Part shown: positions 1-64,000 of the stretch, piece after piece
How the letters are laid out: the number at the start of each line of letters is the position of its first letter
Numbering within the stretch: the stretch's first letter is position 1
NCBI GenBank assembly: GCA_046485185.1
Contig: JAWOHL010000005.1
Location: 27,605-91,604 of the forward strand
DNA length: 64,000 bases
Reading direction: 5' to 3'
DNA from: Candidatus Fermentibacteraceae bacterium
Lineage (GTDB): Bacteria; Fermentibacterota; Fermentibacteria; Fermentibacterales; JCC-6
Made by a program: the position numbers and the translations under genes
Notes under the pieces: model-generated
What the model was told of the DNA's origin: nothing
Database searches by the model: none
The model's input: only the letters and a program-made list of their open reading frames with translations

Positions 1-672
1 GAGAACGCTGAGCCGGTCCTCGAGGTACTCCCGTGAAACCCAGATGTAGCTCATGCAAAGGGCCATCACCCCGGCGTAGTTCTCCACATCCCCGAAGAAA
101 GCCTGCATGAATCCCCCTGAGACCATCAGGAGAACGAAGAAGGGCCATCTTCTGCCGAGTTCACGGCATGCGAACAGTACCGTCACGAGAACGAAGACAA
201 ACCCCATCCCTGACGAATAAACCGAGTAGACCTTAAACGGGTTGAAACGAACGGGGTCGCCGAACGCCCGCCATATCGACCGGATGACAGAGCACGAAAG
301 CATCTCGTCCAGAGTTGCCCTGAATCCACCGCATAGAAGGTTGAACGTGTGCACCAGACCGTCATCGTTGACGAACCCGTTGGAAAGCAGCAGGAAGATG
401 ACAAAAGCCGGCAACGCCACGCCAAAGGAGTACACCGCGGCCCGCTTCAAAGGGACGGGGTCGTTGCCTGGCAACTGACGGCCCGATTTCTTCAGAAGCA
501 GCAGCCCACCGGCGAAGACCATGAAGATGCCCACCAAAGACAATGGTGCGATGTGCCTCAACTGGTTGAAACCGTAACGCGGTGATCCCGAAATGTACGC
601 GGAGTAAAGGTAGAACAGCAGCTGCAGGGCAGTCAGGACAATGATCGCAATGGTGGGGTTCCTCTGTTTCAT
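1..672 (-). CDS. polytopic membrane protein, function unknown (partial; start codon in window, gene continues past left edge)
   Basis: Manual reverse-complement translation from ATG (plus-strand CAT at 670-672) is open for 224 codons to position 1. GC3 is high. Several hydrophobic helices are present (IAIIVLTALQLLFYLY, SLVGIFMVFAGGLLLL, VALPAFVIFLLL, GMGFVFVLVTVLFA). It is absent from the ORF track only because it is truncated by the window edge. Confidence 0.5.
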   Translation of the reverse strand, partial: MKQRNPTIAIIVLTALQLLFYLYSAYISGSPRYGFNQLRHIAPLSLVGIFMVFAGGLLLLKKSGRQLPGNDPVPLKRAAVYSFGVALPAFVIFLLLSNGFVNDDGLVHTFNLLCGGFRATLDEMLSCSVIRSIWRAFGDPVRFNPFKVYSVYSSGMGFVFVLVTVLFACRELGRRWPFFVLLMVSGGFMQAFFGDVENYAGVMALCMSYIWVSREYLEDRLSVL

Positions 673-765
673 GGAGCTATACTATCTGTTCACGAGTGCA
701 TTACGCAATGTTACGGGACATGCTATTGCTGCAGCGAGAAAGCCCGTGCACGGGAGGATTCCAGA

Positions 766-2916
766 TTGAGAGAAGTGAACACCATCTGCACCACGCCTCC
801 CGGGTGCCATTGCGGATGCGGGGTGTGTCTGAGCGTTTGCGATGGCCGGGTCACCGGTGTCAGGGGAAACCCTTCCAACCCCTACAACCGGGGTTACATG
901 TGCCGCAGGGGGCTTGCGGTCACCGGCACGCTCTACAATCCCGATCGCGTGCTTCACCCCATGGTCCGCACCAGAGCGGGGGAGTGGCGAAAAGCCCCCT
1001 GGAAGGAAGCCCTCGATCGTGCAGCTGATTCCTTTCTCGATGCCCGTGACAGATTCGGACCCCGTTCGGTGCTCTTCATGAAAGGTACCGGCCGGGACAT
1101 AGGCCCCTGGCTTTCACGTCTCGCGTACGGTTTCGGAACCCCCGAGTACTACGCGCTGGGACCCGGTTCGGGTTCCGCCTGCCTGATGCCGCGGATGAGC
1201 GTATGCACTTCCCTTTTCGGGGGCTGGTTCACAGCCGACTGCTCCCAGTACTTCTCTGACAGGTACGACAATCCTTCCTGGAGGCTTCCCCGGTGCATCC
1301 TTATCTGGGGCTCCAACCCCATTGTCTCGAACCCCGACGGTTTCCTGGGGAAGTGGATCATGGACTGCATCAGGATGGGGTCGAAACTGGTTGTGGTGGA
1401 CCCCAGGAACACATGGCTCGCCGGGCGGGCCGATGTTCACCTGCGGATCAGACCCGGTACCGACGGCGCCCTTGCCATGGCTTTTCTCAACAGGATGCAG
1501 GCCACCGGGAACTGGGACCACGATTTCACGCGCAAATGGGTAAGCGGTTGGGAAGAGGCTTTTCTGGCCTCCTCATCCTGGAGCCCCGAAGCGGCTTCCC
1601 GGGAGTGCGGCATTCCCTCTGAAACCATTGTCCGGGGGGCCGACCTCTGGCTGAATGCTTCACCGGCGGCGCTTCAATGGGGCGTTTCGGTTGACATGAG
1701 CGCTTCGGCGCTGGGTACGGCCCACGCCCTCGCCTCCCTTGTCGCCCTGTCTGGAAACCTGGATGTGCCGGGAGGGTGCGTTGTGGTTTCTGACCCCTTC
1801 GGGATACCCAGAAGGGGAGGCCTGGAAGCCCCCCCCGGGAAGACGGGCGCATCGCTTTACCCCATGACCACAATGGGTTACCCCTACGCCAGTTCTGATG
1901 TCCTTCTCGACGAGATGGAGGCGGGTAGGCATGTCGCCTGCGCCTGGGTGCAGGGTTCCGGGACCGTGGTGAACGGTTTCGCGGCGCCTGACAGGGCCGC
2001 ACGGCTTCTGTCGGGCATCGGCGAGGTGGTGGTCTGCGACCTTTTCATGACGACCACCGCCGAGCAGTTCGGAACGGTTTTCCTGCCTGTGGCCTGCTAC
2101 CCTGAGCGCAACGGCATTCGCAACTGGTGGTACCAGCTTGCTGCCGTGAACAAGGCCGTTCAGCCGTTGGGTGAGACCCGAAGCGACATGGAGATCGTTC
2201 TGGGTTTCGGCCGAAGGGTCGCACCTGAGCACTTTCCATGGACCGACGTCGAAGGCTGGTTCGACCATGTCCTTGAACCGTCGGGGATGAGTTGGAAGGA
2301 GCTTTCGGAAAGGGGATGGGTGATGCCCGGGATCATGTACAGCAAGCATGAATCGGGTCTCTCCAGGTCTGACAGGGAACCGGGGTTCCCGACCCCTTCG
2401 GGGAAGGTCGAGCTGCAGCCGATGATAATGGAGACGGCCGGTCTGCTTCCGGCCCCATGGTACGTGCCCCCTCCGGCTCTTTCCGAAGCACATCCGCTTA
2501 CGCTCTCAACAGGCGCCAGATCACCATTCTTCTTCCATTCCGAGCACAGGAACGTGAAGTGCCTTCTTGAAAGGAACCCTCTGCCGTTTGTGGAGGTAAA
2601 CCCTGTTGACGCCATGACCAGCGGCGTTCGCGAGGGGGAGTGGGTAACCCTGTCGTCACCCTGGGGAAGTTGCGGAAGGGTGGTCAGCATCACCGGGACC
2701 GTCCCGCCGGGCACCCTGATGGCACAGCACGGATGGTGGCCCCCCGGGCTGCCCGAGGCGACCGGCCGCCTCCTGAACATCAACAACCTGCTGCCCGCGG
2801 GCATGCAGGGCAGGGGCGGGCTGGGTTACCCGTTCAGGTGCATTCCCTGCGGCATCTCGCCCGGCCCGGCGCTTCTTCCGGTCAAAGAACCCCATGAAGG
2901 GAAAAACGGCGATTGA
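766..2916 (+). CDS. molybdopterin (Mo/W-bis-PGD) oxidoreductase catalytic subunit, MopB superfamily
   Basis: 716 aa. The N-terminal Cys cluster CHCGCGVCLSVC...GYMCRRG is the typical 4Fe-4S motif of formate-dehydrogenase/DMSO-reductase-like enzymes. SD GGGAGGA lies about 8 nt upstream of a TTG start. There is no twin-arginine signal, so it is probably cytoplasmic. Confidence 0.8.
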   Translation: MREVNTICTTPPGCHCGCGVCLSVCDGRVTGVRGNPSNPYNRGYMCRRGLAVTGTLYNPDRVLHPMVRTRAGEWRKAPWKEALDRAADSFLDARDRFGPRSVLFMKGTGRDIGPWLSRLAYGFGTPEYYALGPGSGSACLMPRMSVCTSLFGGWFTADCSQYFSDRYDNPSWRLPRCILIWGSNPIVSNPDGFLGKWIMDCIRMGSKLVVVDPRNTWLAGRADVHLRIRPGTDGALAMAFLNRMQATGNWDHDFTRKWVSGWEEAFLASSSWSPEAASRECGIPSETIVRGADLWLNASPAALQWGVSVDMSASALGTAHALASLVALSGNLDVPGGCVVVSDPFGIPRRGGLEAPPGKTGASLYPMTTMGYPYASSDVLLDEMEAGRHVACAWVQGSGTVVNGFAAPDRAARLLSGIGEVVVCDLFMTTTAEQFGTVFLPVACYPERNGIRNWWYQLAAVNKAVQPLGETRSDMEIVLGFGRRVAPEHFPWTDVEGWFDHVLEPSGMSWKELSERGWVMPGIMYSKHESGLSRSDREPGFPTPSGKVELQPMIMETAGLLPAPWYVPPPALSEAHPLTLSTGARSPFFFHSEHRNVKCLLERNPLPFVEVNPVDAMTSGVREGEWVTLSSPWGSCGRVVSITGTVPPGTLMAQHGWWPPGLPEATGRLLNINNLLPAGMQGRGGLGYPFRCIPCGISPGPALLPVKEPHEGKNGD

Positions 2917-3686
2917 ACATGCGTGGGGATGGTCTTTCGGGCTTCATGGAGTCCGTGCCGCAAAGGCTCGGGTTTCGCACTGCGGGACTCGGTGGAGTTC
3001 CGCTGGAAGAAGCCCTTGGCATGATCGCCGCAGCGGGGTACGCCCTGGTCGAGTTCTGCATGGAGCATCGGGATGCCTTGTCCTACAGTGGGAGCCTGTC
3101 CGGGCTTGGATTGTCGTCCGTGAGCTATCACGGGAAGAAAGACTCTCCGGATGTCCGTGAGAGAATGATCGATTCAGCAATCCGGAAAGCAGTCGAGCTC
3201 GGAGCCGGAGTTCTGGTCCTCGGTTCTCCCTTGAGTTGTCTTTGCAGCCGTGAGGCTTTCTTCGAGGAGTGCTTCAGAACGATGGATATGCTTCCCAAAA
3301 GCATACGACCCGCCTGGGAGCCCGAGCCGGGAACAGTTCTGAAAGATCTTGAGGCCTTTGGGGAACTTGCGGATCACCTGGGTGCAAAAGCCGGGCTCAA
3401 TCTCGATTTCGGGCACGCCTTTCTTGATGAATTGAGCCCTCCCGAGGCAGTGAAGTCATACGGAGACAGGATCCTGCACACGCACATCGAAGACATGGTT
3501 TGCGGGGTTCACAAGCACCTCATTCCCGGCCGGGGAGACTTTCCCTGGAAGGCCATGTTGCCGGCACTTGACGGGATACCTTATTCCGGACCACTTGTTG
3601 TTGACCTTTTCGAGCTTCCAGACGCTCCCGCGTCATATGTTAGGGCATCTTATGATGGAGTTCTCCGCGAACTGGGGGCTATATGA
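2913..3686 (+). CDS. sugar-phosphate isomerase/epimerase-like TIM-barrel protein (xylose-isomerase-like fold)
   Basis: 257 aa. HTHIED-type metal-binding motif and ELGAGVLVLG pattern. Its start overlaps the upstream stop by 4 nt (translational coupling). Confidence 0.6.
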   Translation: MNMRGDGLSGFMESVPQRLGFRTAGLGGVPLEEALGMIAAAGYALVEFCMEHRDALSYSGSLSGLGLSSVSYHGKKDSPDVRERMIDSAIRKAVELGAGVLVLGSPLSCLCSREAFFEECFRTMDMLPKSIRPAWEPEPGTVLKDLEAFGELADHLGAKAGLNLDFGHAFLDELSPPEAVKSYGDRILHTHIEDMVCGVHKHLIPGRGDFPWKAMLPALDGIPYSGPLVVDLFELPDAPASYVRASYDGVLRELGAI

Positions 3687-4717
3687 AGGCAAAGGGTTAT
3701 TCCATAGGGGTTGGCCTCACCTCCGCGTGTCCTTTCTCATGCAGTCACTGCTATTCGGGGGCCGGAAAGAATCCCGTGGATCTCGACCCATCAAGGTTGT
3801 TCCGCTTCATGGACAGCTTTCCGGCTTCGGCAATAAATCTCGGGACCGGTGAATCGTGCATGCACCCGCAGTTTCTGCCCGTTGTGAACGAAATCCTCGA
3901 TCGTGGGGTTCCTCTGGCGCTGACAACGGCTGGCCCCAGCCTTTCAGCGCTGCCCGACAGAATTCTGGAAAGACTGCATGATGTTGACCTGTCTCTCGAT
4001 TACCCCGTGGCTGAGCTTCATGACGCGGTGAGGGCGCCGGGTGCTTTCGGCATGGTCCTCGATGGAGTCCGGCGCTGCAGGGAGCTCGGGGTTACGGTTT
4101 CGCTGGCCATGTGCCTCATGAAGAGCAATGCGGAACACATGGAGGGGATGTGCCGTTTGGCCCGCGGTCTTGGCGTATCCCTCCGGGTCAACGTTTACAA
4201 GCCAGTTTTCAGCAATGATCCAAAACCTTCCTACAACGTGTTCTGGAACTCGGTTTCAACCCTTTTCAGTGAGACCGAAGTGGTTTCCTGCTCCGAACCC
4301 GTGGTGAATGCCGCACTGGCGTACCACGGCAACCCCTGTTCCTCCTCGGGGTCACCATGCGGGATCCACGGTTTTCGGGTCTCCCCGTTGGGAGAGGTTC
4401 TGCCCTGCGTCTACTGGGGACCCACGGGGATCAGCATGGAGCGGATCATCGACGAACCCGGCCTTCTGGAAGTGTGCGGAGGGATGTGTCACGGTGCAGC
4501 GCTGCCCGGCGACTGCTCGGACTGCCCCTGGAAAGGCTTCTGTACGGGAGGGTGCGCCGGAAGAAGGTATTACACCGGGCTTTCCGGCCCGGACGAGTAC
4601 TGCTTTCATCTTAGGGGCGTTCGTCCCCCCGAACTGGAACTTGCACCGGGAACCGGTGAAGGCTTCATCCACTCCGGGTATCTGTGCACGATGATCGGCC
4701 GACCAATTGGAAGCTGA
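3683..4717 (+). CDS. radical SAM enzyme with C-terminal SPASM domain (1 of 3 tandem)
   Basis: CPFSCSHC is a CX3CX2C motif. A GGEP-like region follows. C-terminal Cys-rich SPASM segment (CVYWG...CGGMC...CSDCPWKGFCTGGCAG). Overlaps upstream stop by 4 nt. Confidence 0.85.
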   Translation: MKAKGYSIGVGLTSACPFSCSHCYSGAGKNPVDLDPSRLFRFMDSFPASAINLGTGESCMHPQFLPVVNEILDRGVPLALTTAGPSLSALPDRILERLHDVDLSLDYPVAELHDAVRAPGAFGMVLDGVRRCRELGVTVSLAMCLMKSNAEHMEGMCRLARGLGVSLRVNVYKPVFSNDPKPSYNVFWNSVSTLFSETEVVSCSEPVVNAALAYHGNPCSSSGSPCGIHGFRVSPLGEVLPCVYWGPTGISMERIIDEPGLLEVCGGMCHGAALPGDCSDCPWKGFCTGGCAGRRYYTGLSGPDEYCFHLRGVRPPELELAPGTGEGFIHSGYLCTMIGRPIGS

Positions 4718-6023
4718 TGGTTTTCTTCACCGGTTCGTTTCCCCCGGGGGGGTGAGCGCTGTTTTCAACGCGCTCACGCTTGAGATCACAACGAATCCCC
4801 GGTTCGTGTCGCCCTTCGATCCTGAAACCGTTCTGGAGGGCTACAGGAGCTTCTGTTCATCTCCTTCAGTCACCATGGCGACTTTTTTCGTAACGGGAGA
4901 CTGTCCCCGAAAGTGTGGCTACTGTTTTGTGCCCCGCACACTGGGAACCATGACCGAAACCGAGGTCGATCACGGGCTTGCATTGCTTTCCGACCTTGCA
5001 CCGGGAAAAGCGGACGTACTCATTTACGGCGGTGAGCCGCTTCTCAAGCCTGAGATCGTGTTACGGATAATCCGTGGATCGGGGGATGACCGCAATCTGT
5101 GTCTGGCCACGGGCGGATGGGACCTTTCCCGGGATGTGGCCCATGCAATGGCGGAACGCAACGGCTTCGTGATAGTCAGCATCGACGGCGCAAGGGACGT
5201 TCACAACGATCTGCGACCTCTTTCGGAAGGTGATTCGTACGATTCCGCGGTGAAAACATTCCACGCCTTCCGTGACGCCGGTTGCCGGGTGGGGCTCAGT
5301 TTGACGGTCACGAAGGGGAATGCCCGCAGGGTCAGGGATGATTTCGGCTATCTGATGGAGACCCTGAGGCCTGATGACATGGGGTTGAACGCATGGATGC
5401 ATCCAAGGCCGGGTCTCGGTTCGAACCCTTTCGAAGCTCGCTGGGAGGATGTTTTCGAAGCCGTTACAGCCTCTCTCTCCGATGCCCTGGCAGCAGGGAT
5501 GTACGTTGAACAGCTCTTTCGGCGGCTCAGACCTCTCGTCACCCGCGCTCCAAGGCTAAGGGACTGTCCATCCAGGGGTGGCAGGCTCGTTTTCGTTCCC
5601 GGCGGCGGAGTGAGCCCGTGTGACTGCATGGCGGCTGCGGGAGTCAATACTGTTCGTGACCGGGAAGGCATTAAAAAGCTGCTTTTCGACTTTTCCACGC
5701 TCGTTCCCGTTTTCAGGGAAGGGTGCCTTTCCTGCCCCTGCGTTGCCCTCTGCGGCGGCGGGTGCCTTTACGACGCCCTTGCGTGTACCGGCTGCATTTC
5801 CGGTGTCCGCCAGGAAAGGTGCAGTTACGAGAGGGCCCTTCTCGGTTGGATGGTGGGCACCATCCTTGATAATCAACCCCGGGACAGGGCACCCGGGGTC
5901 CTGTCCATCGGGGAGATGACAGGCTTCCTCCCTGATGGAATCCTCGAAAAGGCCCGGATGCCGCAACCCGAGGCCATGCTTGGGGGGGAGATGATATGCC
6001 TGAAACGGGATGGGTCGAACTGA
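4707..6023 (+). CDS. radical SAM enzyme with SPASM domain (2 of 3 tandem)
   Basis: CPRKCGYC is a CX3CX2C motif. YGGEPLL. C-terminal CLSCPCVALCGGGC SPASM signature. Overlaps neighbours at both ends. Confidence 0.85.
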   Translation: MEADGFLHRFVSPGGVSAVFNALTLEITTNPRFVSPFDPETVLEGYRSFCSSPSVTMATFFVTGDCPRKCGYCFVPRTLGTMTETEVDHGLALLSDLAPGKADVLIYGGEPLLKPEIVLRIIRGSGDDRNLCLATGGWDLSRDVAHAMAERNGFVIVSIDGARDVHNDLRPLSEGDSYDSAVKTFHAFRDAGCRVGLSLTVTKGNARRVRDDFGYLMETLRPDDMGLNAWMHPRPGLGSNPFEARWEDVFEAVTASLSDALAAGMYVEQLFRRLRPLVTRAPRLRDCPSRGGRLVFVPGGGVSPCDCMAAAGVNTVRDREGIKKLLFDFSTLVPVFREGCLSCPCVALCGGGCLYDALACTGCISGVRQERCSYERALLGWMVGTILDNQPRDRAPGVLSIGEMTGFLPDGILEKARMPQPEAMLGGEMICLKRDGSN

Positions 6024-7171
6024 GGCACAACTGTTTTGTGAACCCTTTCTCAATCGAGTTCTTCTTTGGAGGGTCCCCCCCGGCGGACGGGCCTGTCTCA
6101 CCGCCACCCGAGCCGTCGCTTCGGCTCAGGGCGGTACAGGCGGTCGTAACGGGGAGATGCAACCTGATGTGTTCGTACTGCAGCGCCAGGATAGCGGGGG
6201 GGTTCAAGGGTGACATGGATCACGCCACCCTCGATGCGGTACTCTCACACTCCGATCCCGATTCTTTGCTTCTCGTGACCGGGGGCGAGCCTCTTCTGCA
6301 CCCAAAGGCCGTCAGAACGCTGATCCGGGGCTGGAGCGGGCAGTCCGTTCTTTTCACCAATGGCGCCCTTCTCGACAGAAGGACAGCCCTCTTTCTGAAG
6401 GAACACGGTACGGCGCTGGTCGTCTCGATGGATGGCTTCGAAAGTGAACACAACCGCTTCAGGGGCGATTCCTGGAAGGCCGCAGCGGCAGCCCTCGATC
6501 TGGCGCGTGAAACGGGTTTGCCCGCCGGGATCTCACTGGTCGCGGGGTCGCATAACGCCGGGTCGCTTCCGGAAAGCCTCTACGGGCTTCTTAAGAGATT
6601 CAAGCCAGCAAGTTTCGGGGTCAACATACAGCACTACACCCCCGATGCTTTCTCTCCCATCAGCGCCGATGAGTATTCTCGGATAATCCTCGGTGCGTAC
6701 AGGTTCAGCCTGGAAACGGGTGTGTTCGTCGACCAGGTTGCCAGGAGGCTGCTGCCCATCGTTACAGGGCATTTCCGGCACAGGGACTGCGCTGCCCAGG
6801 GTGGGAAGATCGTTTTCCGACCGGATGGCTCCGCCAGCAGTTGTGTTAACACAAGGGGAATCGAGCAGTGGGGAAACAGAAATCCGGTTAACTACCCGGT
6901 TTGCGCGGGTTGCCCTGCGCTTGGCGTCTGCGGCGGAGGGTGTACCTGGGACGGTATTCACCTGACCTCCGATGGTTGTGGCCCGGACCCCAGGAACTGC
7001 GTCTGGACACTCGATCTTCTCAGGGCTGTTTCCGAAACCGTTGAGGAGAGGCTTCCCCGTTCCGTCGCGCGACCGTCCCGCAGTTTCCTTGCCTCACTCT
7101 TCGAAAACCTCTGCAGAAGGGCTGGCGCGCCACTTGCGCAGTCGCTCGGACACGGGGAGGAAGACCGGTGA
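5996..7171 (+). CDS. radical SAM enzyme with SPASM domain (3 of 3 tandem)
   Basis: CNLMCSYC is a CX3CX2C motif. TGGEPLL. C-terminal CAGCPALGVCGGGC SPASM signature. Confidence 0.85.
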   Translation: MPETGWVELRHNCFVNPFSIEFFFGGSPPADGPVSPPPEPSLRLRAVQAVVTGRCNLMCSYCSARIAGGFKGDMDHATLDAVLSHSDPDSLLLVTGGEPLLHPKAVRTLIRGWSGQSVLFTNGALLDRRTALFLKEHGTALVVSMDGFESEHNRFRGDSWKAAAAALDLARETGLPAGISLVAGSHNAGSLPESLYGLLKRFKPASFGVNIQHYTPDAFSPISADEYSRIILGAYRFSLETGVFVDQVARRLLPIVTGHFRHRDCAAQGGKIVFRPDGSASSCVNTRGIEQWGNRNPVNYPVCAGCPALGVCGGGCTWDGIHLTSDGCGPDPRNCVWTLDLLRAVSETVEERLPRSVARPSRSFLASLFENLCRRAGAPLAQSLGHGEEDR

Positions 7172-7779
7172 AAGGCTGGAGCAGGGAGAAGGCGGCGGCT
7201 TACTCCGAGGGAAGGCGCCCTTCCCCGGCTGACGATTGTGTGGTTGACACCCTTCTGGGGAGGGAACGCATTCTGGAGCTTGGGTGCGGCCCGGCACTGG
7301 TATCCGGCAGGCTATCTGCTTCGCAACTGGTGTGTACCGACATTACCGAGGCCTTTCTACCGGTGGCAAGAGTTAACGCACCTGCGTCAACAGTTTTGTG
7401 CGCTGATCCGGTGAAGCTTCCCTTCAGACTCGGGGTGTTCGACACGGTTCTTGCCATGGCCGTCCTTCATCACCTGGAAAGGTCGGACCTTGATGCGGCG
7501 CTCCAGGAATCCCATCGGGTTCTGAACCCCAGGGGCTGGTTCCTGCTCCTCGAGGACTGGTCTTTCACCGATCCCACTCCGGTCGAAATGGAAGCGAAGC
7601 AGGCTCGTTTTGAAAAAGGTCACGACGAGTTCCACCTGACCTGGGCCGAATGGGACGAAGTCTTTAGGAACTCGGGATTCGTGCTTCTGAAACGGCAGTG
7701 GCCCGAAAGGTTTTTTGGTGATCCCTCCGAAAAAAGAAGGGTGCGGATGATGGCTGCCCTTTATTCAAGGCTTCCCTGA
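7168..7779 (+). CDS. class I SAM-dependent methyltransferase
   Basis: ILELGCGPA is the glycine-rich motif I. About 200 aa Rossmann-like pattern. ATGA overlap with upstream gene. Confidence 0.7.
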   Translation: MKGWSREKAAAYSEGRRPSPADDCVVDTLLGRERILELGCGPALVSGRLSASQLVCTDITEAFLPVARVNAPASTVLCADPVKLPFRLGVFDTVLAMAVLHHLERSDLDAALQESHRVLNPRGWFLLLEDWSFTDPTPVEMEAKQARFEKGHDEFHLTWAEWDEVFRNSGFVLLKRQWPERFFGDPSEKRRVRMMAALYSRLP

Positions 7780-7823
7780 AGACACTTCTCGTTCAGTCAT
7801 GGCTGGGAAGAGCCCAGCATCCG

Positions 7824-8921
7824 GTGGCGCCTCTGGGATTGCTGTCCGTGGCATCGTCCATGCCGGGCGGTGTGGAAATAGTTGACCTGAACGTCTGCAA
7901 TGATCCCCTCCGCATGCTCTCAGAGAAGCTTGATTCCCTGAAACCAGATGTGGTGGGTATCTCCCTTCGAAATGCCGACACAACTAACGCTTTCGATCCG
8001 TACAGCTATCTCCCCGCTTTTCTTTTGCAGCTGCGCATCGTTGCCGAAAGGGCTCCACGGGCGGAGATTCGCGCTGGAGGGGCTGGTTACAGCCTCTTCC
8101 ACCGGGAACTGGAGGCCGAAGCGCGTGTGATCAGCGAGGGAACCGTTGGCCATCATGAAAACAGCATTCCATTGCCCTCCTGGGACCTGATCGACCTTGA
8201 GCCCTACCTTCCGTTCCAGAAAAACCTGTCCATTGGTGTGGAAGTCAGCCGGGGCTGCGATCTCAATTGCTCATACTGTGTCTACCCGTCACTTTCCGGG
8301 GTGCGCAAGCAGGACAAACCGCCGGAAGACATCCGCTCCGAAGTGCTTATGCTGAGGGCCAGGGGAGTGAGGCATCTGTTCCTGTGCGCTCCCGTTCTGA
8401 ACCACAGACCCGGAAGAGGCGAGGAAGTGGCGCAAGCAATGGCCGGAACGGGTGTGACCTGGGAGGCTTACCACTCCCCGCTGGGTTTTTCAGAAAGCTA
8501 CGCAAGCCTTGCCCGGGAATCGGGTTGCACCGCGATCAGTTTCAGCCCTGACGGCGGTAGTGATTTCGACATGAAGGCCCTCGGGAAAGACTTCACAACC
8601 CGGGATGTAAGGATTGCGGTCGGAAATGCATCGCGGGAAGGTCTTAAAGTGTACATAAGCCTGTTCCCATACCTTCCCTGGTCATCACCTGTGGCCATGA
8701 GCAGGGCGTTCATTTCGGGAAGGAGGTGGGGAAAAGTGGCCGGGGCCGGTCTCGCCAGGTTGCGCTTCGGCGCCGTGCGAAGGCTTCCTGGAAGCGCGTT
8801 CGGTCCGGGCAAACCGGCGCTTCACGGTGCTGTTCCCCCAGGTGAGTTCGTTCTGCCCCAAAGGCCCTGGATGACCCTTTTCAGGTTCTTCAGGGCGGCA
8901 TTTGAAAAGCGTCCGGGTTGA
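7824..8921 (+). CDS. cobalamin (B12)-binding-domain radical SAM protein
   Basis: N-terminal B12-binding-like region (VEIVDLNV...PDVVGISL) followed by CDLNCSYC (CX3CX2C). The first in-frame start after the upstream stop is GTG at 7824, so the N-terminus may be slightly short. Confidence 0.7.
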   Translation: MAPLGLLSVASSMPGGVEIVDLNVCNDPLRMLSEKLDSLKPDVVGISLRNADTTNAFDPYSYLPAFLLQLRIVAERAPRAEIRAGGAGYSLFHRELEAEARVISEGTVGHHENSIPLPSWDLIDLEPYLPFQKNLSIGVEVSRGCDLNCSYCVYPSLSGVRKQDKPPEDIRSEVLMLRARGVRHLFLCAPVLNHRPGRGEEVAQAMAGTGVTWEAYHSPLGFSESYASLARESGCTAISFSPDGGSDFDMKALGKDFTTRDVRIAVGNASREGLKVYISLFPYLPWSSPVAMSRAFISGRRWGKVAGAGLARLRFGAVRRLPGSAFGPGKPALHGAVPPGEFVLPQRPWMTLFRFFRAAFEKRPG

Positions 8922-9417
8922 TTCCCATGCCGGGTTCTTCCATTCTGGATACCAGAACTCCCGCAAACTCCGAGTCCCTTTTCATAACCTGTCTGATCCC
9001 CGCCTTCCCCGACCATGCAAGCCGCAGGGTAGCAACAACTGTTCCGGTGGAGAGGACAGTCAGTTCGCCGGGTGTACCGTATATCGGAAGAAGATCGAGT
9101 GGAAATGCGAACGGGGCGCACGAGCTGAATAGGTGGCCACCGCGAAGGGTGTAAAGGAAGTAGGGAAGTCTTGCCTCTACTATGGTTTCGAACCTTATTG
9201 TGTGAAATGCGCTGCCGCCGTCCCTGAAGGCCCCCGCCCAAAGCTTTTTTCCGGATATGACAGTGAAGGAACTTTCGATGGGCTTTTCCCTGCGTATGGA
9301 AAGGGGGGAAACTGGAAACTGCGTCTCCCAATTCATCGTTCCTTCGGGCATCCTTACTTCTGTGACGTCCCTTTCTTCTCTTGTTCCCACCATTGGACCC
9401 TCCCTTGATGTCACCAT
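8890..9417 (-). CDS. hypothetical protein (atypical lower-GC composition)
   Basis: 175-aa ORF convergent with the B12-rSAM gene and divergent from the NTP-transferase, sharing an AT-richer 130-nt intergenic region. Sequence is protein-like, but GC3 is lower than in neighbouring genes, and an overlapping + strand 91-aa ORF competes. Confidence 0.35.
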   Translation of the reverse strand: MVTSREGPMVGTREERDVTEVRMPEGTMNWETQFPVSPLSIRREKPIESSFTVISGKKLWAGAFRDGGSAFHTIRFETIVEARLPYFLYTLRGGHLFSSCAPFAFPLDLLPIYGTPGELTVLSTGTVVATLRLAWSGKAGIRQVMKRDSEFAGVLVSRMEEPGMGINPDAFQMPP

Positions 9418-9551
9418 GATGGGGCGGTTCTGTTAAGGCTGTGTTTCCCGTTTGTGAATTGACTTTCACGCAGGCTGTTCCTTATTGTCATTAAGAAGAA
9501 GCCCTGTGCTCGTAGATCTGGACCATCCACTCTCTAAGTATCGATTGGAAA

Positions 9552-10265
9552 ATGGCTTACCACAACAAACTTAGTTATCTAAGTCCGTCCCCCATAGTTC
9601 TTGCGGCGGGAGGGGGGAGGAGGATGGGGGGGGTGGAGAAGGCGTGCCTGAAAGTGGGTGGGAGAAGTCTTCTGGAGCGGCATTTCGGTAACTTCGCCGC
9701 GTTGGGTGTCACTGCGGACAGGGTTTCGGTGGTGTACGGCACCGAGGGTGTGAGGCTTGAGACTGAAAGGCTGGGCGGCAGGCCGGTGAAGTCGGGTTTG
9801 CCCGGCGCTCCGGGAACCCTGGGCTCGTTCATGGCTGTTTTTCCGTCCGGGGAGTGCCTCGTGGTCCATGGCGACCTTCTCTGGGAACCTTCAATGGCCT
9901 TTACCGCAATGAAGTGCCCTGGCGACGCTGTGATACCCGTCGATCCCCTGTCGGTCGATCGCGAGGCCATGAAGGCCGAGGTATACGGGGGATTGCTTGT
10001 CAGGCTGTCCAAGGACCTGAAGCCCGCGGAGTGCTCGGGCGAGTCCATGGGCATGTTCCTTTTCCGGGGGCATGTTCTGCCCGACCTCCGTGCCTGCTGT
10101 ACGAAGGCCGCAATGGAATTTGGTTGCCGGGCCGCGCTTGACGATGCTGTGACCTTTCTTGCTCAGGTCAGGAAGGTTGCCGTGGTTTTCGTTCCCGGAA
10201 GCAGGTGGGACGAGATTGACACCCCGGACGACCTGGCAAGGGCTGAAAGGGTATTCAATGGGTGA
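9552..10265 (+). CDS. MobA-like / sugar-alcohol-phosphate nucleotidyltransferase (NTP_transferase fold)
   Basis: LAAGGGRRMGG matches the (L)AGGxGxRMG NTP-binding motif, and the C-terminal EIDTPDDL is MobA/IPCT-like. Only ATG 9552 precedes the conserved motif. Confidence 0.7.
   Translation: MAYHNKLSYLSPSPIVLAAGGGRRMGGVEKACLKVGGRSLLERHFGNFAALGVTADRVSVVYGTEGVRLETERLGGRPVKSGLPGAPGTLGSFMAVFPSGECLVVHGDLLWEPSMAFTAMKCPGDAVIPVDPLSVDREAMKAEVYGGLLVRLSKDLKPAECSGESMGMFLFRGHVLPDLRACCTKAAMEFGCRAALDDAVTFLAQVRKVAVVFVPGSRWDEIDTPDDLARAERVFNG
9555..9595. repeat. direct repeat copy 1 (GCTTACCA..AAC..AGTTATCTAAGTCCGTCCCCCAT), 23-nt perfect core at 9573-9595
   Basis: Same core 23-mer recurs at 12790-12812 with an imperfect ~15-nt 5' extension. 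It lies inside the first 15 codons of the NTP-transferase CDS. Confidence 0.8.
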
Positions 10266-11013
10266 GATCAACGCATGGGACCAGGTATGGAAGGATTTTC
10301 CAACCGGTGGCCCGTTGCATGGTCTGGGTGAGTTCCTCTCCCGGCGGGCGGAACTGAAGCGGCTCGTCGTGACCGAGGTCTTCCGCGGGGCGCGGGTGCC
10401 CCCTGACGGCACGGTTCTCGAGGCCGGATGCGGAACGGGCAGCGTCATGGGTCTTCTCGCCGAAAGGGGTTTCCGCGTTGTGGGTGTTGATCTGTCCCCC
10501 GCCGCGCTTGTGCATGCCGCGTCGCATTCCCGTGAGCTTTCGGTCGCGACCGTCACCAGCCTCCCCTTCGCCAACGGAGCCTTCGACCTGGTGTACAGCA
10601 CGGGAGTTTTCGACCTTCTGGACGAACAAGACCTTTTCAGTGCGGTGGGGGAGGCGCTTCGGGTAACGGCCCCCGGTGGGCGGATCGTTCTTGTAACCGC
10701 GGCGCCCTGCCGGCTTCACCGCCGTGTCATGGGCCGCCTTGAAAGAAAGAACAGGTGGAGGTACGGCCCCAAAAGGGAGATCAAGTCATTGTCCGGTATC
10801 GTACTGGGTCACCGTCCCGATGCCCTGGTGAGGGAAAAGGGAAGAGGCTTCGCCCTTCAGCTCAGATTCCTGGTCTACCTTGTGGAGCACCGGCCGCTTC
10901 TCCGAAGGCTTTCACATGGTCTCTTCATGCTGGTCTCGATGCTTCTGTGGCCTCTTAACGCCCTGCCCGGGATGGTTCTGGTCACCACGGTGCAGTTACC
11001 GAAGGAGGCTTGA
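10258..11013 (+). CDS. class I SAM-dependent methyltransferase with C-terminal hydrophobic tail
   Basis: VLEAGCGTGSVMG is motif I. The ORF-track start at 10159 overlaps the upstream gene by about 100 nt. ATG at 10258 (ATGGGTGA overlap with the upstream stop) is the more likely start. Confidence 0.7.
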   Translation: MGEINAWDQVWKDFPTGGPLHGLGEFLSRRAELKRLVVTEVFRGARVPPDGTVLEAGCGTGSVMGLLAERGFRVVGVDLSPAALVHAASHSRELSVATVTSLPFANGAFDLVYSTGVFDLLDEQDLFSAVGEALRVTAPGGRIVLVTAAPCRLHRRVMGRLERKNRWRYGPKREIKSLSGIVLGHRPDALVREKGRGFALQLRFLVYLVEHRPLLRRLSHGLFMLVSMLLWPLNALPGMVLVTTVQLPKEA

Positions 11014-11765
11014 TGAAGTCCGTCCGGGAATTGAAAAGCGTCTGTCAGCCTCCCGGTCTGGATATGTGCCTTTACAGGCGGTTCGTGATCAGGCCCGTGA
11101 GCATTCATCTCACGAGGTTATTCATTGCCGCGGGTATCGGGGCTGACACGGTCTCGGTCATCAAAGGGGTCATCGCCCTGGCCGGTGCAGTGCTTTTCGG
11201 GCTGCGACCCCTTCCCGCTGCTCTGCTGCTTCAGTTCTCCTTCCTCCTCGATGCCTGCGACGGCGAAGTTGCCCGCTTTACGGGAAGCTGCTCACGGGCC
11301 CGGGGCGAGTACATCGACAAACTTGGGGATGCGGGTTCCCGCAGCATTTTCCATCTCTCCTGGGGGATAGGCGCCTTCCTTGCCGGGGGAGGATGGCCCG
11401 CCCTGGCGGCGGGTGCGGTGGTGGGATGCCTTTGGCTCACAGTGAGGTTCTGCTCTGTTGAAACCCTTCTTGAAAGCTTTTCGAACCATTCGGGCTCCGA
11501 GGGCTCAGCCGGGGAGAAGGCCGCGCTCGAAAAACTGTTTGTCAGAGATCCCGGGTCGGGAAGGATCGAGCACTTTTTCTCACTCCTCATCCACCCATGG
11601 GTGAACCTTGCCCTGCTGGCGGCCGTATCATCCCTTTTCACATACCGTGGGGTCTCCGGCCTTACAGTCCTTTTGTGGGCCTACACCGGGCTCTGGCTGG
11701 CAAACACCGTTCGCAAGGTCATCACATGCGCCGATGTAATGAACTTCAGGCGCCGCGACCCGTGA
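11010..11765 (+). CDS. CDP-alcohol phosphatidyltransferase family integral membrane protein
   Basis: DACDGEVAR...GEYIDKLGD matches the family signature D-x2-DG-x2-AR...G-x3-D-x3-D. Several TM helices. ATGA overlap with upstream gene. Confidence 0.8.
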   Translation: MMKSVRELKSVCQPPGLDMCLYRRFVIRPVSIHLTRLFIAAGIGADTVSVIKGVIALAGAVLFGLRPLPAALLLQFSFLLDACDGEVARFTGSCSRARGEYIDKLGDAGSRSIFHLSWGIGAFLAGGGWPALAAGAVVGCLWLTVRFCSVETLLESFSNHSGSEGSAGEKAALEKLFVRDPGSGRIEHFFSLLIHPWVNLALLAAVSSLFTYRGVSGLTVLLWAYTGLWLANTVRKVITCADVMNFRRRDP

Positions 11766-12703
11766 ACGCGCTCCTTGCATTGATTGGGTCGGTGCTGGCC
11801 GTTGTGAACTCAGGGGCCGACCGGGTTCTGCACCTCTCCGGAACGCCGGTGGGTATCACAGCTGTCGGAGGGGAATACTGGGTGGTTACCTGCGTTGATC
11901 CGGCGGGTGTTTTCCTTCTGGACCGAAGCGGCTGGACTGTTTCTGAGTATCCCGGTGACTTCCGCGAGCCCCAGGGGACAGGATTGCTCGGAGATGAGCC
12001 TCTGGTGTGCGACAGGGGAGCGAACCGCCTTCATGTAGGTTTTCCCGGGGTCTCCAGAGCGGTGGAACTGCCGGGAGGGCCTTTTGCCGTGACGACGGCG
12101 GACTGGACCGGGAACGGGGAACGGACTGCAGTGGTTACGCTGAGGGATTCGGGTCAGGTGGTCCTCGTGACGGAAAACGGGGCGTTGGTTCTGGCTGCGC
12201 TGCCGGGCGCCCGGACGGCAGCCGCGGTCGACACGGATGGCGATGGCGACGATGAACTGCTTGTAGCGTGCTGCGGGACCGGGCTTCACCTGGTGGTTAA
12301 CCCTGAAGACGGGGGCGAACCTATCGTGAGGCGAATCGGAGTTCTGGGTGATGGCGTTAAGGCATTGGCCACCCTTGATATGGATGCCGACGGCGACCCC
12401 GATGCGGTGGGGATAGCGTGCGCCGAGGGAGGCGTGTGCTGGTGGGAAAACCCCGGCCCGAGCGGTTCGGAATGGTCAAGGCACGACCTTGACCCCGGGG
12501 TCTCGGGCCCCAAATCCATCGCGGTATCCGGCGAAAGGATCCTTGTGTCGGCGCTGTTCAGCCCGTCAATGCTCTACGGCCCAGGTGAGATCAGTTACCT
12601 GCCCCGGGGTTGCACGGCATGCGCCTTCGGCGCTGAAGGGACATTCGTTCTGGCGCATCGCGCAGGCTTCATCATGGAGTTCACGGCAGCCCCTTCTCCT
12701 TGA
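11762..12703 (+). CDS. secreted FG-GAP/VCBS-repeat protein
   Basis: Likely GTG start at 11762 (GTGA overlap) giving a signal-peptide-like N-terminus VNALLALIGSVLAVV. Asp-rich Ca-binding repeats DTDGDGDDELLV and DMDADGDPDAVGI. The ORF-track start at 11597 is probably an upstream extension. Confidence 0.6.
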   Translation: MNALLALIGSVLAVVNSGADRVLHLSGTPVGITAVGGEYWVVTCVDPAGVFLLDRSGWTVSEYPGDFREPQGTGLLGDEPLVCDRGANRLHVGFPGVSRAVELPGGPFAVTTADWTGNGERTAVVTLRDSGQVVLVTENGALVLAALPGARTAAAVDTDGDGDDELLVACCGTGLHLVVNPEDGGEPIVRRIGVLGDGVKALATLDMDADGDPDAVGIACAEGGVCWWENPGPSGSEWSRHDLDPGVSGPKSIAVSGERILVSALFSPSMLYGPGEISYLPRGCTACAFGAEGTFVLAHRAGFIMEFTAAPSP

Positions 12704-12776
12704 GCTTCCGGCACCGCTGCGGGGCTGACAAGAATGAGTCATCTGGATTTTAAAACTATTGTATGACTTTGACTTA

Positions 12777-12812
12777 GCTTACCAAACGAAGTTATCTAAG
12801 TCCGTCCCCCAT
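12777..12812. repeat. direct repeat copy 2, 23-nt perfect core at 12790-12812
   Basis: Identical 23-mer AGTTATCTAAGTCCGTCCCCCAT. It contains the radC stop codon (minus-strand TAG at 12796-12798) and last codons. It is preceded by an AT-rich segment unusual for this genome. Confidence 0.8.
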
Positions 12813-13470
12813 CCATCAAGCCGCGTTCCCTGAGGCTCAAAACGCCTGAGTCGGTTACGATGAAGTGGTCGAGCACACGGAAGCCAAGCTCGTCGCCCAG
12901 CTTCGTGAGCGCTCTGGTGAGGGAGAGGTCCTGCGGGCTCGCCTCGAGCCGTCCGCCGGGGTGGTTGTGCACCAGGATGACTCCCGTGGCGTTGTGGGCG
13001 ATTACCTTTTCCACAAGGTTCCTGGGGTGCACCGTGGCCCTGTCGACCGTTCCGAACTCGAGTTCGGCCTCGGAAAGCAGCCTGTTGTCCTGGTCGAGCA
13101 GGAAGGCGCAGAACCTCTCCTTCCTTCTGGTTCCCAGGCGGGTCTTCAGGTAGTCCCTCACAACCTCGGGGCCAGTGATCTGCAGACTGCCCTTTTCGGG
13201 GGTCAGGGCCAGTGAGTTCATGGAGTGAACCAGTGTTATCAGGGCCGCCGCCGAAGGCCCCACGCCTTCTACCGTCTCTAGGTTGTCGGGGGACTGCCTG
13301 AGGGTGTTTTCGAGGGTCCCGAACTTCTCCAGAAGGGCTGAGGAGACCTGTCTGGTGTCCCGCCGGGGCGCAGCGTAGGTCAGAAGCAGTTCGAGGGCCT
13401 CGCGCTGGGTGAAACCACCGATGCCCACCCGTAAAAGCCTGTTCCTGAGCCTCTCCCTGTGGCCCTCCAT
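12796..13470 (-). CDS. radC: RadC-family JAB/MPN-domain protein
   Basis: LVHNHPGG is the JAMM-like HNHP motif, and the N-terminal RERL..G..LSD.ELLE pattern is RadC-like. The internal ATG at 13468-13470 (MEGHRERL) sits 2 nt after the mscS stop. The ORF-track start at 13578 overlaps mscS. Confidence 0.75.
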   Translation of the reverse strand: MEGHRERLRNRLLRVGIGGFTQREALELLLTYAAPRRDTRQVSSALLEKFGTLENTLRQSPDNLETVEGVGPSAAALITLVHSMNSLALTPEKGSLQITGPEVVRDYLKTRLGTRRKERFCAFLLDQDNRLLSEAELEFGTVDRATVHPRNLVEKVIAHNATGVILVHNHPGGRLEASPQDLSLTRALTKLGDELGFRVLDHFIVTDSGVLSLRERGLMDGGRT

Positions 13471-13472
13471 CC

Positions 13473-14525
13473 TCAGCCCCCCATGTGGATGGTCTGGGTG
13501 GGGAAGGCGAACTCCATCCCGGCGGCGCTCACGGCGTGCATCACCGAAAGGTTGATCTCTTCCCTTAAACGCAGCCATTCCACGAAGTCGGTGGTTTTCA
13601 CGAAGAACTTCATCTCGATGTTCAGCGAGTAGCTTCCGAACTCGGTGAAGAAGACCATGATGGTCTCATCGTCCACCATCGGGTTCTGGTGAAGCAGATT
13701 CCTGAGGCTTTCGAGAAGCGCTTCCATCATGGGGGGTGTGGGGCCGTAAGTGACGCCCACCGTGATCTCCGTGCGGCGCATGGGTCTTTGTGAGAGGTTG
13801 TCGATGGTTGAGTCCACCACCTCCTTGTTGGGAATGGAGACAAGTGTTTTGCCCATTGTCCTTATCCTGGTGGACCTGAGGCCAATCTCCTCCACTATGC
13901 CCAAGGTGCTTCCGATCTGTACCAGGTCGCCCACCCTGAAGGGTTTGTCCATGAAGAGGATGATCGAGCTGAAGAAACCGCTCAGGCTGTCCTGGGCGGC
14001 CAGGGCGACCGCCAGGCCACCTATCCCCAGTCCGGCGATGATCCCGCTGAGCGGGTACCCGAGCATCTGAAGGAAGAAGCCGACACCAAGTGCTCCCACA
14101 AGGATCTTTGCCAGCTTCCTGAGAACCGGGACCAACTGGTTGTCAAGGCTGGAACCCACGGGAATGTCGGTGGAGCACTTCCTGGAGGCGACCGAATCGA
14201 TGAGTATCCACACGGTCCAGACCACGCCGGCCAGGACCAGGAACAGAAACAGCTTCAGCGCCGCCGCTGAAAGCCCCGGTGAGATCCCCAGAAGCCTGAG
14301 CGCAGCGTAAAGACCTCCCCAGAGAACTATCATCCCAACGGGTCTTGCCGCGTCCCGCAGAAAGCAGGCCGGAACGCCGTCTCCTCTGCCTGCGCTTCTG
14401 CGCATTACATAGACCGCGAGCTTTCGGGCAAGGAGTGATAACACTGCCAGTACCGCGAAGGCTGCCACCTTGCCCAGGGGGACACCGGCCACCCCGTATC
14501 CGATGTACTCGTCAAGAAAGCCCAA
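13473..14525 (-). CDS. small-conductance mechanosensitive channel MscS family
   Basis: 350 aa. N-terminal TM helices and the conserved MscS beta-domain (GDLVQIGSTLGIVEEIGLRSTRIRT...VSIPN). Confidence 0.8.
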   Translation of the reverse strand: MGFLDEYIGYGVAGVPLGKVAAFAVLAVLSLLARKLAVYVMRRSAGRGDGVPACFLRDAARPVGMIVLWGGLYAALRLLGISPGLSAAALKLFLFLVLAGVVWTVWILIDSVASRKCSTDIPVGSSLDNQLVPVLRKLAKILVGALGVGFFLQMLGYPLSGIIAGLGIGGLAVALAAQDSLSGFFSSIILFMDKPFRVGDLVQIGSTLGIVEEIGLRSTRIRTMGKTLVSIPNKEVVDSTIDNLSQRPMRRTEITVGVTYGPTPPMMEALLESLRNLLHQNPMVDDETIMVFFTEFGSYSLNIEMKFFVKTTDFVEWLRLREEINLSVMHAVSAAGMEFAFPTQTIHMGG

Positions 14526-14600
14526 TGATCCGCCTCCCCATGATGATGCCCAGAGCCCGTATACCTGTGCGATTCAACATTACAGCAGTCCCGCGGGGTG

Positions 14601-14614
14601 TCAACCGTTGACGA
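14601..14614. promoter_or_regulatory. perfect palindrome GTCAAC-CG-GTTGAC in the divergent mscS/lepB intergenic region (candidate operator)
   Basis: Read directly from the 14526-14657 intergenic region. Position relative to both divergent starts suits a repressor site. Coordinates are approximate. Confidence 0.25.
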
Positions 14615-14657
14615 AAGGGTATTCTCTGCCCATTATGGGCGTTCGGAAAGGGGAATC

Positions 14658-15395
14658 ATGACGGACAAAACCCTGAAGACCTACAACTGGTTTCTACAGG
14701 TGGCGCTTGCGCTTCTGATCTTTTTCGGCTGCCTCAGACCCTACATCATCGAGGCATTCAGGATTCCCACCCCCAGCATGGAGCGCACGCTTCTTGTCGG
14801 GGATCACCTCCTGGTCCTCAAGGTGGCCAAGGGGCAGTACATCCCCTGGACCGACAGGGCAAGACCTCTGCTGCACGGCTTCAGGGGGGGCGAGCACGGC
14901 CTTCTCATGCCCGGCGCGGGCACGGTCACACTCGGCGAGGTGATCGTGTTCAGGTACCCCGCGCAGCCCGACACCGACTTCGTCAAAAGGGTCGTGGCCC
15001 TTTCCGGCGACACAGTGAAGGTCATGGGCGACACCCTGTTCGTGAACGGGTCACCGTCTCACTGGCACGGCATGTTCCAGGACGCCCTGAGCGCAAGCAT
15101 CATCGACGATGACTGGCCGGCATGCCTTCCCATGCTCAGGGGAAGGGTCCCCGACCTGGCCTTCGACGTGATGGCGCGCGCAGTTGTTCTGGACGGCCAG
15201 GGCGACCCCGCATATATCGTACCAGAGGGTTACATCTTCATGATGGGCGATAACCGTGATCATTCCAGCGACAGCAGGATATGGGGCCCCCTCGACGAAA
15301 ACCTCATCAAGGGCAAAGCCCTTGTCATTTACTGGTCCTGGCTTCCGGGAAGGGGTTTTCCCGACCTGTCCAGAGTGACCATGCTGGTGAGGTAG
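14658..15395 (+). CDS. lepB: signal peptidase I
   Basis: IPTPSMERTLLVGD is the catalytic Ser box, GDNRDHSSDSRIWG is box E. SD AAAGGGGA precedes ATG 14658. Confidence 0.85.
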   Translation: MTDKTLKTYNWFLQVALALLIFFGCLRPYIIEAFRIPTPSMERTLLVGDHLLVLKVAKGQYIPWTDRARPLLHGFRGGEHGLLMPGAGTVTLGEVIVFRYPAQPDTDFVKRVVALSGDTVKVMGDTLFVNGSPSHWHGMFQDALSASIIDDDWPACLPMLRGRVPDLAFDVMARAVVLDGQGDPAYIVPEGYIFMMGDNRDHSSDSRIWGPLDENLIKGKALVIYWSWLPGRGFPDLSRVTMLVR

Positions 15396-15401
15396 GTTTC
15401 C

Positions 15402-16328
15402 ATGACGTGTCTGCCCTATTCCGAGGTCCTTTTCGGACGGATCCCCGTCGAGTTCCTCAAACTGAAAAAGATTCTTGACAGCGCCATGGACAACCGTGAT
15501 TTCCGCCGGGACGGCTACTGGGAGGTCACCACCGACGACGAGGTCCTGGCAAGGCTCATCCTGAAGGGCGGGCGCCCCTACTACATCCACGGGAATCCCA
15601 GCCTCGATTCGGCGGCCTTCATCAACTGGATGGAACACGAGACCCGTGAGATAAGCCTCACGGTCCGATTTCTGGCGGAAGGCTGCCTTCCGTCCGTGAT
15701 GAAATACCTCAGGGACGACCCGGTACTCACCGAGCTCGAGAACGGCCAGGGCGAGGTCCTTCAGCTCCTGCACTCACTCCGGACATCAGGCGAGAGCGGA
15801 CTGGTCAGCTTGCGTTACCCGGAAGGCACACTCCTCATTCCGGTCAGGGAGGGGAAGGTGTCGCGGGGGTGGGGTTCGGGTTCCACGTTCATGGGCAGAA
15901 AGCTCGTCGACTTCCTGAAGGGCGACGACACGCTCGAGGGTGTCGCCGAGTTCAGGGAGGGCGATGTCAAAGAGCTTTCTCCCCTGGGCATAGCCGAGAT
16001 CTCGGTCATCCTCGGGTCCGTGAACTCGTGGCTCGATTCACTCAGGCCGGTCTGGCCGCAGTGCGAAGGCGTCATTCCCGATCTTCTGGCAAAGCTCAAA
16101 AAGAGCGATGAGTGGATGAGTCCCCTCGATTACGAAAGCGGCGACAACCTGTTCCTGCGTGAGCAGTTATCGGACTCCAGCCTTTTCCCCGACGCAATGG
16201 CGATGTTCGTGAACAACCTGTGCAAGAAACATCCGTCCCCCACCACCGCCATGAAACTCTTTACAAGCATTAACCGCGGCAGGGAAGCCGTCCTCTCCTC
16301 GGTGGGCATGCTGGAGAAACTGGTCTGA
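15402..16328 (+). CDS. hypothetical protein (possible DUF4388-like segment)
   Basis: 308 aa, high GC3, no signal peptide. The motif GEVLQLLHSLRTSGESGLVSL resembles the DUF4388 core. Function unknown. Confidence 0.5.
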   Translation: MTCLPYSEVLFGRIPVEFLKLKKILDSAMDNRDFRRDGYWEVTTDDEVLARLILKGGRPYYIHGNPSLDSAAFINWMEHETREISLTVRFLAEGCLPSVMKYLRDDPVLTELENGQGEVLQLLHSLRTSGESGLVSLRYPEGTLLIPVREGKVSRGWGSGSTFMGRKLVDFLKGDDTLEGVAEFREGDVKELSPLGIAEISVILGSVNSWLDSLRPVWPQCEGVIPDLLAKLKKSDEWMSPLDYESGDNLFLREQLSDSSLFPDAMAMFVNNLCKKHPSPTTAMKLFTSINRGREAVLSSVGMLEKLV

Positions 16329-16335
16329 TGAGGGA

Positions 16336-16992
16336 CTACGAGAGCCTGTCGAAATCCTCGCGGCTGCCTATCAGCCAGAGGAGGTCGCCCTCTTCGAGAA
16401 TGTCGTCGGGCAGCGGAACCCGGTAGTCGTACCCGTCCTTTATCTTCTTGCCGAAGAAAGCGATGTTGACCCCGAATATCCTTCTGATATCGAGGTCTTT
16501 GATGCGCTTGTTCAGCATCTCGCGGGCTGGCTCGGTGATCCTGAGTTCAATGCCCGACCTGAGGGGCACGTACTCCTTCACGCCGGTGTAGGTGATCGCC
16601 CTGGCCTTGTTGATGCCCTGTTCGTGTTCGGGCCTGTAAACCTCGTCGGCGCCAACGGCCACAAGAATGCGCTGTTCCCTGTCGGAGCCGGCACGGCTGA
16701 TGACCCTGAGTCCCATGTCCTTCAGAATCCTGGTGACCAGGACATTTGTGCCGAAGTCCTCTCCGATGGCCACCACCGCCAGGTCGACTGAAGCCAGCCC
16801 GTGACCCCTGAGAAGGCTTTCGTCGGCGCAGTCGAAACAGACCGCGTTGTAGACCTTGTTGCTTATCTCCTGGATCTTCTTCTCGTTCCTGTCGATGGCG
16901 ATGACCTCGACGCCCTGCCGTTCGAGTTCCATGGCAAGGCTGCTGCCAAAGGCCCCAAGGCCGATCACAGCTATTTTGGCGGGTTTGTCCAT
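16336..16992 (-). CDS. trkA: Trk/Ktr potassium uptake system NAD-binding (RCK) subunit
   Basis: IAVIGLGAFGSSLA Rossmann GxGxxG. RCK_N plus RCK_C pattern. Adjacent to trkH. Confidence 0.8.
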   Translation of the reverse strand: MDKPAKIAVIGLGAFGSSLAMELERQGVEVIAIDRNEKKIQEISNKVYNAVCFDCADESLLRGHGLASVDLAVVAIGEDFGTNVLVTRILKDMGLRVISRAGSDREQRILVAVGADEVYRPEHEQGINKARAITYTGVKEYVPLRSGIELRITEPAREMLNKRIKDLDIRRIFGVNIAFFGKKIKDGYDYRVPLPDDILEEGDLLWLIGSREDFDRLS

Positions 16993-17003
16993 TACTGTCC
17001 TGC

Positions 17004-18725
17004 CTACCCTATCGTTACCCTGGCTTCAGGATACAGATACTTCGCAGAATCCACCCTGAAGGTGGCCGCCGCCAGGGTTGCCGGCACCGTACGCCCTATG
17101 AACATGGTAATGATAACGATCCACCTTCCCAAAGTGGTAAGGCCCGGTGTGACCCCGGTGGAGAGCCCCACGGTTCCAAAGGCGCTCATGGATTCAAAAA
17201 CATACTCCATGGGTTCCCGGGGGCCAATGGAGTCCCTCTCGGAAAGGAGCAGAGAAAATGCCGACACCGAGAAAACAACGAATCCTATGGTGAATATGGC
17301 TCCCGCCCTTCTCAGGTCGAAGTTTGGGATCCTTCTCTTCCAGATCTCAGGGCTCAGCCTTCCCGTAATGAGCGACCTCGTGGACAGGAGCATGAGACCC
17401 AGGGCGGTTGTTTTCACACCGCCGCCGGTACCGCCCGGAGAGGCACCCACGAACATCAGCAGGATGAAGAGCCAGCGGATCTGGGGAAGAAGCGAAGCAG
17501 TGGGTACCGTGTTGAAACCAGCGGTTCTGGGTGTGACGGCCTGAAGGAACGAGTTTGCGAGCTTGTCTTCGAGGTTCATACCCTTCAATGTGTTGTTCCA
17601 CTCAAGACCGAGGAACGCCGTGTATGCAATGATGATGAGAACGAAGGTCATCAGGCAGACAAAACGGGCCTGAATGGGAAGGCGTACCCTGCGTCCGGTC
17701 CTTATGAACCCCACCCATCGCATGGCTATTGCGGTGAGCACTCCGAAACCCATCCCTCCCAGCACAATGAGCGAGCCCATGATCATTGATGTGGCGGGTG
17801 AGCCGCTGAAACCCTCGAGACCGTTTGAGTTGAGGCTGAAGCCGGCGTTGCAGAAGGCGCTCACGCTGTGGAATACTGACTGCCAGATCAGCTCGCCGGC
17901 GCCCCAATGTGGCCTCAGACCCCTCCAAGTGGACATGAGCATCAGAGCTCCCACTATCTCGATAACCAATGTCCACATGATGATGGAGAGAATGATCTGC
18001 TTCAGGTCGCTGATGAAGTCGCTGTCCATCAGACGGCTCAGAGAGAAGGCATCGCGCAGGCTGAGGTTCTGGCCCAGGGAAAGGGCGAAGAACGCGGCGA
18101 AGGTCATGATGCCCAGCCCGCCGGTCTGTATGAGCAGAAGTATTATGAACTGCCCGAACCCGGTGAAACCTTTTTCTGTGTCGATAACCGTGAGACCCGT
18201 TACGCAGGTGGCGCTGGCGCTTGTGAAGAACGCGTCGGTGAAGGTGATCGTGAAGCCTTCCGGGGTGGCTTTGGGATGCATGAGAAGCAGAGCGCCGAAA
18301 AGGACCGTGATGAGGAAGCTCGCGGGAAGCACCAGAGCTGGGTTCAGCCTTCCGGCGAGCCTGATGATCGCTCTCAGGATGACCCGCCCCGCCATGAGAA
18401 AGGCGTAAACGGATACCGTCACGCCGGGCTCGGGGATCCACCGGGCATTCCACCCCGCAAACCCCGAGGCGATGTGCAGCATGACGACTGCGATCAGCAG
18501 GGCGTTCATGACCATGAACCAGGGGGTGCGCCTGTCGGGGACAAGCCCCTCCCGCTTTGTCAGGAAGGGCGCAAGGGCGAACAGCACGCTCTCCAGAACG
18601 AAGAACACTGTAACGGACTGCAGCAGGCTGCCGCCGCTGATCTGGAAATAGTGCCTCGCGGCAAACAAGACCATGACCAGCAAACAGTTGGCGAATCCGT
18701 AGACCAGGCCGCCGAACCTCTTCAT
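17004..18725 (-). CDS. trkH: TrkH/KtrB-family potassium transporter membrane subunit
   Basis: Multiple selectivity-filter-like GxG segments (TGLTVID, NAGFS, TVGLSTG) and about 12 TM helices. The true start is MKRFGG (ATG at 18723-18725). The 1004-aa ORF in the track is an artefact that continues antisense through the aldolase gene. Confidence 0.8.
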   Translation of the reverse strand: MKRFGGLVYGFANCLLVMVLFAARHYFQISGGSLLQSVTVFFVLESVLFALAPFLTKREGLVPDRRTPWFMVMNALLIAVVMLHIASGFAGWNARWIPEPGVTVSVYAFLMAGRVILRAIIRLAGRLNPALVLPASFLITVLFGALLLMHPKATPEGFTITFTDAFFTSASATCVTGLTVIDTEKGFTGFGQFIILLLIQTGGLGIMTFAAFFALSLGQNLSLRDAFSLSRLMDSDFISDLKQIILSIIMWTLVIEIVGALMLMSTWRGLRPHWGAGELIWQSVFHSVSAFCNAGFSLNSNGLEGFSGSPATSMIMGSLIVLGGMGFGVLTAIAMRWVGFIRTGRRVRLPIQARFVCLMTFVLIIIAYTAFLGLEWNNTLKGMNLEDKLANSFLQAVTPRTAGFNTVPTASLLPQIRWLFILLMFVGASPGGTGGGVKTTALGLMLLSTRSLITGRLSPEIWKRRIPNFDLRRAGAIFTIGFVVFSVSAFSLLLSERDSIGPREPMEYVFESMSAFGTVGLSTGVTPGLTTLGRWIVIITMFIGRTVPATLAAATFRVDSAKYLYPEARVTIG

Positions 18726-18809
18726 GGATGCTTTCCCTTCCGCTGCGGATTGGAGCATATTTATCCATAACCGCCCAAAGGTCAAGCACCCTCCCTGGAA
18801 GGAGCCTCC

Positions 18810-20072
18810 ATGCACCCGGCAAGATACGAGAAGTTCCTTGGTCTGCGCCCAGTCAACGTGCGGAACGCCATGCCCGGAAGCCTTTGCGGTCTGGCTTCGG
18901 GAAGGGATATAGCTCTCGCGGCCTCTCTGGCCGACGCCATAGTCATGGCCTGCAACATACGCCACCACATGTGCATCCCTGGCATATTCAGGGCCGCCCG
19001 CAAGGCCGATTCCGTCGTGATGCTCGAACTTGCCAAATCCGAGGCCACATACACCGGGGTCTCCTTCGAGAACCTTCCGGGAATAGCAGCCCATGTCTCG
19101 AGCCTTCTCGGTGACAGGATCGTTTTCGGCCTCCACATGGATCATTACGCAGTCAAATCCCCGGCGGAGAGGGATCAGGCCATGAAAGCCATTCCCGCGG
19201 CGATCGGCCAGGGCTGGACCAGCGTCGCCATAGACGCAAGCCACAACCCGGACTGGGAGAACCTCTCCTACACCCGCGACGTTGCCCTCAGCATTCCGCC
19301 ATACATAGGCCTCGAGGCTGAAGTGGGAGAGATCCGCGGTGGGGATGTTCTCACAACGGTCCGCGAAGCCGAGTACTTCGTGGGCGGTCTGAACAGCTGG
19401 GGGGTCTTTCCCGATTTCCTGGCCATAAGCAACGGTTCGAAGCACGGAGCTTACGACAGCGCTTCCGGCGAATCCGAGGGGATAAACCTCGGGCGTACGG
19501 GCGAGATCGCCCGGGCAATCGAGCGGTACGGCTGCGTGATCGCCCAGCACGGGATCAGCGGCACTCCACTTGACAAGGTGGGTCTTTTCACGAAGTACGG
19601 TATCCGCAAGGGCAATGTGGGAACCCTTTGGCAGAACATTCTCTTCGGGCTGGACGTCGACCCGGAGAGCGGTAACGCCTACACCGAGAACGGCCGTTGG
19701 GTCAAGAGACCCGACCGGGGCATCCCGATGGAACTCTGGAACGAAATGACCGCTCACGCCGATTCCATGGGCATGTCCGGCAACTCGGGAGACTACAAGA
19801 AGCTGAACCTTCCGTTCCACCACAGGATCATGGCCGTGGGAGGGGAGTACAGAGCCAGGATCATCGATGAGACCGAGCGCTGGGCCCTCAGGTTCTTCGA
19901 AGCCTTCAACGCCGTCGGAACCGCTACCAGGCTTGTGGACGCAGTAGTGGAAAGGGGCGACTGGAACAGCTCGCCATGCAGGAAGATAATTGTGGAGAGG
20001 GGCTTTTACGGAGCCCACAACCCGCCTGACGCTGGAACGGTCGAAGCCGTGAAGGGTGATTTTTCTGACTGA
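18810..20072 (+). CDS. class II (metal-dependent) ketose-bisphosphate aldolase family protein
   Basis: GLHMDH and AIDASH motifs typical of class II FBA/tagatose-bisphosphate aldolases. 420 aa is the long form. Confidence 0.6.
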   Translation: MHPARYEKFLGLRPVNVRNAMPGSLCGLASGRDIALAASLADAIVMACNIRHHMCIPGIFRAARKADSVVMLELAKSEATYTGVSFENLPGIAAHVSSLLGDRIVFGLHMDHYAVKSPAERDQAMKAIPAAIGQGWTSVAIDASHNPDWENLSYTRDVALSIPPYIGLEAEVGEIRGGDVLTTVREAEYFVGGLNSWGVFPDFLAISNGSKHGAYDSASGESEGINLGRTGEIARAIERYGCVIAQHGISGTPLDKVGLFTKYGIRKGNVGTLWQNILFGLDVDPESGNAYTENGRWVKRPDRGIPMELWNEMTAHADSMGMSGNSGDYKKLNLPFHHRIMAVGGEYRARIIDETERWALRFFEAFNAVGTATRLVDAVVERGDWNSSPCRKIIVERGFYGAHNPPDAGTVEAVKGDFSD

Positions 20073-21330
20073 CCTTTACCTGTCCGGTCCACGGGTTCTC
20101 AACCCCGCCCGGGGAACCGATTCGGTCGCTGACATCCTGATCCGCGACGGAAAGGTGGTGTTCCCCGCCGCGGGCGATGTTCCGCCTGGTTGCGAGATTA
20201 TGGACTGCAGGGGTCTATGGGCCATGCCGGGCCTGGTTGACATGCACGTTCACCTCAGGACGCCCGGTAACACAGGCGCTGAAACCCTCGAGTCAGGTCT
20301 GAGGGCGGCGCTTGCGGGGGGAGTCACCACCGTGGGGCTCATGCCCAACACCACCCCCCCCATCGACAACCCGGGCCTGGCGGAACAGCTCATGCGAACC
20401 GCCGACAGCCTGAACCTTGCGGCCGTGATCCCCGTTCCCTGCGTTACCGTGGGTGGTGCCGGCGGCCCCCTGACCGACCTCGAGGCGTTTGCTTCCCTGG
20501 GCATGAAGGCCTTCTCGGATGACGGCCATCCCGTAATGCCCGACCGTTCATTCCGAAATGCGTGTGAGCGGATCGCAGCGTTCGGGGGTGTTCTTATCGA
20601 GCACCCCGAGAACACGGAACTTGCCGCCGGCGGGGTGGTGAACCTCGGCCCCGTTTCCATGGCACTGGGTGTTCCCGGCCTCTCCGAAGAGTCGGAGTGG
20701 TCCGACGCGGCCAGGTGTGTTTCACTGCTTGAAGGCACGGGCGCAAGGCTGCACCTTACACACCTGTCGAGCCCCGAGTCCGTGAGGATAGCCGTTCACG
20801 CCGCCTCGAAAGGTCTTTCCGTTACCTGCGATGTCACGCCGCACCACCTGTCGCTTAACCACCAAATAGTGCTGGTTCTTGGAAGCAACGCGAAGATGAA
20901 CCCTCCCCTGCGCTCGGAAGAGAGCAGACGGGAACTGGTTTCCATGTGCGCACATGGTCTTGTGGGTGTGGCAGCGAGTGACCACGCCCCCCACACGCGG
21001 GAATCGAAGGACGGACCCCTGCACGCCGCCGCTTTCGGGGTCACCGGCCTTGAGACCCTCCTTCCGGTGACCATGAGAGTTCTGTCCGGTGAAGGGGGGA
21101 TGCCGCCCCTTGCCGTTGTGGCAATGCTTTCCACCGCTCCCGCCTCGGTGCTGGGCATCGAAGCTCCCGACCTGTGCCTGGAGACCTGCGATTCTCTTGT
21201 TCTTTTCGATCCCGGAGAGGAGTGGGTCTATCAGGGCGGGTATTCGCTTTCAAGGAATACGCCGTTCCTGGGCACCCGGCTCACGGGAAGGGTGGTCATG
21301 ACGATCAACAGGGGGAGGGTCTTTCAATGA
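20056..21330 (+). CDS. pyrC: dihydroorotase (amidohydrolase superfamily)
   Basis: DMHVHLR and SDHAPH metal-binding motifs. Sits with pyrK/pyrD/pyrF downstream. Confidence 0.75.
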   Translation: MIFLTDLYLSGPRVLNPARGTDSVADILIRDGKVVFPAAGDVPPGCEIMDCRGLWAMPGLVDMHVHLRTPGNTGAETLESGLRAALAGGVTTVGLMPNTTPPIDNPGLAEQLMRTADSLNLAAVIPVPCVTVGGAGGPLTDLEAFASLGMKAFSDDGHPVMPDRSFRNACERIAAFGGVLIEHPENTELAAGGVVNLGPVSMALGVPGLSEESEWSDAARCVSLLEGTGARLHLTHLSSPESVRIAVHAASKGLSVTCDVTPHHLSLNHQIVLVLGSNAKMNPPLRSEESRRELVSMCAHGLVGVAASDHAPHTRESKDGPLHAAAFGVTGLETLLPVTMRVLSGEGGMPPLAVVAMLSTAPASVLGIEAPDLCLETCDSLVLFDPGEEWVYQGGYSLSRNTPFLGTRLTGRVVMTINRGRVFQ

Positions 21331-22976
21331 GGAGGCTTGCGGGACTCGCGCTGCTTCTGGTACTGTTACCGGGATGCGCATATTTCAACACTTTCTACAA
21401 TGCCCGAAGGAAATATGACGAAGCCCTGGTCCTCTACCGCGCTAATCCCGACAACCCGACCCCCACCGAAGAAGCCCTGCTCGACGATGCCATCTACGGC
21501 GCCGGCAAGGTCCTTGCCAACTATCCCGAGAGCCGTTGGGTCGACGACGCCCAACTGCTCCTGGGTGACGCTTTTCTGCTCAAGGGGCAGCGCACCCTGA
21601 CCGGCAGCGGTACTTCCAGCTTCCAGGATGCCATGATGGCCTACGGAGCAGTTCTTGTGATGAGCGGAAACCAGCGCGTACTGGACAGGGCAAGGCTGGG
21701 AATGGGCAGGGCAGCCATGCTTCTCCGGCGTTACAGCGACGCCGCCGCTGCCTTTCGCGAGGTGAGTTCGCAGGACCGCAGGCTTCACGCCCAGTCCAGG
21801 CTGCTGCTCTGTGATGCGCTGCTGCAGTCAGGGCTTGGCGGGATGGCGCTTTCGGTTCTCGACACCCTCACGCCCCGCGGAGGCGACAGCCTGAGGGCAG
21901 AGTACTACATAACTCTCGGCAGGACACTCATGGAAATGGGCATGCCGGACAGCGGCGCTGTAACCGCCCTTCGGGCCGTCGATATCGAAACCCGAGGAAC
22001 TGTTTACTACAGGGCCAACATGGTTTCCGCCGAAGCCTGGATATCGGCGGGCCGGGCCGACATGGCTTCCTCAGTCCTCAACCGCCTTCTGGGGAGCTAC
22101 CGCACGAACACCGAAATGGCGGCCATTTCCCTTCTCAAGGGCAAGGCGGACCAGGCCGCGGGAAACATCGGCGGAGCGCTCCAGGCTTACCTCGACGCGT
22201 CGGAATACGATACGGGCCGCGAGTCCGGCGCCGAAGCCCTTTATCTCAGGGCGCTCCTTCTCGAAGAGCAGGGCAGGATAGATGACGCCCTCGACGCCCT
22301 GGCTTCGCTGACCTCGCGCTCGGGAACGAACCTCTGGACCAGGGTCGCTGCGGACAGGCAACGTGAGCTTTCGCTCCTCAGACAGTACCAGGAAAAGCTT
22401 GCTCTTTCGGGGAGCGAAGAAGGGTACAGATACCGTCTGCTGATGGCCGAGAAGAGCCTCGACCTCTACGGCCGCACGCCGGAAACGGTTATCGAGCTCA
22501 GGGACATCGCGGAAAACGCCGACCCTCTCAGAAGGGCCATGGCGATGTGCCTTCTGGCTGACATCGATGGCACTTCGCCCGACTCCGCCGCCCAACTCCG
22601 TCTCTCTGTGCTTTCCATAGCCGACAGCTCCGATCTGGCCGGCAGGATCGAATTGTCTCTCGGGCTTCCTCCCGGTCCCTCCGCTGGCGGCAGACCGGGG
22701 GCGGTCATCGAAAGGGCCTGGAGCGACATGGAGGCCGGGAGGTACAACGCCGCGTGGGAATCGATCGACGCTCTCCTGGCTTCCCGCTGGAGCTATGAAA
22801 CCAGGGAGCAGGCGCTCTGGGCGGCGTACAAGGCCGCTGACGGCGCCGGCATGGAACACACTCTGGTCGAGTCTTACCTCCGTGAACTGGTGCGGGACTA
22901 TCCCGACACCATGGAGGGCGCTCAGGCAGCGCTCAGGCTTAATGCGGCCCGCGATGAAGGCGGGGAGGAGGAATAG
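21327..22976 (+). CDS. TPR-repeat lipoprotein
   Basis: ATG 21327 overlaps the pyrC stop (ATGA). Lipobox LLPGC. The remainder is helical TPR-like repeats. The ORF-track start at 21174 is an upstream extension inside pyrC. Confidence 0.65.
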   Translation: MRRLAGLALLLVLLPGCAYFNTFYNARRKYDEALVLYRANPDNPTPTEEALLDDAIYGAGKVLANYPESRWVDDAQLLLGDAFLLKGQRTLTGSGTSSFQDAMMAYGAVLVMSGNQRVLDRARLGMGRAAMLLRRYSDAAAAFREVSSQDRRLHAQSRLLLCDALLQSGLGGMALSVLDTLTPRGGDSLRAEYYITLGRTLMEMGMPDSGAVTALRAVDIETRGTVYYRANMVSAEAWISAGRADMASSVLNRLLGSYRTNTEMAAISLLKGKADQAAGNIGGALQAYLDASEYDTGRESGAEALYLRALLLEEQGRIDDALDALASLTSRSGTNLWTRVAADRQRELSLLRQYQEKLALSGSEEGYRYRLLMAEKSLDLYGRTPETVIELRDIAENADPLRRAMAMCLLADIDGTSPDSAAQLRLSVLSIADSSDLAGRIELSLGLPPGPSAGGRPGAVIERAWSDMEAGRYNAAWESIDALLASRWSYETREQALWAAYKAADGAGMEHTLVESYLRELVRDYPDTMEGAQAALRLNAARDEGGEEE

Positions 22977-22982
22977 GGCGGT

Positions 22983-23735
22983 ATGGCGGTCCCCCGTGAT
23001 TTCGACGCCGTTGTGACAAGCGTGGAACGGGTTTGCCAGGGAGTACTGAGGGTGGGCTTTCATGCGCCCGGTTTTGACGGCGCGCCCGGGCAGTTCGTGG
23101 AGATGGAGCCCTCACCGGGCTTGTTACCCATGACAAGAAGGCCGTTCACCATCAACAGGCTTCTACCGACGGGTTTTGAGGTGGTATTCGAGGTTCTGGG
23201 CCGGGGAACCGGGCTTCTCGCGGGGCTGAAGCCGGGTGACGAGGTTCGAACCCTCGGTCCCCTGGGCAGCGGCTGGCGGCTCTCCCCCGGAAAATGGCTT
23301 CTGGTGGGCGGAGGGATGGGAGCGGCGGGTTTTCCTTTCCTCGCCGGTTCCCTTGAAGAGCCTCCCCTGGTTCTTCTGGGCGCTTCCACATCAGAGAGGC
23401 TTCTGCACACGGGCAGCGAGCAGTGCACGATAACCGACGACGGCTCATCCGGCTGCAGGGGAAGGATTACTGAGCTTCTCGGGCAGACCGATCCCGAAGC
23501 TTTCAAAACCATTGCCGTCTGCGGTCCCCTGCCCATGCTGAAAGCCGTTTGGGCTTCGATTCCGGACCGGTACAGGCACAAGGTCCAGGTTTCCACCGAG
23601 AGCAGGATGGGGTGCGGTTGGGGCGTGTGCGAGGGCTGCTCGATACCGGTTTCGGGCGGCGGCTACAGGAAGTGCTGCACTGACGGTCCCGTATTCATGG
23701 GTGAGGAGCTGGACTGGGACAGGTGGTCTTCATGA
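22983..23735 (+). CDS. pyrK: dihydroorotate dehydrogenase electron-transfer subunit
   Basis: RRPFTI FAD-binding motif. C-terminal 2Fe-2S CGWGVCEGC. Confidence 0.8.
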   Translation: MAVPRDFDAVVTSVERVCQGVLRVGFHAPGFDGAPGQFVEMEPSPGLLPMTRRPFTINRLLPTGFEVVFEVLGRGTGLLAGLKPGDEVRTLGPLGSGWRLSPGKWLLVGGGMGAAGFPFLAGSLEEPPLVLLGASTSERLLHTGSEQCTITDDGSSGCRGRITELLGQTDPEAFKTIAVCGPLPMLKAVWASIPDRYRHKVQVSTESRMGCGWGVCEGCSIPVSGGGYRKCCTDGPVFMGEELDWDRWSS

Positions 23736-24613
23736 AGGTGTTTCCGCCTTCACTCTCCAGGTGTCTGTGGGGGAGGTCCTTCGATTCTCCGATAATCCTT
23801 GCGGGCGGGACGGCGGGGTTCGGCGCCGAGCTTCTCCAGACCGACGGCGGCTGTTTTGAGGGCGTCGCAGCCGTGGTGTCCAAATCCGTCACCCTCAACC
23901 CAAGGGCGGGTAACCCGCCACCCCGGATACAGGAGACCGAATTCGGTCTGTTAAACTCTATCGGCCTTGCGAATCCAGGTGTTTACTCTGTTGTTAAACA
24001 AGTACTTGAGAATTCAGTTAACATGCCTTGCCCCCTCATCATGAACGTGGCGGGCGAGACGGAGGATGAGTTCGCCCGGGTTGTTCAGGTGCTGGAGGGA
24101 TCCCCGGTGCCCTGGGCGTACGAGGTCAACGTGTCCTGCCCCAACGTGGCCTGCGGCGGGCTTCCCTTCGGTTCCGACCCGGGGGCGGTCGAAAGGATCT
24201 CCCGCACGGTGGCGGGCGTCACGGCAAGGCCCTTCTGCGTGAAACTGACACCCAATGCGGGAAGTCTTGTTGAAACCGCCCATGCCGCCCAGGAGGGCGG
24301 AGCATCCGGTGTCACTGTCTGCAACACCTTCCTGGGCATGAAGATGAACTGGAAGACGGGAAACACCCTGCTCAGAAAGAAAGTTGCGGGGTATTCATCC
24401 CCCGCCCTTCTCCCACTGGTGGTGGCCCGGGTGTGGCAGGTATCCCAGGCGGTATCGGTTCCTGTCCTGGCGTCGGGAGGGGTCGCCCGGGGCGAGGACA
24501 TACTCGAACTTCTGGCTGCGGGAGCGGAGATGGTCCAGGTGGGATCAAGACTGATGCGTCGTCCCCGCGCAGCGCGGGAACTGCTTCAGGAAGCCCGGGG
24601 ACTCCTGGAATGA
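23732..24613 (+). CDS. pyrD: dihydroorotate dehydrogenase catalytic subunit (class 1B)
   Basis: ASGGVARGEDILELLAAGAEMVQVGS FMN-barrel signature. ATGA overlap with the pyrK stop (MKVFPP start). Confidence 0.8.
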   Translation: MKVFPPSLSRCLWGRSFDSPIILAGGTAGFGAELLQTDGGCFEGVAAVVSKSVTLNPRAGNPPPRIQETEFGLLNSIGLANPGVYSVVKQVLENSVNMPCPLIMNVAGETEDEFARVVQVLEGSPVPWAYEVNVSCPNVACGGLPFGSDPGAVERISRTVAGVTARPFCVKLTPNAGSLVETAHAAQEGGASGVTVCNTFLGMKMNWKTGNTLLRKKVAGYSSPALLPLVVARVWQVSQAVSVPVLASGGVARGEDILELLAAGAEMVQVGSRLMRRPRAARELLQEARGLLE

Positions 24614-25026
24614 GGATGAGGCACGGGGCCGCGGTCTGCGCCGCGATCCTTCTCTTTTCGGGTTGCGTGCTGGTATCCAGCCCCGTTTACCGGTACACCG
24701 GAGCCTCAGCCCGGCAGACAGTGACCTCCGGTCTTTCCCTGAGGGGTTACGCAAGCTGGTACGGCGAGGCCTTCCATGGCAGAAAGACAGCCAACGGCGA
24801 GTTGTTCGACATGAACGGGCTCACATGCGCCCATCGTTCTCTGCCGTTCGGGACCATTCTTTTAGTGACTAATACCGCTAACAGCAGAACAGTAACGGTG
24901 AGGGTCAACGACAGGGGGCCATTTGTTTCGGGCCGGATCGTTGACCTTTCGAGGGGCGCCGCCTCCCGTCTCGACATGCTGGAAAGCGGCACGGCACTTG
25001 TGGATATGAAGGTGGTGGACCAATGA
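24610..25026 (+). CDS. rlpA: RlpA-like septal lytic transglycosylase lipoprotein (DPBB domain)
   Basis: MRMRHG start overlapping the pyrD stop. Lipobox FSGC. ASWYGEAFHGRKTANGE...TCAH...VRVNDRGPF is the DPBB/RlpA signature. Confidence 0.75.
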   Translation: MRMRHGAAVCAAILLFSGCVLVSSPVYRYTGASARQTVTSGLSLRGYASWYGEAFHGRKTANGELFDMNGLTCAHRSLPFGTILLVTNTANSRTVTVRVNDRGPFVSGRIVDLSRGAASRLDMLESGTALVDMKVVDQ

Positions 25027-25724
25027 ACGGAATTGCCCGGGTTTTCATCGCGGTGACAAGTGATTGCGGCAAAAGCGCCACTGAGATCATTTCTCCCCTG
25101 AGGGGTCTTCCGGTGGGGATCAAGATAGGCCTCGAGCTATTCACCAGGGAGGGCCCCCCGATCGTGGCCAGGGTCAGGGACCTGGGCTTCCAGGTGTTCC
25201 TCGACCTCAAGTTCCACGACATTCCCCACACTGTTCAGGGCGCCGTGCGTTCGGCATGCCTTCTGAAGCCGGACATACTGAACGTTCACGCGTCCGGGGG
25301 CAAAGGAATGATGCGGGCCGCCGCAGAGGCGGCTTCGGCCGGCACGAAGCTCATTGCGGTCACCATCCTCACAAGTCTCGACTCATCGGACCTGGCGCTG
25401 CTTGCGCCGGGGCTCACCCCGCGTGATGCATCGGTTCGTCTGGCCGTCGCCGCGCAGTCCGCGGGGCTTGGCGGCGCGGTCTGCTCACCGCATGAGGCTG
25501 GACCCATCAGGGAAGCCACCGGTCGTGCTTTCTTCATCATCACTCCGGGAGTCAGGCCGGCCGATTCCTCCCGGGATGATCAGAAGAGGGTGATGACGCC
25601 CGGGGGTGCGATCACCGCCGGAGCCAACTCGCTGGTGGTGGGAAGACCCGTAACCGAAGCCCCGGATCCGCGGCGGGCGGCCCTTGATATCCTGCGGGAG
25701 GTTGAAGAAGCCCTGCCGGGCTGA
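25023..25724 (+). CDS. pyrF: orotidine-5'-phosphate decarboxylase
   Basis: DLKFHDIP and VVGRPV motifs. Confidence 0.85.
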   Translation: MNGIARVFIAVTSDCGKSATEIISPLRGLPVGIKIGLELFTREGPPIVARVRDLGFQVFLDLKFHDIPHTVQGAVRSACLLKPDILNVHASGGKGMMRAAAEAASAGTKLIAVTILTSLDSSDLALLAPGLTPRDASVRLAVAAQSAGLGGAVCSPHEAGPIREATGRAFFIITPGVRPADSSRDDQKRVMTPGGAITAGANSLVVGRPVTEAPDPRRAALDILREVEEALPG

Positions 25725-25727
25725 CCC

Positions 25728-27659
25728 ATGAGATCCCCCGCGCTCCGCACTGTCCGGACGCTCATTGTCACGGTGGCGCTGCTGGCAATGCTTCTGGTGG
25801 TGTCATCGGTTCTCGTACACAGGATAACCGTCATCGCTCTTTCGAAGATCGACAGCGGCGTTTCGGTGGCCCGTGTCATCGCCACGCCGGAAGCCATGCT
25901 TCTTCTGGGTGTGTCTTTCCCCTCCCGGGGCGTGCGGGCCGATTCGGCATGGGTTCTTCTTAAGGGGTTTCCCCTTACGCTCGAGGCCACCGATGTCGTA
26001 ATGACGGCCGCAACCGTTCTGCCCGTCACCCGCCCCGGGGCGGAGCCCTTCCAGAGAGGTTCCGGACGGGCTGCACCCCGGGTCTCCATTCTCAGGGGAG
26101 TTCTTGTTACGGGTGACCAGGAGAGCGACCTGTTCGCCCGATACGATTCGGGCGTCATCGTGTTCGGTCTGGCCGGCTCCTGGGGCCGCGCATGGGGAGA
26201 GAGAAGCGACACCGACAGCATTTCCGTGGTTTTCCGTGACTGCACGGGGCTTCCGGGAATACCGGGCCTGCCGGGCGTTCTGGAGGGGAACGCGTTCTGC
26301 GGAGTCGCCCGGGGACACCAGAGCGGCAGGGACGCCAGTTTCAGCGGAGCGTTCACCAGTTTCAACGGCCGGCCGGTGGACATGTCGTTCCGCATGGAAA
26401 TGGTTCAGGGAAGACCCGGATTCGAGATCAGCACGGATTTCCGTCAGGTCGCGCCCCAGGTATCGGACTTCCTTTTCGGGATGACAGGGGGGGCCGTGTC
26501 GGGGGCCGTTCCCGAGGGGGCCTTCACAGTGGCCACCGCAGGCGGCGACACGCTGTTCTTCTCTTTCGATGTCTCCTTCGGCAGCGTGCGTGTTTTCCAT
26601 CCATCCCTGGCGCGTGACACCGTATGCATCTCATGCTCATCCACGGGCAGGGGATTCGTTCTGCCCCGTTCCGGGACGTTCTCGGTGGATACGGCAGCAT
26701 TTCTGCTTGGAACGGCCGGTTTCGGCTACTCGGTTCAGGGCGGGTGGGGTGAAAGAAGGTTTCTGCGCCTCAGTATGTACAACGACTCCCTGCGCGGCGA
26801 CGCCATCGCAGCCTCCGTTCCCGGACCGCTTCTGGGGCGGCTAAGGGGGCTCAGGCTTTCCGGCGCCATATCCTTCGACATCGGCCTGTTTCTCGACTGG
26901 GACTATCCCGACAGCTCCGATGTTTTCATCGATATCGACGCCTCCGGCCTCAGGGTCGATCACAGCCCGGTGGGCTTCGGGAGGCTCGCGGCCTCTTCGG
27001 GAGAAACAGTTCTAATGAGGGACAGCTGGGGAAACTCGAGGACCGTGGGCCTTGATTCGATATCCCGTCCGGGGTTTGTCGCGGTGCGAAGCTTCCCGCC
27101 CTGGCTCGAACCCCTGCTCTGCGCGGCGGAGGACGGCACCTTCCGTCATCACAGCGGATTCAGCGAGTTCCATCTCAGAAACAGCATAAGGACCGACATG
27201 AGCCAGGGCAGGTTCGTCCGGGGCGGGTCGACCCTCTCCATGCAACTCGTGAAGAACCTGTTCCTCAGCAGGGAGAAGACTCTTGCCAGAAAACTGCAGG
27301 AAGTGTTTCTGACCTGGCGCATGGAAGCCCACCTGAGCAAGGACAGGATCCTGGAGCTTTACGTAAACGTGGTGGAGCTCGGACCCGACGTGTTCGGCTT
27401 CGGCGAAGCGGCCGCGTACTACTTCGGAACCACCGCCGAGAGCCTTTCGGTGAGGGAAACCGCCTTTCTCGTGTCGATACTTCCCGGCCCCAGGTTATAT
27501 CACAGGTTCGCTGTCGCCGGCGCACTTCCCGGTTACTGGAACGACTACCTCGACATACTCGTGAGCGCCGCTGAGAGCCGCACCGGCCTTGACGGCTCAT
27601 CGGCGCGTTCGGGGATTTACGGGAACCTTGTGTTCGACGGAACGGTTTCGGGGATCTGA
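25728..27659 (+). CDS. membrane-anchored protein with C-terminal GT51 peptidoglycan glycosyltransferase domain and about 420-aa N-terminal domain of unknown function
   Basis: N-terminal TM helix. C-terminal EDGTFRHHSGF...GGSTLSMQLVKN...RKLQEVFLTWRMEAHLSKDRILELYVNVVELG...FGFGEAAAYYFG matches the GT51 motifs. There is no transpeptidase domain. Confidence 0.7.
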   Translation: MRSPALRTVRTLIVTVALLAMLLVVSSVLVHRITVIALSKIDSGVSVARVIATPEAMLLLGVSFPSRGVRADSAWVLLKGFPLTLEATDVVMTAATVLPVTRPGAEPFQRGSGRAAPRVSILRGVLVTGDQESDLFARYDSGVIVFGLAGSWGRAWGERSDTDSISVVFRDCTGLPGIPGLPGVLEGNAFCGVARGHQSGRDASFSGAFTSFNGRPVDMSFRMEMVQGRPGFEISTDFRQVAPQVSDFLFGMTGGAVSGAVPEGAFTVATAGGDTLFFSFDVSFGSVRVFHPSLARDTVCISCSSTGRGFVLPRSGTFSVDTAAFLLGTAGFGYSVQGGWGERRFLRLSMYNDSLRGDAIAASVPGPLLGRLRGLRLSGAISFDIGLFLDWDYPDSSDVFIDIDASGLRVDHSPVGFGRLAASSGETVLMRDSWGNSRTVGLDSISRPGFVAVRSFPPWLEPLLCAAEDGTFRHHSGFSEFHLRNSIRTDMSQGRFVRGGSTLSMQLVKNLFLSREKTLARKLQEVFLTWRMEAHLSKDRILELYVNVVELGPDVFGFGEAAAYYFGTTAESLSVRETAFLVSILPGPRLYHRFAVAGALPGYWNDYLDILVSAAESRTGLDGSSARSGIYGNLVFDGTVSGI

Positions 27660-27730
27660 CAAGGGTTTCCAGCGGGCCTCTTCGCATTATGTTTTATGTG
27701 CCAACCGTTCAGGAAGGGGGAGGGAGTTCC

Positions 27731-28762
27731 ATGGCTGAAAGCGAAGCATATGAGCTCGAGCACCGGGGCGAAGTGCACAGGGCTCGGGATTTCGATGTTC
27801 TCCTGAAGTGGGCGGAAGACCTCAGAATGAGTGTTTCCGACCGGTTCAGACCGGCCGGCTCGGAGGACTGGACACCCGTAACGCAAGACCCCAGGTTGAA
27901 AGCCCTTCTTTCACCCGAGAACCAGTGGCGGGTAAGGATGGCCTCGGGCGAATTCACAGCGGGCAGTTTCGAAGCCGTCACTCGATGGGCCCAGGAAGGC
28001 AGGCTGTCCACCGACGCTGTTGTAGAGGGCCCCAGGACACCCCCGGGCGGTGTGCTCGCCTCGGCCCTCCCGGCGCTGTCCGTGCATCTCGTGGAAGCCG
28101 CAACAGTGAATGAGAAGCTTCCCCGCATTCGAATCGACGGCAGGGTTTACCCTGCGCCGGATGTGGAGACCATCAGCAGATGGATCAGCGAATCCAGGGT
28201 GCCCCTCGACGCTCAGATATCCCTTGAGGACGGACCCTGGGAACCGGTGGGAAGCTGCGGTCTGTTCGACCTTGAGAAGTGGCCGCAGGCAGCCCTCGGT
28301 GATACGGACGAACCGTTCGAAACCGTAGCTCAACCGGCGACTGCCGGGGATGAGCATGCTCCGGCCACGGTAATCCCCGACGCGTTCCCTCCTGAAACCG
28401 CTGCTCCGCCCAAAGGTGCGGAACGGGAAGAAAACGATTACGTCGAGGAACTCCCTCATCATGAGGAAGACATGCCCGAGCCGTTCCGGGTGATCACCGC
28501 GTCAGGCGGCGAGCATACGTTCGAAGACCCTGCCGAGATCATCGGCCTGCTTCGCAAACGCAGGATAATGGAGTATGACGAGGTCAGGCATTCCTCACTT
28601 CCCGAAGGCTCGGCCAGCGTCGGCGCCCTTGCCGACCTGGTACGGAAAAGCAGAAAGGGAAAAGGGCCGGGGTGGCGTATTACCGCATTTCTGCTCCTTG
28701 CAGCCGCCGGCGTCTACCTGGCTGACACTTTCGGTCTGATCGAGGTTCCATGGCTTCCGTGA
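27731..28762 (+). CDS. hypothetical protein with repeated ~35-aa modules and C-terminal TM anchor
   Basis: SD GAAGGGGGAGGGA precedes ATG 27731. Three or four similar modules (e.g. WRVRMASGEFTAGSFEAVTRWAQEGRLSTDAVVEG). C-terminal hydrophobic helix ITAFLLLAAAGVYL. Confidence 0.5.
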   Translation: MAESEAYELEHRGEVHRARDFDVLLKWAEDLRMSVSDRFRPAGSEDWTPVTQDPRLKALLSPENQWRVRMASGEFTAGSFEAVTRWAQEGRLSTDAVVEGPRTPPGGVLASALPALSVHLVEAATVNEKLPRIRIDGRVYPAPDVETISRWISESRVPLDAQISLEDGPWEPVGSCGLFDLEKWPQAALGDTDEPFETVAQPATAGDEHAPATVIPDAFPPETAAPPKGAEREENDYVEELPHHEEDMPEPFRVITASGGEHTFEDPAEIIGLLRKRRIMEYDEVRHSSLPEGSASVGALADLVRKSRKGKGPGWRITAFLLLAAAGVYLADTFGLIEVPWLP

Positions 28763-30030
28763 CCGATCTGCTGGCATTGAAGCGGGACGGTGGGCAGCTT
28801 TCAGCTGAAGACCTTTACGGTTTCGCATCCGGGATAGCCTCAGGCGAGGTCCCTCCCTATCAGGTTTCGGCCTTTTTGATGGCGGCCTACATCCGGGGGC
28901 TCTCCCCTGGTGAGACCACCGCGCTCACCATGGCGATCCGTGACAGCGGGAGCGTAATGAACTGGAGCCCCTCCCTGTCACCTCTGGCAGACAAGCACAG
29001 CACGGGCGGGGTGGGCGACAAGATTTCCATCGTTCTGGCTCCCCTGGCTGCATCCATGGGGATCAGGGTCCCCATGATAAGCGGAAGGAGCCTTGGGCAC
29101 ACCGGGGGGACCCTCGACAAGCTTTCGAGCATTCCCGGTTTTTGTGTGGACCTCTCCATCGACAGGTTTCGAAGGCAGATCGAGGAGATTGGCGTCTGCA
29201 TGATCGGCCAGACCCCTGAACTGGCTCCGGCGGACGGCGTTCTTTACGGTCTTCGCGACGCCACGGCCACGATCACTTCCATTCCCCTGATCTGCGCAAG
29301 CATTCTGGGAAAGAAACTGGCGGAAAACCCCGATTTCATTGTTTTCGACGTGAAATGCGGCTCAGGCGCCTTCATGAAGACGCCGGAACAGGCCGGGACC
29401 CTCGCCCGCATGCTTGTTGAAACCGCTGTTCTGGCAGGGAAGGGAGCCTCAGCCCTTGTCACTTCCATGAACCAGCCCACCGGTCTTTCGGTCGGAAACG
29501 CCCTTGAGGTGTCTGAGGCCATCGAAGTGCTTGAAGGCCGTGGCCCGTGGGACACCAGAGAGATAACCCTGACCTTCGCCGCTGAAATGGGCAGACTTGC
29601 CGGGCTTTCCAGCCCGTCCGACAAAGCCCGGGAAATGCTTGACAGCGGCGCAGCGCTGAAGGTGTTCCAAAGAATGACGGAAGCCCAGGGGGGCGACCTC
29701 GACCGGTTCAGCGCCATGGAGGATGCACCGGTGGAAGTGGAAGTGAGAGCCTCCCGAAGCGGGTTCTGGAAGGGGCCGGAGGCCCTTTCACTGGGTGAGG
29801 CGGTAAGGGGGCTGGGGGGAGGCAGATACAGGGTGGACGATTTTGTGGACCCAATGGTGGGCTGGCGGCAGGAAGTCCCGTGTGGAACCCCTGTCGAGGC
29901 CGGCTGCCTGCTGGGAGTCATCCACGGGGCTGACCGCCCGTCTGCAGAGCACGCTGCCGAGTCAATCGAAAACGCCTTTCAGTGGGACGCTCCGTCGGAT
30001 CACCTGGTGCTTGAAAGGATTCCGGGATGA
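28750..30030 (+). CDS. thymidine/pyrimidine-nucleoside phosphorylase
   Basis: DKHSTGGVGDK signature and SGRSLGHTGGTLDKL. Confidence 0.85.
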   Translation: MASVTDLLALKRDGGQLSAEDLYGFASGIASGEVPPYQVSAFLMAAYIRGLSPGETTALTMAIRDSGSVMNWSPSLSPLADKHSTGGVGDKISIVLAPLAASMGIRVPMISGRSLGHTGGTLDKLSSIPGFCVDLSIDRFRRQIEEIGVCMIGQTPELAPADGVLYGLRDATATITSIPLICASILGKKLAENPDFIVFDVKCGSGAFMKTPEQAGTLARMLVETAVLAGKGASALVTSMNQPTGLSVGNALEVSEAIEVLEGRGPWDTREITLTFAAEMGRLAGLSSPSDKAREMLDSGAALKVFQRMTEAQGGDLDRFSAMEDAPVEVEVRASRSGFWKGPEALSLGEAVRGLGGGRYRVDDFVDPMVGWRQEVPCGTPVEAGCLLGVIHGADRPSAEHAAESIENAFQWDAPSDHLVLERIPG

Positions 30031-31730
30031 GATGGCTTGAGACCGACCAGTTGCCGGCCGTTCTGGCACGGGACGGCATCATCACACAGGCTTCACTCGA
30101 AAGGTACAAAAGGCTCACGGCGGGAAGCTCGGAAGACCCTCTGGTTCTTCTTGTGAAGAGCGGAATGATCGGGGAGGAGACCCTTTACAGGTACGCCGCC
30201 GATCTTGTGGGCCTTCCCTACAAAGAGCTCGACCCCCTTGAACTCGACTACGAGACGGTCACGAGCAGCCTTCCCGGCAAGTTCGCCCAGGCCCACAGGC
30301 TTGTGGCCTTCAGGAGGGATGGCAACATCCTTCATGTGGCGACATGCAATGTTTCCGGCACCACGCTCGACCAGGACCTGAAGCTCATGCTGGGGCTCGA
30401 AGTGCAGTTCCACGTGTCCCGTCCCGCTGAGATCGAGAGGGTGATACGGCAGTTCTACGGTCTTCACAGCAGCATAGTCGCCGCCGTTAAGCAGCTCAAC
30501 GACGATGACGGCGTGGACCTTGGCAACCTGGAAAGGTTCGTGAACAGCGAGACATCCCAGAGCATCGAACCCACGGACAAACCCGTGGTGAACGCCGTGA
30601 ACCACCTTTTTCAGTACGCCTTCGAGGAGAGGGCCAGCGACATCCATCTTGAGCCCCATCGGGAGAACACCATCGTCAGGCTTCGAATAGACGGACTGCT
30701 GCACACGATCTACAGGATCCCCAAGAGGCTCCACCTGCCCATAAGCAGCAGGATCAAGATGATAGCGGGGCTCAACATCGCCGAGAAGAGGCGCCCGCAG
30801 GACGGCAGGATACGCACTCACTTCGACGGCAAGCCCGTGGAGATAAGGTGCTCAACTGTACCAATGGCGTTCGGGGAGAAAACCGTTCTCAGGATCCTCG
30901 ATCCTCAGATACTGATGCAGGACATGTCCAACCTGGGCTTCGAGCCGGACGACCTTGAGAAGTACCGGAGAATGCTGGGTGTTCCGAACGGGCTCATCCT
31001 GGTCACCGGACCGACGGGAAGCGGCAAAACCACTACGCTCTACTCATCCCTCATCGCCATCTCCAGGGAAACGGTGAACATCACGACCATCGAGGACCCG
31101 GTGGAGTTCGTCACTGACGAGTTCAACCAGATCTCGGTCCAGAGCGCCGTAGACCTGACCTTCACGTCCGCGCTCAGGCACATACTCAGGCAGGACCCCG
31201 ACATCATCATGGTGGGGGAGATAAGGGACGTGGAAACCGCTGTCAGCGCCATGCGAAGCGCCCTGACGGGGCATCTGGTCCTCAGCACGCTCCACACGAA
31301 CGACACGGCCACCACCGCGGTAAGGCTCATGGACATGGGCGTCCAGCCATACCTTCTCATGAGCACCCTTCAGGGGATCATCGCGCAAAGGCTGGTGAGA
31401 ATCATCTGCACCGAGTGCTCGGAAAGTTACTCTCCAGAGGACTCAATTGCTGATTCAATCGAGATCCCCAGGGGTTCCGTCCTCAGAAGGGGGGCGGGCT
31501 GCCGGGCCTGCAGGAATACCGGTTACAAGGGTCGCACCGGGGTGTACGAGGTCATGGAGATCAACGAGGCCGTACGGATCGCCCTGGCGGAAAGGGCTCA
31601 TGTGGACGATATTCGAAGGCTGGCGGTCAGCCAGGGTATGAAAACGCTTCGGGACTCGGCCAGGCTCAAAGTGCTGGCGGGAATCACGACCCCGGATGAG
31701 ATGCTCAAGGTAACCCTTGGGGGGGAATGA
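30027..31730 (+). CDS. GspE/PilB-family secretion ATPase (type II secretion / type IV pilus)
   Basis: N-terminal T2SSE_N-like domain. Walker A GPTGSGKTT. C-terminal tetracysteine CTECSE...CRACRNTGYKGRTGVYE. Confidence 0.85.
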   Translation: MRWLETDQLPAVLARDGIITQASLERYKRLTAGSSEDPLVLLVKSGMIGEETLYRYAADLVGLPYKELDPLELDYETVTSSLPGKFAQAHRLVAFRRDGNILHVATCNVSGTTLDQDLKLMLGLEVQFHVSRPAEIERVIRQFYGLHSSIVAAVKQLNDDDGVDLGNLERFVNSETSQSIEPTDKPVVNAVNHLFQYAFEERASDIHLEPHRENTIVRLRIDGLLHTIYRIPKRLHLPISSRIKMIAGLNIAEKRRPQDGRIRTHFDGKPVEIRCSTVPMAFGEKTVLRILDPQILMQDMSNLGFEPDDLEKYRRMLGVPNGLILVTGPTGSGKTTTLYSSLIAISRETVNITTIEDPVEFVTDEFNQISVQSAVDLTFTSALRHILRQDPDIIMVGEIRDVETAVSAMRSALTGHLVLSTLHTNDTATTAVRLMDMGVQPYLLMSTLQGIIAQRLVRIICTECSESYSPEDSIADSIEIPRGSVLRRGAGCRACRNTGYKGRTGVYEVMEINEAVRIALAERAHVDDIRRLAVSQGMKTLRDSARLKVLAGITTPDEMLKVTLGGE

Positions 31731-33115
31731 AAAAGGCGTTCGTTCTCGGTATCCTTGCCCTTCTGTCAGGCTGCGGAAGCGGCGGCCCGTCGGACGACCC
31801 GTCGGCCGCCACGCCCGACACCCTGATAAGGGTCATTCCGCGTACACCCATCGAGACGGGTCTGCTCTTCAGCAACGCGCTGCTCATGAACGATCCGGAG
31901 TGTTACGTCTTCCTCGCCCCCGTTTTCCGTGACTCTATCGAGTCGCAGGATCTCTCCCCGTGGGAGGTTTTCGGTCGGTGGCGGGCCTTCGATCCCAACG
32001 GCAGGCTCACCGAAGTGGTGCAAACCCCTGACGGCATGCGGACGACCAGCTACTACTGCGCCATCGCAAGGCTCGAAGAGCTTCCTCCCGTAGTCAGGTT
32101 TGATTTCGTGGTCGTCGAAGGTGAGTGGCTGATCTCCGGGTTCGGTTACGGCCATTCATCAGGCATCGGCGACTCCCTCGCACTCGAGCAGCAGGTCGGT
32201 CTGATCCTTTCCGACCCCGTTCTTCTCAGGGAGATACGAATCGCAAGAATGCTTCTGTACGACGTGGACAACGATGCATCAGGCAGCTGGGCATCCTGGC
32301 AGGCAGCCTCGGCCACGGGTGAGAGCTTTGCCGACTACGTTACCGGGTTGTCTCAGGAAAGCTATAACATGCTGGCGGAAAGTAATATAAGGCAATCGGG
32401 CAAATTGCAGATCGTGCAGGACCGCGCCACATTCCAGATCACGAACCCGCCCCTTGAACTCCGTGAGCTTATCGCAGCGTGGCGCGAGCTGGCCTACCTG
32501 CGCAAGGCGGTTCTCAGGGCTCGGCACGAGGCCATGCAGAACCTCAGACAGACCGGCGTCTGGATGGAGCCCGACCTCACGCAGGAAGAAGCCAGGATAC
32601 AATACCTCACGGGGATATTCATACCCGTGAGCGACCTCGTGGAAGCCCGCGACACCCTCTCCCTGACCTGCCCGGCCCTACTCACGACCGGTTCCGGTGA
32701 ACCCCTCGAAGCCCTGACCATCGAGCTCGACCCCCACACCGTCGAGCAGAAGGTCGAGAACGACATCGGCGTTCCTGTGTGGCGGGCCCTCGGGGTTGAC
32801 ATGAACGGCGACCCCGACCCCGAGAGGGTTGTCTACTGGGCGGGAGACCTCTTCCTCTTCCTTGGCACGCCCACGGGCTACCGCCTGGTGTTCAGAACCT
32901 ATTCGGGTTACGATAGCGATTTTCACGGGCAGTTCGGAACCGGAACCAGCCCGTCCGGCCACAGCAGCGTGAACCTGATAGGGAACTCCAGAACCACCGA
33001 GTACAACCTCCACCTCGACGGAGGCGTTCCCAGGCTCACGGCAACGCCTCTGGGGCAGGAAGAGGAGAGAAGCCTGGATTCCTACACCGATCAGGTCATT
33101 CCGGAGGACTGGTGA
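31727..33115 (+). CDS. lipoprotein, function unknown
   Basis: Lipobox LLSGC directly after the signal peptide. 462 aa. ATGA overlap with the upstream stop. Confidence 0.55.
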   Translation: MKKAFVLGILALLSGCGSGGPSDDPSAATPDTLIRVIPRTPIETGLLFSNALLMNDPECYVFLAPVFRDSIESQDLSPWEVFGRWRAFDPNGRLTEVVQTPDGMRTTSYYCAIARLEELPPVVRFDFVVVEGEWLISGFGYGHSSGIGDSLALEQQVGLILSDPVLLREIRIARMLLYDVDNDASGSWASWQAASATGESFADYVTGLSQESYNMLAESNIRQSGKLQIVQDRATFQITNPPLELRELIAAWRELAYLRKAVLRARHEAMQNLRQTGVWMEPDLTQEEARIQYLTGIFIPVSDLVEARDTLSLTCPALLTTGSGEPLEALTIELDPHTVEQKVENDIGVPVWRALGVDMNGDPDPERVVYWAGDLFLFLGTPTGYRLVFRTYSGYDSDFHGQFGTGTSPSGHSSVNLIGNSRTTEYNLHLDGGVPRLTATPLGQEEERSLDSYTDQVIPEDW

Positions 33116-35325
33116 ACAAGGTTTTGTCGAAGATTCTGCTGTGGGTGTTCCTGACAGTGGTCGTCTTCTGTTCGTTCGGCGCCGGGTTTTTCTTCCGGGT
33201 CTGGCATGACAGCGCCAGGGCTTTCCGTGAATCCCACGGCAACCTCCTGGTGGCGTCCCTGAGGGGGCATGAACCCGCCAGCGCCACGCGCATTTACGAC
33301 ATGTACGGCGATCAGCTCGCGGTGGCTTTCGTTGAAAACCGCTACCCGGTAACGCTGGACCAGGTGAGCCCCTGGGTGATCGAGGGCTTCATCGCCACCG
33401 AGGACAGGAACTTCTTCACCCACAAGGGGCTGGATGTCCGGGGCATCATCCGTTCAGTCCTGCACAACATCAGAACCGGCTCAAGGCACGGCGGAAGCAC
33501 CATAACCCAGCAGCTTGCCAGGGGCCTGTTCCTCGAGCCTGACCAGACCATCCAGAGGAAGATACAGGAAGCCTTCATCGCCCTCGAGATCGAGAGGCAG
33601 TTCAGCAAGCAGGACATCCTTGAGATGTACCTTAACCAGATCTACTTCGGCGCCGGCGCCCACGGGATCGAGGCTGCCGCCAGAACATACTTCGGGGGGA
33701 TATCGGCCGCTGAACTAACACTCAATCAGTCGGCACTTCTCGTGAGAATGGTCAAGAATCCCTCGGGTTTCAACCCCATGAACAACCCCTCCCGTGCTCT
33801 GGCCCAGCGGAACATCGCCCTCAGCATGATGACCGACCACGGCGTGATCAGCTCCGAACAGAGGGACCGGGCCATGCAGGAACCCCTTGGCGTGGATGTT
33901 CACCGCTCCGAGCTCGAGCAGGACTGGAACTACTTCACCGAGTTCGTCAGGCAGTACCTTGTCGGAAGGTACGGGTGGTCGGCGGTTTACGAACAGGGGC
34001 TGGTGGTTTACACCACGCTCGACCCCGACATGCAGGCCGCCGCCGAATGGGCGCTCGACAGCGTACTGACACTTAAGGAACCGGTCTGGAACCCCGAAAC
34101 GCAGCAATGGCTGCCTGACGGCCAGAGGCTAAGGTACGAGAGCTCACGTCTTTACTGGCAGTCCGTTCGAGACACGACCACCAGCGCTCCCGATTACATA
34201 CAGGGCGCCCTTGTTGCCGTCGACCCCCGAACGGGGTACATCCGGGCCATGGTCGGCGGAAGGGACTTCCAGGACAGCGAGTTCAACAGGGCGGTCCAGA
34301 CCAGCAGGCAGCCGGGAAGCTCGTTCAAGTCCTTTGTGTACGCCGAGGCCATTGAACAGGGCTGGTCGCCGGGCAACGTGGTGCTCGATCAGCCCGTGGT
34401 CATAGACCTCAGCCCGGGAGAATGGCGCCCCCGGAACTACGACATGCAGTTCCACGGAATGGTGACTCTCAGGGAAGCCTTCGCAAGGTCGTACAATGTG
34501 GCCGCGGTAAGGCTGGGCATGGCCGTGGGCATCGAGGCCGTGGCTGCCAGGGCAGCATCGATGGGGATCTCATCCCGGCTGCCCATAGTCAGTTCCCTTC
34601 CGCTGGGAAGTTGCATGATAAACCCTCTCGAGATGGCCAGAGCCTACATCCCGTTCGCCACGGGAGGTCTGGCCAGGAACACCACGGCCATCATCAGGGT
34701 TGAGGACCGGTACGGCAACCTTCTGGAGAGCAACGAGCAGCCCGACCCCGGCAGACGGGTGATGAGCCGGACCGGCGCCTATCTCATGAACAGCCTGCTC
34801 CAGTCGGTTTTCCGGTCCGGAACGGCATCTCCCTCAAGATGGTACTGGGACGGCCCTTTCGCCGGCAGGGAGGCCGGCGGCAAGACCGGAACGACCAGCG
34901 ATTACGCCGACGCGTGGTTCGTCGGCTTCACCCCCGACCTGGTCGCGGCTGTGTGGGTCGGGTACGACAACCACATCATTCGAATGCGCACTCGTAACGG
35001 CGCCGGGCAGGCGGGAGGCGCCATAGCGCTTCCCATATGGAACGGATTCATGCGCAGGGCTTTCTCCGACGCCGACCCTGCATCCGCTCCATCGTTCCCC
35101 GGACCCGATCAGGGTGAGGTCGAACAGGCCGTTGTCTGCGGTCTCAGTGGTCAGCTCGCTGTGGCGGGCTGCGGTGGGCACGCCCGTGAGGATCTGTTCT
35201 GGGCGGGGACCGCGCCCGCTGTGTACTGCATTATCCACGGAGACCGGTCCGGTTTCGGGACCGACTCTACCATGGGCAATTTCAGCGATTTCGACCGGCG
35301 TCCTCAGGAAACGCAATCCCCCTGA
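33112..35325 (+). CDS. mrcA: class A penicillin-binding protein (bifunctional transglycosylase/transpeptidase, PBP1A-type)
   Basis: GT51 motifs (EDRNFFTHKG, GGSTITQQLARG) and transpeptidase motifs SSFK, SYN, KTGTT. N-terminal TM anchor. Confidence 0.85.
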   Translation: MNKVLSKILLWVFLTVVVFCSFGAGFFFRVWHDSARAFRESHGNLLVASLRGHEPASATRIYDMYGDQLAVAFVENRYPVTLDQVSPWVIEGFIATEDRNFFTHKGLDVRGIIRSVLHNIRTGSRHGGSTITQQLARGLFLEPDQTIQRKIQEAFIALEIERQFSKQDILEMYLNQIYFGAGAHGIEAAARTYFGGISAAELTLNQSALLVRMVKNPSGFNPMNNPSRALAQRNIALSMMTDHGVISSEQRDRAMQEPLGVDVHRSELEQDWNYFTEFVRQYLVGRYGWSAVYEQGLVVYTTLDPDMQAAAEWALDSVLTLKEPVWNPETQQWLPDGQRLRYESSRLYWQSVRDTTTSAPDYIQGALVAVDPRTGYIRAMVGGRDFQDSEFNRAVQTSRQPGSSFKSFVYAEAIEQGWSPGNVVLDQPVVIDLSPGEWRPRNYDMQFHGMVTLREAFARSYNVAAVRLGMAVGIEAVAARAASMGISSRLPIVSSLPLGSCMINPLEMARAYIPFATGGLARNTTAIIRVEDRYGNLLESNEQPDPGRRVMSRTGAYLMNSLLQSVFRSGTASPSRWYWDGPFAGREAGGKTGTTSDYADAWFVGFTPDLVAAVWVGYDNHIIRMRTRNGAGQAGGAIALPIWNGFMRRAFSDADPASAPSFPGPDQGEVEQAVVCGLSGQLAVAGCGGHAREDLFWAGTAPAVYCIIHGDRSGFGTDSTMGNFSDFDRRPQETQSP

Positions 35326-36107
35326 TGGAACACCTCCCGATCATACTGGCGGGAACTGCCCTTCTGTTCTGCTTTTTCTTCGCCACAAGGCTTTTAAAGT
35401 CTCCGTTCTGGAAGAGAAGGCAGCTCCGAAAAGCGTCACTGATGGCGGCCCGGGGCAACATAACCGCCATGACCGGCTACCTCAGGGCCAACATGGACAG
35501 GGGCAGGGTTTCGTGCCCACTCACCAACGCACTGGTGTACTTCTATATACGCTCCGGTGATCTGGACAGCGCCGAAAAGATAGTAACCGACGCCATGGGC
35601 AGGGGCGACAGCTCCGGTGGCGCACTCGCTCAGCTTGCGTACATTGCCCAGGGCCGCAGCGAATGGGAAAACGCCGAGAAGCTCTACAGAAAAGCCATGG
35701 AGGCTGAGCCGTCCCTGGCCCCCACGCTGGGGATGAACATCGCGGGCTCCCTGATCCAGCGCAACACACGGCTCGATGAAGCCGAAGACCTTCTGAACCA
35801 GGCTCTCGATTCAGAGAACGGGCCGTCGCGGAGTTCGGTCCACCTGAACCTCGCCATGCTGAACTCACTGCGGGGAAGCCACTCTCAGGCCAAAGTCCAT
35901 GCCCTCACGGCGTACGAACTCATGCAGGACCTCGAGATCACCCGCCTTGGAAGGGCTCAGGCGCTGGGTCTCGCCGCCGGGGCATCCAGAAAGATGAAGG
36001 ATCCGGTCGAAGCGGCGAGGCTCTCCCAGAAGGCCCTGAAAGTCATGGGGGATCTGTCAGGCGCGGAGAGGCTTCGTACAGAGCTTCAGGAAATGGCTGG
36101 CAGTTGA
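35325..36107 (+). CDS. TPR-repeat membrane-anchored protein
   Basis: N-terminal TM helix followed by TPR-like helical repeats. Confidence 0.55.
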   Translation: MEHLPIILAGTALLFCFFFATRLLKSPFWKRRQLRKASLMAARGNITAMTGYLRANMDRGRVSCPLTNALVYFYIRSGDLDSAEKIVTDAMGRGDSSGGALAQLAYIAQGRSEWENAEKLYRKAMEAEPSLAPTLGMNIAGSLIQRNTRLDEAEDLLNQALDSENGPSRSSVHLNLAMLNSLRGSHSQAKVHALTAYELMQDLEITRLGRAQALGLAAGASRKMKDPVEAARLSQKALKVMGDLSGAERLRTELQEMAGS

Positions 36108-37036
36108 GGAAGGCTCTATGGGCTGTCATTCTGGGAGTGGTGGTCTATACGGCGCTGGTGCTGAGGTCCGACGTGTCCAGGGTGGGCCGGGCCATTTCAG
36201 CTATCCATCCCGCATGGATCCCGGTCTTTCTGGCGCTTCCCCTCTCGAACTACTTCTTCAGGTTCCTGAAGTGGAACTACTTCCTGCGCAGGGTCGGGGT
36301 TTTTATCCCCAAAGGCGAGAGCCTGGCGGTCTTCATCGCAGGTTTCTCCATGACGGTATCGCCCGGCAAGTTCGGTGAGCTCGTTAAATGCGTCATCCTG
36401 AAGGAGAGGCGGGGAGTGCCCGTTTCAATCACCAGCCCCGTGGTGGTGGCTGAGCGGATCACCGACCTTCTCAGCATGGTGTGCCTGGCCGCGGCCGGCG
36501 CGGCCCTTTCGGGGGGCGGTGCGGTGCTTCCCGCCATCGCTGCCGGGGTGGTCTTCGTGTCGTCGGCCATGGTCTTTCTTCTCTGGACCCCGGCGTGGCG
36601 GCTGGCGGCACGGACCGCCTCCCGGCTTCCCGTGCTGAAAACGAGAACCGAAGCCCTCGAAGACTTCAGACAGTCCGCCATTATCCTTCTGGACTTCAGA
36701 AGCATGCTGTTTTCGGTTCCCCTTGGGATTCTGGGATGGGGTCTCGAAGCGCTTGTTCTGTGCGCCGTTGCTGCCTCGATGGGGGTTTCCCTTCCGGCCG
36801 GAGTCGCGCTTCTCAGCCATGCCGCAGGAACCATTGCCGGCGCCGTAAGCATGATCCCCGGAGGCCTGGGCCTCACCGAGCTGACAATAGACGGGATCCT
36901 GGGCGGCTCGATGCCCCACGCTCAGGCGGCTGTCACCACGCTGCTCATGCGCTTCTGTACGTTATGGTTCGGGGTTCTGCTGGGACTGGCATTCATTGCG
37001 GTGCTGGGAAGAAAAACAGGTACGAAAACCAGATGA
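36104..37036 (+). CDS. lysyl-PG-synthase-TM-like 'flippase-like domain' membrane protein (UPF0104 family)
   Basis: About 8 TM helices. Conserved FxGFSMTVSPGKFGELVKCVIL...AERITDLL pattern of the LPG_synthase_TM family. Confidence 0.65.
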   Translation: MRKALWAVILGVVVYTALVLRSDVSRVGRAISAIHPAWIPVFLALPLSNYFFRFLKWNYFLRRVGVFIPKGESLAVFIAGFSMTVSPGKFGELVKCVILKERRGVPVSITSPVVVAERITDLLSMVCLAAAGAALSGGGAVLPAIAAGVVFVSSAMVFLLWTPAWRLAARTASRLPVLKTRTEALEDFRQSAIILLDFRSMLFSVPLGILGWGLEALVLCAVAASMGVSLPAGVALLSHAAGTIAGAVSMIPGGLGLTELTIDGILGGSMPHAQAAVTTLLMRFCTLWFGVLLGLAFIAVLGRKTGTKTR

Positions 37037-37074
37037 CCCCGGCGGATGATCTGCCGGTTACGGATATTATGGAT

Positions 37075-37323
37075 CTAAAGGCCTTCCCTCACACTGCCGG
37101 GGTCGAGGAGCCGCTCGGGATTGCTCTTGTTGAACAGCGAGATCCCGAAGGGCCCCGCGCCTGTAACGCAATTGTTTTGAGGTCCGGGTCCAGGCCCTGC
37201 GCTGCAATCAGGCCCGGTTCCGGGTCCGCCCCCGGCCGCGCACCGGGCATGCCAGCCCATCCCGCCGGCACTGGACAAACCCTGCAGCTCAGGTTTCGTG
37301 TACTTTTCAGGGAAGACAGTCAT
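37075..37323 (-). CDS. candidate RiPP precursor peptide (Gly/Pro/Cys-rich small ORF)
   Basis: 82 aa: MTVFPEKYTKPELQGLSSAGGMGWHARCAAGGGPGTGPDCSAGPGPGPQNNCVTGAGPFGISLFNKSNPERLLDPGSVREGL. It is the last gene of the minus-strand rSAM/PqqD operon. SD AAGGAAG lies about 11 nt upstream, preceded by an AT-rich promoter-like stretch. The core has three Cys in a G/P-rich context. Confidence 0.4.
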   Translation of the reverse strand: MTVFPEKYTKPELQGLSSAGGMGWHARCAAGGGPGTGPDCSAGPGPGPQNNCVTGAGPFGISLFNKSNPERLLDPGSVREGL

Positions 37324-37366
37324 AGGACGATACGCTTCCTTTCAGAACCAACCTCAATATGCTATC

Positions 37367-37762
37367 CTAATGCCAGCGCAACCTTCTGACAATGGCGCAG
37401 TGAACCCTTACCGCAATTTCCGGAACATTTTCGGCCCACAGGGCTCTTCTGCAGAGCGGGCGGTACTTCCGGCGCCTCAGTACACCGATTACTACCGGTA
37501 CGGTATCGAATTGTTCCAGAAGCAACGGAGCGTCCCTTCCCGAACGGTCTCCCGCGGTGTAAAGAAGAACACGCCCGCCCCTTTTCACGGTTCGGACCAC
37601 CCTGTGAACTACCTGATCCTTCGTTCCGTGACCGAGAACCACGACCTGCCCCGGAAGAACACTTGAAACCGGTTGCCGCATCGCCCTGAGGATGTCGCCG
37701 GGTATCAGGGCCGGCCACATCGAAAGCCCCCTCACGAAGCCCCTCATGTATTCCGAAGCCAT
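37367..37762 (-). CDS. ER/archaeal-type (S26B-like) signal-peptidase-like small protease
   Basis: GLSMWPALIPGDI matches the SPase I Ser box (SM-x-P-x-L-x-x-GD). The later VHRVV sits where Lys-dyad enzymes have KRV, suggesting a Ser/His dyad as in SipW/Sec11. 131 aa. Confidence 0.5.
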   Translation of the reverse strand: MASEYMRGFVRGLSMWPALIPGDILRAMRQPVSSVLPGQVVVLGHGTKDQVVHRVVRTVKRGGRVLLYTAGDRSGRDAPLLLEQFDTVPVVIGVLRRRKYRPLCRRALWAENVPEIAVRVHCAIVRRLRWH

Positions 37763-38271
37763 GTCCGGATCAACTGGTCCGAGTCATCGGCCCGTCTTCG
37801 GAGAACCACTGCGGGATGGCTTTTGAAGAGGCTTTCTGTAAAGACCCTGGCAGCGTTCCTCACATGCTGGGGAACCATGTCGAGGACCATGAGCGAACCG
37901 ATCCTCTCGGCTCTGAAAAAGCCGTATTCCGGTGTAAGCCTGAGAACAGCCGGTGAACCCTTCTCGAGAAGGACGATTCCTGAGAGGATTGCCGGCTGGA
38001 TGTGGAAATCTCCCGTCTTCATCCTGTGGGCGCCGCAGGGAAGTGTTCTCACTACGCCGTCGGTGCCCCGGGCCACTACAACGGTGTCATCACCGATGAG
38101 GCGCCAGCCCAGTGACGCCAGGTGATAGGCCACGGTTGTCTTCCCTCCGTTTGAGGGGGCCAGGAAAAGGATGGACCTTTCTTCGAGGGCTACGGCCGCT
38201 CCGTGAAAAAGGGCACCACCGGGGCAGACCGCCATGAGTTGTGCCCGAAGCAGCGACCTTCGGTTATCCAT
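37744..38271 (-). CDS. HprK-related P-loop kinase (HPr kinase C-terminal-domain-like)
   Basis: ILFLAPSNGGKTTVAYHLASLGWRLIGDDTVVV matches the HprK C-domain pattern G-x-SG-x-GKS...L..G..LV-DD-V. Confidence 0.6.
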   Translation of the reverse strand: MDNRRSLLRAQLMAVCPGGALFHGAAVALEERSILFLAPSNGGKTTVAYHLASLGWRLIGDDTVVVARGTDGVVRTLPCGAHRMKTGDFHIQPAILSGIVLLEKGSPAVLRLTPEYGFFRAERIGSLMVLDMVPQHVRNAARVFTESLFKSHPAVVLRRRADDSDQLIRTWLRNT

Positions 38272-39322
38272 GGGTTCTCGACGCGGGGAAAAGACCCTTC
38301 TGGCAGGCCAGTTCGCAGAACCTGTGGGGGGAGGCGAAGCTTCCGCCGACCGAGTAGTTCTCCATGATGCACTTGCCCATACATGAGTTCACGTGGACGC
38401 ACCGGGAACAGATTCCACGGTCGTCCTCCCGCAGGCTTTTTCGAAGCTCGGCAAGGAGGGGGGAGTTCTCCCAGATGTCCTTCAGCTTCTTCCGGGGCCA
38501 GGTTCCCATTGCGAGCTGAGGCAGGCTGTAAGCAATTCCGCAGAAAGAGACGGTACCATCCGGAAGGATTCCCAGAAGGTTGAGAACAGAGCATCTGCCC
38601 GTGGATGCGAGCCTGTTCACGGGGATGAAAGCGTGGGGCGCGTCGGGTATCACGCTGGGCGGAAACTCGCTGAAGACCCATTTCAGGAATTCCAGTGATT
38701 CCGCGATGTGATCCGGATCTGAGAAATGCGAGGCAGAACCTTTGCCCACCGGCGTGATCAGGTTGATCTTCAGGGAAGACACGCCGCTTCCTTCGAGAAA
38801 GGCCACCATGTCCGCCACAGCCTTCCTGTCGGGCCGGTTCACCGACATGATCACCTGGGGGCTGACGGCCGACTCGGAAACGAGCCTGTTGATGAAACCC
38901 ACGGTTTTGCGCCAGGAGCCTTCAACACCCCTGAACGCATCGTGAACGGCCGGCCGGCTCGAATCGAGACTGACCGACACCTGGTGCGGGGGCATCTCGG
39001 CCAGCAGACGGAAAAGATCAGGATGTGTAACGGTTCCATTGGTTTCGAAAGCCACTTCCGGAAAAATGCGGTGGGCTGTTCTGTAGAGGTCGGGAAAACG
39101 GGGATAGAGAAGCGGTTCCCCCCCGGTAAACTTCGCGAAGCGCACACCCATCTCCCCGGCTTCCCTCATGACCGCCTCCCATGAGGACACATCCATGGAC
39201 GAACCGGCGACTCCCTCGTTAACCCAGCAGTGGGCACAGTGAAGGTTGCACCCCGGATACGGGTTGAGGTAGATGTGGTTCAGTGCAGGGATCTCAGGGC
39301 TTCCACAAGGTTCCGCAAGCAC
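38264..39322 (-). CDS. radical SAM enzyme with SPASM domain
   Basis: CNLHCAHC is a CX3CX2C motif. FTGGEPLL. C-terminal Cys-rich CSRCVHVNSCMGKC segment. Confidence 0.8.
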   Translation of the reverse strand: MLAEPCGSPEIPALNHIYLNPYPGCNLHCAHCWVNEGVAGSSMDVSSWEAVMREAGEMGVRFAKFTGGEPLLYPRFPDLYRTAHRIFPEVAFETNGTVTHPDLFRLLAEMPPHQVSVSLDSSRPAVHDAFRGVEGSWRKTVGFINRLVSESAVSPQVIMSVNRPDRKAVADMVAFLEGSGVSSLKINLITPVGKGSASHFSDPDHIAESLEFLKWVFSEFPPSVIPDAPHAFIPVNRLASTGRCSVLNLLGILPDGTVSFCGIAYSLPQLAMGTWPRKKLKDIWENSPLLAELRKSLREDDRGICSRCVHVNSCMGKCIMENYSVGGSFASPHRFCELACQKGLFPASRTHG

Positions 39323-40323
39323 GAAAGCTCATCCCTTCCGGTTGTTTCCCCCCGAAGCAGGGGGTTCACCGGGCAACCGCCCGGGCAGACGTCAAGGTAC
39401 TCACACAGCTCGCAATCAGGGTTTTCTGCCCTGCGTGCAGCAAGTATCGAAAGGAACTCAGCCGTCTTTTCAGAAGCCATGACCTCGTTCAGGGTCTGGC
39501 CGGGGAGCCTTCCCAGGACGAAGCCGTCGAGGTAATCGCAGGGAATGACACTTCCGTCGGCCGCAACGGCGATCTTTCCGGTGCAGCCCCCGCAACTGAA
39601 AGCCCTGCCGCCGGTTTGCCGCGCCCTTCGGTTAAGGGTGTCCCCCGCCATCCTGGCCATGTCCGGAAGAGGGCCGAACACCCGGGGGTCTCCGAGTTCA
39701 AGCAGGTCGAGCCCTGCCTTCACAAGTCCTGCCAGATCGCCGTGAAACCCATCGGGAACCGCGCACTGGGCGGCGAGGACCGGGGTGAACTTCGCTCCGC
39801 CGACCCCCAGGTCGTTGAGCGCGAAGTCGGCTGTTTCGATGACTCTGTCATGGTTCAATCTGGTCACGGTGCAGTTGATGATCACGGGAAGACCTGCCCC
39901 GACAGCCCGCCTTATGCCCTCGACAGCCCTGCTGAAGACTCCTTTACCCCTCAGGGCATCATGGGTTGCGGCGTCGGGGCCGTCGAGCCCCGCCATGATC
40001 AGCGCAAGCCTCGGGCCGGCCCGTTTGAGCAGGGAAGCCGTTTCGGTGGTCAACAGCGTGGCATTGGTGTTCAGGGAGAACCGGAAGGGTTTTTCACTGA
40101 TCATTCCGGTAAAGTCACCGAAATCGCGCCTTGCCAGAGGCTCTCCCCCCGAGACCACAAGCTCGAGCACCTTCGCGTCCAGAAGTCTGTCGAGGATCTT
40201 CTCCCATGTGGTGAGGGGCAGGTCATCACCCGGCGGTCTGACGCCGCAATGGGTGCATGAGAGGTTGCAGCGCCCGGTGATGAGAACGGTTACACTTCTG
40301 GGAGCAAGGGTGATCTCCGTCAC
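39280..40323 (-). CDS. radical SAM enzyme with SPASM domain (PqqE/ranthipeptide-maturase-like)
   Basis: CNLSCTHC is a CX3CX2C motif. VSGGEPL. C-terminal CGGCTG...CELCEYLDVCPGGC SPASM motifs. Confidence 0.85.
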   Translation of the reverse strand: MTEITLAPRSVTVLITGRCNLSCTHCGVRPPGDDLPLTTWEKILDRLLDAKVLELVVSGGEPLARRDFGDFTGMISEKPFRFSLNTNATLLTTETASLLKRAGPRLALIMAGLDGPDAATHDALRGKGVFSRAVEGIRRAVGAGLPVIINCTVTRLNHDRVIETADFALNDLGVGGAKFTPVLAAQCAVPDGFHGDLAGLVKAGLDLLELGDPRVFGPLPDMARMAGDTLNRRARQTGGRAFSCGGCTGKIAVAADGSVIPCDYLDGFVLGRLPGQTLNEVMASEKTAEFLSILAARRAENPDCELCEYLDVCPGGCPVNPLLRGETTGRDELSCLRNLVEALRSLH

Positions 40324-40571
40324 TCAATAACCCCGTTTTGACGCAGTTGGGCCAGGAAGTCGTCCAGGTCCCGCTCGACTTCGGGCCGGTCAGGGTAGCT
40401 CTGCCTGAGGCGGGTCAGGATGTCTTCCCTGGAAGCGCGTTCGTCTATCATGGAGCAGATCGCCACGGCGACTTCCTCCACGATCTGAAGGGCGCCGCTG
40501 TTCACGTTGAAAAGAATGCCACCCTCGGGCTCCCGTCGGAAAACAACACCAGTGGCGAATGAGAGCTTCAT
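40320..40571 (-). CDS. PqqD-family RiPP recognition element (RRE) protein
   Basis: 83 aa. GGILFNVNSGALQIVEEVAVAICSMIDERASREDILTRLRQSYPD...LDDFLAQLRQNGVI follows the PqqD fold pattern. First gene of the minus-strand operon. Confidence 0.75.
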   Translation of the reverse strand: MKLSFATGVVFRREPEGGILFNVNSGALQIVEEVAVAICSMIDERASREDILTRLRQSYPDRPEVERDLDDFLAQLRQNGVIE

Positions 40572-40597
40572 TTATTTCTCCCGGTGTTGAGGAACAT

Positions 40598-40626
40598 TTG
40601 TGTTTTCCCAGCGTATTTGGTAATAT
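40598..40626 (+). promoter_or_regulatory. sigma-70-like promoter (TTGTGT-17 nt-TAATAT) upstream of the 40649 gene, in the divergent region shared with the PqqD operon
   Basis: Read directly from the sequence. 17-nt spacer and a -10 about 20 nt upstream of SD GGGAGGGACGGA. Confidence 0.4.
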
Positions 40627-40648
40627 ACCCCCAACAGGGAGGGACGGA

Positions 40649-41038
40649 ATGAGGATCTGCATCGCTCTTGCGTTTTGTGTTTCCGTTGTCGCTATGGGAT
40701 ACGGGCTTTCCGAAGGCTCGTTCAACCTGCTCAACCCGCCCGCGTTCGGGGGGCAGGGCTTCAGGAACTTTCACAGTACGGCCAGCTTCAGCCTGGTATC
40801 AGGTTCCGGGGGGTCCTGGGGGCAGGGCGCTTACGTTGGCACCATGAACTTCTCGCTGCATCCAAAGGTGACAGCTCTCGTCGACCTTGGCTACGCCCGT
40901 ACCTTCGATTTCTCGGGGGGTGGAAATTTCGGCCATCTGCTGGGCGGGGTTCAATTCCAGTGGAAACCCACTGACGGCAGCACCTTTGTTCTCCAGTACA
41001 ATGGCGCCATTCCCACAGGGCGTATCGAAGGGTTTTAG
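40649..41038 (+). CDS. small secreted Gly/aromatic-rich protein ending in C-terminal Phe (possible outer-membrane-associated)
   Basis: Signal peptide MRICIALAFCVSVVAMG. 129 aa. Beta-strand-like alternation, C-terminal ...GRIEGF. Strong SD. The ORF-track start at 40559 is an upstream extension. Confidence 0.55.
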   Translation: MRICIALAFCVSVVAMGYGLSEGSFNLLNPPAFGGQGFRNFHSTASFSLVSGSGGSWGQGAYVGTMNFSLHPKVTALVDLGYARTFDFSGGGNFGHLLGGVQFQWKPTDGSTFVLQYNGAIPTGRIEGF

Positions 41039-41109
41039 GCACGCTACCCCTGCTTCTCGCACTGGCGGTCAACACCCCCGCAGACTCGCTTTTTTCAAGG
41101 GGTGAGCTT

Positions 41110-41943
41110 TTGCGGGCTCTTCCCCTCTATGTGTCCGAATACAACGAGAATCCCCTGGACTGGTGGGCTGCCTACAGGTCCTGCTGGATACTGAACCGGC
41201 TCGACCGTCCCGATTCCGCCGTGGTCTGGGGGGGTAGAGCGCTTGATCTGCGCCCCGGCAGTTCCGCCGTTCTCGGCGAGTTCCTGAGGGCTCATTCCGC
41301 CTCGCCCGACAGTGTTCTCAAGTACGGCGATCTCGTCTCGGGAGGGGGTGTGTGCCGGTTCAGGCTGGCTCAGGCCGAACGCCGCCTGGGGCTTTCCGGT
41401 GAGCACAATGCCTACCTTCAGTCCACCCTCTCCGCCGGAAACGATTCGGTGAGGGCGGACGCGGCATGCTGGCTCAGCATGCTGCACCCCGGCCGATCCA
41501 TTGAACTCATGGAACAGGCCGTTCTTCTCGCGCCGGGTGAGGAGTTCTACCGAACTGTGCTTGCCGGTCTGTACGCGGAAGAAGGCATGCCTGAAGAAGG
41601 CTTCGATGTTCTCGCCCCCGTGGCGCCCGAGGGTTGTTACTACTGGCAGGCCGTCGCCCGTTGCCACGAAGCCGCGGGAGCGGTCGGGCAGGCGGCATCG
41701 TATTACAGAAGGGCATACCTTTCCCGGCAGAGCCCTGACTTCGCGGCTGATCTGGGCTGGTTTCTCTACCGCGCCGGACGCGACCTGGCAAGGGCTGACG
41801 ATTGTCCTGGCGCAGCGCTCTACCTCCGGGAATCGGCCGAACTCTGGCACCGTGATTCTTCATGGGCCGTCGCCTCCGACTCGCTGCTCACGAGGATAAA
41901 CGAGTTCCTGCTGCTTGAAAGTAGTTGGGAGAGAATACATTGA
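41110..41943 (+). CDS. hypothetical helical (TPR-like) protein
   Basis: 277 aa, high GC3, repeated helical hairpin pattern. An in-frame GTG at 41101 is an alternative start. The antisense 251-aa ORF is judged spurious. Confidence 0.5.
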   Translation: MRALPLYVSEYNENPLDWWAAYRSCWILNRLDRPDSAVVWGGRALDLRPGSSAVLGEFLRAHSASPDSVLKYGDLVSGGGVCRFRLAQAERRLGLSGEHNAYLQSTLSAGNDSVRADAACWLSMLHPGRSIELMEQAVLLAPGEEFYRTVLAGLYAEEGMPEEGFDVLAPVAPEGCYYWQAVARCHEAAGAVGQAASYYRRAYLSRQSPDFAADLGWFLYRAGRDLARADDCPGAALYLRESAELWHRDSSWAVASDSLLTRINEFLLLESSWERIH

Positions 41944-42254
41944 AGCAAGGTCACTTCACAAGCCTGCTTTGTTTGCTTATCTTCACTGCGGGATGCTCGG
42001 AAAGGATGCGTGACGACCTCTGGAGCCATTGCGCGTTCAGCGCTGCTGGCGCCGGGGCGTTGACAGCATCCACGGGCGACTGCCTCGAAGGCGCGGTTGT
42101 GGCCGTGGGGGTAGGCATACTGAAAGAGATTTACGATGCATTCCGAGGGTCGGGGTTCGGTTTTGACGACCTCACGGCAGACATTGCGGGCAGCATCTTC
42201 GGCGCAGTGGGCACCAGGATCGCCATGGAAGGATCATTTTGCTTGAGAAAGTAG
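41925..42254 (+). CDS. small lipoprotein with glycine-zipper-like C-terminal segment
   Basis: In-frame TTG at 41940 gives [19 protein letters not shown] (lipobox) and overlaps the upstream stop. [12 protein letters not shown] Gly-zipper-like segment. Confidence 0.4.
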
Positions 42255-45247
42255 TCAGGTTTTTCTTCGGGGACAGGCAGGCCAAGCTCATGAAGACCTT
42301 CGAAGGGCCTGTTCAAGAGGTTCTGTCTTTCGTGGAACAACAGGAGGCTCTCACCGACGACGAGCTCAGGGGCAAGACCCTTGAGTTCCGCAGACGGCTC
42401 GCCCGGGGCGAGACCCTCGACGACCTGATGTGCGAAGCTTTCGCCGTTGTGGTCCAGGCGTGCCGGAGGAACTGCGGCAGGAAGTGGATGGTCACGGACC
42501 ACGAGACAGAGTGGGGCATGATTCCCTTCAGGGTTCAGCTGAAGGGGGCAATGGTCCTGCACAGCGGGATGATAGCGGAGATGGCAACGGGTGAGGGCAA
42601 AACCCTCGTGGCGGTCATGCCCATGTACCTCAACGCCCTCGAACTGAATCCGGACTGGGTTTCACTGGCTGAGCGGGACTGCGGTGAGGACCCCGACACC
42701 TGGACGTTCGAGCCCATCGACGGCGTTCCCGTCGGCGACGGCGCCCACCTTGTAACGGTGAACGACTACCTGGCAAGGCGCGACGCGGAGTGGATGGGTC
42801 CCATTTACCGTTTCCTGGGGCTCACCGTAGGATGCATCCAGGGAGGGATGGATCCCGACCAGAGGCGTCAGCAGTACAACTCCGACATCACCTATGGCAC
42901 CAACAACGAGTTCGGTTTCGACTACCTCCGCGACAACATGGCGGTCCGTATCGAGCACAGGGTTCAGCGAAACCATCACTTCGCCATCGTTGACGAGGTC
43001 GACAGCGTTCTGATAGACGAAGCCCGCACGCCCCTTATCATCAGCGGCCCGGTTCCCAGGTCGAGGAACAGGTACAAAGAGTTCCGGGACCAGGTGGCAA
43101 GGCTGGTGAACCGTCAGACGGACATCGTGAACTCCGTGGTCTCCGATGCCGACACCCTCTGGGAAGAGGGAAAGTCCCACGATGCGGCCACCGCGTACCT
43201 GAAGGCCCGACGGGGTGCCCCCAAGAACAGAAAGCTTTCGAAGACCCTCAGAGACCCCGACAAGCTCAACGCCATCAAGCGGGTCGAGGGGGAGAGGCTT
43301 CGGGACAAGAACATCAGCGAATTGGACGAGGGGCTCTGCTTCTCCATCGACGAGAGGGAGCGGTCGGTCGCCATGTCCGACCTGGGAAGGAAGATACTCA
43401 GCCCCGAAAACCCCGACTTCTTCCTTCTCCGTGACATCGGCGATCTCATAGCCGAGATCGAGGGCCTCGAAATCTCCGAGGAGGAGAAGTTCGAGCGCCG
43501 CAAGACCCTCTACGAAGACCACTCCCAGCGCGCCGAGGCCCTTCACAACATCGATCAGCTCCTTCGGGCTTTCCAGCTCTACGAGAAGGATGTTGAGTAC
43601 GTGGTGCAGGACGGCGCCGTCCTTATCGTCGACCAGTTCACGGGCCGTCTCATGCCGGGCAGAAGGTTCAGCGACGGCCTTCACGAGGCGCTGGAAGCCA
43701 AGGAGAAGGTCGAGATCAGGTCTGAGACCCAGACCCTCGCCACCATCACCATACAGAACTACTTCAGGATGTACGGAAAGCTCTCGGGAATGACCGGCAC
43801 GGCCGAAACCGAGGCCGAGGAGTTCGCGAGCATCTACAAGCTGGAAGTGGCGGTGATACCCACCAACGTTCCCGTGATAAGGGTCGACCACAACGACCGT
43901 GTCTACAGGACGAAACGGGAAAAGTACACCGCGATTGTGGATGAGATACAAAGGCTTCATTCACGGAATCAGCCCGTTCTGGTGGGAACCGTCTCGGTCG
44001 ATGTTTCCGAGGTCCTGTCCAAGCTCCTGAAGGGCAGGAAGATCCCCCACAGTGTCCTGAACGCGAAGCATCACCAGGAGGAGGCCGACATAGTTTCCCG
44101 TGCCGGACAGCCCGGAGCGGTCACCATCGCCACCAACATGGCGGGCCGCGGTACGGACATCAAGCTGTCCCCTCACGTGAGGGAGGTGGATGACGGTACC
44201 GGCGGCAGGGAACCGGGCGGTCTTTTCGTCATAGCCTCGGAACGGCACGAGTCCCGCCGCATCGACAGACAGCTCCGCGGACGGTGCGGCAGACAGGGGG
44301 ATCCAGGCGCCAGCCGTTTTTACATGTCACTGGAGGACGACCTCTTCAGGTTGTTCGCCAGCGAAAAGATGATCGATTTCCTGAAGAAGAATCAGGAGAA
44401 GGACGGCGAACCAATCGAGCACCCTCTTCTGAACCATTCCATTCAGCAGGCCCAGAAACGGGTTGAGCAGTACAACTTCGGGATCAGGAAACACCTCCTC
44501 GAATACGACGACGTTACGAACCGTCAGCGGGAGGTGGTGTACGGCCTCCGGTTCCGCTCCCTGACCGGCGAAGGCCTTCGTGAGGAGATTCGCGACATGA
44601 TCGCCTCAGTGGTTACGGGAGAGCTGGAAGCCTCCATTCCCGGTGGTTCCGAACCCCACGAGTGGAACCTCGAAAGGGCGGCCCTGGCCCTGCGGGACCT
44701 GGCCGGCGCAGTGTTCAACTTCCAGGGGCTCGAAAAGAAACACAAGGATGCGGCGCAGCTGCGAAGCGCTTTGGCGGACATGGTGCTTTCGTACTACGAA
44801 GAGAAGGAGAAGAAACTCGGCGAGAAGCTCATCGTAGACCTTGAGAAGTGGGCTGTTCTCAGCTCGATCGACGGGCTCTGGCGCGAGCACCTCTACTCCC
44901 TCGACCATCTCAAGACCGGCATCGGCCTGCGCTCCATCGGCCAGCGCGACCCCCTGGTGGAGTTCAAGAAAGAGGCTTTCGACCTCTTCGAGGAACTTCA
45001 GGAGAGCATTGACAAACAGTCCGTAAGAAAGGTCCTGAGCCTGTGGCCCGCGGGCATGATGAAGAGAGCGGATCAACCCGTCGGGCAGGCCGTAAGGCCG
45101 GGTCTGGCCGGGTTGTCTTCAGCTCCCGTGCAGCAACCACAGGCCCCTGTCACTGTCAAGCGTGACGACCCCAAGGTTGGGAGAAACGACGACTGCCCCT
45201 GCGGAAGCGGCAAGAAATACAAGAAGTGTTGTGGAGCCCAAACATGA
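42239..45247 (+). CDS. secA: preprotein translocase ATPase SecA
   Basis: N-terminal SecA signature ([51 protein letters not shown]). C-terminal zinc finger [14 protein letters not shown]. Confidence 0.9.
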
Positions 45248-45259
45248 AGGGAGAAAGAG

Positions 45260-45526
45260 ATGACTGAGAACAGGGGAAAAGGTGAGCTCTGGGCTTTTGT
45301 GGCCGGAGCGCTGGCGGGCGGTATAGCCGCGCTTCTTCTGGCCCCCGCCAAAGGCGAGGATACCCGGAAGAAGATAGCATCAACAGCCACTGACCTCTAC
45401 GGCAAGGGTGGACAGATCTACCATCAGGGCGTGGATAAGGCCACGGAGCTTTTCGAAGTCGGCAAGGATAAAGCCGACGAGATGAAGCACAAGGTCGAGA
45501 ACGCGGTGGAATCCCTGAAGAAGTAA
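45260..45526 (+). CDS. YtxH-like small membrane-anchored stress protein
   Basis: GELWAFVAGALAGGIAALLLAPAKGEDTRKK N-terminal pattern followed by a coiled/charged tail. 88 aa. Confidence 0.5.
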   Translation: MTENRGKGELWAFVAGALAGGIAALLLAPAKGEDTRKKIASTATDLYGKGGQIYHQGVDKATELFEVGKDKADEMKHKVENAVESLKK

Positions 45527-45550
45527 CCCCGGCTCTCCGGAACCCCTGAC

Positions 45551-46399
45551 ATGCCGGTGGTTATCGTGGGCGACGGCGCTGTGGGCAAAGGCCTGGCCGT
45601 CGCCCTGACCCTTTCCGGAGAAAGCGTGTTCCTGGCCGGCCCGGATGGCACGCGGCACCGATCAGTGACGCTCGGTGCAGACGGTTTCCTTCAGGGGCTT
45701 GTCACCGTTGAAACCGGCGTTGTTACCGAAGCTCGGCCAGGGTCGGTCATGATCTGCGCACTGAAGGCCTATTCCATCGCCGGGGCACTGGCTGGAATGA
45801 GGGCAGCCTCTCCCCGGTGCATCATCAGCGTCTCGAACGGTCTGGATCTCTGGGGCGCCGGGGGAGAGCCGCAGCCTGAACCCGCAGTCCTCACGGCAGG
45901 CTTTCTGCTTTCCGGTTCCGTTGTTCATACCTCTCCCGGCGCGATCTACGTCGGGAACGACAGTGAGGCACGGCGCCTTTTCCAGAAGTCTGCGATTCCC
46001 GTTGTTCCCGTCTGTGACATGAAGGCGGTCGTGAACGCCAAGTGGCTTGTCAACAGCATCATAAACCCTCTCGGCGCCCTGACCGGCCTGCCAAACGACC
46101 GCCTTTTGTCCGCAGGACTGAAACCCCTGCTCGACACTCTTTTCGACGAGCTTTCAAGGGTTGTCCCGGAAGACTCCCATGATCAAGCCCGTGAGATGCT
46201 GGCCGGGCTTCTCCAAAACTCGGGCAACTTCTGCAGCATGTTGCAGGACCTTCGTGCCGGAAATCCCACCGAACTCCAGTGGCTAACGGGTATTGCTGAA
46301 AAAAGGCTGCCGGGCGGGTGCCCGACAGCCCGGGTTCTTTGCGCCCTCGTGAGGGCTAAAGCCGAAGCATCCTTGCGCTCGTCGACCCTTCTTCGGTGA
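45551..46399 (+). CDS. 2-dehydropantoate 2-reductase (ketopantoate reductase) family protein
   Basis: N-terminal VVIVGDGAVG Rossmann. NSGNFCSMLQDLRAGNPTELQWLTG matches the ApbA/PanE C-terminal signature. Confidence 0.65.
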   Translation: MPVVIVGDGAVGKGLAVALTLSGESVFLAGPDGTRHRSVTLGADGFLQGLVTVETGVVTEARPGSVMICALKAYSIAGALAGMRAASPRCIISVSNGLDLWGAGGEPQPEPAVLTAGFLLSGSVVHTSPGAIYVGNDSEARRLFQKSAIPVVPVCDMKAVVNAKWLVNSIINPLGALTGLPNDRLLSAGLKPLLDTLFDELSRVVPEDSHDQAREMLAGLLQNSGNFCSMLQDLRAGNPTELQWLTGIAEKRLPGGCPTARVLCALVRAKAEASLRSSTLLR

Positions 46400-47759
46400 C
46401 TGCGTTGACCAGGTATACCCCGGCGGGCAGCCGAACCCCCACCTGAACCGCGTGCCCCGTGGTGGAACCTGACCATACGGCCCTGCCGTCAAGTGAGAAC
46501 AATGTTACCAGGGCCTCTCCCTGTCCGGGAGAAACCGTTATCGAGACCACACTGGACGAGGGGTTGGGCTGGACCGACAGCCCGGGCGAACCCGGAATCT
46601 GGTAGGCATCTTCAACCACTTCGCTGAACATTGAGTTGTCGAACCACAACTCTTCTTCGGTTGCGCTAATGTAGAACATCCCCTGTATGGAACTGAGCCC
46701 CCCGTGGCGCACCACCGCCGGGTGGTCCGTGGACGCCTGGTGCTCGTTCCGGGTTTCGAACACGATGCTGCCCGCCCCGGAGAGGTTTTGCGTGTTGCCC
46801 ACCAGTACTTCCCCGGAAGGGGAAAGCAGAGAGAACACTACGCGGACGGTTCCGGAAAATATGTCGGCGAAGGGGTAGGAACCCGGAGAGAGGGCGAAGG
46901 GAGAGCCCCATGTTGAGCCCTCGTCTTCGGAGAGAGAGAGCATCGCCATGTTCTCGGCGTTGTGCCAGACCACTCCCAGGACCTCCGCTCCGCTGTTCTC
47001 CCAGACCGGTATGGGAGCGGCGTCCGCATGCGCCGGGCTCACTACGACAGGTGTTCCGAACCCATCCTGGTCGCCCGTGACGCAGAGCACGGCCTGCTGG
47101 AAGATGTCGTACCAGGCAACGCCCGCCTTCGAACCGGGCCCGCCCGTGGCGGAAGCCCGCACCGCGTTGGCGGCCAGGGGCTGGGCCGGCGACCAGTTCA
47201 CGCCGTCGGAGCTGCTGCTGATGAACAACCAGTTGTCCTCGGTTTCCATGAGAACATGGTACACCCCCCCGCATCCCGGGTTCACCGTCGATGAGCGGAT
47301 CGCCCCCATCCCGGGGTACGAGCGGTCAACCAGGTTGAACGTGATGATGGTGAGCCCGTCGGTTGCATACTTGTAGCAGCAGACAGCCGTTTCGCCGTTG
47401 TAGAAGGCAAGGGTCACGAAGAGCAGCAGGCTCTCGCCGTTGTCGCAGAAGACAATGCGGGGAGTGCTTGCCACGTTGCCGTCTCCGGTGGTGATGAGTG
47501 CCTGGGCGGGCCATGTCTGCCCGTTGTTGAATGATTTTCGGATGATTATCCTGTCGCCTTCGGGGTTGCCGGGGCGGTACTCGACCGCGGATGCGTAAAC
47601 CGTGAAGTCCCCTCCGTATAGGCCGTCGTAGATCTGATAGCCGTTTCCCGCAGAAACCAGCCCTCCGTCGAAGCTCCAGACCAGAATGTCATTCCACCAG
47701 TCCGACTCGCAGAGAGCTACAGCCGCAGCAAGCGCCACTATTGCGATTATCTTGTGCAT
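46356..47759 (-). CDS. secreted BNR/Asp-box repeat (sialidase-like beta-propeller) protein with type IX secretion C-terminal sorting domain
   Basis: Signal peptide MHKIIAIVALAAAVALC. Asp-boxes SFNNGQTW, SSDGVNW, SEDEGSTW. C-terminal about 80 aa (...LFSLDGRAVWSG...GVYLVNAVTEEGSTSARMLRL) resembles the T9SS CTD. Confidence 0.7.
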   Translation of the reverse strand: MHKIIAIVALAAAVALCESDWWNDILVWSFDGGLVSAGNGYQIYDGLYGGDFTVYASAVEYRPGNPEGDRIIIRKSFNNGQTWPAQALITTGDGNVASTPRIVFCDNGESLLLFVTLAFYNGETAVCCYKYATDGLTIITFNLVDRSYPGMGAIRSSTVNPGCGGVYHVLMETEDNWLFISSSSDGVNWSPAQPLAANAVRASATGGPGSKAGVAWYDIFQQAVLCVTGDQDGFGTPVVVSPAHADAAPIPVWENSGAEVLGVVWHNAENMAMLSLSEDEGSTWGSPFALSPGSYPFADIFSGTVRVVFSLLSPSGEVLVGNTQNLSGAGSIVFETRNEHQASTDHPAVVRHGGLSSIQGMFYISATEEELWFDNSMFSEVVEDAYQIPGSPGLSVQPNPSSSVVSITVSPGQGEALVTLFSLDGRAVWSGSTTGHAVQVGVRLPAGVYLVNAVTEEGSTSARMLRL

Positions 47760-47846
47760 GATCAGACTCCCCCGCGTTATTGGGAACAACTCTCACCGAG
47801 TTGAATATTGACGCGGAGAGGGGTAAAGGCAAGAGGGGAGCGGTTT

Positions 47847-48365
47847 TTACTCCTCCTCCAGCTCTCCCATGTAAACATCTTTCTCAAGGATCTGCCAGGC
47901 AGGTTTCCCCGTGAGTTCACCAAGGTCTTCGAGAACATCGTGCTGGGACTGGTCGAGTATCAGGGACTGGCGGAACATCTCGATGGCTTCCTCTTCCTGT
48001 CCCTGAACGACGTACAGCCTTCCCAGAGCGTTCAGGGCCTGGGTGACCTCGGGGTCGAGTTCAACTGCCCGCTCAAGAAAGTCAATGGCCTTCTCGAGCA
48101 TCTCCTCCTCATCGTGCTCACGTCCCCACAGGTCAGTGGGGGGTATGTTCTCGAGGATGGCATGGCCCCAGGCCAGCCCCAGGCCGAGAAAGGCCTCGGC
48201 GTTCTCGGGGTCGATGGAGAGAACATCATCGTAGTAGGGGAGGGCATCGGAGGGATTGTTATCCTCCATGTACATGGCGGCGAGGCTGATCCTCGCGTCG
48301 ATGTCTTCCGGATCTGCGGCGACTGCCTTCTTCAGCCTGTCATAAAGGGCGCGGCGCTCTGTCAT
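47847..48365 (-). CDS. TPR-repeat protein
   Basis: Internal ATG (MTERRALYDRL). TPR consensus residues (W-LG-Y / A-F-A-P) recur across about 4 repeats. Confidence 0.55.
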   Translation of the reverse strand: MTERRALYDRLKKAVAADPEDIDARISLAAMYMEDNNPSDALPYYDDVLSIDPENAEAFLGLGLAWGHAILENIPPTDLWGREHDEEEMLEKAIDFLERAVELDPEVTQALNALGRLYVVQGQEEEAIEMFRQSLILDQSQHDVLEDLGELTGKPAWQILEKDVYMGELEEE

Positions 48366-48453
48366 CCCAGTGAAACCTCCGGTTAGCTGGCCTCTGAGTA
48401 TCGGCGTCAATTATACATACCCCCGGTGTCCGTCAAGCCCCCCGGGAGAACCT

Positions 48454-50481
48454 ATGAAGCTCACCGATGAAATCCGCTGGCTGAAGGGGGTCGGGCCATC
48501 CAGGGCGGCCCTTCTGTCCAGGCTGGGCATTGGGCTTCTGGGGGAGCTGCTGCTCCACCTTCCCAGGGCATGGCTCGACAGAAGGTTCGTCGTTCCCGTC
48601 TCCTCGGTTCGGATCGGTGAGTCCGCGACCGTGGCGGGTGAGGTTCTCAGCATCCATCGCAGGCGCTCGGGGAGGGGAAGGGCGATACTTGAAGCCCTGG
48701 TGTCAGATGGAACTCCCCTGCGCCTTGTTTTCTTCAATGAGCGGTACCCTGCCGCCCTTCTCGTGAAAGGTATGCAGGTGGTCGCCTCCGGTACGGTGGA
48801 GAACTGGAGGGGGTTGGCCATGGTTCACCCGGACATTCTCCTCCCCGCGTCAGACAGGGAACCCGAGGCGCCGGGAATGCTTCCCCTTTACCCCCTCACC
48901 GCCGGACTCACCCAGGGGGTCATGCGCAGGATCATCGGGATGGCACTTTCTGAACTCGAGCCTCCGCCGGCCATTCTTCCCGCTGATATCCTCCTTGAGG
49001 GCGGCTTTACGGACAGGCTTCATCTGCTTCGGGGGGCACACAACCCGGTCGACCCGGATGAAGCCAGGCGGGCGCGGGACCTCCTTGCCCTTGAAGAACT
49101 TCACCTTTACCGGCGGGCGCTTGCCCTCGTCCGCCGCAACGCCCGAAGTGAACCGGCGATCCCGCTTCTGACTGAACCGCTCACAGCATCGGGGTTCGCT
49201 TCCCATCTGCCCTGGCCGCTAACCTCCGCGCAGGAAAGGGTCATCAATGAGGTCCTTCGCGATCTTTCTCTTCCCCTTCCCATGCGAAGACTGGTTCAGG
49301 GCGACGTGGGCTCCGGCAAAACGGTGGCTGCCGCCGCCGCATGCGCGAGATGCGCCCTCTCCGGTATGACCGCCGTGCTGCTGGCCCCCACCGAGGTGCT
49401 TGCCGTTCAGCATTTCAAGAGCCTCAGAAAGTTCCTCTCGGACTGGGGGGTCCCTGTCCGCCTTCTCACGGGAGGTACCGGAGCCGCAGCCCGCAGGGAG
49501 CTGTCCGCGGCCATGATCGACTCTCCAGCATGCGTTCTGGTGGGCACCCACGCGGTTCTGGAAGACTGGGTTCCCCTCGACCGGCTTGCCCTGCTGGTGG
49601 TGGACGAGCAGCACAAGTTCGGTGTAATGCAACGGGAAAAGCTGACGGCGGGCAGGGTTCCCAGACCCCATGTACTCATAATGAGCGCCACTCCCATCCC
49701 CAGAACCCTGGCCATGACCCTCTACGGTGACCTCGATCTTTCGGTGATCGATGAGATGCCTCCCGGAAGGGGAAAAGTGGTGACCAGGGTGATAGGGGAG
49801 GCGGAGAAGAGGGAGCTGGCAGCTTTTATCCTCGATCGTCTCGCCGCGGGTGAAAGGGTATTCATGGTCTACCCCTTGAAGGAGATGTCCGAGAACATAC
49901 CCGCCCTCGATGCCGAGACCGCCTTCGAAAGGGTGAGGAACGGGCCGCTGGGAAGGTGGGGAGCCGTTCTGCTTCACGGCGGAATGCCGCCGGGTCGCAA
50001 GGTCGAGGCTGTGACAGCCTTCGCCACAGGCAGGGCGCGCGTGCTCGTGAGCACGACAGTCATCGAGGTGGGCATCGACGTGCCGCAGGCAACGGTGATG
50101 GTCGTATCAGGCGCAGGAAGGTTCGGGCTCAGTCAGCTTCACCAGTTGAGGGGCAGGATAGGCAGGGGCGGCGCTGATTCCTGGTGCTTCCTGGTCATCG
50201 AGGAGCATGACTCGTCAGCATCGAGGACGAGGCTTCTTGCCCTGGCACAGACCTCGGACGGTTTTCAGGTCGCGGGAAAGGACCTCGAGCTGAGGGGGCC
50301 CGGGCAGGTCCTGGGCACAAGGCAGCACGGGCTTCCCGAGTTCAAGGTGGCGGACCTTTCCAGGGATATTGGGTTGATGGAGCGTTTAGAGCATATTCCT
50401 GATTCGGGGGATATGGAGTTTGCCGATCTGATCCGGGAGGAGTCATGGCGTTTCGGGGGGCTTTCCTTTCCAGGCACATGA
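48454..50481 (+). CDS. recG: ATP-dependent DNA helicase RecG
   Basis: Wedge domain plus helicase motifs GDVGSGKT, DEQH. Start at MKLTDEI. The ORF-track start at 48370 is an upstream extension overlapping the divergent TPR gene. Confidence 0.85.
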   Translation: MKLTDEIRWLKGVGPSRAALLSRLGIGLLGELLLHLPRAWLDRRFVVPVSSVRIGESATVAGEVLSIHRRRSGRGRAILEALVSDGTPLRLVFFNERYPAALLVKGMQVVASGTVENWRGLAMVHPDILLPASDREPEAPGMLPLYPLTAGLTQGVMRRIIGMALSELEPPPAILPADILLEGGFTDRLHLLRGAHNPVDPDEARRARDLLALEELHLYRRALALVRRNARSEPAIPLLTEPLTASGFASHLPWPLTSAQERVINEVLRDLSLPLPMRRLVQGDVGSGKTVAAAAACARCALSGMTAVLLAPTEVLAVQHFKSLRKFLSDWGVPVRLLTGGTGAAARRELSAAMIDSPACVLVGTHAVLEDWVPLDRLALLVVDEQHKFGVMQREKLTAGRVPRPHVLIMSATPIPRTLAMTLYGDLDLSVIDEMPPGRGKVVTRVIGEAEKRELAAFILDRLAAGERVFMVYPLKEMSENIPALDAETAFERVRNGPLGRWGAVLLHGGMPPGRKVEAVTAFATGRARVLVSTTVIEVGIDVPQATVMVVSGAGRFGLSQLHQLRGRIGRGGADSWCFLVIEEHDSSASRTRLLALAQTSDGFQVAGKDLELRGPGQVLGTRQHGLPEFKVADLSRDIGLMERLEHIPDSGDMEFADLIREESWRFGGLSFPGT

Positions 50482-50630
50482 GGCCGTCCGGGTTCCGCAG
50501 GCACAGCCCGGGGGGGTTGACATGGATTTCTCCCGTGTTACCAATTAGGGTTTCAAGAAGGTTGAATGTTTACAGCGGCACGGGGTGCCGTGATTTCTAA
50601 TCGGATTCACCCCTGTTCACGGGAGGGGAC

Positions 50631-52859
50631 ATGGTTTCACCAGGCATGAAGAAACGGGCTGAGCAGCTTGTGGCCAGGGCCGGTGAACTGGCGAGGGCGG
50701 GAAACCGGGACAAGGCTCTCCTTGCCCTGCAACGGGCTGCTGAACTTGATCCCGAGAACGAGCAGATCCAGAAGAGTATCGCCGAACTTGAGCGGGAACA
50801 GGCCGCCATGCGGAACTTCAGCAAAAGCAGAACGGCGAGGGCCCACACCAACATCGGACAGGCGACCCCGGCGGACTTCGTATCGGAGTGCATGAAACGG
50901 TCCGACGATGCCCTGACCGAAGGGGACGAGGTTAGAGCCCTCCAGGAACTTGAGCGGGCAAAACGCCACGATCCAGAGAACATCGACGTGAACCGCAAGA
51001 TCCAGATCCTGCGCAGGCAGATCAAGGTCAACGGCCTGTTCGACAAGGCCGTGGCCAGGCTTGCGTCAGGAGAGCCCGCCGAAGCGGTGGTCGCGGCCCG
51101 TCGTATTTTCGGGATATGGTCCATGGCTCCATCCCTTCCTGAACTGTTATCGCGTATCGAAGCCTGGACCCCTGCGGGTGCCGCGAAACCCGAGACCGCA
51201 CCTGCAAGGAAGACAAGGCAGGCTCCGGCAGCTGCCGCTGTTTCCCCCGAGACCGCCGCTGTGGCCTCGATCCGGGAAAGGATCGCCAAAAGCGCCTACA
51301 AAGAGGCCTACCAGGAAGCCCTGGATGCCTCTTCAAAGTACCCCGGCAACACCACGATAAGGGATCTCATAACAGGTCTCGAGAAGCTTCTGGGCAAGAC
51401 GGCTCCCGTCGTAACCGAACCGGAACCGGTCGAGGCCCCCGTTCCCGCTGTGAAAAAGGCGAAAAGGGCTGAGCCGGCCCCTGAGCCCGTTGCCGAAACC
51501 CGAAGGGAAGAGCCCCGCGAACCCGAGGGCAAAAAGAAGTTCCCGATCTGGATAGTGGCCGTCGCCGTTCTTGCGGTTCTGGCCGTTGTGGTGTTCGTGT
51601 TCAAGCCCTTCGGTCCCCCGAAACCCGTCGAACCCGTGGCGGCTCAGCCCTACACCGTTTCCTTTACGGTTCCCGGCGCCACCGAACCCCATGTGAGCAT
51701 CGACGGAGTCGAGATACACCCCGACCCCGAAACCGGGGTCTACTCATTCACCGATACGCTCTCCACTCCCCGGACGGTCGAGATCCGTGCTCTCGGGTAC
51801 GAAACGCTGTTCCAGACCTTCCAACCCGAGCCGGGAAGCGTGAGCGAGATGGAGCTCGCACCGGACACTCTCGGAACCCATACGGTTACCGTAGCCTTCT
51901 CCCCCGTAATGCCAACGGGTGAACCCGATCCCGGGCCGGGGCAGATCGTCTGGATGGTCGACGGCGCCCAGGTTTCGTCACCGCTCGAGATCCCCACGGG
52001 CCTCCATGTCTTCCAGCCTGTGATGGAGGGCTTCAACTCGATCCCCGAGTCGATCCTGGTCGACTTCAGCACCGACGTCCAGAACTTCTCCATGGCGCTC
52101 CTTTCCAGGCAGGAATCCCAGATAGTCCTGACACTGGCGGCTGACGTACCCGGAACCGCCAACTTCGACATCGACGGCGAAAGGGTTGGCAGCGGCGTGA
52201 GGAGGGTCAGTCAGGTCCTTCCCCTTGGCACCCACACGATAAGGGTCACCATGGAGAACCGCGAACCATGGGCGGAAACCGTTAACCTTACCGAGGCCGG
52301 TTACACTCGAACCGTAGCCCCGGTAGAGATCATACTTACGGGAAGGTTACTGATAGGGCCTGAACCATGGGCCAACGTGACCGTGAACGGAGAGTCCCGC
52401 GGGCAGACACCCTTGCCCCCCCTCGAGCTAGCCGAAGGAACCTACACTGTAAGGCTCACGAACCCCGAGTACGAAGACCAGGTCTCCACAGTGACCATAG
52501 CCGCGGGAGAGGACACGAGCATCAGGTACACCGCCCAGCCCGTCGAGGTCACGCCGGATGAGATCACATCACCAGTAGATGAACCTGTCATCCCTCCCTT
52601 CCCCATCTCCCAGACCACGCCGGTCACACCGAGCCTTGCCCAGCAAAGGGGCGATGTTCACGGCTTCGTGACCCTCGAGGTAAGGGTCGGGACGGACGGA
52701 AGGGTCAAAGACGTTTCGGTGATCAATGACCAGGTCGGCCTCGGGTGTGGTCAGGCTGCCATTGATGCGGTCAGGCAGTGGGTGTTCAACCCCGCCACCC
52801 AGGGTGGTTCCCCGGTGGAGGTGACCACCACCGTCCAGGTCCGCTTCGACGTGGAGTAG
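50631..52859 (+). CDS. TonB-family protein with N-terminal TPR-like region, central TM helix, PEGA-like beta domains and C-terminal TonB domain
   Basis: SD GGGAGGGGA before ATG 50631. TM IWIVAVAVLAVLAVVVFVF. PEGA-like PWANVTVNGESRGQTPL. C-terminal ...GFVTLEVRVGTDGRVKDVSVINDQVGLGCGQAAIDAVRQWVFNPA is the TonB_C signature. Confidence 0.65.
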   Translation: MVSPGMKKRAEQLVARAGELARAGNRDKALLALQRAAELDPENEQIQKSIAELEREQAAMRNFSKSRTARAHTNIGQATPADFVSECMKRSDDALTEGDEVRALQELERAKRHDPENIDVNRKIQILRRQIKVNGLFDKAVARLASGEPAEAVVAARRIFGIWSMAPSLPELLSRIEAWTPAGAAKPETAPARKTRQAPAAAAVSPETAAVASIRERIAKSAYKEAYQEALDASSKYPGNTTIRDLITGLEKLLGKTAPVVTEPEPVEAPVPAVKKAKRAEPAPEPVAETRREEPREPEGKKKFPIWIVAVAVLAVLAVVVFVFKPFGPPKPVEPVAAQPYTVSFTVPGATEPHVSIDGVEIHPDPETGVYSFTDTLSTPRTVEIRALGYETLFQTFQPEPGSVSEMELAPDTLGTHTVTVAFSPVMPTGEPDPGPGQIVWMVDGAQVSSPLEIPTGLHVFQPVMEGFNSIPESILVDFSTDVQNFSMALLSRQESQIVLTLAADVPGTANFDIDGERVGSGVRRVSQVLPLGTHTIRVTMENREPWAETVNLTEAGYTRTVAPVEIILTGRLLIGPEPWANVTVNGESRGQTPLPPLELAEGTYTVRLTNPEYEDQVSTVTIAAGEDTSIRYTAQPVEVTPDEITSPVDEPVIPPFPISQTTPVTPSLAQQRGDVHGFVTLEVRVGTDGRVKDVSVINDQVGLGCGQAAIDAVRQWVFNPATQGGSPVEVTTTVQVRFDVE

Positions 52860-52863
52860 GCGT

Positions 52864-53220
52864 ATGTACGGTTTCGGCAGGGGCGCCTGGACTCCCCTCG
52901 TGGATGTCTACGTGGGAGAACTGCACACAGTGGTGGTGGTGGAGCTTCCCGGCATCGACCCGGGCGAAACGCACCTCGATGCAACACCGGTCACCCTTAC
53001 TCTCAGCGGAACCCGGAAAAGCCTGTCATACCCCGAACTTTCACCCCTGGGTCTCGAGATCCAGTCCGGTCAGTTCGAAAGGGTTGTACACCTGCCTTCA
53101 CGGGTGGATACCTCGACCGTGGAAGCCGTGCTCGAAAACGGGCTTCTCATCGTAACACTTCATCATTTGTTCCCTGCTCCGGTCTCGATCCCGGTCAGGG
53201 AATCCGGTAAGGAAGAATGA
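52864..53220 (+). CDS. Hsp20/alpha-crystallin family small heat-shock protein
   Basis: Alpha-crystallin domain ending ...VEAVLENGLLIVTL. 4 nt after the upstream stop and overlapping the lon start. Confidence 0.7.
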   Translation: MYGFGRGAWTPLVDVYVGELHTVVVVELPGIDPGETHLDATPVTLTLSGTRKSLSYPELSPLGLEIQSGQFERVVHLPSRVDTSTVEAVLENGLLIVTLHHLFPAPVSIPVRESGKEE

Positions 53221-55517
53221 ACAGGGACGGATCTCTCATACTGCCGCTTCATGTGCTCCCCGAGGGGATCCTCATGCCCAGCACCACTCTGTCCCTCACT
53301 GTCACCGATCCAGACCAGATACGGATGGTCGATTTCGCCGTGAGGGATGAGAAGATAGTGGGCGTTGTGTCAACCGACCCCGACACCGGCCAGGGTTTCA
53401 AGGTTGGAACTGCGGCCGGCATCATGAAGCTCTACAGGTTTCCGGGGGATGTTGTCAGGCTGAGCCTGAGGGGTCTTTACAGGTTCAGGGTAATCGAGGC
53501 CGTTCATGGGTGGCCGTTCTCCATGGCCAGGGTCGAGAAGCTGGAAACGGTCTTTCCCGATGACAGCGACGAGATCGAGGCATGGCGCAAGGCGGTCGAG
53601 CTTCAGCTCAGGCGGATAATGGAGCTTACCCCCGGGATACCTGACGAACTACAGATGGTGACGCTCCTCCGCGACCCCGAAAAACTCGGTTTTGTGGCGG
53701 CCGGAGGGCTTGAAGCGCCGGTTCATGAAAAACAAAGGCTGCTGGAAGAGGACAGCATAGTCCAGAGGCTTCGTCTCCTCCGTGACATGATGTCCCACGA
53801 GATCCAGATACTGAAACTCCGTGACATGATCCAGTCACAGGTCCGCTCCGAGATGGACAAAGACCAGCGCGAGTACTACCTGAAGGAACAGATGAAGGTC
53901 ATCCAGAAGGAGCTAGGGGACGAAAACGAGAACCCCGAGGCCCTTGAACTGCTCAAGCGTCTGGAAGAGACCGAGCTCCCCGATCACGCAAGGGAGGCCG
54001 CGGAAGAAGAGATCCGAAGGCTGAACCGCATGCATCCCGGCGTCCCCGAGGCCTCGGTCACAAGGAACTACCTCGAGTGGGTCCTTCAGCTTCCCTGGAG
54101 CAACCACACCCGGGACAGGCTTGACCTCGGACGGGCCGGCCGGATCCTCGACACCGATCATTTCGACCTGAAGGACGTCAAAGAGCGGGTTCTCGAGTTT
54201 CTGGCGGTTCGCAAGCTCAACCCCTCGGGCAAGGCGCCCATCATCTGTTTCGTGGGACCTCCCGGCGTCGGCAAGACCAGCATGGGAAGAAGCATCGCCC
54301 GGGCGCTGGGCAGAAAGTTCTATCGGTTGAGCCTGGGCGGCATGCACGACGAGGCCGAGATCAGGGGCCACCGGCGGACATACATCGGAGCCATGCCGGG
54401 CAGGATCATCCAGGGCATCAGGGAGTGCGGAACCTCGAATCCTGTTTTCATGCTGGACGAGATCGACAAGCTCGGTCGCGATTTTCGGGGCGATCCCACA
54501 TCCGCCCTCCTTGAAGTTCTGGATCCCGAACAGAACAACACCTTCCGCGACAACTACCTCAACATTCCGTTCGATCTCAGCAGGGTCAAGTTCATAACCA
54601 CCGCGAACACGCTCGACACGATCCCCGAGCCCCTTCTGGACCGTATGGAAATAATCAGGATTCCCGGTTACACCGAAGACGACAAAATGCAGATTGCCAG
54701 GCGCTACCTCGTTAAAAGGCAGATACGTGAAAGCGGGTTGTCCGGCAGGACGGTCCGTTTCACACCCGAGGGGATCAGAACCATCATCAAAAGGTACACC
54801 AGGGAAGCCGGGGTCAGGGAACTCGAGCGCAACATAGGCGGGATCTGCCGCAAGAACGCGGTGCGTGTGGCCGGGGGCGACACCTCCCTGGTGGTGGTAA
54901 CCCCTGACAGGATTCCCAATTGGCTTGGTCAGTGGAAGTTCTTACACGAGCCAGCCCTCTCGAAACCCCAGACCGGGGTTTCCACCGGTCTGGCCTGGAC
55001 TCCGCACGGTGGCGAGATCCTCTTCATCGAGACCCTTCTGTCGAAGGGAAGCGGGAAACTGGTCCTGACCGGCCAACTCGGCGACATAATGAAGGAGTCG
55101 GCCCAGGCGGCCCTGAGCTGGATCAACGGAACCGGCCGTGCGCCCGGCCGTGACTTCTCCCAGACCGACGTCCATGTGCACGTTCCCGCGGGAGCCACCC
55201 CGAAGGACGGGCCTTCGGCCGGAGTGGCCATGGCCGCTTCCATGCTCAGCGCCTTCACTGGTGTTCCGCTCAGGTCCGACACCGCCGTCACCGGCGAGAT
55301 AACGCTCAGGGGAAGGGTGCTTCCCGTTGGAGGCATCAAGGAGAAAGTTCTCGGCGCCCTGTCATCGGGAATCCGCCGGGTGGTGATCCCGGAAGACAAC
55401 GCCAGGGACCTGGCCGAGATCCCGGAGGAGCAGCTTTCACAGATGGAGATAAAAACAGTCGACACACTGGAGCAGGCCGTTGACATGCTCCTGTACCGGG
55501 AGGGATCCGATGCTTAA
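53217..55517 (+). CDS. lon: ATP-dependent Lon protease
   Basis: LON N-domain. Walker A GPPGVGKTS. Catalytic DGPSAGVAM...KEK. Confidence 0.9.
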   Translation: MNRDGSLILPLHVLPEGILMPSTTLSLTVTDPDQIRMVDFAVRDEKIVGVVSTDPDTGQGFKVGTAAGIMKLYRFPGDVVRLSLRGLYRFRVIEAVHGWPFSMARVEKLETVFPDDSDEIEAWRKAVELQLRRIMELTPGIPDELQMVTLLRDPEKLGFVAAGGLEAPVHEKQRLLEEDSIVQRLRLLRDMMSHEIQILKLRDMIQSQVRSEMDKDQREYYLKEQMKVIQKELGDENENPEALELLKRLEETELPDHAREAAEEEIRRLNRMHPGVPEASVTRNYLEWVLQLPWSNHTRDRLDLGRAGRILDTDHFDLKDVKERVLEFLAVRKLNPSGKAPIICFVGPPGVGKTSMGRSIARALGRKFYRLSLGGMHDEAEIRGHRRTYIGAMPGRIIQGIRECGTSNPVFMLDEIDKLGRDFRGDPTSALLEVLDPEQNNTFRDNYLNIPFDLSRVKFITTANTLDTIPEPLLDRMEIIRIPGYTEDDKMQIARRYLVKRQIRESGLSGRTVRFTPEGIRTIIKRYTREAGVRELERNIGGICRKNAVRVAGGDTSLVVVTPDRIPNWLGQWKFLHEPALSKPQTGVSTGLAWTPHGGEILFIETLLSKGSGKLVLTGQLGDIMKESAQAALSWINGTGRAPGRDFSQTDVHVHVPAGATPKDGPSAGVAMAASMLSAFTGVPLRSDTAVTGEITLRGRVLPVGGIKEKVLGALSSGIRRVVIPEDNARDLAEIPEEQLSQMEIKTVDTLEQAVDMLLYREGSDA

Positions 55518-56238
55518 CCGAGTATTCGTCGCCCTGCTTCTGGGAATGATCTGGACAGGCTGCAAAGCCCCCGCCGACAGGCTCCACGCATCCGATGGAA
55601 GCGTGGTCGTGGGCGAGCTGAAGTCTATTGATGGCGGGGTCGTTGAGATCGGCGGGGTGGCGGTTTCCGTGCCGCAGAGCGAAGCCCGGGTCTGGGGCAG
55701 GAACGGGGCGTCACATTACGGGGCCGTTACCCTCGATAGCCGGACCCTTGTGGTGCGCACCACGGGTGGAACCGTTGAGATGCCCATACGATCGGTTGCC
55801 GCAATTCTCTGGGCAGAGACCTCGGTTGAGTCAAGGGTCTTCGACGTGCCGGCCGAAGCCGGATGGATATGCACCCACATCCTGGTCTCTCCGGGAGATT
55901 TCATTACGGTCTCCGCAGGCGGAATGGTATCAACCGAGGCCGGCGGATCGTCACCGGACGGAACTGACAGGTTTTCCACATCCACGGCACTGGCTCCGCA
56001 GGCCGTGGGAGGCGCGCTCATCATGAAGGTCGGGGCCGAAGGCGGCGTCATCCAGGTTGGCTCGGGATGGTCGGGCAACGCTCCGGCGGGAGGCGAGATC
56101 TATCTGGGAGTCAACACGCACCTGGCTGAAGGGTCATCCTCGTCGGGAAGGTACACCGCAGCCGTGACAACCGGCCCGGCGCCCGGAGCGGGCATGACCG
56201 CCGTATTTCCTGCGGGGAAGCCAAGACTCTCCTTCTAG
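55510..56238 (+). CDS. lipoprotein, function unknown (beta-rich)
   Basis: ATG 55510 overlaps the lon stop. Lipobox LLGMIWTGC. Gly/Ser/Thr-rich beta pattern. Confidence 0.5.
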   Translation: MLNRVFVALLLGMIWTGCKAPADRLHASDGSVVVGELKSIDGGVVEIGGVAVSVPQSEARVWGRNGASHYGAVTLDSRTLVVRTTGGTVEMPIRSVAAILWAETSVESRVFDVPAEAGWICTHILVSPGDFITVSAGGMVSTEAGGSSPDGTDRFSTSTALAPQAVGGALIMKVGAEGGVIQVGSGWSGNAPAGGEIYLGVNTHLAEGSSSSGRYTAAVTTGPAPGAGMTAVFPAGKPRLSF

Positions 56239-56351
56239 GGTGCGGTTCCCGCGCCTGCGGGGCGGTTGACGATGCCCCCGCTTCGGTATAGAGTTTATGA
56301 AGTTATGATATTGGTGCCCGAACATCTTCAAGTGAAGTGGAAGGTATGGCG

Positions 56352-57365
56352 ATGAAAATAGCTGTTCTGCTTGCTATTACGGCACTGACAGCATCTACTG
56401 CCGGAGAGTACGTGGTGGGTTTTGGTGATACCCTCTGGGAGCTTTCCCTGCACTTCTACGGCACTCCACTACGCTGGGAGGAGATTCTGGCCGCCAACCC
56501 CCAGGTTTCCAGCCCCCAGACCCTCTATCCCGGAACGGTGCTCACCATCCCCGGCGCGACCCGGGCCGGCGCCTACTACTCCCCGGGAAGCTATGCCGTG
56601 AACGTTCCGACATCAGCCATCGTCAACCGGTCCAGCGAGCCGATCCTCAGCCGACTGCAGAGGGAGGGGGCCGGCATGGTCTCCTTCGACGGGTTCACAC
56701 CTCTCGGCAGGGTCATTCAGATCAACACCGAGGAAGAGGACGAAAACAGATTCTCAATGGGTCTTCCCGGAGACATTCTGGAGATCGACCTCGGTTCCGA
56801 CCGCGGCGTCGAAGCGGGCCAGGTCTTTCACATCGTGCGTGAGGGTGAAACCGTCACCGATCCCTTCACGGGCGACAGGGGCAGGGTCTACCGGGTCGCC
56901 GGTGTCTGCAGCGTCCTCGAGACTACTCCCGCAACCTCGGTAGTGAAACTCGAACACGGTTATCTTGCCGTTCATGAGGGCGACCTTGTGACCCCCTACC
57001 GTACCGCGGGTGAGGTCTACATCAACAACGAGCCCGTGGTGGGCAACAGCGCGGTTTACGTTCTGGCGCTCAAGAACCCCGACAACCGCAATGCCTACGC
57101 TTTCGATGTGGTCTACATCAATGCCGGAACCGAGGCTGGTTTCAACCCCGGCGACGTCTTTTCCGCCTACAGTTACGGTGAGCAGTACGAGCTGGCAGGC
57201 GGAACCGAGATCCTCACCGCCGACATCCCGATCGCCGACGTAGTGATCCTCACGACGGAGAGGCGGTCCGCGGCGGCAATGGTCGTAAGCAACCGCTCAG
57301 CCCTGCTGGTTGCCCCGGGAGACAGACTTTACCTGGTCCGAAGCCAGACAGCCTCCGTCAGATAA
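56352..57365 (+). CDS. LysM-domain peptidoglycan-binding secreted protein
   Basis: Signal peptide MKIAVLLAITALTAS. LysM YVVGFGDTLWELSLHFYGTPLRWEEILAANPQ...GTVLTIP. Confidence 0.65.
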   Translation: MKIAVLLAITALTASTAGEYVVGFGDTLWELSLHFYGTPLRWEEILAANPQVSSPQTLYPGTVLTIPGATRAGAYYSPGSYAVNVPTSAIVNRSSEPILSRLQREGAGMVSFDGFTPLGRVIQINTEEEDENRFSMGLPGDILEIDLGSDRGVEAGQVFHIVREGETVTDPFTGDRGRVYRVAGVCSVLETTPATSVVKLEHGYLAVHEGDLVTPYRTAGEVYINNEPVVGNSAVYVLALKNPDNRNAYAFDVVYINAGTEAGFNPGDVFSAYSYGEQYELAGGTEILTADIPIADVVILTTERRSAAAMVVSNRSALLVAPGDRLYLVRSQTASVR

Positions 57366-57370
57366 CGGGA

Positions 57371-58462
57371 ATGAACTGGAGTGTTGTCGCCAGGGGTCGA
57401 TCCCCTTCCGGCGAAGCGGTGGTGCATCTCTGTTCCCGAACCGGCAGGCAGGCCTCCGAAGTCCGCGCGGGCCTGGTTTCCCAGCGTGGTTTCGTGATCA
57501 GGGAGGGCCTCGAACGGGACGGAGCGGACAGTCTGGCCGCGTCGCTCTCATTTCACGGCATAACGATCGAAGTGGTTCCATCCACCGGTGGCCCTGACGC
57601 CGGAGGCTTCAGGGTTGTCCTCACGGGTTACGCTCCGGGAAGCCGCGGAAGGCTCAGAGCGGCTCTCATGCGGATGAGCGGCAGGACCGACGAGGAAGTC
57701 ATCGGCTTTCTCGCCCGGATACCCTTTGCTCTCCGAAGGGGCGCCAGCCCCGAAACGGCCGCGTCGGTCCGGCGCGTCATCGAAGCGGCGGGCGGGGTTG
57801 TGGAGATAAGGCCCGAAGGAAACGAAAGACCCGCTCCCGTTCCTGATAAACGGTTTCCGCAGGCCAGGGTGCGAAAGGCTCCCGAAGCTCCTGCCAAAAC
57901 AGCGGCAGTATCCGACACCCCCCCGGAAGCCGTGGTTGTGCCCGACCCGCCGGTCGTGCGCCTTCACGAGGACCGCAGCGTGCTGGTCGAACCACACCGC
58001 TTTACCCCGGCACCACCGGCATTGGCGAACATCGAGCCGGGGAGGATCTCCCCGGTTGGTGCTTCCTTCCTCCAGTTGCCGTTCAAGGTTCTGTTCACCG
58101 GACCGGCGAGGCTGTTTCCGGTGCCCGCGGCTGGGTCGCGTCGGAGCTTTGATGCCTTGCCCGCAGCCGATGTCCCGGCCTGCCACCCTGTTTTTCTCTG
58201 CCCTGTTCAGGAGGGGGACCGCAGCAAAGCCATGCGGATACTCCAGAGCAGTCTTGGCCTGAGTCCCGATGCGGCAGAACGTGCAATAGCCGGCGCCCCA
58301 TCAGTTATTTCCCTGGAACCCGGCCGGAACGAAGCGTCCGAACGGGTGCGGGAGCTGTCCGGACACGGCCTTCCCGTAACGTTGATCAAGCACAGTGACA
58401 AGGAAGGCCCGGTGAGACACAGGGACCATGTCTGGTTCGGAAACTGGCTTCGAGGCCGCTGA
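57371..58462 (+). CDS. hypothetical protein with two ribosomal-L7/L12-C-terminal-like modules
   Basis: Segments RLRAALMRMSGRTDEEVIGFLARIPFALRRGASPETAASVRRVIEAAGGVVEI and KAMRILQSSLGLSPDAAERAIAGAPSVISLEPGRNEASERVRELSGHGLPVTLI resemble the L7/L12 CTD fold pattern, separated by a Pro/Ala-rich linker. Confidence 0.45.
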   Translation: MNWSVVARGRSPSGEAVVHLCSRTGRQASEVRAGLVSQRGFVIREGLERDGADSLAASLSFHGITIEVVPSTGGPDAGGFRVVLTGYAPGSRGRLRAALMRMSGRTDEEVIGFLARIPFALRRGASPETAASVRRVIEAAGGVVEIRPEGNERPAPVPDKRFPQARVRKAPEAPAKTAAVSDTPPEAVVVPDPPVVRLHEDRSVLVEPHRFTPAPPALANIEPGRISPVGASFLQLPFKVLFTGPARLFPVPAAGSRRSFDALPAADVPACHPVFLCPVQEGDRSKAMRILQSSLGLSPDAAERAIAGAPSVISLEPGRNEASERVRELSGHGLPVTLIKHSDKEGPVRHRDHVWFGNWLRGR

Positions 58463-59336
58463 GGAACAGGTCGACAGGTTCCTGCAGTTGATGGTTCTGG
58501 AACGGGGTCTGTCACCCAATACCGTTTCAGCGTACATGACCGATCTCCGTCAGGCTTTCGGAGAGATCCCGGGAATGCCCGGCCCCGATCCCGGAGACCT
58601 TTCTGAATGGATCGTGGGGCTCTCGGTGAAGGGACTGACCCCAAGGACCGTCAGAAGAAAAGTATCCTCGCTCAGGGCCTTTTTCAGGTTCATGACGGAA
58701 GAAGAGGGGATGGCCGAGGACCCCTGCCGATACATGCGCGGCCCCCGACTGAACGCAGACCTTCCTGACCATCTGGCAGTGTCCGAGGTTGAGACTCTGC
58801 TCGAAGCGGTCCCGACCGTCACACCCCTGGGTGTCAGGAATCGGGCGCTTTTGGAACTGGCCTACGGCTCGGGGCTCAGGGAAAGTGAACTCGTGACCCT
58901 GACACTTGACCGCCTCAACCTGGAGGAAGGTTTTGTCCGCCCCGTGGGCAAGGGCTCCCGGGAAAGGCTGGTTCCCATGGGCGAACCCTCGGTGGAATGG
59001 ATGAAACGTTACCTCACCGAGGCCAGACCTTCCCTTGCCCGAAGGGGCTCGGGGCGGGTCGTCCTTCTCTCCCGCAGCGGGAGGCCCCTTTCACGCATGA
59101 CCGTTTGGAGCGTGGTGAAAACCTCGGCGCTGGCCGCGGGGCTTTTGCACAGGGTTCATCCCCACACGCTCAGGCACTCGTTCGCCACGCACCTCCTGGC
59201 GGGCGGAGCTGACCTCAGGGTGGTCCAGGAGCTGCTTGGTCACGCCGACATAAGGACAACTGAGATCTACACCTCGATTGACCGGACGCGGCTCTCCTCG
59301 GTGGTGGAGAAGTGCCATCCAAGGGGGCGCGGTTGA
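58428..59336 (+). CDS. tyrosine site-specific recombinase XerC/XerD family
   Basis: N-terminal SAM-like core-binding domain. C-terminal RHSFATHLL...GHADIRTTEIYT catalytic R-H-R-Y motifs. Confidence 0.8.
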   Translation: MSGSETGFEAAEEQVDRFLQLMVLERGLSPNTVSAYMTDLRQAFGEIPGMPGPDPGDLSEWIVGLSVKGLTPRTVRRKVSSLRAFFRFMTEEEGMAEDPCRYMRGPRLNADLPDHLAVSEVETLLEAVPTVTPLGVRNRALLELAYGSGLRESELVTLTLDRLNLEEGFVRPVGKGSRERLVPMGEPSVEWMKRYLTEARPSLARRGSGRVVLLSRSGRPLSRMTVWSVVKTSALAAGLLHRVHPHTLRHSFATHLLAGGADLRVVQELLGHADIRTTEIYTSIDRTRLSSVVEKCHPRGRG

Positions 59337-60073
59337 AAACCTTTCCCCTCGAATCGGTGACCCTGCTCCAGAGCGCCGGGCTGCTTCGGCAAGCCGGGGA
59401 GTGGTGCGGGGAAAACGCCCGGGTGGAGATCCCCCAGCTCCCAAGGCTTCTGCAGGTCGTTGAGGACATAAGCCGCACGCCCGCGGGAAGCAGGGTCAGG
59501 GAGACCTACCGCAGGATTCACCTGTGGGGCGCTGACGAGCTGTCGTCACGCATGCTCCCCCCGGCGGGGGCGGCCGCCCTCTACCACGCGTGCCGCCGGG
59601 AGGCTGCGGCCCTGCTCGAGCTTGGCTATCCCAGGAATGCCGGTATCGATTTCATAACCGATCTTCCGGCACCAGGTCGCAATCCGGTCAGGCCGTCCGC
59701 CCAGTCCAGGGCAGCCATGCACCACCTGGGAGGGGACATGGCTCTATTCATGGAGATGGTGGCAAGACCCGTAAAGGGGCACCCTGCACTGAAGCTCGTT
59801 TTTTCGGTATGGCCCAGGGAGGGCAGGATTCCCGCTCCCTGGATGGGTGGGGAAGAGCCATTCTCGCTTCTTCTGGCCTCGACCGAGGGCGGGGTCCCCG
59901 CTGTCGTGAGCCTTTCGTCGCAGCTCCGGGGCTACTGCCTGCTCTGCTGCTACGACCTGGCGGGGAGGCTCGAGTCGGGGCTGGGGGTTCAGAGAAGCCA
60001 CCGTTCTTTCGCTCTTTTCTCATCGGGCTTCGGTGAGTACGACGCTCATGCCGATGCCCCGCCCCGGACTTGA
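59312..60073 (+). CDS. hypothetical protein
   Basis: 253-aa ORF with high GC3. A likely TTG start at 59333 overlaps the xer stop. No recognisable motifs. Confidence 0.45.
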   Translation: MPSKGARLKTFPLESVTLLQSAGLLRQAGEWCGENARVEIPQLPRLLQVVEDISRTPAGSRVRETYRRIHLWGADELSSRMLPPAGAAALYHACRREAAALLELGYPRNAGIDFITDLPAPGRNPVRPSAQSRAAMHHLGGDMALFMEMVARPVKGHPALKLVFSVWPREGRIPAPWMGGEEPFSLLLASTEGGVPAVVSLSSQLRGYCLLCCYDLAGRLESGLGVQRSHRSFALFSSGFGEYDAHADAPPRT

Positions 60074-60103
60074 TCATATTAGCCCTTTGCGGGAGGTGTT
60101 CAA

Positions 60104-62422
60104 TTGATGGCTCTACTGCTTCTTTGCGCTCTTGGCGCCGTTCTTCCCAACGCAGGGGATGTGCCTGTTCTCGAGGCCGGTTCCACCGTGAGCGTGACCC
60201 CTGTCGACGGCCACGCATGGTTTCGCATCCTCGAGAGGGACTACGCCGTGCTCGAACTGGAGGTTCTTCCCGGCTGCAGGCTCACAGCCTTTGACGATGC
60301 CGGAACGGTTCTGACCACTTCGCTGGACGGAAGGCTCGTGCTTTCGGCGTACTCCGAGTACTGGTTCTGGATCCTGGCCGAATGCGACTCGCCTGTGCGG
60401 GCCACGCTGGATAGGCGCAGTCCGCAGAGGATCCGCCTGCCCCACTCGGGCCGCCTGGGTTCAGGTGTCATGGCCGACGTTTACACCATTGTCCCCGATG
60501 CGAGTGGCCGTTACCAGATAAGGCTTGCGGGCGGCAGCACCGCCGACCTCGACATGGAGATTTACGGTCCCGGCAACCGCCTCTGGGCGGGGAGCTACAG
60601 CAACGACAGCAACGAGAAGGTGATGCTTGACATTCTGGCAGGCGAGCCCGTCACTGTCCTGGTGAGCCGTTACAACAAGGGCGGCAGCGGCGAGTTCACC
60701 CTTGAGATGGAGCGTATAGAAGCGTTCAGGGTGCTGGACGGGTCGGTGGGGATGCCCTCGCGTCCCGACCGCGTTGAGAGGTTCATCGTCCCGGAGAGGG
60801 GCGTCGCCTCGCTTCTTCAGTTGACCTTCCAGGGCGACGACGATCTGGATCTGCTTGTCCGGGGGGCCGATCACGAGATCCTGTGGTCCTCCACCACCTA
60901 TGCGGGAAGCGAGATGGTGATGCTGCCCGCAGACGGCGGCCCTCTGGTGGCCGAGGTCGTGAACTACCCTGGCACCGATGAAGCCGATCCGTGGTTCGTT
61001 CTTTCCCTGACGCCGCCCGACACTGTGGTAAGGGCACGATCCGGTTCGGTCTCAGTCGAATACACGGGCGGGGTCGCACCACTTGTGGGGTTCAGCCCCG
61101 GCTCAGAGGGTTTCTATACCGTATCCGCCCTCTTCGAGAAGACCCGTGACGGCGACATAAGGCTTTTCAGACGCCCCGGAGAGGCTTCGATACTCATGGC
61201 CACACTCAGGGGGGATGAGGAGTTCATGGTCTGGATCGGCTCCCGGGACACCGTCTGGGTGTCCCCGGGGTTCGCCAGCGTGGACCGAGAAGGCGAGTGC
61301 ATACTGGGGTTCAACCTGGGGGGCGGGACACGGGTCAACGCAGAAGCCCGGGGAACGGTGAGCGAATCGGCCGGGGCGGTTCATTACTTCACCGCGAGGG
61401 GCGGGGAGGACAGCATTCTTCTCATCAAGCTTTCCGGCGAACCCCGCGACCTTGATCTGGACATGCTTGTGAGCGGGCCCGGTTTCGACCTGCAGGCTGA
61501 AGGCGCGGAGAGCAATACGGATTCGGCCTCGGACGAGGCCGTGGCGGTTAGCTGCGAAAGCGGCGCTGATTACGGGATCACCGTTTACGCTTACGAAAGG
61601 CGTGCTCAGGGTTCGTTCCGGGTCACGGCAACCGGCATTCCCATCAGAAGCCTTGCCGCCGGGACCCCATCGGCTGAGACCTGGGCCGTCATCGTGGGAA
61701 TAAGCGGCTACAGCGACCTTGTGGACATACTCTCCAGGTGCAGCATGGACGCCATGGACATGAGGGAGTTTCTGCTGGGTCAGGGGGTCACACCCGATCA
61801 CATGATGATCCTCGTGGATCAGAACGCCACGCTGGACGCATTCAACGATGCTCTTGACCAGGTCCTCGACAGGGCGGGTCCGGAGGACAGGCAGGTCATC
61901 TTCTTCAGCGGGCACGGCAACAGGGAAGCTCCGGGCTCGGGAGGCCCGGAAGAGCCCGACGCCATGAACGAAGTGATATGCTTCCACGACGGCGACATGA
62001 CCGACGATGACCTGGCTCGCAGAACAAGGGAGTTCCCGGGGCAGACCCTGCTTTTCATCGACGCCTGCCACAGCGGAGGGTTCGTGAACGACTTCCGGCC
62101 CGGCGACAACGCCCTTGTGGTAACCGCCGCCAGGGAGGACCTGAGCGTAAGCGAGAGGGTACTAACACCCATTCTTCTTCAGGGAAGCCGGGGCGAGGCG
62201 GACGTCAACGGAGACGGAGTGATAACCGCTGGGGAACTGGCGGGTTATGTGGACGAGGTCCTTCAAAGGGTGTGCCCCTTCTGCGACACCATCCTCGATG
62301 CCGGTTCATCCAGGCTCTGCCCGGGATGCGGCGAGGTGCTGAAGGGCGAGAACCGTATTCCCAGACCCGAGCAGGGCGTATTCATGCCCGCATCCACAGT
62401 GGTCTGGAAGGTAAGCGACTGA
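60104..62422 (+). CDS. secreted caspase-family (peptidase C14, clan CD) domain protein with N-terminal beta-rich repeat domains and C-terminal zinc-ribbon
   Basis: Signal peptide MMALLLLCALGAV. C14 His/Cys dyad context WAVIVGISGYSDL...VIFFSGHGN...LLFIDACHSGGFV. C-terminal CPFCDTIL...CPGCG. Confidence 0.7.
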   Translation: MMALLLLCALGAVLPNAGDVPVLEAGSTVSVTPVDGHAWFRILERDYAVLELEVLPGCRLTAFDDAGTVLTTSLDGRLVLSAYSEYWFWILAECDSPVRATLDRRSPQRIRLPHSGRLGSGVMADVYTIVPDASGRYQIRLAGGSTADLDMEIYGPGNRLWAGSYSNDSNEKVMLDILAGEPVTVLVSRYNKGGSGEFTLEMERIEAFRVLDGSVGMPSRPDRVERFIVPERGVASLLQLTFQGDDDLDLLVRGADHEILWSSTTYAGSEMVMLPADGGPLVAEVVNYPGTDEADPWFVLSLTPPDTVVRARSGSVSVEYTGGVAPLVGFSPGSEGFYTVSALFEKTRDGDIRLFRRPGEASILMATLRGDEEFMVWIGSRDTVWVSPGFASVDREGECILGFNLGGGTRVNAEARGTVSESAGAVHYFTARGGEDSILLIKLSGEPRDLDLDMLVSGPGFDLQAEGAESNTDSASDEAVAVSCESGADYGITVYAYERRAQGSFRVTATGIPIRSLAAGTPSAETWAVIVGISGYSDLVDILSRCSMDAMDMREFLLGQGVTPDHMMILVDQNATLDAFNDALDQVLDRAGPEDRQVIFFSGHGNREAPGSGGPEEPDAMNEVICFHDGDMTDDDLARRTREFPGQTLLFIDACHSGGFVNDFRPGDNALVVTAAREDLSVSERVLTPILLQGSRGEADVNGDGVITAGELAGYVDEVLQRVCPFCDTILDAGSSRLCPGCGEVLKGENRIPRPEQGVFMPASTVVWKVSD

Positions 62423-62435
62423 AAGGCGGAGGGTT

Positions 62436-63986
62436 TTGACCGACACCGATCTGCATCCGCTGGAGCTGGCTCTTCTGCGCTGGCTCTCCGGACGGGAGCA
62501 AAGCAGCGACACCGAAAGCATCCAGGGCGCCGGGCTGGATGAGGGTTCATACCGAAGGGCGGCCCAGTGGCTTCTGGCCAGGGGTTTTGCCGGGGTCACA
62601 TCTTCGGAGACCACTATCACGGTCGGGCTGGGCTCACAGGGGCACGAGAACCTGGAGAAGGGGACGACACCCGAACTGGCCCTGGCGCGGTTCGTCCGGG
62701 AGGGCGGAACCTCGCTGCATCATGTCCAGCAGGACCAGCTCTTCGGGAAAGGTCAGTGGGGAAGTGCCCTGGGCGCTCTGATGAAAGAGAGTGTTCTCGG
62801 CGGCAGCCCCGACTCTTTGCGGCTGCTCAGTGAGGACGGCGGCGTGTTCCGCAGGGTCTGGGACGAGACCTACGAGAAGATCCGTCATGAAGAATACCCC
62901 CTCATCGGAAGCCTTTCGCCGGATGTTGCCGCGATCGTGGGCGCCCGCGCTCCAAAACGGGGAAAGACCGGCGCCGAGTTCGTTATCGAAGAGAGGACCG
63001 AGACCACACTGGCCATTACCACTGAGGGAAGAATAGCCCTCGCCCTTGCCGGGGAAAGAAAGACCATCGGAGCCCTCACGCGGGAGATCCTGGCATCAAA
63101 CGAGTGGAAGAACGGCACGTTCAGGCGGTACCAGGTCGACATCCCGCCGGCCCGGATCCATGCGGGCAGGCTGCACCCCTACGGGTGCTTCCTCGACAGG
63201 GTCAGGGCCAAGTTCACCGCCATGGGGTTCGAGGAGATGACCGGCCCCCTTGCGGAAAGCGAGTTCTGGAACAACGACGCGCTTTTCATGCCGCAGTTCC
63301 ACGCGGCCCGGGATATTCACGACGCGTACTACCTCGAAGAGGGGGCATCGGTGGAGCCACCGGAGCCCGGCGTGTTTGAAAGGGTTGCCAGAGTTCACAG
63401 GGATGGCGGCGACACGGGAGGCAGGGGCTGGGAGTACGACTTCAGCCCCGAGAAAACCCTTTCCACGGTACTCAGGTCACAGGGAACCGCACTTTCGGCA
63501 CGCACCCTCGCATCTGGTCCCAACATCCCGGGCAAGTACTTCGGGATAGCCAAGTGTTTCAGGTACGACCAGGTCGACGCCACTCACCTGCCCGACTTCT
63601 ATCAGGTCGAGGGCATCGTTCTGGGAAAGGATATAAACTTCAGGCACCTGCTGGGACTTCTGAAGCTCTTTGCCGAGGAGATAGCCGGGGCGGAGAGCTA
63701 CCGCTACGTGCCGGCGTATTTCCCCTTTACCGAGCCCTCAGTTGAACTCCACGTAAAGCACTCCGTTCTGGGGTGGTTCGAGATGGGCGGGGCGGGTCTT
63801 TTCCGCGAGGAGGTCACAGGACCCCTCGGAATAGACGTACCGGTCATCGCATGGGGGCTGGGGCTGGACAGGATGGCCCTTCTCGCCATGGGCCTTTCGG
63901 ACATCCGTGATCTGGTGACGCCCGACCTGGCCAGGCTGAGGGGAATGACAGTGAAACCCGACGGACTTCTGGGAAGGAAGGTGTGA
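62436..63986 (+). CDS. pheS: phenylalanine--tRNA ligase alpha subunit, long archaeal/eukaryotic-type
   Basis: 516 aa with an N-terminal winged-helix-like extension. Class II aaRS motifs FRYDQVDATHLPDFYQVEG (motif 2) and GLGLDRMALLAMG (motif 3). SD GGAGGG before a TTG start. A likely pheT start (ATGCCCAAG) overlaps the end at 63988. Confidence 0.8.
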   Translation: MTDTDLHPLELALLRWLSGREQSSDTESIQGAGLDEGSYRRAAQWLLARGFAGVTSSETTITVGLGSQGHENLEKGTTPELALARFVREGGTSLHHVQQDQLFGKGQWGSALGALMKESVLGGSPDSLRLLSEDGGVFRRVWDETYEKIRHEEYPLIGSLSPDVAAIVGARAPKRGKTGAEFVIEERTETTLAITTEGRIALALAGERKTIGALTREILASNEWKNGTFRRYQVDIPPARIHAGRLHPYGCFLDRVRAKFTAMGFEEMTGPLAESEFWNNDALFMPQFHAARDIHDAYYLEEGASVEPPEPGVFERVARVHRDGGDTGGRGWEYDFSPEKTLSTVLRSQGTALSARTLASGPNIPGKYFGIAKCFRYDQVDATHLPDFYQVEGIVLGKDINFRHLLGLLKLFAEEIAGAESYRYVPAYFPFTEPSVELHVKHSVLGWFEMGGAGLFREEVTGPLGIDVPVIAWGLGLDRMALLAMGLSDIRDLVTPDLARLRGMTVKPDGLLGRKV

Positions 63987-64000
63987 GATGCCCAAGATAG

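Follow-up and report, generated by a model that had tools for sequence, protein, structure and literature searches.

The bifunctional IPCT/DIPPS of A. fulgidus (AF0263, PDB 4mnd; IPCT domain 2xme; NCBIfam NF041135) is a single polypeptide that activates an alcohol phosphate with CTP and then transfers it to a hydroxyl. In fosfomycin biosynthesis, the cytidylyltransferase domain of Fom1 adds a cytidylyl group to a small phosph(on)ate, which is then tailored by the B12-dependent radical SAM (rSAM) methyltransferase Fom3; that pathway has no CDP-alcohol transferase, and its CMP ends up hydrolysed instead of serving a transfer. In PntC and LicC systems, the downstream transferases are often of the LicD type rather than CDP-OH_P_transf. 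PntC and LicC themselves are cytidylyltransferases that form CMP-2-aminoethylphosphonate and CDP-choline, respectively (PMC6697681). The phosphotransferases AF2299 and DIPPS both use soluble CDP-alcohol donors, and AF2299, crystallised with CDP-glycerol bound, does not process lipids; a six-TM architecture is tied to soluble acceptors, whereas enzymes with diacylglycerol as acceptor have extra helices (PMC4634129). A putative alternative inositol-lipid cluster of the Bacteroides vulgatus type, comprising an NTP transferase, a CDP-alcohol phosphatidyltransferase and a HAD hydrolase, has been proposed, without experimental confirmation, to proceed via CDP-inositol in a Kennedy-like route (Heaver et al. 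2022, PMC9246714).

Here we describe a gene cassette from an uncultured Fermentibacteraceae genome, within a 64 kb window (the whole stretch of DNA analysed, 64,000 nucleotides), that is the end of a conserved ten-gene, rSAM-rich putative pathway in several uncultured anaerobic lineages, and not a stand-alone unit (Table 1). An ORF check confirmed the four plus-strand genes of the original prediction (9552-12703), encoding an NTP-transferase (G1), a class I methyltransferase (G2, or MT2), a CDP-alcohol phosphotransferase (G3) and an FG-GAP protein (G4), with the start of each gene overlapping the preceding stop codon. For G2, ATG 10258 is a likelier start than TTG 10159 of the mechanical ORF and gives an 8-nt overlap with G1; G3, preceded by GAAGGAGG, starts at ATG 11013 (TTG 11010 is possible) with a 1 nt overlap with the G2 stop (TGATG); and G4 most likely starts, as in its orthologues, at GTG 11762 (GTGA overlap) rather than at ATG 11597. 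The cassette had been placed directly downstream of the rSAM/B12 operon, which is not literally so here, as a 630-bp spacer (8921-9552) intervenes, with an ORF on the minus strand (8890-9417) and the sigma-70-like promoter match listed in Table 1. Because this opposite-strand ORF separates the two blocks in this genome, co-transcription of the cassette with the upstream genes is not guaranteed; in more distant relatives, the upstream block and the cassette abut or overlap.

Table 1. Genes and promoter-like site of the cluster, in window coordinates.
Feature	Position	Strand	Evidence
Molybdopterin enzyme of the MopB family, opening the cluster	766-2916	+	Pfam Molybdopterin, Molydop_binding, Molybdop_Fe4S4
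Xylose-isomerase-like TIM barrel, sugar(-phosphate) isomerase/epimerase/dehydratase type	2913-3686	+	Pfam AP_endonuc_2, 62 bits
Radical SAM/SPASM-like enzyme 1 (rSAM1)	3683-4717	+	Pfam Radical_SAM; NCBIfam best MftC, 73 bits, far under cut-off
Radical SAM/SPASM-like enzyme 2 (rSAM2)	4707-6023	+	Pfam Radical_SAM and Fer4_12; NCBIfam all far under cut-offs; conserved
Radical SAM/SPASM-like enzyme 3 (rSAM3)	5996-7171	+	Pfam Radical_SAM; conserved
MT1, class I SAM methyltransferase, G2 paralogue	7168-7779	+	Pfam Methyltransf_11, 66.6 bits
B12-binding-domain radical SAM enzyme	7824-8921	+	Pfam Radical_SAM; B12-binding 26.8 bits, under cut-off 32.1
Match to a sigma-70-like promoter ahead of G1 (TTGACT, 18 nt, TATTGT)	9459-9488	+	Consensus scan, pattern match only
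G1, NTP-transferase, IPCT/PntC/LicC type	9552-10265	+	237 aa; Pfam, NCBIfam, PDB sequence search, Foldseek
G2 (MT2), class I SAM methyltransferase	10258-11013	+	Pfam Methyltransf_11
G3, CDP-alcohol phosphotransferase, from a narrow clade with AF2299 and DIPPS as relatives	11013-11765	+	Pfam, signature, profile search, Foldseek
G4, FG-GAP beta-propeller-type protein, lineage-specific accessory	11762-12703	+	Pfam FG-GAP_3

The recurring set comprises MopB, the TIM barrel, three rSAM/SPASM enzymes, a methyltransferase, the NTP-transferase, a second methyltransferase, the CDP-OH transferase and, usually, the B12-type rSAM enzyme. Every Fermentibacterota locus with enough flank carries the full array, and the set recurs at 28-47% identity in candidate division LCP-89 and unassigned contigs; LCP-89 B3_LCP (L037), L031/L032 and L059-L061 have this core at 28-43% identity, and in L038 it is rearranged and spread over two strands. 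Here the gene for the B12-type rSAM enzyme follows MT1 and precedes G1; in LCP-89-like loci it is found before MopB, and MT1 is immediately upstream of the NTP-transferase. Although this position shifts, the order NTP-transferase, methyltransferase, CDP-OH transferase is invariant, and the cassette is always accompanied by the MopB, TIM-barrel and rSAM genes across lineages and despite rearrangements, in strong support of the suggested co-occurrence with the upstream operon. MobA-like and FG-GAP genes also occur, neither being universal among the loci. We found no curated family, paper or solved structure covering this cluster.

Among the upstream genes, MopB (identity 52-92% in all Fermentibacterota loci, 36-47% in LCP-89-like loci) begins right at its Fe4S4 domain and has acetylene hydratase (2e7z) as best PDB match, followed by thiosulfate reductase and FdhF; no partner electron-transfer subunit for it is encoded in the cluster. 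The TIM barrel, kept in all cluster loci and fused to MopB in P0204, shows weak matches to IolE, IolO and psicose epimerase in NCBIfam and to ketose 3-epimerases in the PDB. rSAM1 is conserved in unchanged order in all loci, and rSAM3 matches 8vpo and the cytosylglucuronate decarboxylase BlsE in the PDB (27 bits). In NCBIfam the B12-type enzyme scores 133 bits against BzaD and 104 bits against rSAM_ladder_B12, both under cut-off, with the diol dehydratase AprD4 (6fd2, 39.8 bits) as its best PDB match.

G1, with LAAGGGRRMGG at residues 17-27, falls within Pfam NTP_transf_3, the 'MobA-like' family (48 bits, cut-off 27). Its best NCBIfam match is nevertheless the IPCT half of NF041135 (47 bits over residues 15-234; 66 bits for the fused orthologue described below), against only 24 bits over residues 14-45 for MobA. 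Across NCBIfam and PDB sequence searches, resemblance to MobA is confined to the N-terminus (residues 14-78), whereas the best PDB sequence match, A. fulgidus IPCT (2xme, 4mnd), spans the full length. Foldseek searches with the AF2 model (pLDDT 91) ranked PntC, IPCT-DIPPS and IPCT first, with TM-scores of 0.82 to PntC and 0.70-0.76 to IPCTs, and MobA was missing from the best 50 matches. Furthermore, many sister loci have, in addition to the G1 orthologue, a separate gene that resembles MobA (61-83 bits, full length on TIGR02665). Of the two affinities named in the original prediction, we therefore class G1, which is similar to IPCT, PntC and LicC from end to end, as IPCT-like, not MobA. We predict it to be a cytidylyltransferase acting on a small alcohol phosphate or phosphonate, and infer CTP as the nucleotide.

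G3 scores barely over the cut-off of Pfam CDP-OH_P_transf (22.9 bits, cut-off 22) and carries all eight residues of the catalytic signature, as predicted: D80-A-C-D83-G84-E-V-A87-R88-(9 residues)-G98-E-Y-I-D102-K-L-G-D106, found once across the six-frame translation of the window and invariant in 15 orthologues (46-76% identity). A G3 profile scored AF2299 highest among PDB sequences (41.7 bits), followed by IPCT-DIPPS (25.5 bits) and PIPS (21.7 bits), and Foldseek gave the same order. The best single-sequence NCBIfam match is archaetidylinositol-phosphate synthase (AIPS); all 15 orthologues weakly match AIPS, PIPS, DIPPS and PssA, and none matches PgsA, placing G3 nearest AF2299, DIPPS, AIPS and PIPS. 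At E<1e-30 the profile retrieves just 7 sequences out of 1.84 billion representatives, unlike what would be expected of a housekeeping enzyme. G3 has roughly six TM helices and an insertion; under the architecture rule of PMC4634129, this disfavours simple Kennedy-type transfer to diacylglycerol. A basic motif invariant in the 15 orthologues (N231-x-x-R234-K235) might serve to bind an acceptor that is phosphorylated. Remoter relatives within the superfamily are located in polysaccharide or EPS clusters.

The methyltransferase between these two enzymes (Methyltransf_11, 70 bits) is a conserved member of the module and bears a conserved hydrophobic C-terminal extension of ~60 aa. It is fused to G1 as a 497-aa protein in two independent assemblies (L004 and L005) of one lineage, suggesting that G1 and G2 act in consecutive steps. 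G4, by contrast, does not belong to the cassette core: it occurs in Fermentibacterota loci at 30-82% identity, overlapping G3 (GTGA) throughout, and is absent from L031, L032, L037 and L059-L061, so that among the loci compared the FG-GAP gene is restricted to Fermentibacterota. It matches FG-GAP_3 (34.3 bits, cut-off 26.9) and has a hydrophobic stretch at residues 1-19, making secretion plausible.

We propose that one pathway of about ten genes ends in an activation-and-transfer module made up of G1, G2 and G3, by which a CDP-linked, methylated, rSAM-tailored phospho-alcohol is passed to an acceptor, a reading to which we give roughly even credence and whose steps all rest on homology and gene context. 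Starting from a phosphorylated primary metabolite, for which a sugar or polyol phosphate is the most plausible candidate, the upstream enzymes would make an unusual alcohol phosphate (X-P) that is deoxygenated and/or C-/O-methylated. G1 would form CDP-X from X-P and CTP, as IPCT, PntC and LicC do with their own substrates; G2 would methylate X before or after CDP-X formation; and G3, an integral-membrane enzyme, would transfer phospho-X from CDP-X to an acceptor hydroxyl, releasing CMP and forming a phosphodiester, with G1 and G3 together a split counterpart of bifunctional IPCT/DIPPS. We infer which way the pathway runs and what kinds of molecule X and the acceptor are. Of the enzymes that might supply X-P, neither a kinase nor a sugar-phosphate cyclase, a MIPS or a PEP mutase was found in the cluster or the window, a point against the proposal, and homology-based substrate assignments are weak because every curated-family score lies far under its cut-off. 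Instead of being released as a free solute into the cytoplasm, the product would most likely stay with the membrane or the envelope of the cell, either as the headgroup of a lipid or as a decoration of the envelope, since (i) the extracytoplasmic-looking FG-GAP gene overlaps G3 throughout Fermentibacterota; (ii) MT2 has its hydrophobic extension; (iii) more distant G3 relatives occur in polysaccharide/EPS clusters; (iv) the cluster is without the phosphatase gene that a DIPP-type solute route would need; and (v) the hosts include mesophilic anaerobic-digester organisms (PMC5030696).

The same chemistry could alternatively yield a soluble cytoplasmic phosphodiester, namely a DIP-, diglycerol-phosphate- or glycerophosphoinositol-like compatible solute made from the rSAM-tailored alcohol, an outcome that we consider rather unlikely. 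Neither of the nearest relatives of G3, AF2299 and DIPPS, processes lipids, its roughly six helices are linked with soluble acceptors, its invariant basic motif could hold a phosphorylated one, and marine or saline sediments are the source of some hosts (e.g. Aegiribacteria, Sabulitectum). To our knowledge, however, the known solutes of these types are from (hyper)thermophiles, at odds with mesophilic digester hosts; the missing phosphatase, the FG-GAP overlap and the MT2 tail also speak against a solute, and ten genes, including four rSAM enzymes and a Mo/W enzyme, would be costly for a bulk osmolyte.

Less probable still, G3 might be a PIPS/AIPS-like enzyme with CDP-diacylglycerol as donor and the tailored alcohol (phosphate) as acceptor, with G1 not feeding G3 but adding a CMP handle for the rSAM enzymes, cf. 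Fom1/Fom3. Such a role would fit the AIPS and PIPS matches of G3, a six-TM architecture suited to lipid-donor, soluble-acceptor enzymes, and the B12-type rSAM gene adjoining G1 in Fermentibacterota. Yet AF2299 and DIPPS outrank PIPS in both profile and fold searches, the order of the three cassette genes is invariant where that of the B12-type rSAM gene is not, pairs of NTP-transferase and CDP-OH transferase recur without any rSAM gene (L039; the B. vulgatus-type cluster, PMC9246714), and no hydrolase is present for removing the handle.

The three SPASM-type enzymes score best in NCBIfam against peptide maturases, which counts against our proposal. Slimmer again is the chance that, as these matches to peptide and metalloenzyme maturases (MftC, PapB, FibroRumin, W-cofactor maturase) and the MobA-like gene inside the cluster in many loci might indicate, a peptide (RiPP), or else a protein or cofactor (e.g. 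MopB), is matured by the rSAM/SPASM enzymes together with the methyltransferases, with the NTP-transferase and CDP-OH transferase decorating the product or acting elsewhere. The maturase scores of rSAM1-3 are three- to seven-fold under cut-offs, the loci have no space for a precursor ORF because their genes overlap or stand within 110 nt of one another, and the TIM-barrel and NTP-transferase homologies indicate small, sugar-like substrates. A coincidental juxtaposition of a MobA serving the upstream MopB with a housekeeping PgsA, to which the 'MobA-like' Pfam family of G1 and its clustering with a MopB enzyme might point, is contradicted by the classification of G1 and G3 and by linkage retained across lineages, neither the MobA nor the PgsA affiliation named beforehand as grounds for it having been found, and we give it almost no credence.

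The terminal activation-and-transfer module that we favour resembles IPCT/DIPPS in its cytidylyltransferase of the same fold, aligned over the full length, in the identical eight-residue signature of its CDP-alcohol phosphotransferase, and in the logic of activation followed by transfer. Here, in contrast, the two activities are encoded by separate genes with a methyltransferase inserted, and sometimes fused to the NTP-transferase; scores against NF041135 are 24-66 bits (cut-off 580); in G3, AR and G are 9 residues apart instead of 8, 35 residues are inserted and the C-terminal half is distinct; and the module belongs to an rSAM/MopB cluster, in mesophilic hosts, with no MIPS gene nearby. AF2299 (PDB 4o6m/4o6n), the top sequence-profile and fold match of G3 at only 18-20% identity, has its own N-terminal cytidylyltransferase-like domain, and its physiological product is itself not established. 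The B. vulgatus-type cluster shares the bacterial split pair of NTP-transferase and CDP-alcohol transferase, but adjoins MIPS, includes a HAD hydrolase and is without methyltransferase, rSAM, MopB or TIM-barrel genes; related minimal modules occur in L039 and L028. PntC (PDB 6pd1/6pd2), to which the G1 model is structurally closest, with ~20% sequence identity, and LicC activate small head-group-like phosphates or phosphonates bound for cell-surface molecules, whereas genes for a PEP mutase, an AEP transaminase or a choline kinase are missing here from both cluster and window. Fom1 and Fom3, from the fosfomycin pathway (topic reviewed in PMC9088020), offer a precedent by analogy for rSAM chemistry on CMP-linked intermediates.

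The cassette of NTP-transferase (G1), methyltransferase (MT2, encoded by G2), CDP-alcohol phosphotransferase (G3) and FG-GAP protein (G4) is the 3′ end of a conserved core, joined by one lineage-specific accessory gene, FG-GAP. In every Fermentibacterota locus with enough flanking sequence, context look-ups and tblastn recovered one and the same array, down to 37–50% identity, in the order MopB, TIM barrel, rSAM1–3, MT1, B12-rSAM, NTP-transferase, MT2, CDP-alcohol transferase, an optional MobA-like gene and FG-GAP. The candidate division LCP-89 bacterium B3_LCP (L037) encodes B12-rSAM, MopB, TIM barrel, rSAM1–3, MT1, NTP-transferase, MT2 and CDP-alcohol transferase, an order retained at 28–43% identity in the unassigned contigs L031/L032 and L059–L061, and in L038 the set is rearranged over two strands. 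FG-GAP was missing from every locus outside Fermentibacterota (L031, L032, L037, L038, L059–L061). This comparison defines a core of nine genes, accompanied by a B12-type rSAM whose position varies, and the proposed association of the cassette with the upstream operon held up, with linkage kept in Fermentibacterota (loci with enough flank), LCP-89 and the unassigned contigs. The B12-rSAM and NTP-transferase genes overlap in Aegiribacteria; in two independent assemblies (L004 and L005) NTP-transferase and MT2 form a single 497-aa protein, whose N-terminal half best matches IPCT (66 bits); and P0204, a homologue of 1017 aa with eight member sequences, fuses MopB (60% identity to that of the window) to the TIM barrel, which points to joint action of the two enzymes. 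In metagenome contig L052, which is 90% identical, the cluster breaks off within the CDP-alcohol transferase gene at about residue 101, and beyond the breakpoint signal peptidase, MscS, RadC and FG-GAP follow as a block in inverted orientation, reflecting either inversion or misassembly.

Coordinates of the cassette, its surroundings and features of homologous loci
Feature	Sequence	Position	Strand	Description
Polytopic membrane protein	window	1-672	-	divergent from MopB; runs past window start; no NCBIfam match
MopB, TIM barrel, rSAM1–3, MT1, B12-rSAM	window	766-8921	+	upstream cluster genes
Spacer ORF	window	8890-9417	-	175 aa; splits cluster between B12-rSAM and NTP-transferase
Cassette (G1–G4)	window	9552-12703	+	four ORFs
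G1	window	9552-10265	+	237 aa, contains LAAGGGRRMGG; NTP_transf_3, 48 bits (Pfam)
G2 (MT2)	window	start most plausibly ATG 10258	+	starts 8 nt before G1 stop; class I SAM methyltransferase; Methyltransf_11, 70 bits
G3	window	start ATG 11013	+	one base in common with G2 stop; GAAGGAGG precedes start
G4	window	start most plausibly GTG 11762	+	GTGA overlap; FG-GAP_3, 34.3 bits
Flippase-like LPG_synthase_TM protein	window	36104-37036	+	TIGR00374, 74.7 bits (cut-off 43.2)
SynChlorMet-like cassette	window	37744-40323	-
HprK-related, ScmC-like protein	window	37744-38271	-
ScmF-like rSAM/SPASM	window	38264-39322	-	233 bits (cut-off 400)
ScmE-like rSAM/SPASM	window	39280-40323	-	144 bits
MobA-like gene	L004	10783-11385
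MobA-like gene	L011	10750-11277
MobA-like gene	L012, L015, L019, L022
Interrupted cluster	L052	10001-14428
CDP-alcohol transferase homologue	L038	725-1546	-	in rearranged cluster

Within the window, the four plus-strand ORFs were found as originally described, with start codons refined; the GTG start of G4 is favoured because its orthologues start likewise. The cassette had been placed directly downstream of the rSAM/B12 operon, a description that needs correction: 630 bp intervene, containing a minus-strand ORF and a promoter-like site. This spacer ORF, which has no match in Pfam or NCBIfam, is kept at 51–86% in the closest Fermentibacteraceae loci only and is absent from Aegiribacteria, Sabulitectum and LCP-89, which suggests an insertion specific to one lineage. 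An Rfam gathering scan returned no riboswitch or other RNA in the whole window, the 630-bp spacer included. At the 5′ end, a divergent membrane protein gene and ~95 bp of intergenic sequence mark MopB as the start of the cluster.

The best curated-family match of G1 in NCBIfam was the IPCT half of the bifunctional IPCT/DIPPS (NF041135), over residues 15–234 and at 47.1 bits, which is below the cut-off of 580; the two corresponding genes are separate here, not fused. Its closest solved-structure sequences, the Archaeoglobus fulgidus IPCT entries 2xme and 4mnd, aligned end to end. With an AlphaFold model built from 18 homologues (pLDDT 91), Foldseek ranked PntC first (TM-score 0.82), then IPCT-DIPPS and the IPCTs of A. 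fulgidus and T. maritima (0.70–0.76 to IPCTs), followed by MurU, ST0452 and RmlA. G1 has the full-length ~230-aa fold of the IPCT/PntC/LicC type, with N-terminal LAAGxGxR...K and C-terminal W-x-E/D-I/V-D, and L17, A18, A19, G20, R24, K30, E221, D223 and D227 are invariant. MobA, MocA and IspD models in NCBIfam reached only its N-terminal nucleotide loop. A MobA identity was rejected, as TIGR02665 gave only 24 bits over residues 14–45 (full-length cut-off 151.85), MobA chains in the PDB covered residues 14–78 only and no MobA appeared in the Foldseek top 50; CofC was likewise rejected, with no CofC family among Pfam or NCBIfam matches at E ≤ 0.01. Profile classification among these three candidates, as suggested with the original prediction, favoured an IPCT-like enzyme. 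Weak NCBIfam matches to the ‘DVU_1551 NTP transferase’ and ‘DVU_1556 methyltransferase’ families (27–65 bits against cut-offs of 155–315) were confined to the N-terminal or Rossmann part and were dropped. From sequence and modelled structure, G1 is a predicted small-molecule cytidylyltransferase of the IPCT/PntC/LicC type, a class within which homology does not separate inositol-1-P, phosphocholine, AEP and others as substrates.

G3 carries the complete signature D80xxD83G84xxA87R88-x9-G98xxxD102xxxD106, with nine residues between AR and G. Translated in all six frames, the window contains this pattern a single time and no second CDP-alcohol transferase; the signature is invariant in 15 orthologues. 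Superfamily membership is seen in these eight residues, a polytopic helical fold and a PF01066 score of 22.9 bits, marginally over the gathering cut-off of 22; many orthologues have no precomputed PF01066 match. The top 19 Foldseek hits of its AF2 model (pLDDT 81) were all CDP-alcohol phosphotransferases (CDP-APs; probability 1.00, TM-scores 0.44–0.59). Single-sequence NCBIfam matches were to archaetidylinositol-phosphate synthase, DIPPS, archaetidylserine synthase, PIPS and PssA, all far under their cut-offs: 37.8 bits against the archaetidylinositol-phosphate synthase model NF040950 (cut-off 180), 19.7 against the PIPS model NF045883 (cut-off 170), with the 15 orthologues similarly weak, and 24.4 against the IPCT-DIPPS model NF041135 (cut-off 580). 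Searched against solved structures, the family profile ranked AF2299 (41.7 bits) over IPCT-DIPPS (25.5) and PIPS (21.7), in agreement with the Foldseek ranking of the AlphaFold model. No PgsA family was matched at E ≤ 0.01 by any of the 15 orthologues, and the JGI name ‘phosphatidylglycerophosphate synthase’ is a generic COG label; the clade check put G3 closest to AF2299, DIPPS, archaetidylinositol-phosphate synthase and PIPS. When 1.84 billion representatives were searched exhaustively with the profile, 6467 relatives came up at E < 1e-3 and only seven at E < 1e-30, which defines a very narrow clade inside a large superfamily of 240–290-aa proteins. Close loci in species-representative genomes were all Fermentibacterota (Fermentibacteraceae, Hyd24-12 UBA6080, Aegiribacteria and Sabulitectum), and G1 has a 100% identical counterpart at NCBI, encoded in a ‘Candidatus Fermentibacteraceae bacterium’ MAG. 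One distant superfamily member is a CDP-OH::HAD fusion beside TagF-like genes and a flippase in a polysaccharide cluster, and another sits in a Wzy/GT/MurJ cluster. The homologue in L038 retains D1, D2, G, A, R and G, with the last two aspartates replaced by E and A, and may have lost activity or follow a divergent mechanism.

The C-terminus of MT2 is extended by a hydrophobic stretch that is conserved; its matches to plant phosphoethanolamine N-methyltransferases (35–41 bits) were set aside, being no better than those to unrelated class I methyltransferases. G4 scored 34.3 bits against the FG-GAP repeat model PF13517 (26.9 required), shows DxDxDG-type loops and begins with a hydrophobic segment. 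In about half of the sister loci, a MobA-like gene of 172–200 aa lies between the G3 and G4 orthologues; it matches TIGR02665 over its full length (61–83 bits) and is missing from the window. As this gene coexists with G1 orthologues and is distinct from them, MobA function, where encoded, belongs to another gene, which probably serves the MopB enzyme of the cluster.

MopB is nearest to acetylene hydratase, then to thiosulfate/polysulfide reductase and FdhF; it starts at its Fe4S4 domain, and the cluster encodes no electron-transfer partner. The 5.4-Mb genome L036 lacks the cluster and has MopB paralogues 39–41% identical to that of the window; there they recur in arrays together with a LuxR/MalT-type regulator, a small 4Fe-4S protein and an MFS transporter. 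The MopB clade thus extends beyond the pathway; these arrays presumably resemble the catechol-dehydroxylase loci of Eggerthellaceae. The TIM barrel is weakly similar to inosose dehydratase IolE, IolO and ketose 3-epimerases, rSAM3 weakly matches the nucleoside-sugar decarboxylase BlsE, and the B12-rSAM is nearest to BzaD and ‘lipid biosynthesis B12/rSAM’ models, under their cut-offs, and among structures to the diol dehydratase AprD4. When the TIM barrel, rSAM1–3 and B12-rSAM were searched against PDB sequences, the matches (ketose epimerases, SkfB, anSME, BlsE, AprD4) were too weak and generic to assign a substrate. Sequence similarity loosely suggests that the upstream enzymes act on a sugar, polyol or cyclitol, as a class and not as a particular compound. 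Neither the cluster nor the rest of the window encodes MIPS, a sugar-phosphate cyclase, PEP mutase, kinase or phosphatase. The remainder of the window holds housekeeping genes and a SynChlorMet-like cassette unrelated to the finding by position. A flippase-like gene lies 23 kb from the cassette, beside PBP and TPR genes; flippase homologues accompany NTP-transferase/CDP-alcohol transferase pairs in soil contig L039 and in Bacteroidetes inositol clusters.

We propose that a phosphorylated precursor would be tailored by the upstream enzymes to give the phosphate of an alcohol group X, from which G1 would form CDP-X; MT2 would methylate X at an adjacent step, an arrangement that the G1::MT2 fusion supports, and G3 would move phospho-X to an acceptor hydroxyl with release of CMP. 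In this scheme the order of steps is tentative, and rSAM tailoring might take place on the CMP-linked intermediate, as with Fom3 in fosfomycin biosynthesis.

That the product is an envelope or lipid component has, in our view, about an even chance of being right. This reading is favoured by the overlap of the FG-GAP gene, whose product has a hydrophobic N-terminus, with G3, by the C-terminal extension of MT2, by the occurrence of the G3 superfamily with glycan and lipid clusters, by the lack of a phosphatase in the cluster and by the mesophilic hosts. A soluble phosphodiester is unlikely, despite agreeing with the closest relatives of G3, AF2299 and DIPPS, which are not lipid-processing, and with its ~6 TM helices: six-TM CDP-APs have been linked to soluble acceptors, whereas diacylglycerol-acceptor enzymes have three or four more helices (PMC4634129). 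Use of CDP-DAG as donor by G3, with a separate role for G1, is less probable again. A role in peptide or cofactor maturation is improbable enough to carry little weight: rSAM1–3 score highest with peptide maturases in NCBIfam, far under the cut-offs, and a search of the cluster for a RiPP precursor found no intergenic room. Coincidental juxtaposition, with G1 a MobA serving MopB and G3 a housekeeping PgsA, can be set aside as very improbable, since G1 is not MobA and G3 is not PgsA.

Extending the envelope or lipid reading, we tentatively suggest that the ten-gene set could be a complete, undescribed pathway common to Fermentibacterota, LCP-89 and other uncultured anaerobes. Its partner-less acetylene-hydratase-like MopB, TIM barrel, three SPASM rSAMs, B12-type rSAM, two methyltransferases and split IPCT/DIPPS-like pair might make a new rSAM-tailored, methylated cyclitol- or polyol-phosphate, installed via a CDP intermediate as a new lipid headgroup class or envelope phosphodiester. 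If so, the product could explain orphan polar-lipid headgroups of anoxic sediments and digesters, and a molybdenum or tungsten enzyme would gain a role in biosynthesis. Any lipid or envelope product would be a candidate biomarker by which Fermentibacterota and LCP-89 might be traced in sediments and digesters. It would also lead into new chemistry performed by rSAMs on small molecules that carry a phosphate or are linked to CDP. With its conserved core, its fusions and its clear negative results for MobA and PgsA, the system lends itself to a direct test by heterologous expression.

Cells make many phospholipid headgroups and DIP-family solutes by activation with CTP and subsequent CDP-alcohol transfer; the catalytic logic is already known, and the cluster is not categorically new. 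The G1–G3 mechanism is the split equivalent of IPCT/DIPPS. The module also resembles the NTP-transferase and CDP-alcohol transferase pair of Bacteroides vulgatus and Prevotella, proposed for CDP-inositol-dependent lipid synthesis and unconfirmed (PMC9246714), and a minimal pair of this kind lies beside a flippase-like gene in L039. None of the ten cluster proteins reached the cut-off of a curated NCBIfam model, and a full-text literature search found no publication covering the cluster, the Hyd24-12 genome paper being silent on the relevant terms. Here CDP-alcohol logic is tied to four rSAMs, two methyltransferases and a Mo/W enzyme in never-cultured phyla. Described systems have neither the obligately inserted, sometimes fused methyltransferase found here nor the invariable coupling to four rSAMs, a second methyltransferase, a TIM barrel and a Mo/W enzyme; they also differ in the G3 clade, which is very narrow here with a C-terminal half of its own, and in distribution, which here is among uncultured anaerobes of the FCB group.

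What the first reader, a model, noticed from the sequence alone, without database searches (positions are those of the whole stretch)
37075..40571. Compact RiPP-like operon: PqqD RRE, two SPASM radical SAMs, HprK-like kinase, Ser/His signal-peptidase-like protease, Gly/Pro/Cys-rich small ORF
Seen in sequence: six minus-strand genes with overlapping or abutting boundaries, beginning with an 83-aa PqqD-fold protein and two CX3CX2C + SPASM enzymes. From established knowledge, PqqD-like RREs with SPASM rSAMs define sactipeptide/ranthipeptide/PQQ-like peptide maturation. HprK-like kinases are so far described as precursor-phosphorylating enzymes in lasso-peptide clusters. ER/archaeal-type (Ser/His) signal peptidases are not standard RiPP leader peptidases. 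Inference: a RiPP pathway combining thioether or C-C crosslinking by two rSAMs, peptide phosphorylation, and an S26-type leader protease has not, to my knowledge, been described. The terminal 82-aa ORF, with three Cys in a G/P-rich core, fits a substrate.
Basis: partly seen in the sequence, partly recalled or inferred. Interest (0 to 1): 0.85.

Follow-up and report, generated by a model that had tools for sequence, protein, structure and literature searches.

The report
Compact SynChlorMet-type peptide-maturation operon
This is a real six-gene operon in a Fermentibacteria genome that modifies a small, conserved cysteine-containing peptide; it is a stripped-down relative of the database-defined "SynChlorMet" cassette, whose chemical product nobody has determined.

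Summary
Window 37075-40571 (minus strand) carries six overlapping or abutting genes:
- a PqqD-type recognition protein (RRE);
- two radical SAM/SPASM enzymes;
- a stand-alone HprK-fold P-loop protein;
- a soluble Ser/His/Asp archaeal-type signal-peptidase homologue;
- an 82-aa Gly/Pro/Cys-rich ORF.

The small ORF is a genuine gene. Its dN/dS is 0.13-0.17, and it represents a family of 46 clusters. That family shares the pattern FPExYxKPxL-(9 residues)-G|WxAxC-(about 11-12 residues)-C.

The two rSAMs are orthologues of ScmE and ScmF, and the kinase-like protein carries Pfam ScmC. Three SynChlorMet-type loci (Methanocella, Campylobacterota, Anaerolineae) carry the same parts, including the S26 peptidase. 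The trio of RRE, HprK-like kinase and archaeal-type signal peptidase was shown experimentally in 2026 for LPP peptides (PMC13381572), which have no rSAMs.

The window's proteins fall below all five curated Scm cut-offs. The operon is syntenic across Fermentibacteria and has no exporter beside it.

Verdict: a new, compact variant of a known but chemically uncharacterised kind. Interest is moderate.

The parts
40320..40571 (-). Discrete PqqD-type RiPP recognition element (ScmD-like RRE), 83 aa
   Evidence: PF05402, E=1e-11. Weak, sub-threshold NCBIfam hits to PQQ PqqD, lasso PqqD and ScmD. Best solved-structure match is the lasso RRE TbiB1, 5v1u, E=1.4e-4. First gene of the operon in all six Fermentibacteria loci examined.
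39280..40323 (-). Radical SAM/SPASM enzyme 1 (ScmE orthologue), 347 aa
   Evidence: Radical_SAM 4.2e-25 and SPASM 4.1e-7. Best NCBIfam hit is TIGR04250 ScmE, 143.7 bits against a cut-off of 400. BLASTP scores are 127-139 bits to ScmE proteins of SCM-type loci and 61-82 bits to their ScmF proteins. Carries C19x3C23x2C26 plus the seven-Cys SPASM set.
38264..39322 (-). Radical SAM/SPASM enzyme 2 (ScmF orthologue), 352 aa
   Evidence: Radical_SAM 6.4e-24 and SPASM 6.2e-7. Best NCBIfam hit is TIGR04251 ScmF, 233.1 bits against a cut-off of 400. BLASTP scores are 215-236 bits to ScmF proteins and 58-82 bits to ScmE proteins. Carries C25x3C29x2C32 plus the SPASM set. JGI names close homologues ScmF.
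37744..38271 (-). Short (175-aa) ScmC: a stand-alone HprK/P-type catalytic domain, presumed ATP-dependent peptide kinase
   Evidence: The identical protein P0136 carries Pfam PF27840 ScmC. Weak hits to HprK_rel_A, HprK_rel_B and ScmC. A family profile hits HprK/P 1jb1 at E=3.5e-7. H23, G43-K44-T45-T46 (Walker A) and D61 are conserved. The AF2 model (pLDDT 87.7) has HprK/P 1kkl/1jb1 as its top Foldseek hits (E=3e-6, 171 columns, TM 0.51). It lacks the roughly 125-aa N-terminal domain of the 301-304-aa ScmC proteins.
37367..37762 (-). Soluble S26B (archaeal/ER-type, SipW/SEC11-like) serine peptidase, 131 aa; presumed RRE-dependent leader peptidase
   Evidence: TIGR02228 scores 29.4 bits, below the cut-off of 51.85. 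A family profile hits SEC11A 7p2p at E=1.5e-15, with Ser14 (SM.P), His53 (HR) and Asp72 (GD) aligned to the catalytic residues. The Ser is present in 9 of 9 loci once two truncated gene calls are corrected. No hydrophobic segment: the maximum Kyte-Doolittle 19-residue average is 1.2.
37075..37323 (-). Precursor peptide gene (82 aa plus stop)
   Evidence: Conserved in L001, L002, L003, L005 and L010. dN/dS is 0.13-0.17 in frame and 1.25-2.0 in the other two frames. The family has 46 clusters at 50% identity, all 58-92 aa. It is the only Y.KP.[LVI] peptide in the window.
37255..37323 (-). Predicted leader (aa 1-23), containing the RRE-binding motif F4-P5-x-x-Y8-x-K10-P11-x-L13 (Y8-L13 = 37285-37302) and ending in G23
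   Evidence: F4, P5, Y8, K10, P11, L13 and G23 are invariant. The Y-to-GW spacing is fixed in 52 of 53 family members, and G occupies the predicted -1 position in 50 of 52. Y therefore sits at -16, the same position as in LPP leaders, which are cut by the SpI-like peptidase LppS. The cleavage site is inferred, not shown.
37078..37254 (-). Predicted core (aa 24-82): W24-x-A26-x-C28, C40, C52 in a Gly/Pro-rich stretch, then the conserved tail L-L-D-P-G-x-V-x-x-G-L
   Evidence: W at +1 in 52 of 52, A at +3 in 47 of 52, first Cys at +5 in 47 of 51. The Cys1-Cys2 gap is mostly 11-12 residues. Cores carry 2 Cys (25 members) or 3 Cys (22 members). C28 and C40 are invariant; P75, G81 and L82 are invariant or nearly so within the alignment.

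Best explanation
The region is a vertically inherited, compact variant of the SynChlorMet (SCM) type of RiPP biosynthetic operon, in a Candidatus Fermentibacteraceae genome.

Proposed mechanism, step by step:
1. The 82-aa precursor is bound through its Y8-x-x-P11-x-L13 leader motif by the discrete, lasso-B1-like PqqD protein (RRE). This is inferred from homology and the motif.
2. The RRE presents the core to the two radical SAM/SPASM enzymes, the ScmE and ScmF orthologues. Most likely each acts at one of the two invariant cysteines (C28, C40, plus C52 where present) and forms sacti- or ranthi-type thioether cross-links. This is inferred and the chemistry is unknown.
3. The HprK-fold P-loop protein (short ScmC) phosphorylates a hydroxyl residue of the peptide. 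This is by analogy with LppK and the paeninodin kinases. The target is unknown and cannot be the LPP-type Ser+3, because +3 here is Ala.
4. The soluble Ser14/His53/Asp72 S26B peptidase removes the leader in an RRE-dependent way, probably between the invariant G23 and W24. This is inferred from the fixed Y(-16) spacing shared with LPP leaders and from the small residue at -1.

Shown here: gene content, folds and catalytic motifs, orthology to ScmE/ScmF, conservation and coding status of the precursor, and synteny.
Not shown: any chemical step.
For: - Domains and motifs.
- ScmE/ScmF orthology.
- ScmC Pfam hit on the window's own protein.
- HprK/P fold.
- SEC11-like catalytic triad.
- Lasso-type RRE.
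- Precursor purifying selection.
- Precursor family and invariant positions.
- Same six genes in the same order, between SecA and LPG_synthase/TPR/PBP1A, in six Fermentibacteria-type loci with ScmF identity from 86% down to 41%.
- The same parts in SCM-type loci (Methanocella, Campylobacterota, Anaerolineae), with YxKPxL Cys-rich precursors.
- Experimental precedent for RRE-dependent leader cleavage by an SpI-like Ser/His/Asp peptidase, and for precursor phosphorylation by an HprK-like kinase, with a Y(-16)xxP leader: PMC13381572.
Against: - No chemistry is known for any SCM cassette. No paper in the library mentions it.
- All five curated Scm equivalog cut-offs are missed.
- The LPP phospho-acceptor Ser+3 is replaced by an invariant Ala, and no Ser/Thr position is conserved in the core. 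A kinase role for ScmC is therefore only an analogy.
- Two Cys could equally form a disulfide or be oxidised rather than cross-linked.
- More distant D-E-F loci lack an adjacent ScmC and S26 peptidase (L011, L013). The kinase/peptidase pair is thus an accessory module, not a universal part of the wider family.
- The S26 structure model failed.
Confidence: 0.7

Rival explanations
1. The operon makes a housekeeping peptide-derived cofactor or an intracellular or envelope factor (PQQ- or mycofactocin-like in logic), rather than a secreted, strain-specific antimicrobial RiPP.
For: - The operon lies in a housekeeping neighbourhood and is strictly syntenic (SecA ... operon ... LPG_synthase_TM, TPR, PBP1A) across loci, with ScmF identity falling to 41%. 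Homologues of its ScmF are named from Fermentibacteraceae, Sabulitectum and Aegiribacteria.
- No ABC exporter or immunity gene lies beside it, and none was found among the large ORFs of the window that were scanned. Methanocella and Methanoregula SCM loci do have an ABC exporter.
- Several core positions are invariant (W+1, A+3, C+5, second Cys), and the C-terminal tail is conserved.
- The ScmF-like enzyme scores 92.9 bits to the mycofactocin rSAM.
Against: - Core length and sequence between and after the cysteines vary a great deal (58-92 aa, 2-5 Cys, several tail types). This is unlike PqqA or MftA.
- Both PQQ PqqD models score below their cut-offs (TIGR03859: 34.4 against 46; NF002535: 28.5 against 101), and so does the mycofactocin chaperone MftB model.
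- Relatives outside the phylum sit in typical mobile or BGC-like contexts, with exporters, LanM and toxin-antitoxin genes nearby.
Confidence: 0.2
2. The two rSAM/SPASM enzymes do not make thioether cross-links. They perform other SPASM-type chemistry on the precursor instead: Cys oxidation (anSME-like), thiooxazole formation, or a Trp/Ala C-C cyclophane at the invariant W-x-A.
For: - The SPASM regions also match anSME. Best-hit lists include enzymes of many different chemistries: heme/NirJ, MftC, WgkB, SbtM, DynA.
- W24-x-A26 is invariant directly before C28. From my own knowledge, this resembles the three-residue cyclophane motifs reviewed in PMC11002830.
Against: - SCM-type precursors outside the phylum keep the multiple Cys but not the Trp. 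Cys is therefore the family-wide constant.
- The closest solved homologue of both enzymes is the thioether-forming SkfB.
Confidence: 0.2
3. It is simply an ordinary member of the already catalogued SynChlorMet cassette, and nothing about it is new.
For: - Best hits are ScmE and ScmF, and the kinase-like protein carries PF27840 ScmC.
- JGI already labels close homologues ScmF.
- The parts list matches that of SCM-type loci elsewhere.
- The Anaerolineae locus bridges the score gap (ScmE 390 bits, ScmF 364 bits) and also has the short 175-aa ScmC.
Against: - All five curated equivalog cut-offs are missed by wide margins: 143.7 of 400, 233.1 of 400, 18.6 of 125, 20.7 of 100, 8.2 of 35. NCBI annotates the proteins only as 'radical SAM protein' or 'hypothetical'.
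- The precursor sits at the 3' end of the operon.
- The clade-specific G|WxAxC junction, the conserved C-terminal tail, the minimal two-Cys cores, the missing exporter and NTP transferase, and the phylum-wide synteny are not features of the cassettes examined outside the phylum.
Confidence: 0.2
4. The 82-aa ORF is not the substrate. It is a chance ORF or an unrelated small protein, and the true precursor lies elsewhere.
For: It has no Pfam hit. Its only NCBIfam hit is ScmA at E=2.9. Its composition is low-complexity Gly/Pro.
Against: - dN/dS is 0.13-0.17 in frame and above 1.2 in the other frames, with mostly third-position changes.
- It is present at the same position in six of six loci.
- 46 homologous clusters share invariant leader and Cys positions.
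- Its leader motif is the one bound by lasso- and LPP-type RREs.
- No other such peptide occurs in the 64 kb.
Confidence: 0.03

Closest known systems
SynChlorMet (SCM) cassette: NCBIfam/TIGRFAMs TIGR04248 ScmD, TIGR04249 ScmC, TIGR04250 ScmE, TIGR04251 ScmF, TIGR04252 ScmA; Pfam PF27840 ScmC. It is defined bioinformatically only.
   Same: - PqqD-type RRE followed by two paralogous rSAM/SPASM enzymes in the order E then F.
- An HprK-related ScmC.
- A Cys-rich Gly/Ser/Asn/Pro-rich precursor with an N-terminal YxKPx(L/V) motif.
- An adjacent S26 Ser/His peptidase in the three SCM-type loci examined (L007, L008, L009).
- E-to-E and F-to-F orthology.
   Different: - Every curated cut-off is missed.
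- ScmC is reduced to the 175-aa catalytic domain, as it also is in Anaerolineae L008.
- The peptidase is 131 aa rather than 180-224 aa.
- The precursor is the last gene, not between F and C.
- The G|WxAxC junction and the conserved C-terminal tail are specific to this clade.
- Cores need only 2-3 Cys, against 4-7 in the three SCM-type loci examined.
- No ABC exporter or NTP transferase is adjacent.
- The operon is chromosomally syntenic across a phylum.
LPP (linear polyphosphorylated peptide) clusters of Bacillota: LppA/LppB/LppK/LppS (Popov et al., Nat Commun 2026, PMC13381572)
   Same: - A discrete lasso-like RRE, an HprK-like kinase and an archaeal-type (SipW-like) Ser/His/Asp signal-peptidase homologue acting as leader peptidase.
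- A YxxPx(V/L) leader with Y at -16 from the (predicted) cut site.
- The same Ser-to-His spacing of 39 residues in the peptidase (S29/H68 in LppS, S14/H53 here).
   Different: - LPP clusters have no radical SAM enzymes.
- LPP cores are linear, with Ser+3 polyphosphorylated. Here +3 is an invariant Ala, and the core carries invariant Cys.
[quoted passage not shown]
Paeninodin/Bsf-type phosphorylated lasso peptides (RRE B1 plus HprK-like kinase)
   Same: A YxxPxL leader is recognised by a discrete PqqD-type RRE. The best solved match of the window's RRE is the lasso B1 protein TbiB1. An HprK-like kinase acts on the precursor.
   Different: This cluster has no lasso cyclase and no B2 cysteine protease. 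Its precursors have no conserved C-terminal Ser. The leader peptidase is a serine S26 enzyme.
Sactipeptide and ranthipeptide maturases (SkfB, AlbA, PapB, CteB/SCIFF)
   Same: rSAM/SPASM enzymes with three Fe-S cluster motifs acting on Cys-containing cores under RRE guidance. SkfB is the closest solved homologue of both enzymes.
   Different: - The RRE here is a separate protein, not an N-terminal fusion.
- Two paralogous maturases act per cluster.
- All the specific family cut-offs are missed.
- Cross-link chemistry has not been demonstrated.
Cytoplasmic S26-family propeptide proteases, for example the NiSOD maturation protease (TIGR02754)
   Same: A small soluble S26 peptidase that lacks a membrane anchor and removes an N-terminal propeptide inside the cell. 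There is a weak hit to TIGR02754 (E about 1e-3).
   Different: The score is below the cut-off (19.6 against 63.25). The substrate and context are different, and the presumed action here depends on the RRE.

Membership tests
SynChlorMet cassette (NCBIfam equivalogs) | ScmE: TIGR04250 score of at least 400 bits | tested here: not met
   143.7 bits. It is still the best hit, over the full length of the model. BLASTP groups the protein with ScmE rather than ScmF.
SynChlorMet cassette (NCBIfam equivalogs) | ScmF: TIGR04251 score of at least 400 bits | tested here: not met
   233.1 bits. Best hit, over the full length of the model. For comparison, the canonical L009 protein scores 478 and the Anaerolineae L008 protein 364.
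SynChlorMet cassette (NCBIfam equivalogs) | ScmC: TIGR04249 score of at least 125 bits | tested here: not met
   18.6 bits, covering the P-loop region only. However, the precomputed Pfam PF27840 ScmC hit is present on the identical protein P0136.
SynChlorMet cassette (NCBIfam equivalogs) | ScmD: TIGR04248 score of at least 100 bits | tested here: not met
   20.7 bits. The Methanocella ScmD scores 122.7.
SynChlorMet cassette (NCBIfam equivalogs) | ScmA precursor: TIGR04252 score of at least 35 bits | tested here: not met
   8.2 bits, E=2.9. The precursors of SCM-type loci L007, L008 and L009 also fail this narrow model.
SynChlorMet cassette (architecture) | Co-located PqqD homologue, two PqqE-like rSAM/SPASM paralogues, an HprK-related protein and a Cys-rich small precursor | tested here: met
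   The same set occurs in L007, L008 and L009.
LPP family (PMC13381572) | Core set of discrete RRE, HprK-like kinase and SpI-like Ser/His/Asp peptidase | tested here: met
LPP family (PMC13381572) | Leader YxxPxVLxHQxIxFET with Ser at core position +3 as the phospho-acceptor | tested here: not met
   Only the YxxPx(L/V) motif and the Y(-16) spacing are shared. Position +3 is Ala in 47 of 52 precursors, and -1 is Gly rather than Thr.
LPP family (PMC13381572) | NTP transferase and MsbA-like exporter in the cluster; no other primary modifying enzyme (linear product) | tested here: not met
   Neither gene is adjacent or among the large ORFs that were scanned. Two rSAM/SPASM enzymes are present.
Sactipeptide / ranthipeptide | rSAM/SPASM maturase with RRE and a Cys-containing core | tested here: met
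Sactipeptide / ranthipeptide | Cys S-to-C(alpha) or C(beta/gamma) thioether cross-links in the product | not testable with these tools
   This needs MS/NMR of the product. The specific maturase models (PapB, StsB, AlbA, SkfB, SCIFF) all score far below their cut-offs.
S26B signal peptidase (SEC11/SipW type) | Ser/His(/Asp) catalytic residues in the SM.P, HR and GD motifs | tested here: met
   S14, H53 and D72 align to SEC11A.
S26B signal peptidase (SEC11/SipW type) | Membrane anchor, and a score above the TIGR02228 cut-off (51.85 bits), as expected of a secretory signal peptidase | tested here: not met
   No hydrophobic segment: the maximum Kyte-Doolittle 19-residue average is 1.2. The score is 29.4 bits.
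HPr kinase/phosphorylase | HprK/P catalytic-domain fold with the His, Walker A and DD motifs | tested here: met
HPr kinase/phosphorylase | Full-length two-domain enzyme scoring above TIGR00679 (240 bits); HPr as substrate | tested here: not met
   17.4 bits. The protein is 175 aa and has no N-terminal domain. The substrate cannot be tested here.
PQQ / mycofactocin cofactor pathways | PqqD/MftB and PqqE/MftC equivalog scores; PqqA- or MftA-type precursor | tested here: not met
   TIGR03859: 34.4 against 46. NF002535 (PqqD): 28.5 against 101. TIGR02109: 61.7 and 56.2 against 381. TIGR03962: 70.3 and 92.9 against 265. TIGR03967 (MftB): 16.7 against 33. The precursor is unrelated.

The most novel reading that the evidence does not exclude
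The Fermentibacteria clade of SCM-like operons encodes a new RiPP class. An RRE-guided SpI-type leader peptidase and an HprK-type kinase (the LPP logic) are combined with two radical SAM/SPASM enzymes, each of which installs one cross-link at the invariant W-x-A-x-C ... C core. Because the operon is vertically inherited across the phylum and has no exporter, the product would serve a conserved physiological role, for example as a redox, metal-binding or envelope factor, rather than acting as a bacteriocin.
Probability: 0.3. Interest if true: 0.7.

Novelty: new variant of a known kind. Interest (0 to 1): 0.45.

Why it matters
NCBIfam and Pfam carry curated models for the SCM cassette, yet I found no paper that names it or reports a product. 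This operon is among the smallest versions seen here: six genes in 3.5 kb, with relatives whose precursors need only two cysteines. That makes it a convenient system for finding out what ScmE and ScmF actually do.

It also links two lines of work. One is the 2026 demonstration that an archaeal-type signal-peptidase homologue and an HprK-like kinase act with an RRE on YxxP leaders (the LPP family). The other is radical SAM peptide cross-linking. The link suggests that the trio of RRE, kinase and SpI-type peptidase is a portable module reaching well beyond Bacillota, into archaea, Anaerolineae, Campylobacterota and Fermentibacteria.

The phylum-wide synteny raises the possibility of a physiological role rather than an antibiotic one.

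Tried and rejected
- Literature searches for 'SynChlorMet', the Scm gene names and TIGR accessions, and SPASM + HPr kinase + RiPP found nothing relevant. Fermentibacteria + radical SAM gave one irrelevant paper.
- Haft & Basu 2011 (PMC3133131) is not held in the library.
- The two papers that cite it say nothing about SCM.
- The single-sequence AF2 model of the S26-like protein was unusable (pLDDT 38.5), so no fold search was run on it.
- The NCBIfam ScmA model does not detect even the precursors of SCM-type loci L007, L008 and L009. It therefore cannot decide membership of the precursor.
- The promoter and terminator scan gave no more sites than chance.
- No Rfam family, tRNA or notable repeat lies in the window.
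- The word-indexed search with the 175-aa ScmC found only 12 close relatives.
- A search for a precursor next to the D-E-F-only locus L011 found none.
- I considered paeninodin-type C-terminal Ser phosphorylation and rejected it, because the conserved tail ends in G-L with no conserved Ser.
- I considered a secretory signal-peptidase role and rejected it, because the protein has no membrane segment.

Full report
**Observation.** Successive genes overlap by 4, 43, 8 and 19 nt, and a 43-nt gap precedes the small ORF. The neighbouring genes on both sides run on the plus strand, so this is one compact operon. A divergent gene lies upstream and a convergent LPG_synthase_TM gene downstream. The window matches a Candidatus Fermentibacteraceae (Hyd24-12) MAG at 100% identity.

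**The five enzymes.**
- The 83-aa protein is PqqD (PF05402, E=1e-11). Its best solved-structure relative is the lasso-peptide RRE TbiB1 (5v1u, E=1.4e-4).
- Both large proteins have Radical_SAM and SPASM domains. Each has CX3CX2C and the complete SPASM cysteine set, C-x(n)-G-x4-C ... CX2CX5CX3C ... C.
- Their best NCBIfam hits are full-length matches to ScmE (143.7 bits) and ScmF (233.1 bits) of the 'SynChlorMet cassette'. Both scores are below the curated 400-bit cut-offs.
- BLASTP against five SCM-type loci outside the phylum shows clean orthology. The first enzyme scores 127-139 bits to every ScmE and 61-82 bits to every ScmF. The second scores 215-236 bits to ScmF and 58-82 bits to ScmE. 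SkfB is the closest solved homologue of both.
- The 175-aa protein is identical to P0136, which carries the precomputed Pfam family PF27840 ScmC. A family profile hits HprK/P at E=3.5e-7 across the His, Walker A and DD segment. H23, G43-K44-T45-T46 and D61 are conserved. An AF2 model (pLDDT 87.7) superposes on the L. casei HprK/P catalytic domain over 171 columns (E=3e-6, TM 0.51), with PEPCK next. It is therefore a stand-alone HprK-type catalytic domain and lacks the roughly 125-residue N-terminal domain of the 301-304-aa ScmC proteins.
- The 131-aa protein scores below the cut-off for archaeal signal peptidase I (29.4 against 51.85 bits). A profile of its family hits human SEC11A at E=1.5e-15, with S14 (SM.P), H53 (HR) and D72 (GD) aligned to the catalytic residues. 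The serine is present in 9 of 9 loci once two truncated gene calls are extended. The protein has no hydrophobic segment, so it is a soluble protease, not a secretory signal peptidase.

**The small ORF is a real, conserved precursor.**
- It is present, intact and in the same position in relatives whose ScmF proteins are 86%, 85%, 60%, 49% and 41% identical to the window's.
- Among the three closest genomes, dN/dS is 0.13-0.17 in its own frame and 1.25-2.0 in the other two frames. Third-position changes dominate.
- A word-indexed profile search found 15 homologues. An exhaustive HMM search of 1.84 billion cluster representatives found 46 clusters, all 58-92 aa.
- The pattern is strict. F-P-x-x-Y-x-K-P-x-L is followed by exactly nine residues, and then G-W-x-A-x-C. 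The tyrosine-to-tryptophan spacing is identical in 52 of 53 members. G precedes W in 50 of 52, and A sits two residues after W in 47 of 52. The first Cys is at +5 from W in 47 of 51. The second Cys follows after mostly 11-12 residues.
- A third Cys is present in about half of the members, and the shortest members have only two. Many members end in a conserved ...P-x-x-V-x-x-G-L tail.
- No other peptide of this type is encoded in the 64 kb.

**Comparative context.** All six Fermentibacteria-type loci keep the same six genes in the same order between SecA and LPG_synthase_TM/TPR/PBP1A. Named homologues come from Fermentibacteraceae, Sabulitectum and Aegiribacteria. The operon is therefore inherited vertically within the phylum.

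Outside the phylum the same parts list recurs:
- Methanocella L007 has ScmD (122.7 bits, cut-off 100), ScmE, ScmF, a 92-aa seven-Cys precursor beginning MGKLVYEKPQL, ScmC (287 bits, cut-off 125) and a 224-aa S26 peptidase (53.9 bits, cut-off 51.85). An NTP transferase and an ABC exporter lie beside them.
- Campylobacterota L009 has ScmE at 498.6 bits and ScmF at 478 bits, the precursor MKKIYVKPKV... (five Cys), a 304-aa ScmC and an S26 peptidase.
- Anaerolineae L008 scores just below the cut-offs (390 and 364 bits). It already has the short 175-aa ScmC.
- Two more distant loci keep only PqqD-E-F, with no kinase or peptidase adjacent (L011, L013).

The kinase/peptidase pair is thus a frequent but separable module.

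**Comparison with what is known.** The combination was catalogued bioinformatically as the SCM cassette (NCBIfam TIGR04248-04252, Pfam PF27840). I found no paper that names it or reports a product.

The closest experimental system is the LPP family (Popov et al. 2026, PMC13381572). Its cluster comprises a discrete RRE (LppB), an HprK-like kinase (LppK), an archaeal-type SipW-like peptidase (LppS, catalytic S29/H68/D93), an NTP transferase and an exporter. These act on precursors with the leader YxxPxVLxHQxIxFET|xxS.
- LppS cleaves only with the RRE present.
- LppK polyphosphorylates Ser+3.
- The authors state that SpI-like peptidases had not been described in RiPP pathways before.
- The paper contains no mention of radical SAM.

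In LPP the tyrosine sits at -16 from the cut. Applying that spacing here puts the cut between the nearly invariant G23 and the invariant W24. That also gives the small -1 residue expected for an S26 enzyme. This is my inference, not a result. The Ser-to-His spacing of 39 residues is the same in LppS and in the window's peptidase. The LPP phospho-acceptor is not conserved: +3 is Ala here. Every precursor has at least one Ser/Thr between the first two Cys, but at no fixed position.

**Most likely mechanism.** The RRE binds the YxKPxL leader. ScmE and ScmF each modify the core at or near the two invariant Cys, most probably as thioether cross-links. ScmC phosphorylates the peptide, possibly to license cleavage as in LPP. 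The soluble S26B peptidase then removes the 23-residue leader. Only the gene content, folds, motifs, orthology and conservation are shown here. Every chemical step is inferred.

**Rivals.**
- (a) A housekeeping, cofactor-like product. This is supported by synteny, the absence of an exporter and the invariant core positions. It is opposed by the large variability of the core.
- (b) Non-thioether rSAM chemistry, such as Cys oxidation or a W-x-A cyclophane.
- (c) An ordinary SCM member with nothing new. The missed cut-offs and the clade-specific features argue against this.
- (d) The ORF is not the substrate. This is essentially excluded.

**Verdict.** The novelty claim is overstated. This is a compact, divergent, phylum-specific variant of a known but chemically uncharacterised kind of RiPP cluster. 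Its accessory trio now has an experimental precedent. Interest is moderate (0.45). Its practical value is as a minimal system for working out SCM chemistry.

**What failed.** The single-sequence structure model of the peptidase was unusable. The promoter and terminator scan found nothing above chance. Rfam, tRNA and tandem-repeat scans found nothing of note. The ScmA model is too narrow to be useful.

Noticed in passing
window 37364-37392 (-): A sigma-70-like TTGTCA-17-TAGGAT site lies inside the 3' end of the S26 gene, about 40 nt upstream of the precursor ATG. It could be a separate precursor promoter. However, the scan found only 1 site against 0.8 expected by chance, and the second hexamer overlaps the S26 stop codon.
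   Followed up: partly
window 40559-42254 (+): Three genes without a confident Pfam assignment run divergently from the operon: a 159-aa ORF whose true start is probably near 40649, a 277-aa ORF, and a 109-aa DUF2279-like ORF that scores below threshold. The first two accompany the operon in every Fermentibacteria locus examined (L003, L005, L010); no counterpart of the third was called in L010. They are absent from SCM loci outside the phylum.
   Followed up: partly
window 36104-37036 (+): An LPG_synthase_TM (MprF-like membrane domain) gene converges on the precursor gene with only 38 bp between the stop codons. It is syntenic in all six Fermentibacteria loci. Whether it has any functional link, such as export or immunity, is unknown.
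   Followed up: no
L013 1-4581: A distant SCM-like PqqD-ScmE-ScmF locus sits directly beside a LanM-type lanthipeptide synthetase and a Nif11-type precursor. It carries two of its own YE(K/P)PE(V/L) Cys-containing precursors, and a nitroreductase-like gene takes the place of ScmC.
   Followed up: partly
L008 4904-5595: A HicB-family antitoxin pair is inserted between ScmE and ScmF in the Anaerolineae locus, which also has two PqqD genes.
   Followed up: no
P0169 and P0180 (precursor homologues): Two family members diverge into unrelated sequence straight after the first Cys region. This looks like frameshifts or assembly errors in the source contigs rather than real variants.
   Followed up: no
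window 60104-62422 (+), 50631-52859 (+), 17004-20018 (-): A 772-aa protein with a caspase (Peptidase_C14) domain; a 742-aa PEGA plus TonB_C protein; and a TrkH ORF with a roughly 580-aa N-terminal extension that may be an over-extended ORF.
   Followed up: no
window 1-64000: No tRNA gene and no Rfam family at gathering threshold anywhere in the 64 kb. There is only one weak tandem repeat, at 26322-26369.
   Followed up: yes

Follow-up and report, generated by a model that had tools for sequence, protein, structure and literature searches.

We show that an 82-codon open reading frame closing a PqqD/radical-SAM operon is a real, conserved gene that annotation missed in a Fermentibacterota genome. 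It probably encodes the ribosomal precursor of a divergent SynChlorMet-type (SCM-type) radical-SAM cassette that is vertically inherited in Fermentibacterota. The 82-aa peptide is most likely the substrate of the adjoining PqqD and radical-SAM (rSAM) enzymes, a status that rests on genomic association. The window referred to below is the whole 64-kb stretch of DNA that was analysed.

A conserved gene under purifying selection

The original prediction had described a candidate precursor of 82 residues with three cysteines in Gly/Pro-rich sequence. The frame is present with an ATG start, its translation is identical to the earlier reading, and the cysteines are C28, C40 and C52 (Table 1). Since an in-frame TGA lies seven codons 5' of the ATG and ATG, GTG and TTG are absent among the six codons between them, this ATG is the only possible start. 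The gene is uncalled in the source MAG record, and the protein collection contains the proteins of its neighbours without this exact sequence. A profile search, which takes up the earlier proposal to look for conserved homologues, recovered a family of 67-88-aa proteins, from Fermentibacterota wherever a source is named; full-length homologues are about 30-89% identical and share invariant residues.

Table 1. Features of the precursor gene and its operon in the window
Feature	Coordinates	Strand	Remarks
Precursor gene, ScmA-like, divergent	37075..37323	-	82 aa + stop
Leader motif YxxPxL, codons Y8-T-K-P11-E-L13	37285..37302	-	Presumed PqqD-like docking site
Core C28..G55, CAAG/CSAG/CVTG	37159..37242	-	Presumed radical-SAM modification site
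C-terminal tail ERLLDPGSVREGL	37078..37116	-	Family consensus RLINPGDVxxGL
Shine-Dalgarno-like AAGGAAG	37335..37341	-	11 nt 5' of ATG
Promoter-like TTGTCA-N17-TAGGAT	37364..37392	-	Overlaps end and stop codon of peptidase gene
S26-type (SipW/archaeal-like) peptidase	37367..37762	-	131 aa; presumed leader peptidase
ScmC-like/HPr-kinase-like P-loop protein	37744..38271	-	175 aa; short form, C-terminal domain only
Radical SAM/SPASM, ScmF-like	38264..39322	-	352 aa; Pfam Radical_SAM + SPASM
Radical SAM/SPASM, ScmE-like	39280..40323	-	347 aa; Pfam Radical_SAM + SPASM
PqqD-family protein	40320..40571	-	83 aa; first gene of operon; presumed leader-binding (RRE) chaperone

The caveat that high-GC genomes generate many spurious frames holds for length: this DNA (about 60% GC) has 133 ORFs of at least 40 aa per 15 kb, and 82 codons are not above chance. 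A frame opened by high GC content, or one that merely shadows a gene in a different frame or on the opposite strand, would also fit the missing gene call and the lack of significant matches when the peptide was scanned against Pfam and NCBIfam. Conservation and selection nevertheless raise this ORF above chance. When stops were counted in all six frames across 10 related loci, the frame of the ORF alone was stop-free, whereas the others carry stops in most loci. Substitutions are in excess at third codon positions (15/8/32 and 7/6/27), and dN/dS is 0.135-0.172, against 0.06-0.33 for neighbouring genes; the gene is under purifying selection. Its GC3 of 0.70, compared with neighbouring genes as the original prediction had suggested, falls within their range of 0.64-0.79, while the alternative frames have 0.53-0.67. 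With full-length homologues down to about 30% identity as well, we consider the chance that the frame is spurious to be negligible. The overlapping 60-aa ORF (37089..37271) that had been pointed out does exist as a shadow; in most of the 10 loci its frame and that of a 302-aa antisense ORF are broken by stops, and both were rejected as genes.

Signals upstream of the gene

The Shine-Dalgarno-like sequence ascribed to the ORF is indeed there, and purine-rich GGAG/AGGA sequences occupy the equivalent position in six related loci. The gap after the peptidase gene is 43 nt, as had been reported, but the "AT-rich stretch" placed within it is in part the peptidase stop codon itself (TAG, 37369..37367). 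A scan of 4.4 kb (36800..41200) found one sigma-70-like site where 0.9 would be expected, a count that is uninformative by itself. The form TTGT(C/T)A-N17-TAnnnT is retained in seven divergent loci; because its -35 element falls within conserved coding sequence, this retention is suggestive only, and we regard TTGTCA-N17-TAGGAT as a candidate internal promoter for the precursor gene. The peptide gene is the only one in the operon with a gap, a Shine-Dalgarno sequence and a promoter-like site of its own, and the conserved promoter-like element might allow the precursor to be expressed above the enzymes.

An SCM-like operon

The operon runs from the PqqD gene through the ScmE-like and ScmF-like rSAM/SPASM genes, the ScmC/HprK-like gene and the S26-type peptidase gene to the peptide gene, and the enzyme genes overlap each other by 4-43 nt. 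The PqqD-family protein matches Pfam PqqD at 45.4 bits, above the cut-off of 23.4, and TIGR04248 ScmD at E 3.6e-4 (20.7 bits, cut-off 100). The best NCBIfam matches of the two rSAM enzymes are TIGR04250 ScmE (143.7 bits, E 6.4e-42, cut-off 400) and TIGR04251 ScmF (233 bits, E 5.9e-69, cut-off 400). For the P-loop protein, all matches lie below cut-off: HprK_rel_B (E 4.7e-6), HprK_rel_A (E 7.8e-6), Pfam Hpr_kinase_C (E 6e-4) and TIGR04249 ScmC (E 9.5e-4, 18.6 bits, cut-off 125). Its orthologues have a precomputed PF27840 ScmC match, and a PDB sequence search with it gave marginal matches only, HPr kinase among them (E 0.63). Counterparts of ScmC, ScmD, ScmE and ScmF are therefore encoded alongside the peptide, as expected for ScmA, and because all of these cassette proteins score below the equivalog cut-offs, we describe the cassette as SCM-like rather than canonical.

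The peptidase, named "S24/S26 family peptidase" by NCBI, matches TIGR02228 sigpep_I_arch (E 6.5e-7) and the NiSOD maturation protease model (E 1e-3) below cut-off, and a PDB sequence search with it returned no matches. It shares the motifs GLSMWP..GD, VHR and GD(R/N) with the cassette peptidases of Methanocella and Anaerolineae, the former of which reaches 53.9 bits against TIGR02228, above the cut-off. Genes for export or immunity are not apparent in the operon.

Architecture of the peptide family

Among 25 family sequences, Y8 and P11 of the leader motif are invariant and L13 is conserved in at least 90%. The peptide of the window has three C-x-x-G units 12 residues apart in a Gly/Pro-rich context; in the same 25 sequences C28, G31 and G43 are invariant and C40 is conserved in at least 90%. 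Across the Fermentibacterota family, 58 of 71 cysteines stand in CxxG (14.3 expected), the spacing between cysteines is 12-13 residues, and the distance from Y8 to the first cysteine is exactly 20 residues in 21 of the 23 members scored. The cysteines have no conserved acceptor side chain, their sole conserved companion being the glycine at +3. At the C terminus, G81 is near-invariant (25 sequences). The RLINPGDVxxGL tail is specific to the Fermentibacterota family, missing from the peptides of canonical cassettes and degenerate in the lineage that lacks ScmE. AlphaFold gave no predicted fold for the 82-aa peptide (mean pLDDT 50, pTM 0.16), which is thus predicted to be disordered. A search between L13 and C28 for a signal-peptidase-style AxA site found none that is consistent across the family, and the boundary between leader and core that the original prediction drew after GMGW is a putative one.

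In lineage L016/L017, the ScmF-like enzyme is the only rSAM retained, and as the sole survivor in a lineage without ScmE it would be the indispensable one. In L017, the precursor gene is duplicated in tandem with divergent cores. The idea that the number of cysteines tracks the number of rSAM enzymes is unsupported, as the one-rSAM lineage has both two-Cys and four-Cys paralogues.

Position within the operon and search for other substrates

The proposal that the ORF is the precursor for the PqqD/rSAM pair is supported by synteny: a homologue of the peptide ends the PqqD-rSAM(-rSAM)-ScmC-peptidase operon in every related locus with enough flank, and this position holds down to 35-44% peptide identity. 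Since the whole neighbourhood from SecA to PBP1A is syntenic across Fermentibacterota, co-location within the phylum is not independent evidence; the cassette appears, from these comparisons, to be vertically inherited at a chromosomally fixed locus.

It had been considered that a different small ORF, for example on the far side of the PqqD gene, might be the true precursor, and neither the family HMM nor the strict peptide motif turned up such a rival there or elsewhere in the window. Over 10 kb around the operon the HMM matches the 82-aa ORF alone, and the strict motif has this ORF as its one match in all 64 kb. The region upstream of PqqD is a short divergent intergenic space, and a precursor at that site was rejected. 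A relaxed-motif match at 45076..45396 (-) was judged to be due to chance, as it overlaps plus-strand SecA and YtxH-like ORFs on the opposite strand.

Similar peptides beside distant ScmF genes

Peptides of like design adjoin the ScmF genes of Methanocella and Anaerolineae and those of about 40 loci from metagenomes. They are hypervariable and short (47-128 aa), with 18-21 residues from the tyrosine to the first cysteine, compared with 20 in Fermentibacterota, and with a CxxG repeat every 10-11 residues rather than 12-13; 51 of their 58 cysteines stand in CxxG, where about 12 would be expected. The strict motif had 21 same-strand matches within 1.5 kb downstream of ScmF and one elsewhere in 480 kb, and the relaxed motif had 43 same-strand matches in 40 of 80 loci against five on the opposite strand. 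About half of the metagenome loci are without a candidate peptide; many such contigs are incomplete.

Comparison of the leader profiles of the Fermentibacterota and ScmF-adjacent peptides with hhalign gave a probability of 94.6% and E 6.5e-8 over a match of 16 columns only, the likeness of the cores being compositional and at the level of motifs rather than alignable. Judged from these profiles, the Fermentibacterota and canonical ScmF-adjacent leaders are probably homologous. Two ScmF-adjacent peptides also weakly match the lasso-leader models NF033521 and NF033524 (E about 0.02). That hypervariable peptides have in common YxxPxL, a fixed distance to the first cysteine and CxxG is a pattern typical of substrates and not of accessory proteins.

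Relation to known peptide-modifying systems

NCBIfam already has a precursor model for the SynChlorMet cassette, TIGR04252 (SCM_precur_ScmA). It is the only NCBIfam model touched by the peptide of the window, at 8.2 bits and E 2.9 against a cut-off of 35, in a non-significant alignment that begins at Y8 and spans the whole model (peptide residues 8-60, model positions 1-49); the other 24 members of the family have no match to it. Given a score of about 8 bits for a cut-off of 35, the peptide is a divergent variant and not a formal ScmA member. The model itself is narrow, since canonical ScmF-adjacent peptides also reach only 12-27 bits. By design, the peptide has what is found beside bona fide ScmF: a YxxPxL leader and, about 20 residues on, CxxG repeats. 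The resemblance to SynChlorMet extends to a PqqD-like protein, two SPASM rSAM enzymes with ScmE and ScmF as best matches, an HprK-like ScmC, an S26-type peptidase and a Cys/Gly-rich peptide. In contrast to the canonical arrangement, where the peptide directly follows ScmF, the order in the window is D-E-F-C-peptidase-A; its ScmC is short (175 aa), its peptide is longer, with an FPE prefix, a GW motif and a conserved C-terminal tail, and its locus appears chromosomally fixed across the phylum. Literature searches by cassette name, gene names and model accessions found no experimental work on SynChlorMet cassettes, and searches for HPr kinase with rSAM and PqqD, or for Fermentibacteria with radical SAM, found nothing on such a system.

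Lasso kinases are HprK homologues, and the stand-alone PqqD-family protein of the window, comparable to a PqqD-like B1, together with its HprK-like P-loop protein recalls paeninodin-type lasso operons. The conserved Y8, P11 and L13 make up the YxxPxL of lasso leaders, where it occupies positions -17 to -12 (PMC10368454, which also describes BsfK/BsfB1). As in lasso precursors, it is close to the leader's N terminus and a fixed number of residues ahead of the first one to be modified (17 in lasso peptides; 18-21 in SCM-type peptides, where the modified residue is presumed). However, the enzymes of the window are radical SAM/SPASM proteins and its peptidase is S26-type, its peptide is without the Thr/Ile(-2) or Gly1...Asp/Glu ring logic, and no ORF in the operon or its flanks has a Pfam or NCBIfam match to a lasso cyclase (asparagine-synthetase-like C) or a transglutaminase-like B2 protease.

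In more general terms, a small gene co-oriented in one operon with a presumed RRE protein and a modifying enzyme is what is found for precursors of RRE-recognised RiPPs. Ranthipeptides and sactipeptides share with the window a SPASM rSAM maturase, RRE-type recognition and a multi-Cys core in short repeats, as predicted here; the PapB ranthipeptide, for instance, has repeated Cys-X3-Asp units. The operon of the window differs in having two rSAM enzymes and a kinase-like protein, and its peptide in having no conserved acceptor residue. The ScmF-like enzyme scores 74 bits against StsB (cut-off 625), 65 against AlbA (850) and 57 against SkfB (300), and the ScmE-like enzyme 71 bits against PapB (340), which places both outside the characterised thioether-forming rSAM families, with scores no better than those for mycofactocin, heme and NirJ enzymes. 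PQQ (PqqA/D/E) and mycofactocin (MftA/B/C/E) biosynthesis likewise combine a small precursor, a PqqD-family chaperone, a SPASM rSAM enzyme and a dedicated peptidase, and these cofactor pathways also resemble the cassette in a conserved extreme C terminus and vertical, single-copy inheritance. Against their models, the ScmF-like enzyme reaches 93 bits for the mycofactocin maturase and 56 bits for PqqE, below the membership cut-offs. Val-Tyr is the C-terminal motif of the mycofactocin precursor, and the precursor of the window does not end in it; the Fermentibacterota family alignment shows no evident conserved Glu...Tyr pair, and nothing in the cofactor precursors corresponds to the repeated Cys units.

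Discussion

A pathway can be proposed in which the PqqD-like protein would bind the YxKPxL leader, by analogy with RRE domains on lasso leaders, and present the Gly/Pro-rich core to the rSAM/SPASM enzymes, which would modify the CxxG units. The HPr-kinase-like P-loop protein may then use ATP to activate the peptide, by phosphorylation or in some other way, and the S26-type peptidase would cut off the leader somewhere between L13 and C28. A peptide that is modified and loses its leader would be in keeping, though only indirectly, with the missing fold and with the peptidase gene next door.

The product of the gene might still be a conserved small protein that is co-transcribed with the cassette without being its substrate. 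It could then, for example, regulate the rSAM enzymes, act as a scaffold, or serve as an accessory that binds a metal or cluster through its cysteines, and the true substrate would be encoded in trans or not be a peptide at all. The absence of a predicted fold argues against such a role, as do the tandem duplication with divergent cores, the lack of any other candidate substrate in the operon or window, and the recurrence of the same leader, cysteine distance and CxxG repeats in the hypervariable ScmF-adjacent peptides. A length of 82 aa, motifs conserved at both ends including a tail missing in canonical ScmA peptides, and failure against the ScmA model are more easily accommodated by a non-substrate role, and being passed on vertically throughout a phylum, at one fixed place in the chromosome, looks more like a housekeeping protein than a typical RiPP. 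On balance, we consider a non-substrate role improbable.

For a peptide that is the substrate, the chemistry is harder to name. Cys-derived thioether cross-links are the most likely outcome, a guess to which we would give somewhat less than an even chance. It is also quite conceivable, if short of probable, that the precursor undergoes another reaction (Cys conversion, epimerisation, C-C or C-O cross-links in the spacers, or a mycofactocin-like modification of the tail) and yields a small, cofactor-like fragment. Such a reaction would suit cysteines accompanied only by a glycine at +3, enzymes that match mycofactocin, heme-pathway and NirJ-type SPASM proteins as well as sacti- and ranthipeptide synthases, and an inheritance pattern that fits a cofactor; a conserved C-terminal ...GL end together with a dedicated peptidase also resembles mycofactocin logic. 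Canonical ScmA-like peptides, however, lack the tail and yet keep both rSAM enzymes, and nothing but the regularly spaced, repeated Cys units is shared by every member of the family. Ranthipeptides with repeated Cys motifs are known, and by analogy with them the universal Cys units suggest that cysteine is the reactive site. In this regard, it is tempting, if rather doubtful, to hypothesize that the cassette makes a phylum-wide housekeeping molecule, for instance a cofactor derived from a peptide or a modified peptide associated with the envelope, through radical-SAM chemistry not described before that acts on the CxxG units or on the C-terminal tail, and not a strain-specific antibiotic RiPP.

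The SynChlorMet cassette has been catalogued only as database models, and a gene missed by annotation in the genome of a candidate phylum is its probable substrate. The precursors of this type have a simple, specific signature, YxxPxL followed after about 20 residues by CxxG repeats at fixed spacing, which picks up dozens of peptides overlooked by the curated ScmA model and would link SCM leader recognition, at the level of sequence, to the well-studied YxxPxL/RRE mode of lasso peptides. The lineage without ScmE and the tandem duplicated precursors are natural experiments for the chemistry. If the cassette does make a housekeeping molecule, the SCM class as a whole would be most readily approached through the Fermentibacterota family, because its peptide combines a small number of repeats with invariant positions and because natural variants exist that keep or lack ScmE. 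Fermentibacterota are abundant in anaerobic digesters, and should the product be one of their conserved physiological molecules, it would represent a new class of peptide-derived metabolites.

Results

An 82-aa ORF is unremarkable here, where 15 kb holds 133 ORFs of 40 aa or longer, so the point to settle is whether it encodes a protein. Our data indicate that it is a real gene. In comparison with the two nearest loci found among genomes, namely L001 (candidate division Hyd24-12 UBA6080) and L002 (Candidatus Fermentibacteraceae), substitutions on codon positions 1/2/3 number 15/8/32 and 7/6/27, with dN/dS of 0.17 and 0.135, respectively; the corresponding values for operon and flanking genes are 0.06-0.33. 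GC3, which the original prediction had listed among possible checks, points the same way (0.70 for the ORF, 0.64-0.79 for neighbours, 0.53-0.67 for overlapping alternative frames). In ten loci drawn from across the family, the ORF frame contains zero stops and the other five frames are interrupted in most loci, which rules out as real genes both the overlapping 60-aa ORF, raised earlier as a caveat, and a 302-aa antisense ORF.

A word-indexed search returned three homologues, each of 82 aa with 76-89% identity, and a HMMER profile search of 1.84 billion representatives gave 23 matches, most end-to-end and all but one of 67-88 aa, the sole outlier being a 326-aa protein that matches just a short Gly-rich stretch. 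A second profile search added further homologues, the named ones being 'hypothetical protein' entries from Candidatus Sabulitectum. A collection of 15 billion proteins does not contain the identical 82-aa sequence but does include neighbouring NCBI MAG proteins of Candidatus Fermentibacteraceae bacterium (S24/S26 family peptidase MFO7625809.1, hypothetical protein MFO7625810.1, PqqD family protein MFO7625813.1); the gene therefore appears to have been left uncalled in the source record.

The predicted translation matches exactly, and the ATG start is unambiguous because none of the six codons separating it from an in-frame TGA, seven codons 5', is an initiator. The AAGGAAG pointed out earlier lies 11 nt upstream of the ATG; the 43-nt gap also stands, and its 'AT-rich stretch' partly consists of the stop codon that ends the gene before it (TAG, 37369..37367). 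Within the operon, the peptide gene stands alone in having an intergenic gap, an SD and a promoter-like site to itself. The enzyme genes overlap in a tightly coupled arrangement (PqqD/ScmE 4 nt, ScmE/ScmF 43 nt, ScmF/ScmC 8 nt, ScmC/peptidase 19 nt). The promoter-like TTGTCA-N17-TAGGAT is a single match in 4.4 kb, equal to chance expectation, but TTGT(C/T)A-N17-TAnnnT is retained across seven divergent loci. Because the -35 falls inside conserved coding sequence, this putative internal promoter is plausible but unproven.

Features of the window cassette and of related loci (coordinates without a locus handle refer to the window)
Feature	Location	Strand	Details
Flippase-like protein	36104..37036	+	LPG_synthase_TM
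Precursor-like ORF	37075..37323	-	ATG start, 82 aa
S26-type peptidase	37367..37762	-	TIGR02228 E 6.5e-7; NiSOD maturation protease E 1e-3
HPr-kinase-like / ScmC-like P-loop protein	37744..38271	-	matches below cut-off
rSAM/SPASM, ScmF-like	38264..39322	-	TIGR04251, 233 bits
rSAM/SPASM, ScmE-like	39280..40323	-	TIGR04250, 144 bits
PqqD family	40320..40571	-	Pfam 45 bits
159-aa ORF	40559..41038	+	
105-aa ORF	45076..45396	-	relaxed YxxP/CxxG match
L017 (Fermentibacterota) rSAM	5506-6579		
L017 tandem peptide genes	7550-7819 and 8001-8231		
L018 (Methanocella) ABC transporter and NTP_transf_5 genes	3476-5296, 11783-13012	-, +	cassette flanks
L055 (canonical SCM-type) tandem precursor-like ORFs	1719-1991, 2023-2280		
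L064 (canonical SCM-type) tandem precursor-like ORFs	1700-1912, 1992-2198		
L066 (canonical SCM-type) tandem precursor-like ORFs	3450-3710, 3842-4075		

The peptide ORF is the final gene of a minus-strand operon. Because its cassette proteins miss every equivalog cut-off, we classify the cassette, from these matches, as SynChlorMet (SCM)-like rather than canonical. The peptidase retains the boxes GxSMxP..GD, VHR and GD(R/N), common to the Methanocella and Anaerolineae cassette peptidases, the former of which scores above the TIGR02228 cut-off. In related contigs, gene callers often miss the peptidase or shorten ScmF to 295-310 aa.

The 159-aa ORF divergent from the PqqD gene (129 aa as called in related loci) is conserved beside the cassette in all related loci; it has a signal-peptide-like N-terminus, beta-barrel-like Gly/aromatic repeats and no Pfam or NCBIfam match. 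The flippase-like protein, the only membrane protein adjoining the cassette, is encoded convergently with the peptide gene across a 38-nt gap. The two genes are adjacent in every related locus and overlap in one of them, L003, an adjacency that may simply be synteny.

In an alignment of 25 family sequences, F4, P5, Y8, P11, G23, W24, C28, G31 and G43 are invariant, and L13, A26, C40 and G81 are at least 90% conserved. The consensus MxxFPExYxKPVLxxxxxAxxxGWxAxCxxGxxPxTGxxxCxxGxGPGxxxxC is followed by a variable Gly/Ser-rich stretch and then RLINPGDVxxGL. Y8-x-x-P11-x-L13 forms the YxxPxL motif that the family shares with lasso-peptide leaders, where it occupies positions -17 to -12 (PMC10368454). 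Exactly 20 residues lead from Tyr to the first Cys in 21 of 23 members scored, Gly stands at +3 of 58 of 71 Cys (14 expected), and Cys-Cys spacing is 12-13. Supplied with the family alignment, AlphaFold does not predict a fold (mean pLDDT 50, pTM 0.16), as would be expected of a precursor peptide.

Conservation of the ORF in syntenic clusters, originally named as the decisive test, is seen wherever a related contig extends far enough to include neighbours: PqqD comes first, followed by one or two rSAM genes, ScmC, the peptidase and the peptide, even where peptide identity falls to 35-44%. Because the whole SecA-to-PBP1A region is likewise syntenic, co-location within the phylum is inherited and not independent evidence; what it does show is that the Fermentibacterota chromosome has long carried the cassette and passed it on vertically. 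The L016/L017 lineage has lost ScmE, keeping only a ScmF-type rSAM (42% identity to the window ScmF vs 28% over a partial alignment to ScmE), and carries two tandem, divergent peptide paralogues. In both of these paralogues, the RLINPGDV portion of the tail is missing. These losses could be a natural experiment tying ScmE to the tail, or a coincidence.

A precursor family for the SCM cassette is already catalogued, since NCBIfam contains TIGR04252, 'SynChlorMet cassette protein ScmA' (SCM_precur_ScmA). It is the only model that the window peptide touches (8.2 bits, E 2.9, cut-off 35), in an alignment beginning at Y8. This model is narrow: peptides beside ScmF homologues outside the phylum, which we traced to their contigs, reach just 12-27 bits. 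Methanocella sp. CWC-04 has a 92-aa gene between ScmF and ScmC (MGKLVYEKPQLIKF..., then seven Cys, of which six belong to CxxG units), and in an Anaerolineae contig ScmC is separated from the S26 peptidase by an ORF that had not been called (...AYVKPQLLDLG..CTTG..CPAG..).

Scanning metagenomes with an ScmF alignment yielded 80 loci. A strict pattern, requiring [YFW]x[KRQ]Px[LIVMF] together with two or more CxxG, gave 21 same-strand matches within 1.5 kb downstream of ScmF vs one elsewhere in 480 kb, and the precursor-like ORF is its sole match in the 64-kb window. A relaxed pattern gave 43 same-strand matches in 40 loci vs five on the opposite strand; in these peptides the first Cys mostly lies 18-20 residues from Tyr, modal spacing is 10-11, and 193 of 231 Cys are in CxxG. 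In profile-profile comparison, the Fermentibacterota family matched 16 distant peptides over the leader (94.6% probability, E 6.5e-8). Two distant peptides weakly match NCBIfam lasso-leader models. Many leaders in canonical SCM-type loci read YExPxL or YQxPxx, not YEKPxL, and the curated ScmA model therefore under-detects the family. Several such loci carry tandem precursor-like ORF pairs with different cores. The 105-aa ORF in the window was judged a chance match because it lies antisense to the SecA 3' end and the start of a YtxH-like ORF.

The ABC transporter and NTP_transf_5 nucleotidyltransferase genes flanking the Methanocella cassette are missing from the Fermentibacterota cassette; perhaps the canonical system is exported and its Fermentibacterota counterpart is not.

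Discussion

The original observation is confirmed, and its interpretation as a precursor peptide is supported. We establish that the gene is coding and belongs to the operon, and that its product has a leader-type motif, a repeat architecture and a leader homologous to those of SCM-type peptides. In the mechanism we propose, the PqqD protein would bind YxKPxL and hand the core to the SPASM enzymes, with the CxxG units as probable modification sites. ScmF is presumably the essential enzyme, because it was kept where ScmE was lost. The P-loop ScmC-like protein would carry out an ATP-dependent step, and the S26-type peptidase would cut the leader off between L13 and C28. The kinases of lasso clusters are HprK-like. 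In those clusters, the kinase works alongside the B1 protein (PMC10368454).

By analogy with sacti- and ranthipeptides, thioether formation is our leading guess for the chemistry, but Gly(+3) is the sole conserved residue beside the family Cys, and the window rSAM enzymes equally resemble cofactor-type SPASM proteins. Given the conserved C-terminal tail, an operon without an exporter and phylum-wide vertical inheritance, the product may instead be cofactor-like or structural.

We know of no characterised SCM product, and our literature search found no published work on the SCM cassette. The feature represents a divergent form of a RiPP-like system that is catalogued but has yet to be explored by experiment. 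Its interest is moderate: an unannotated gene is rescued, a sharper signature for SCM precursors is obtained, and natural variants become available for dissecting SCM chemistry.
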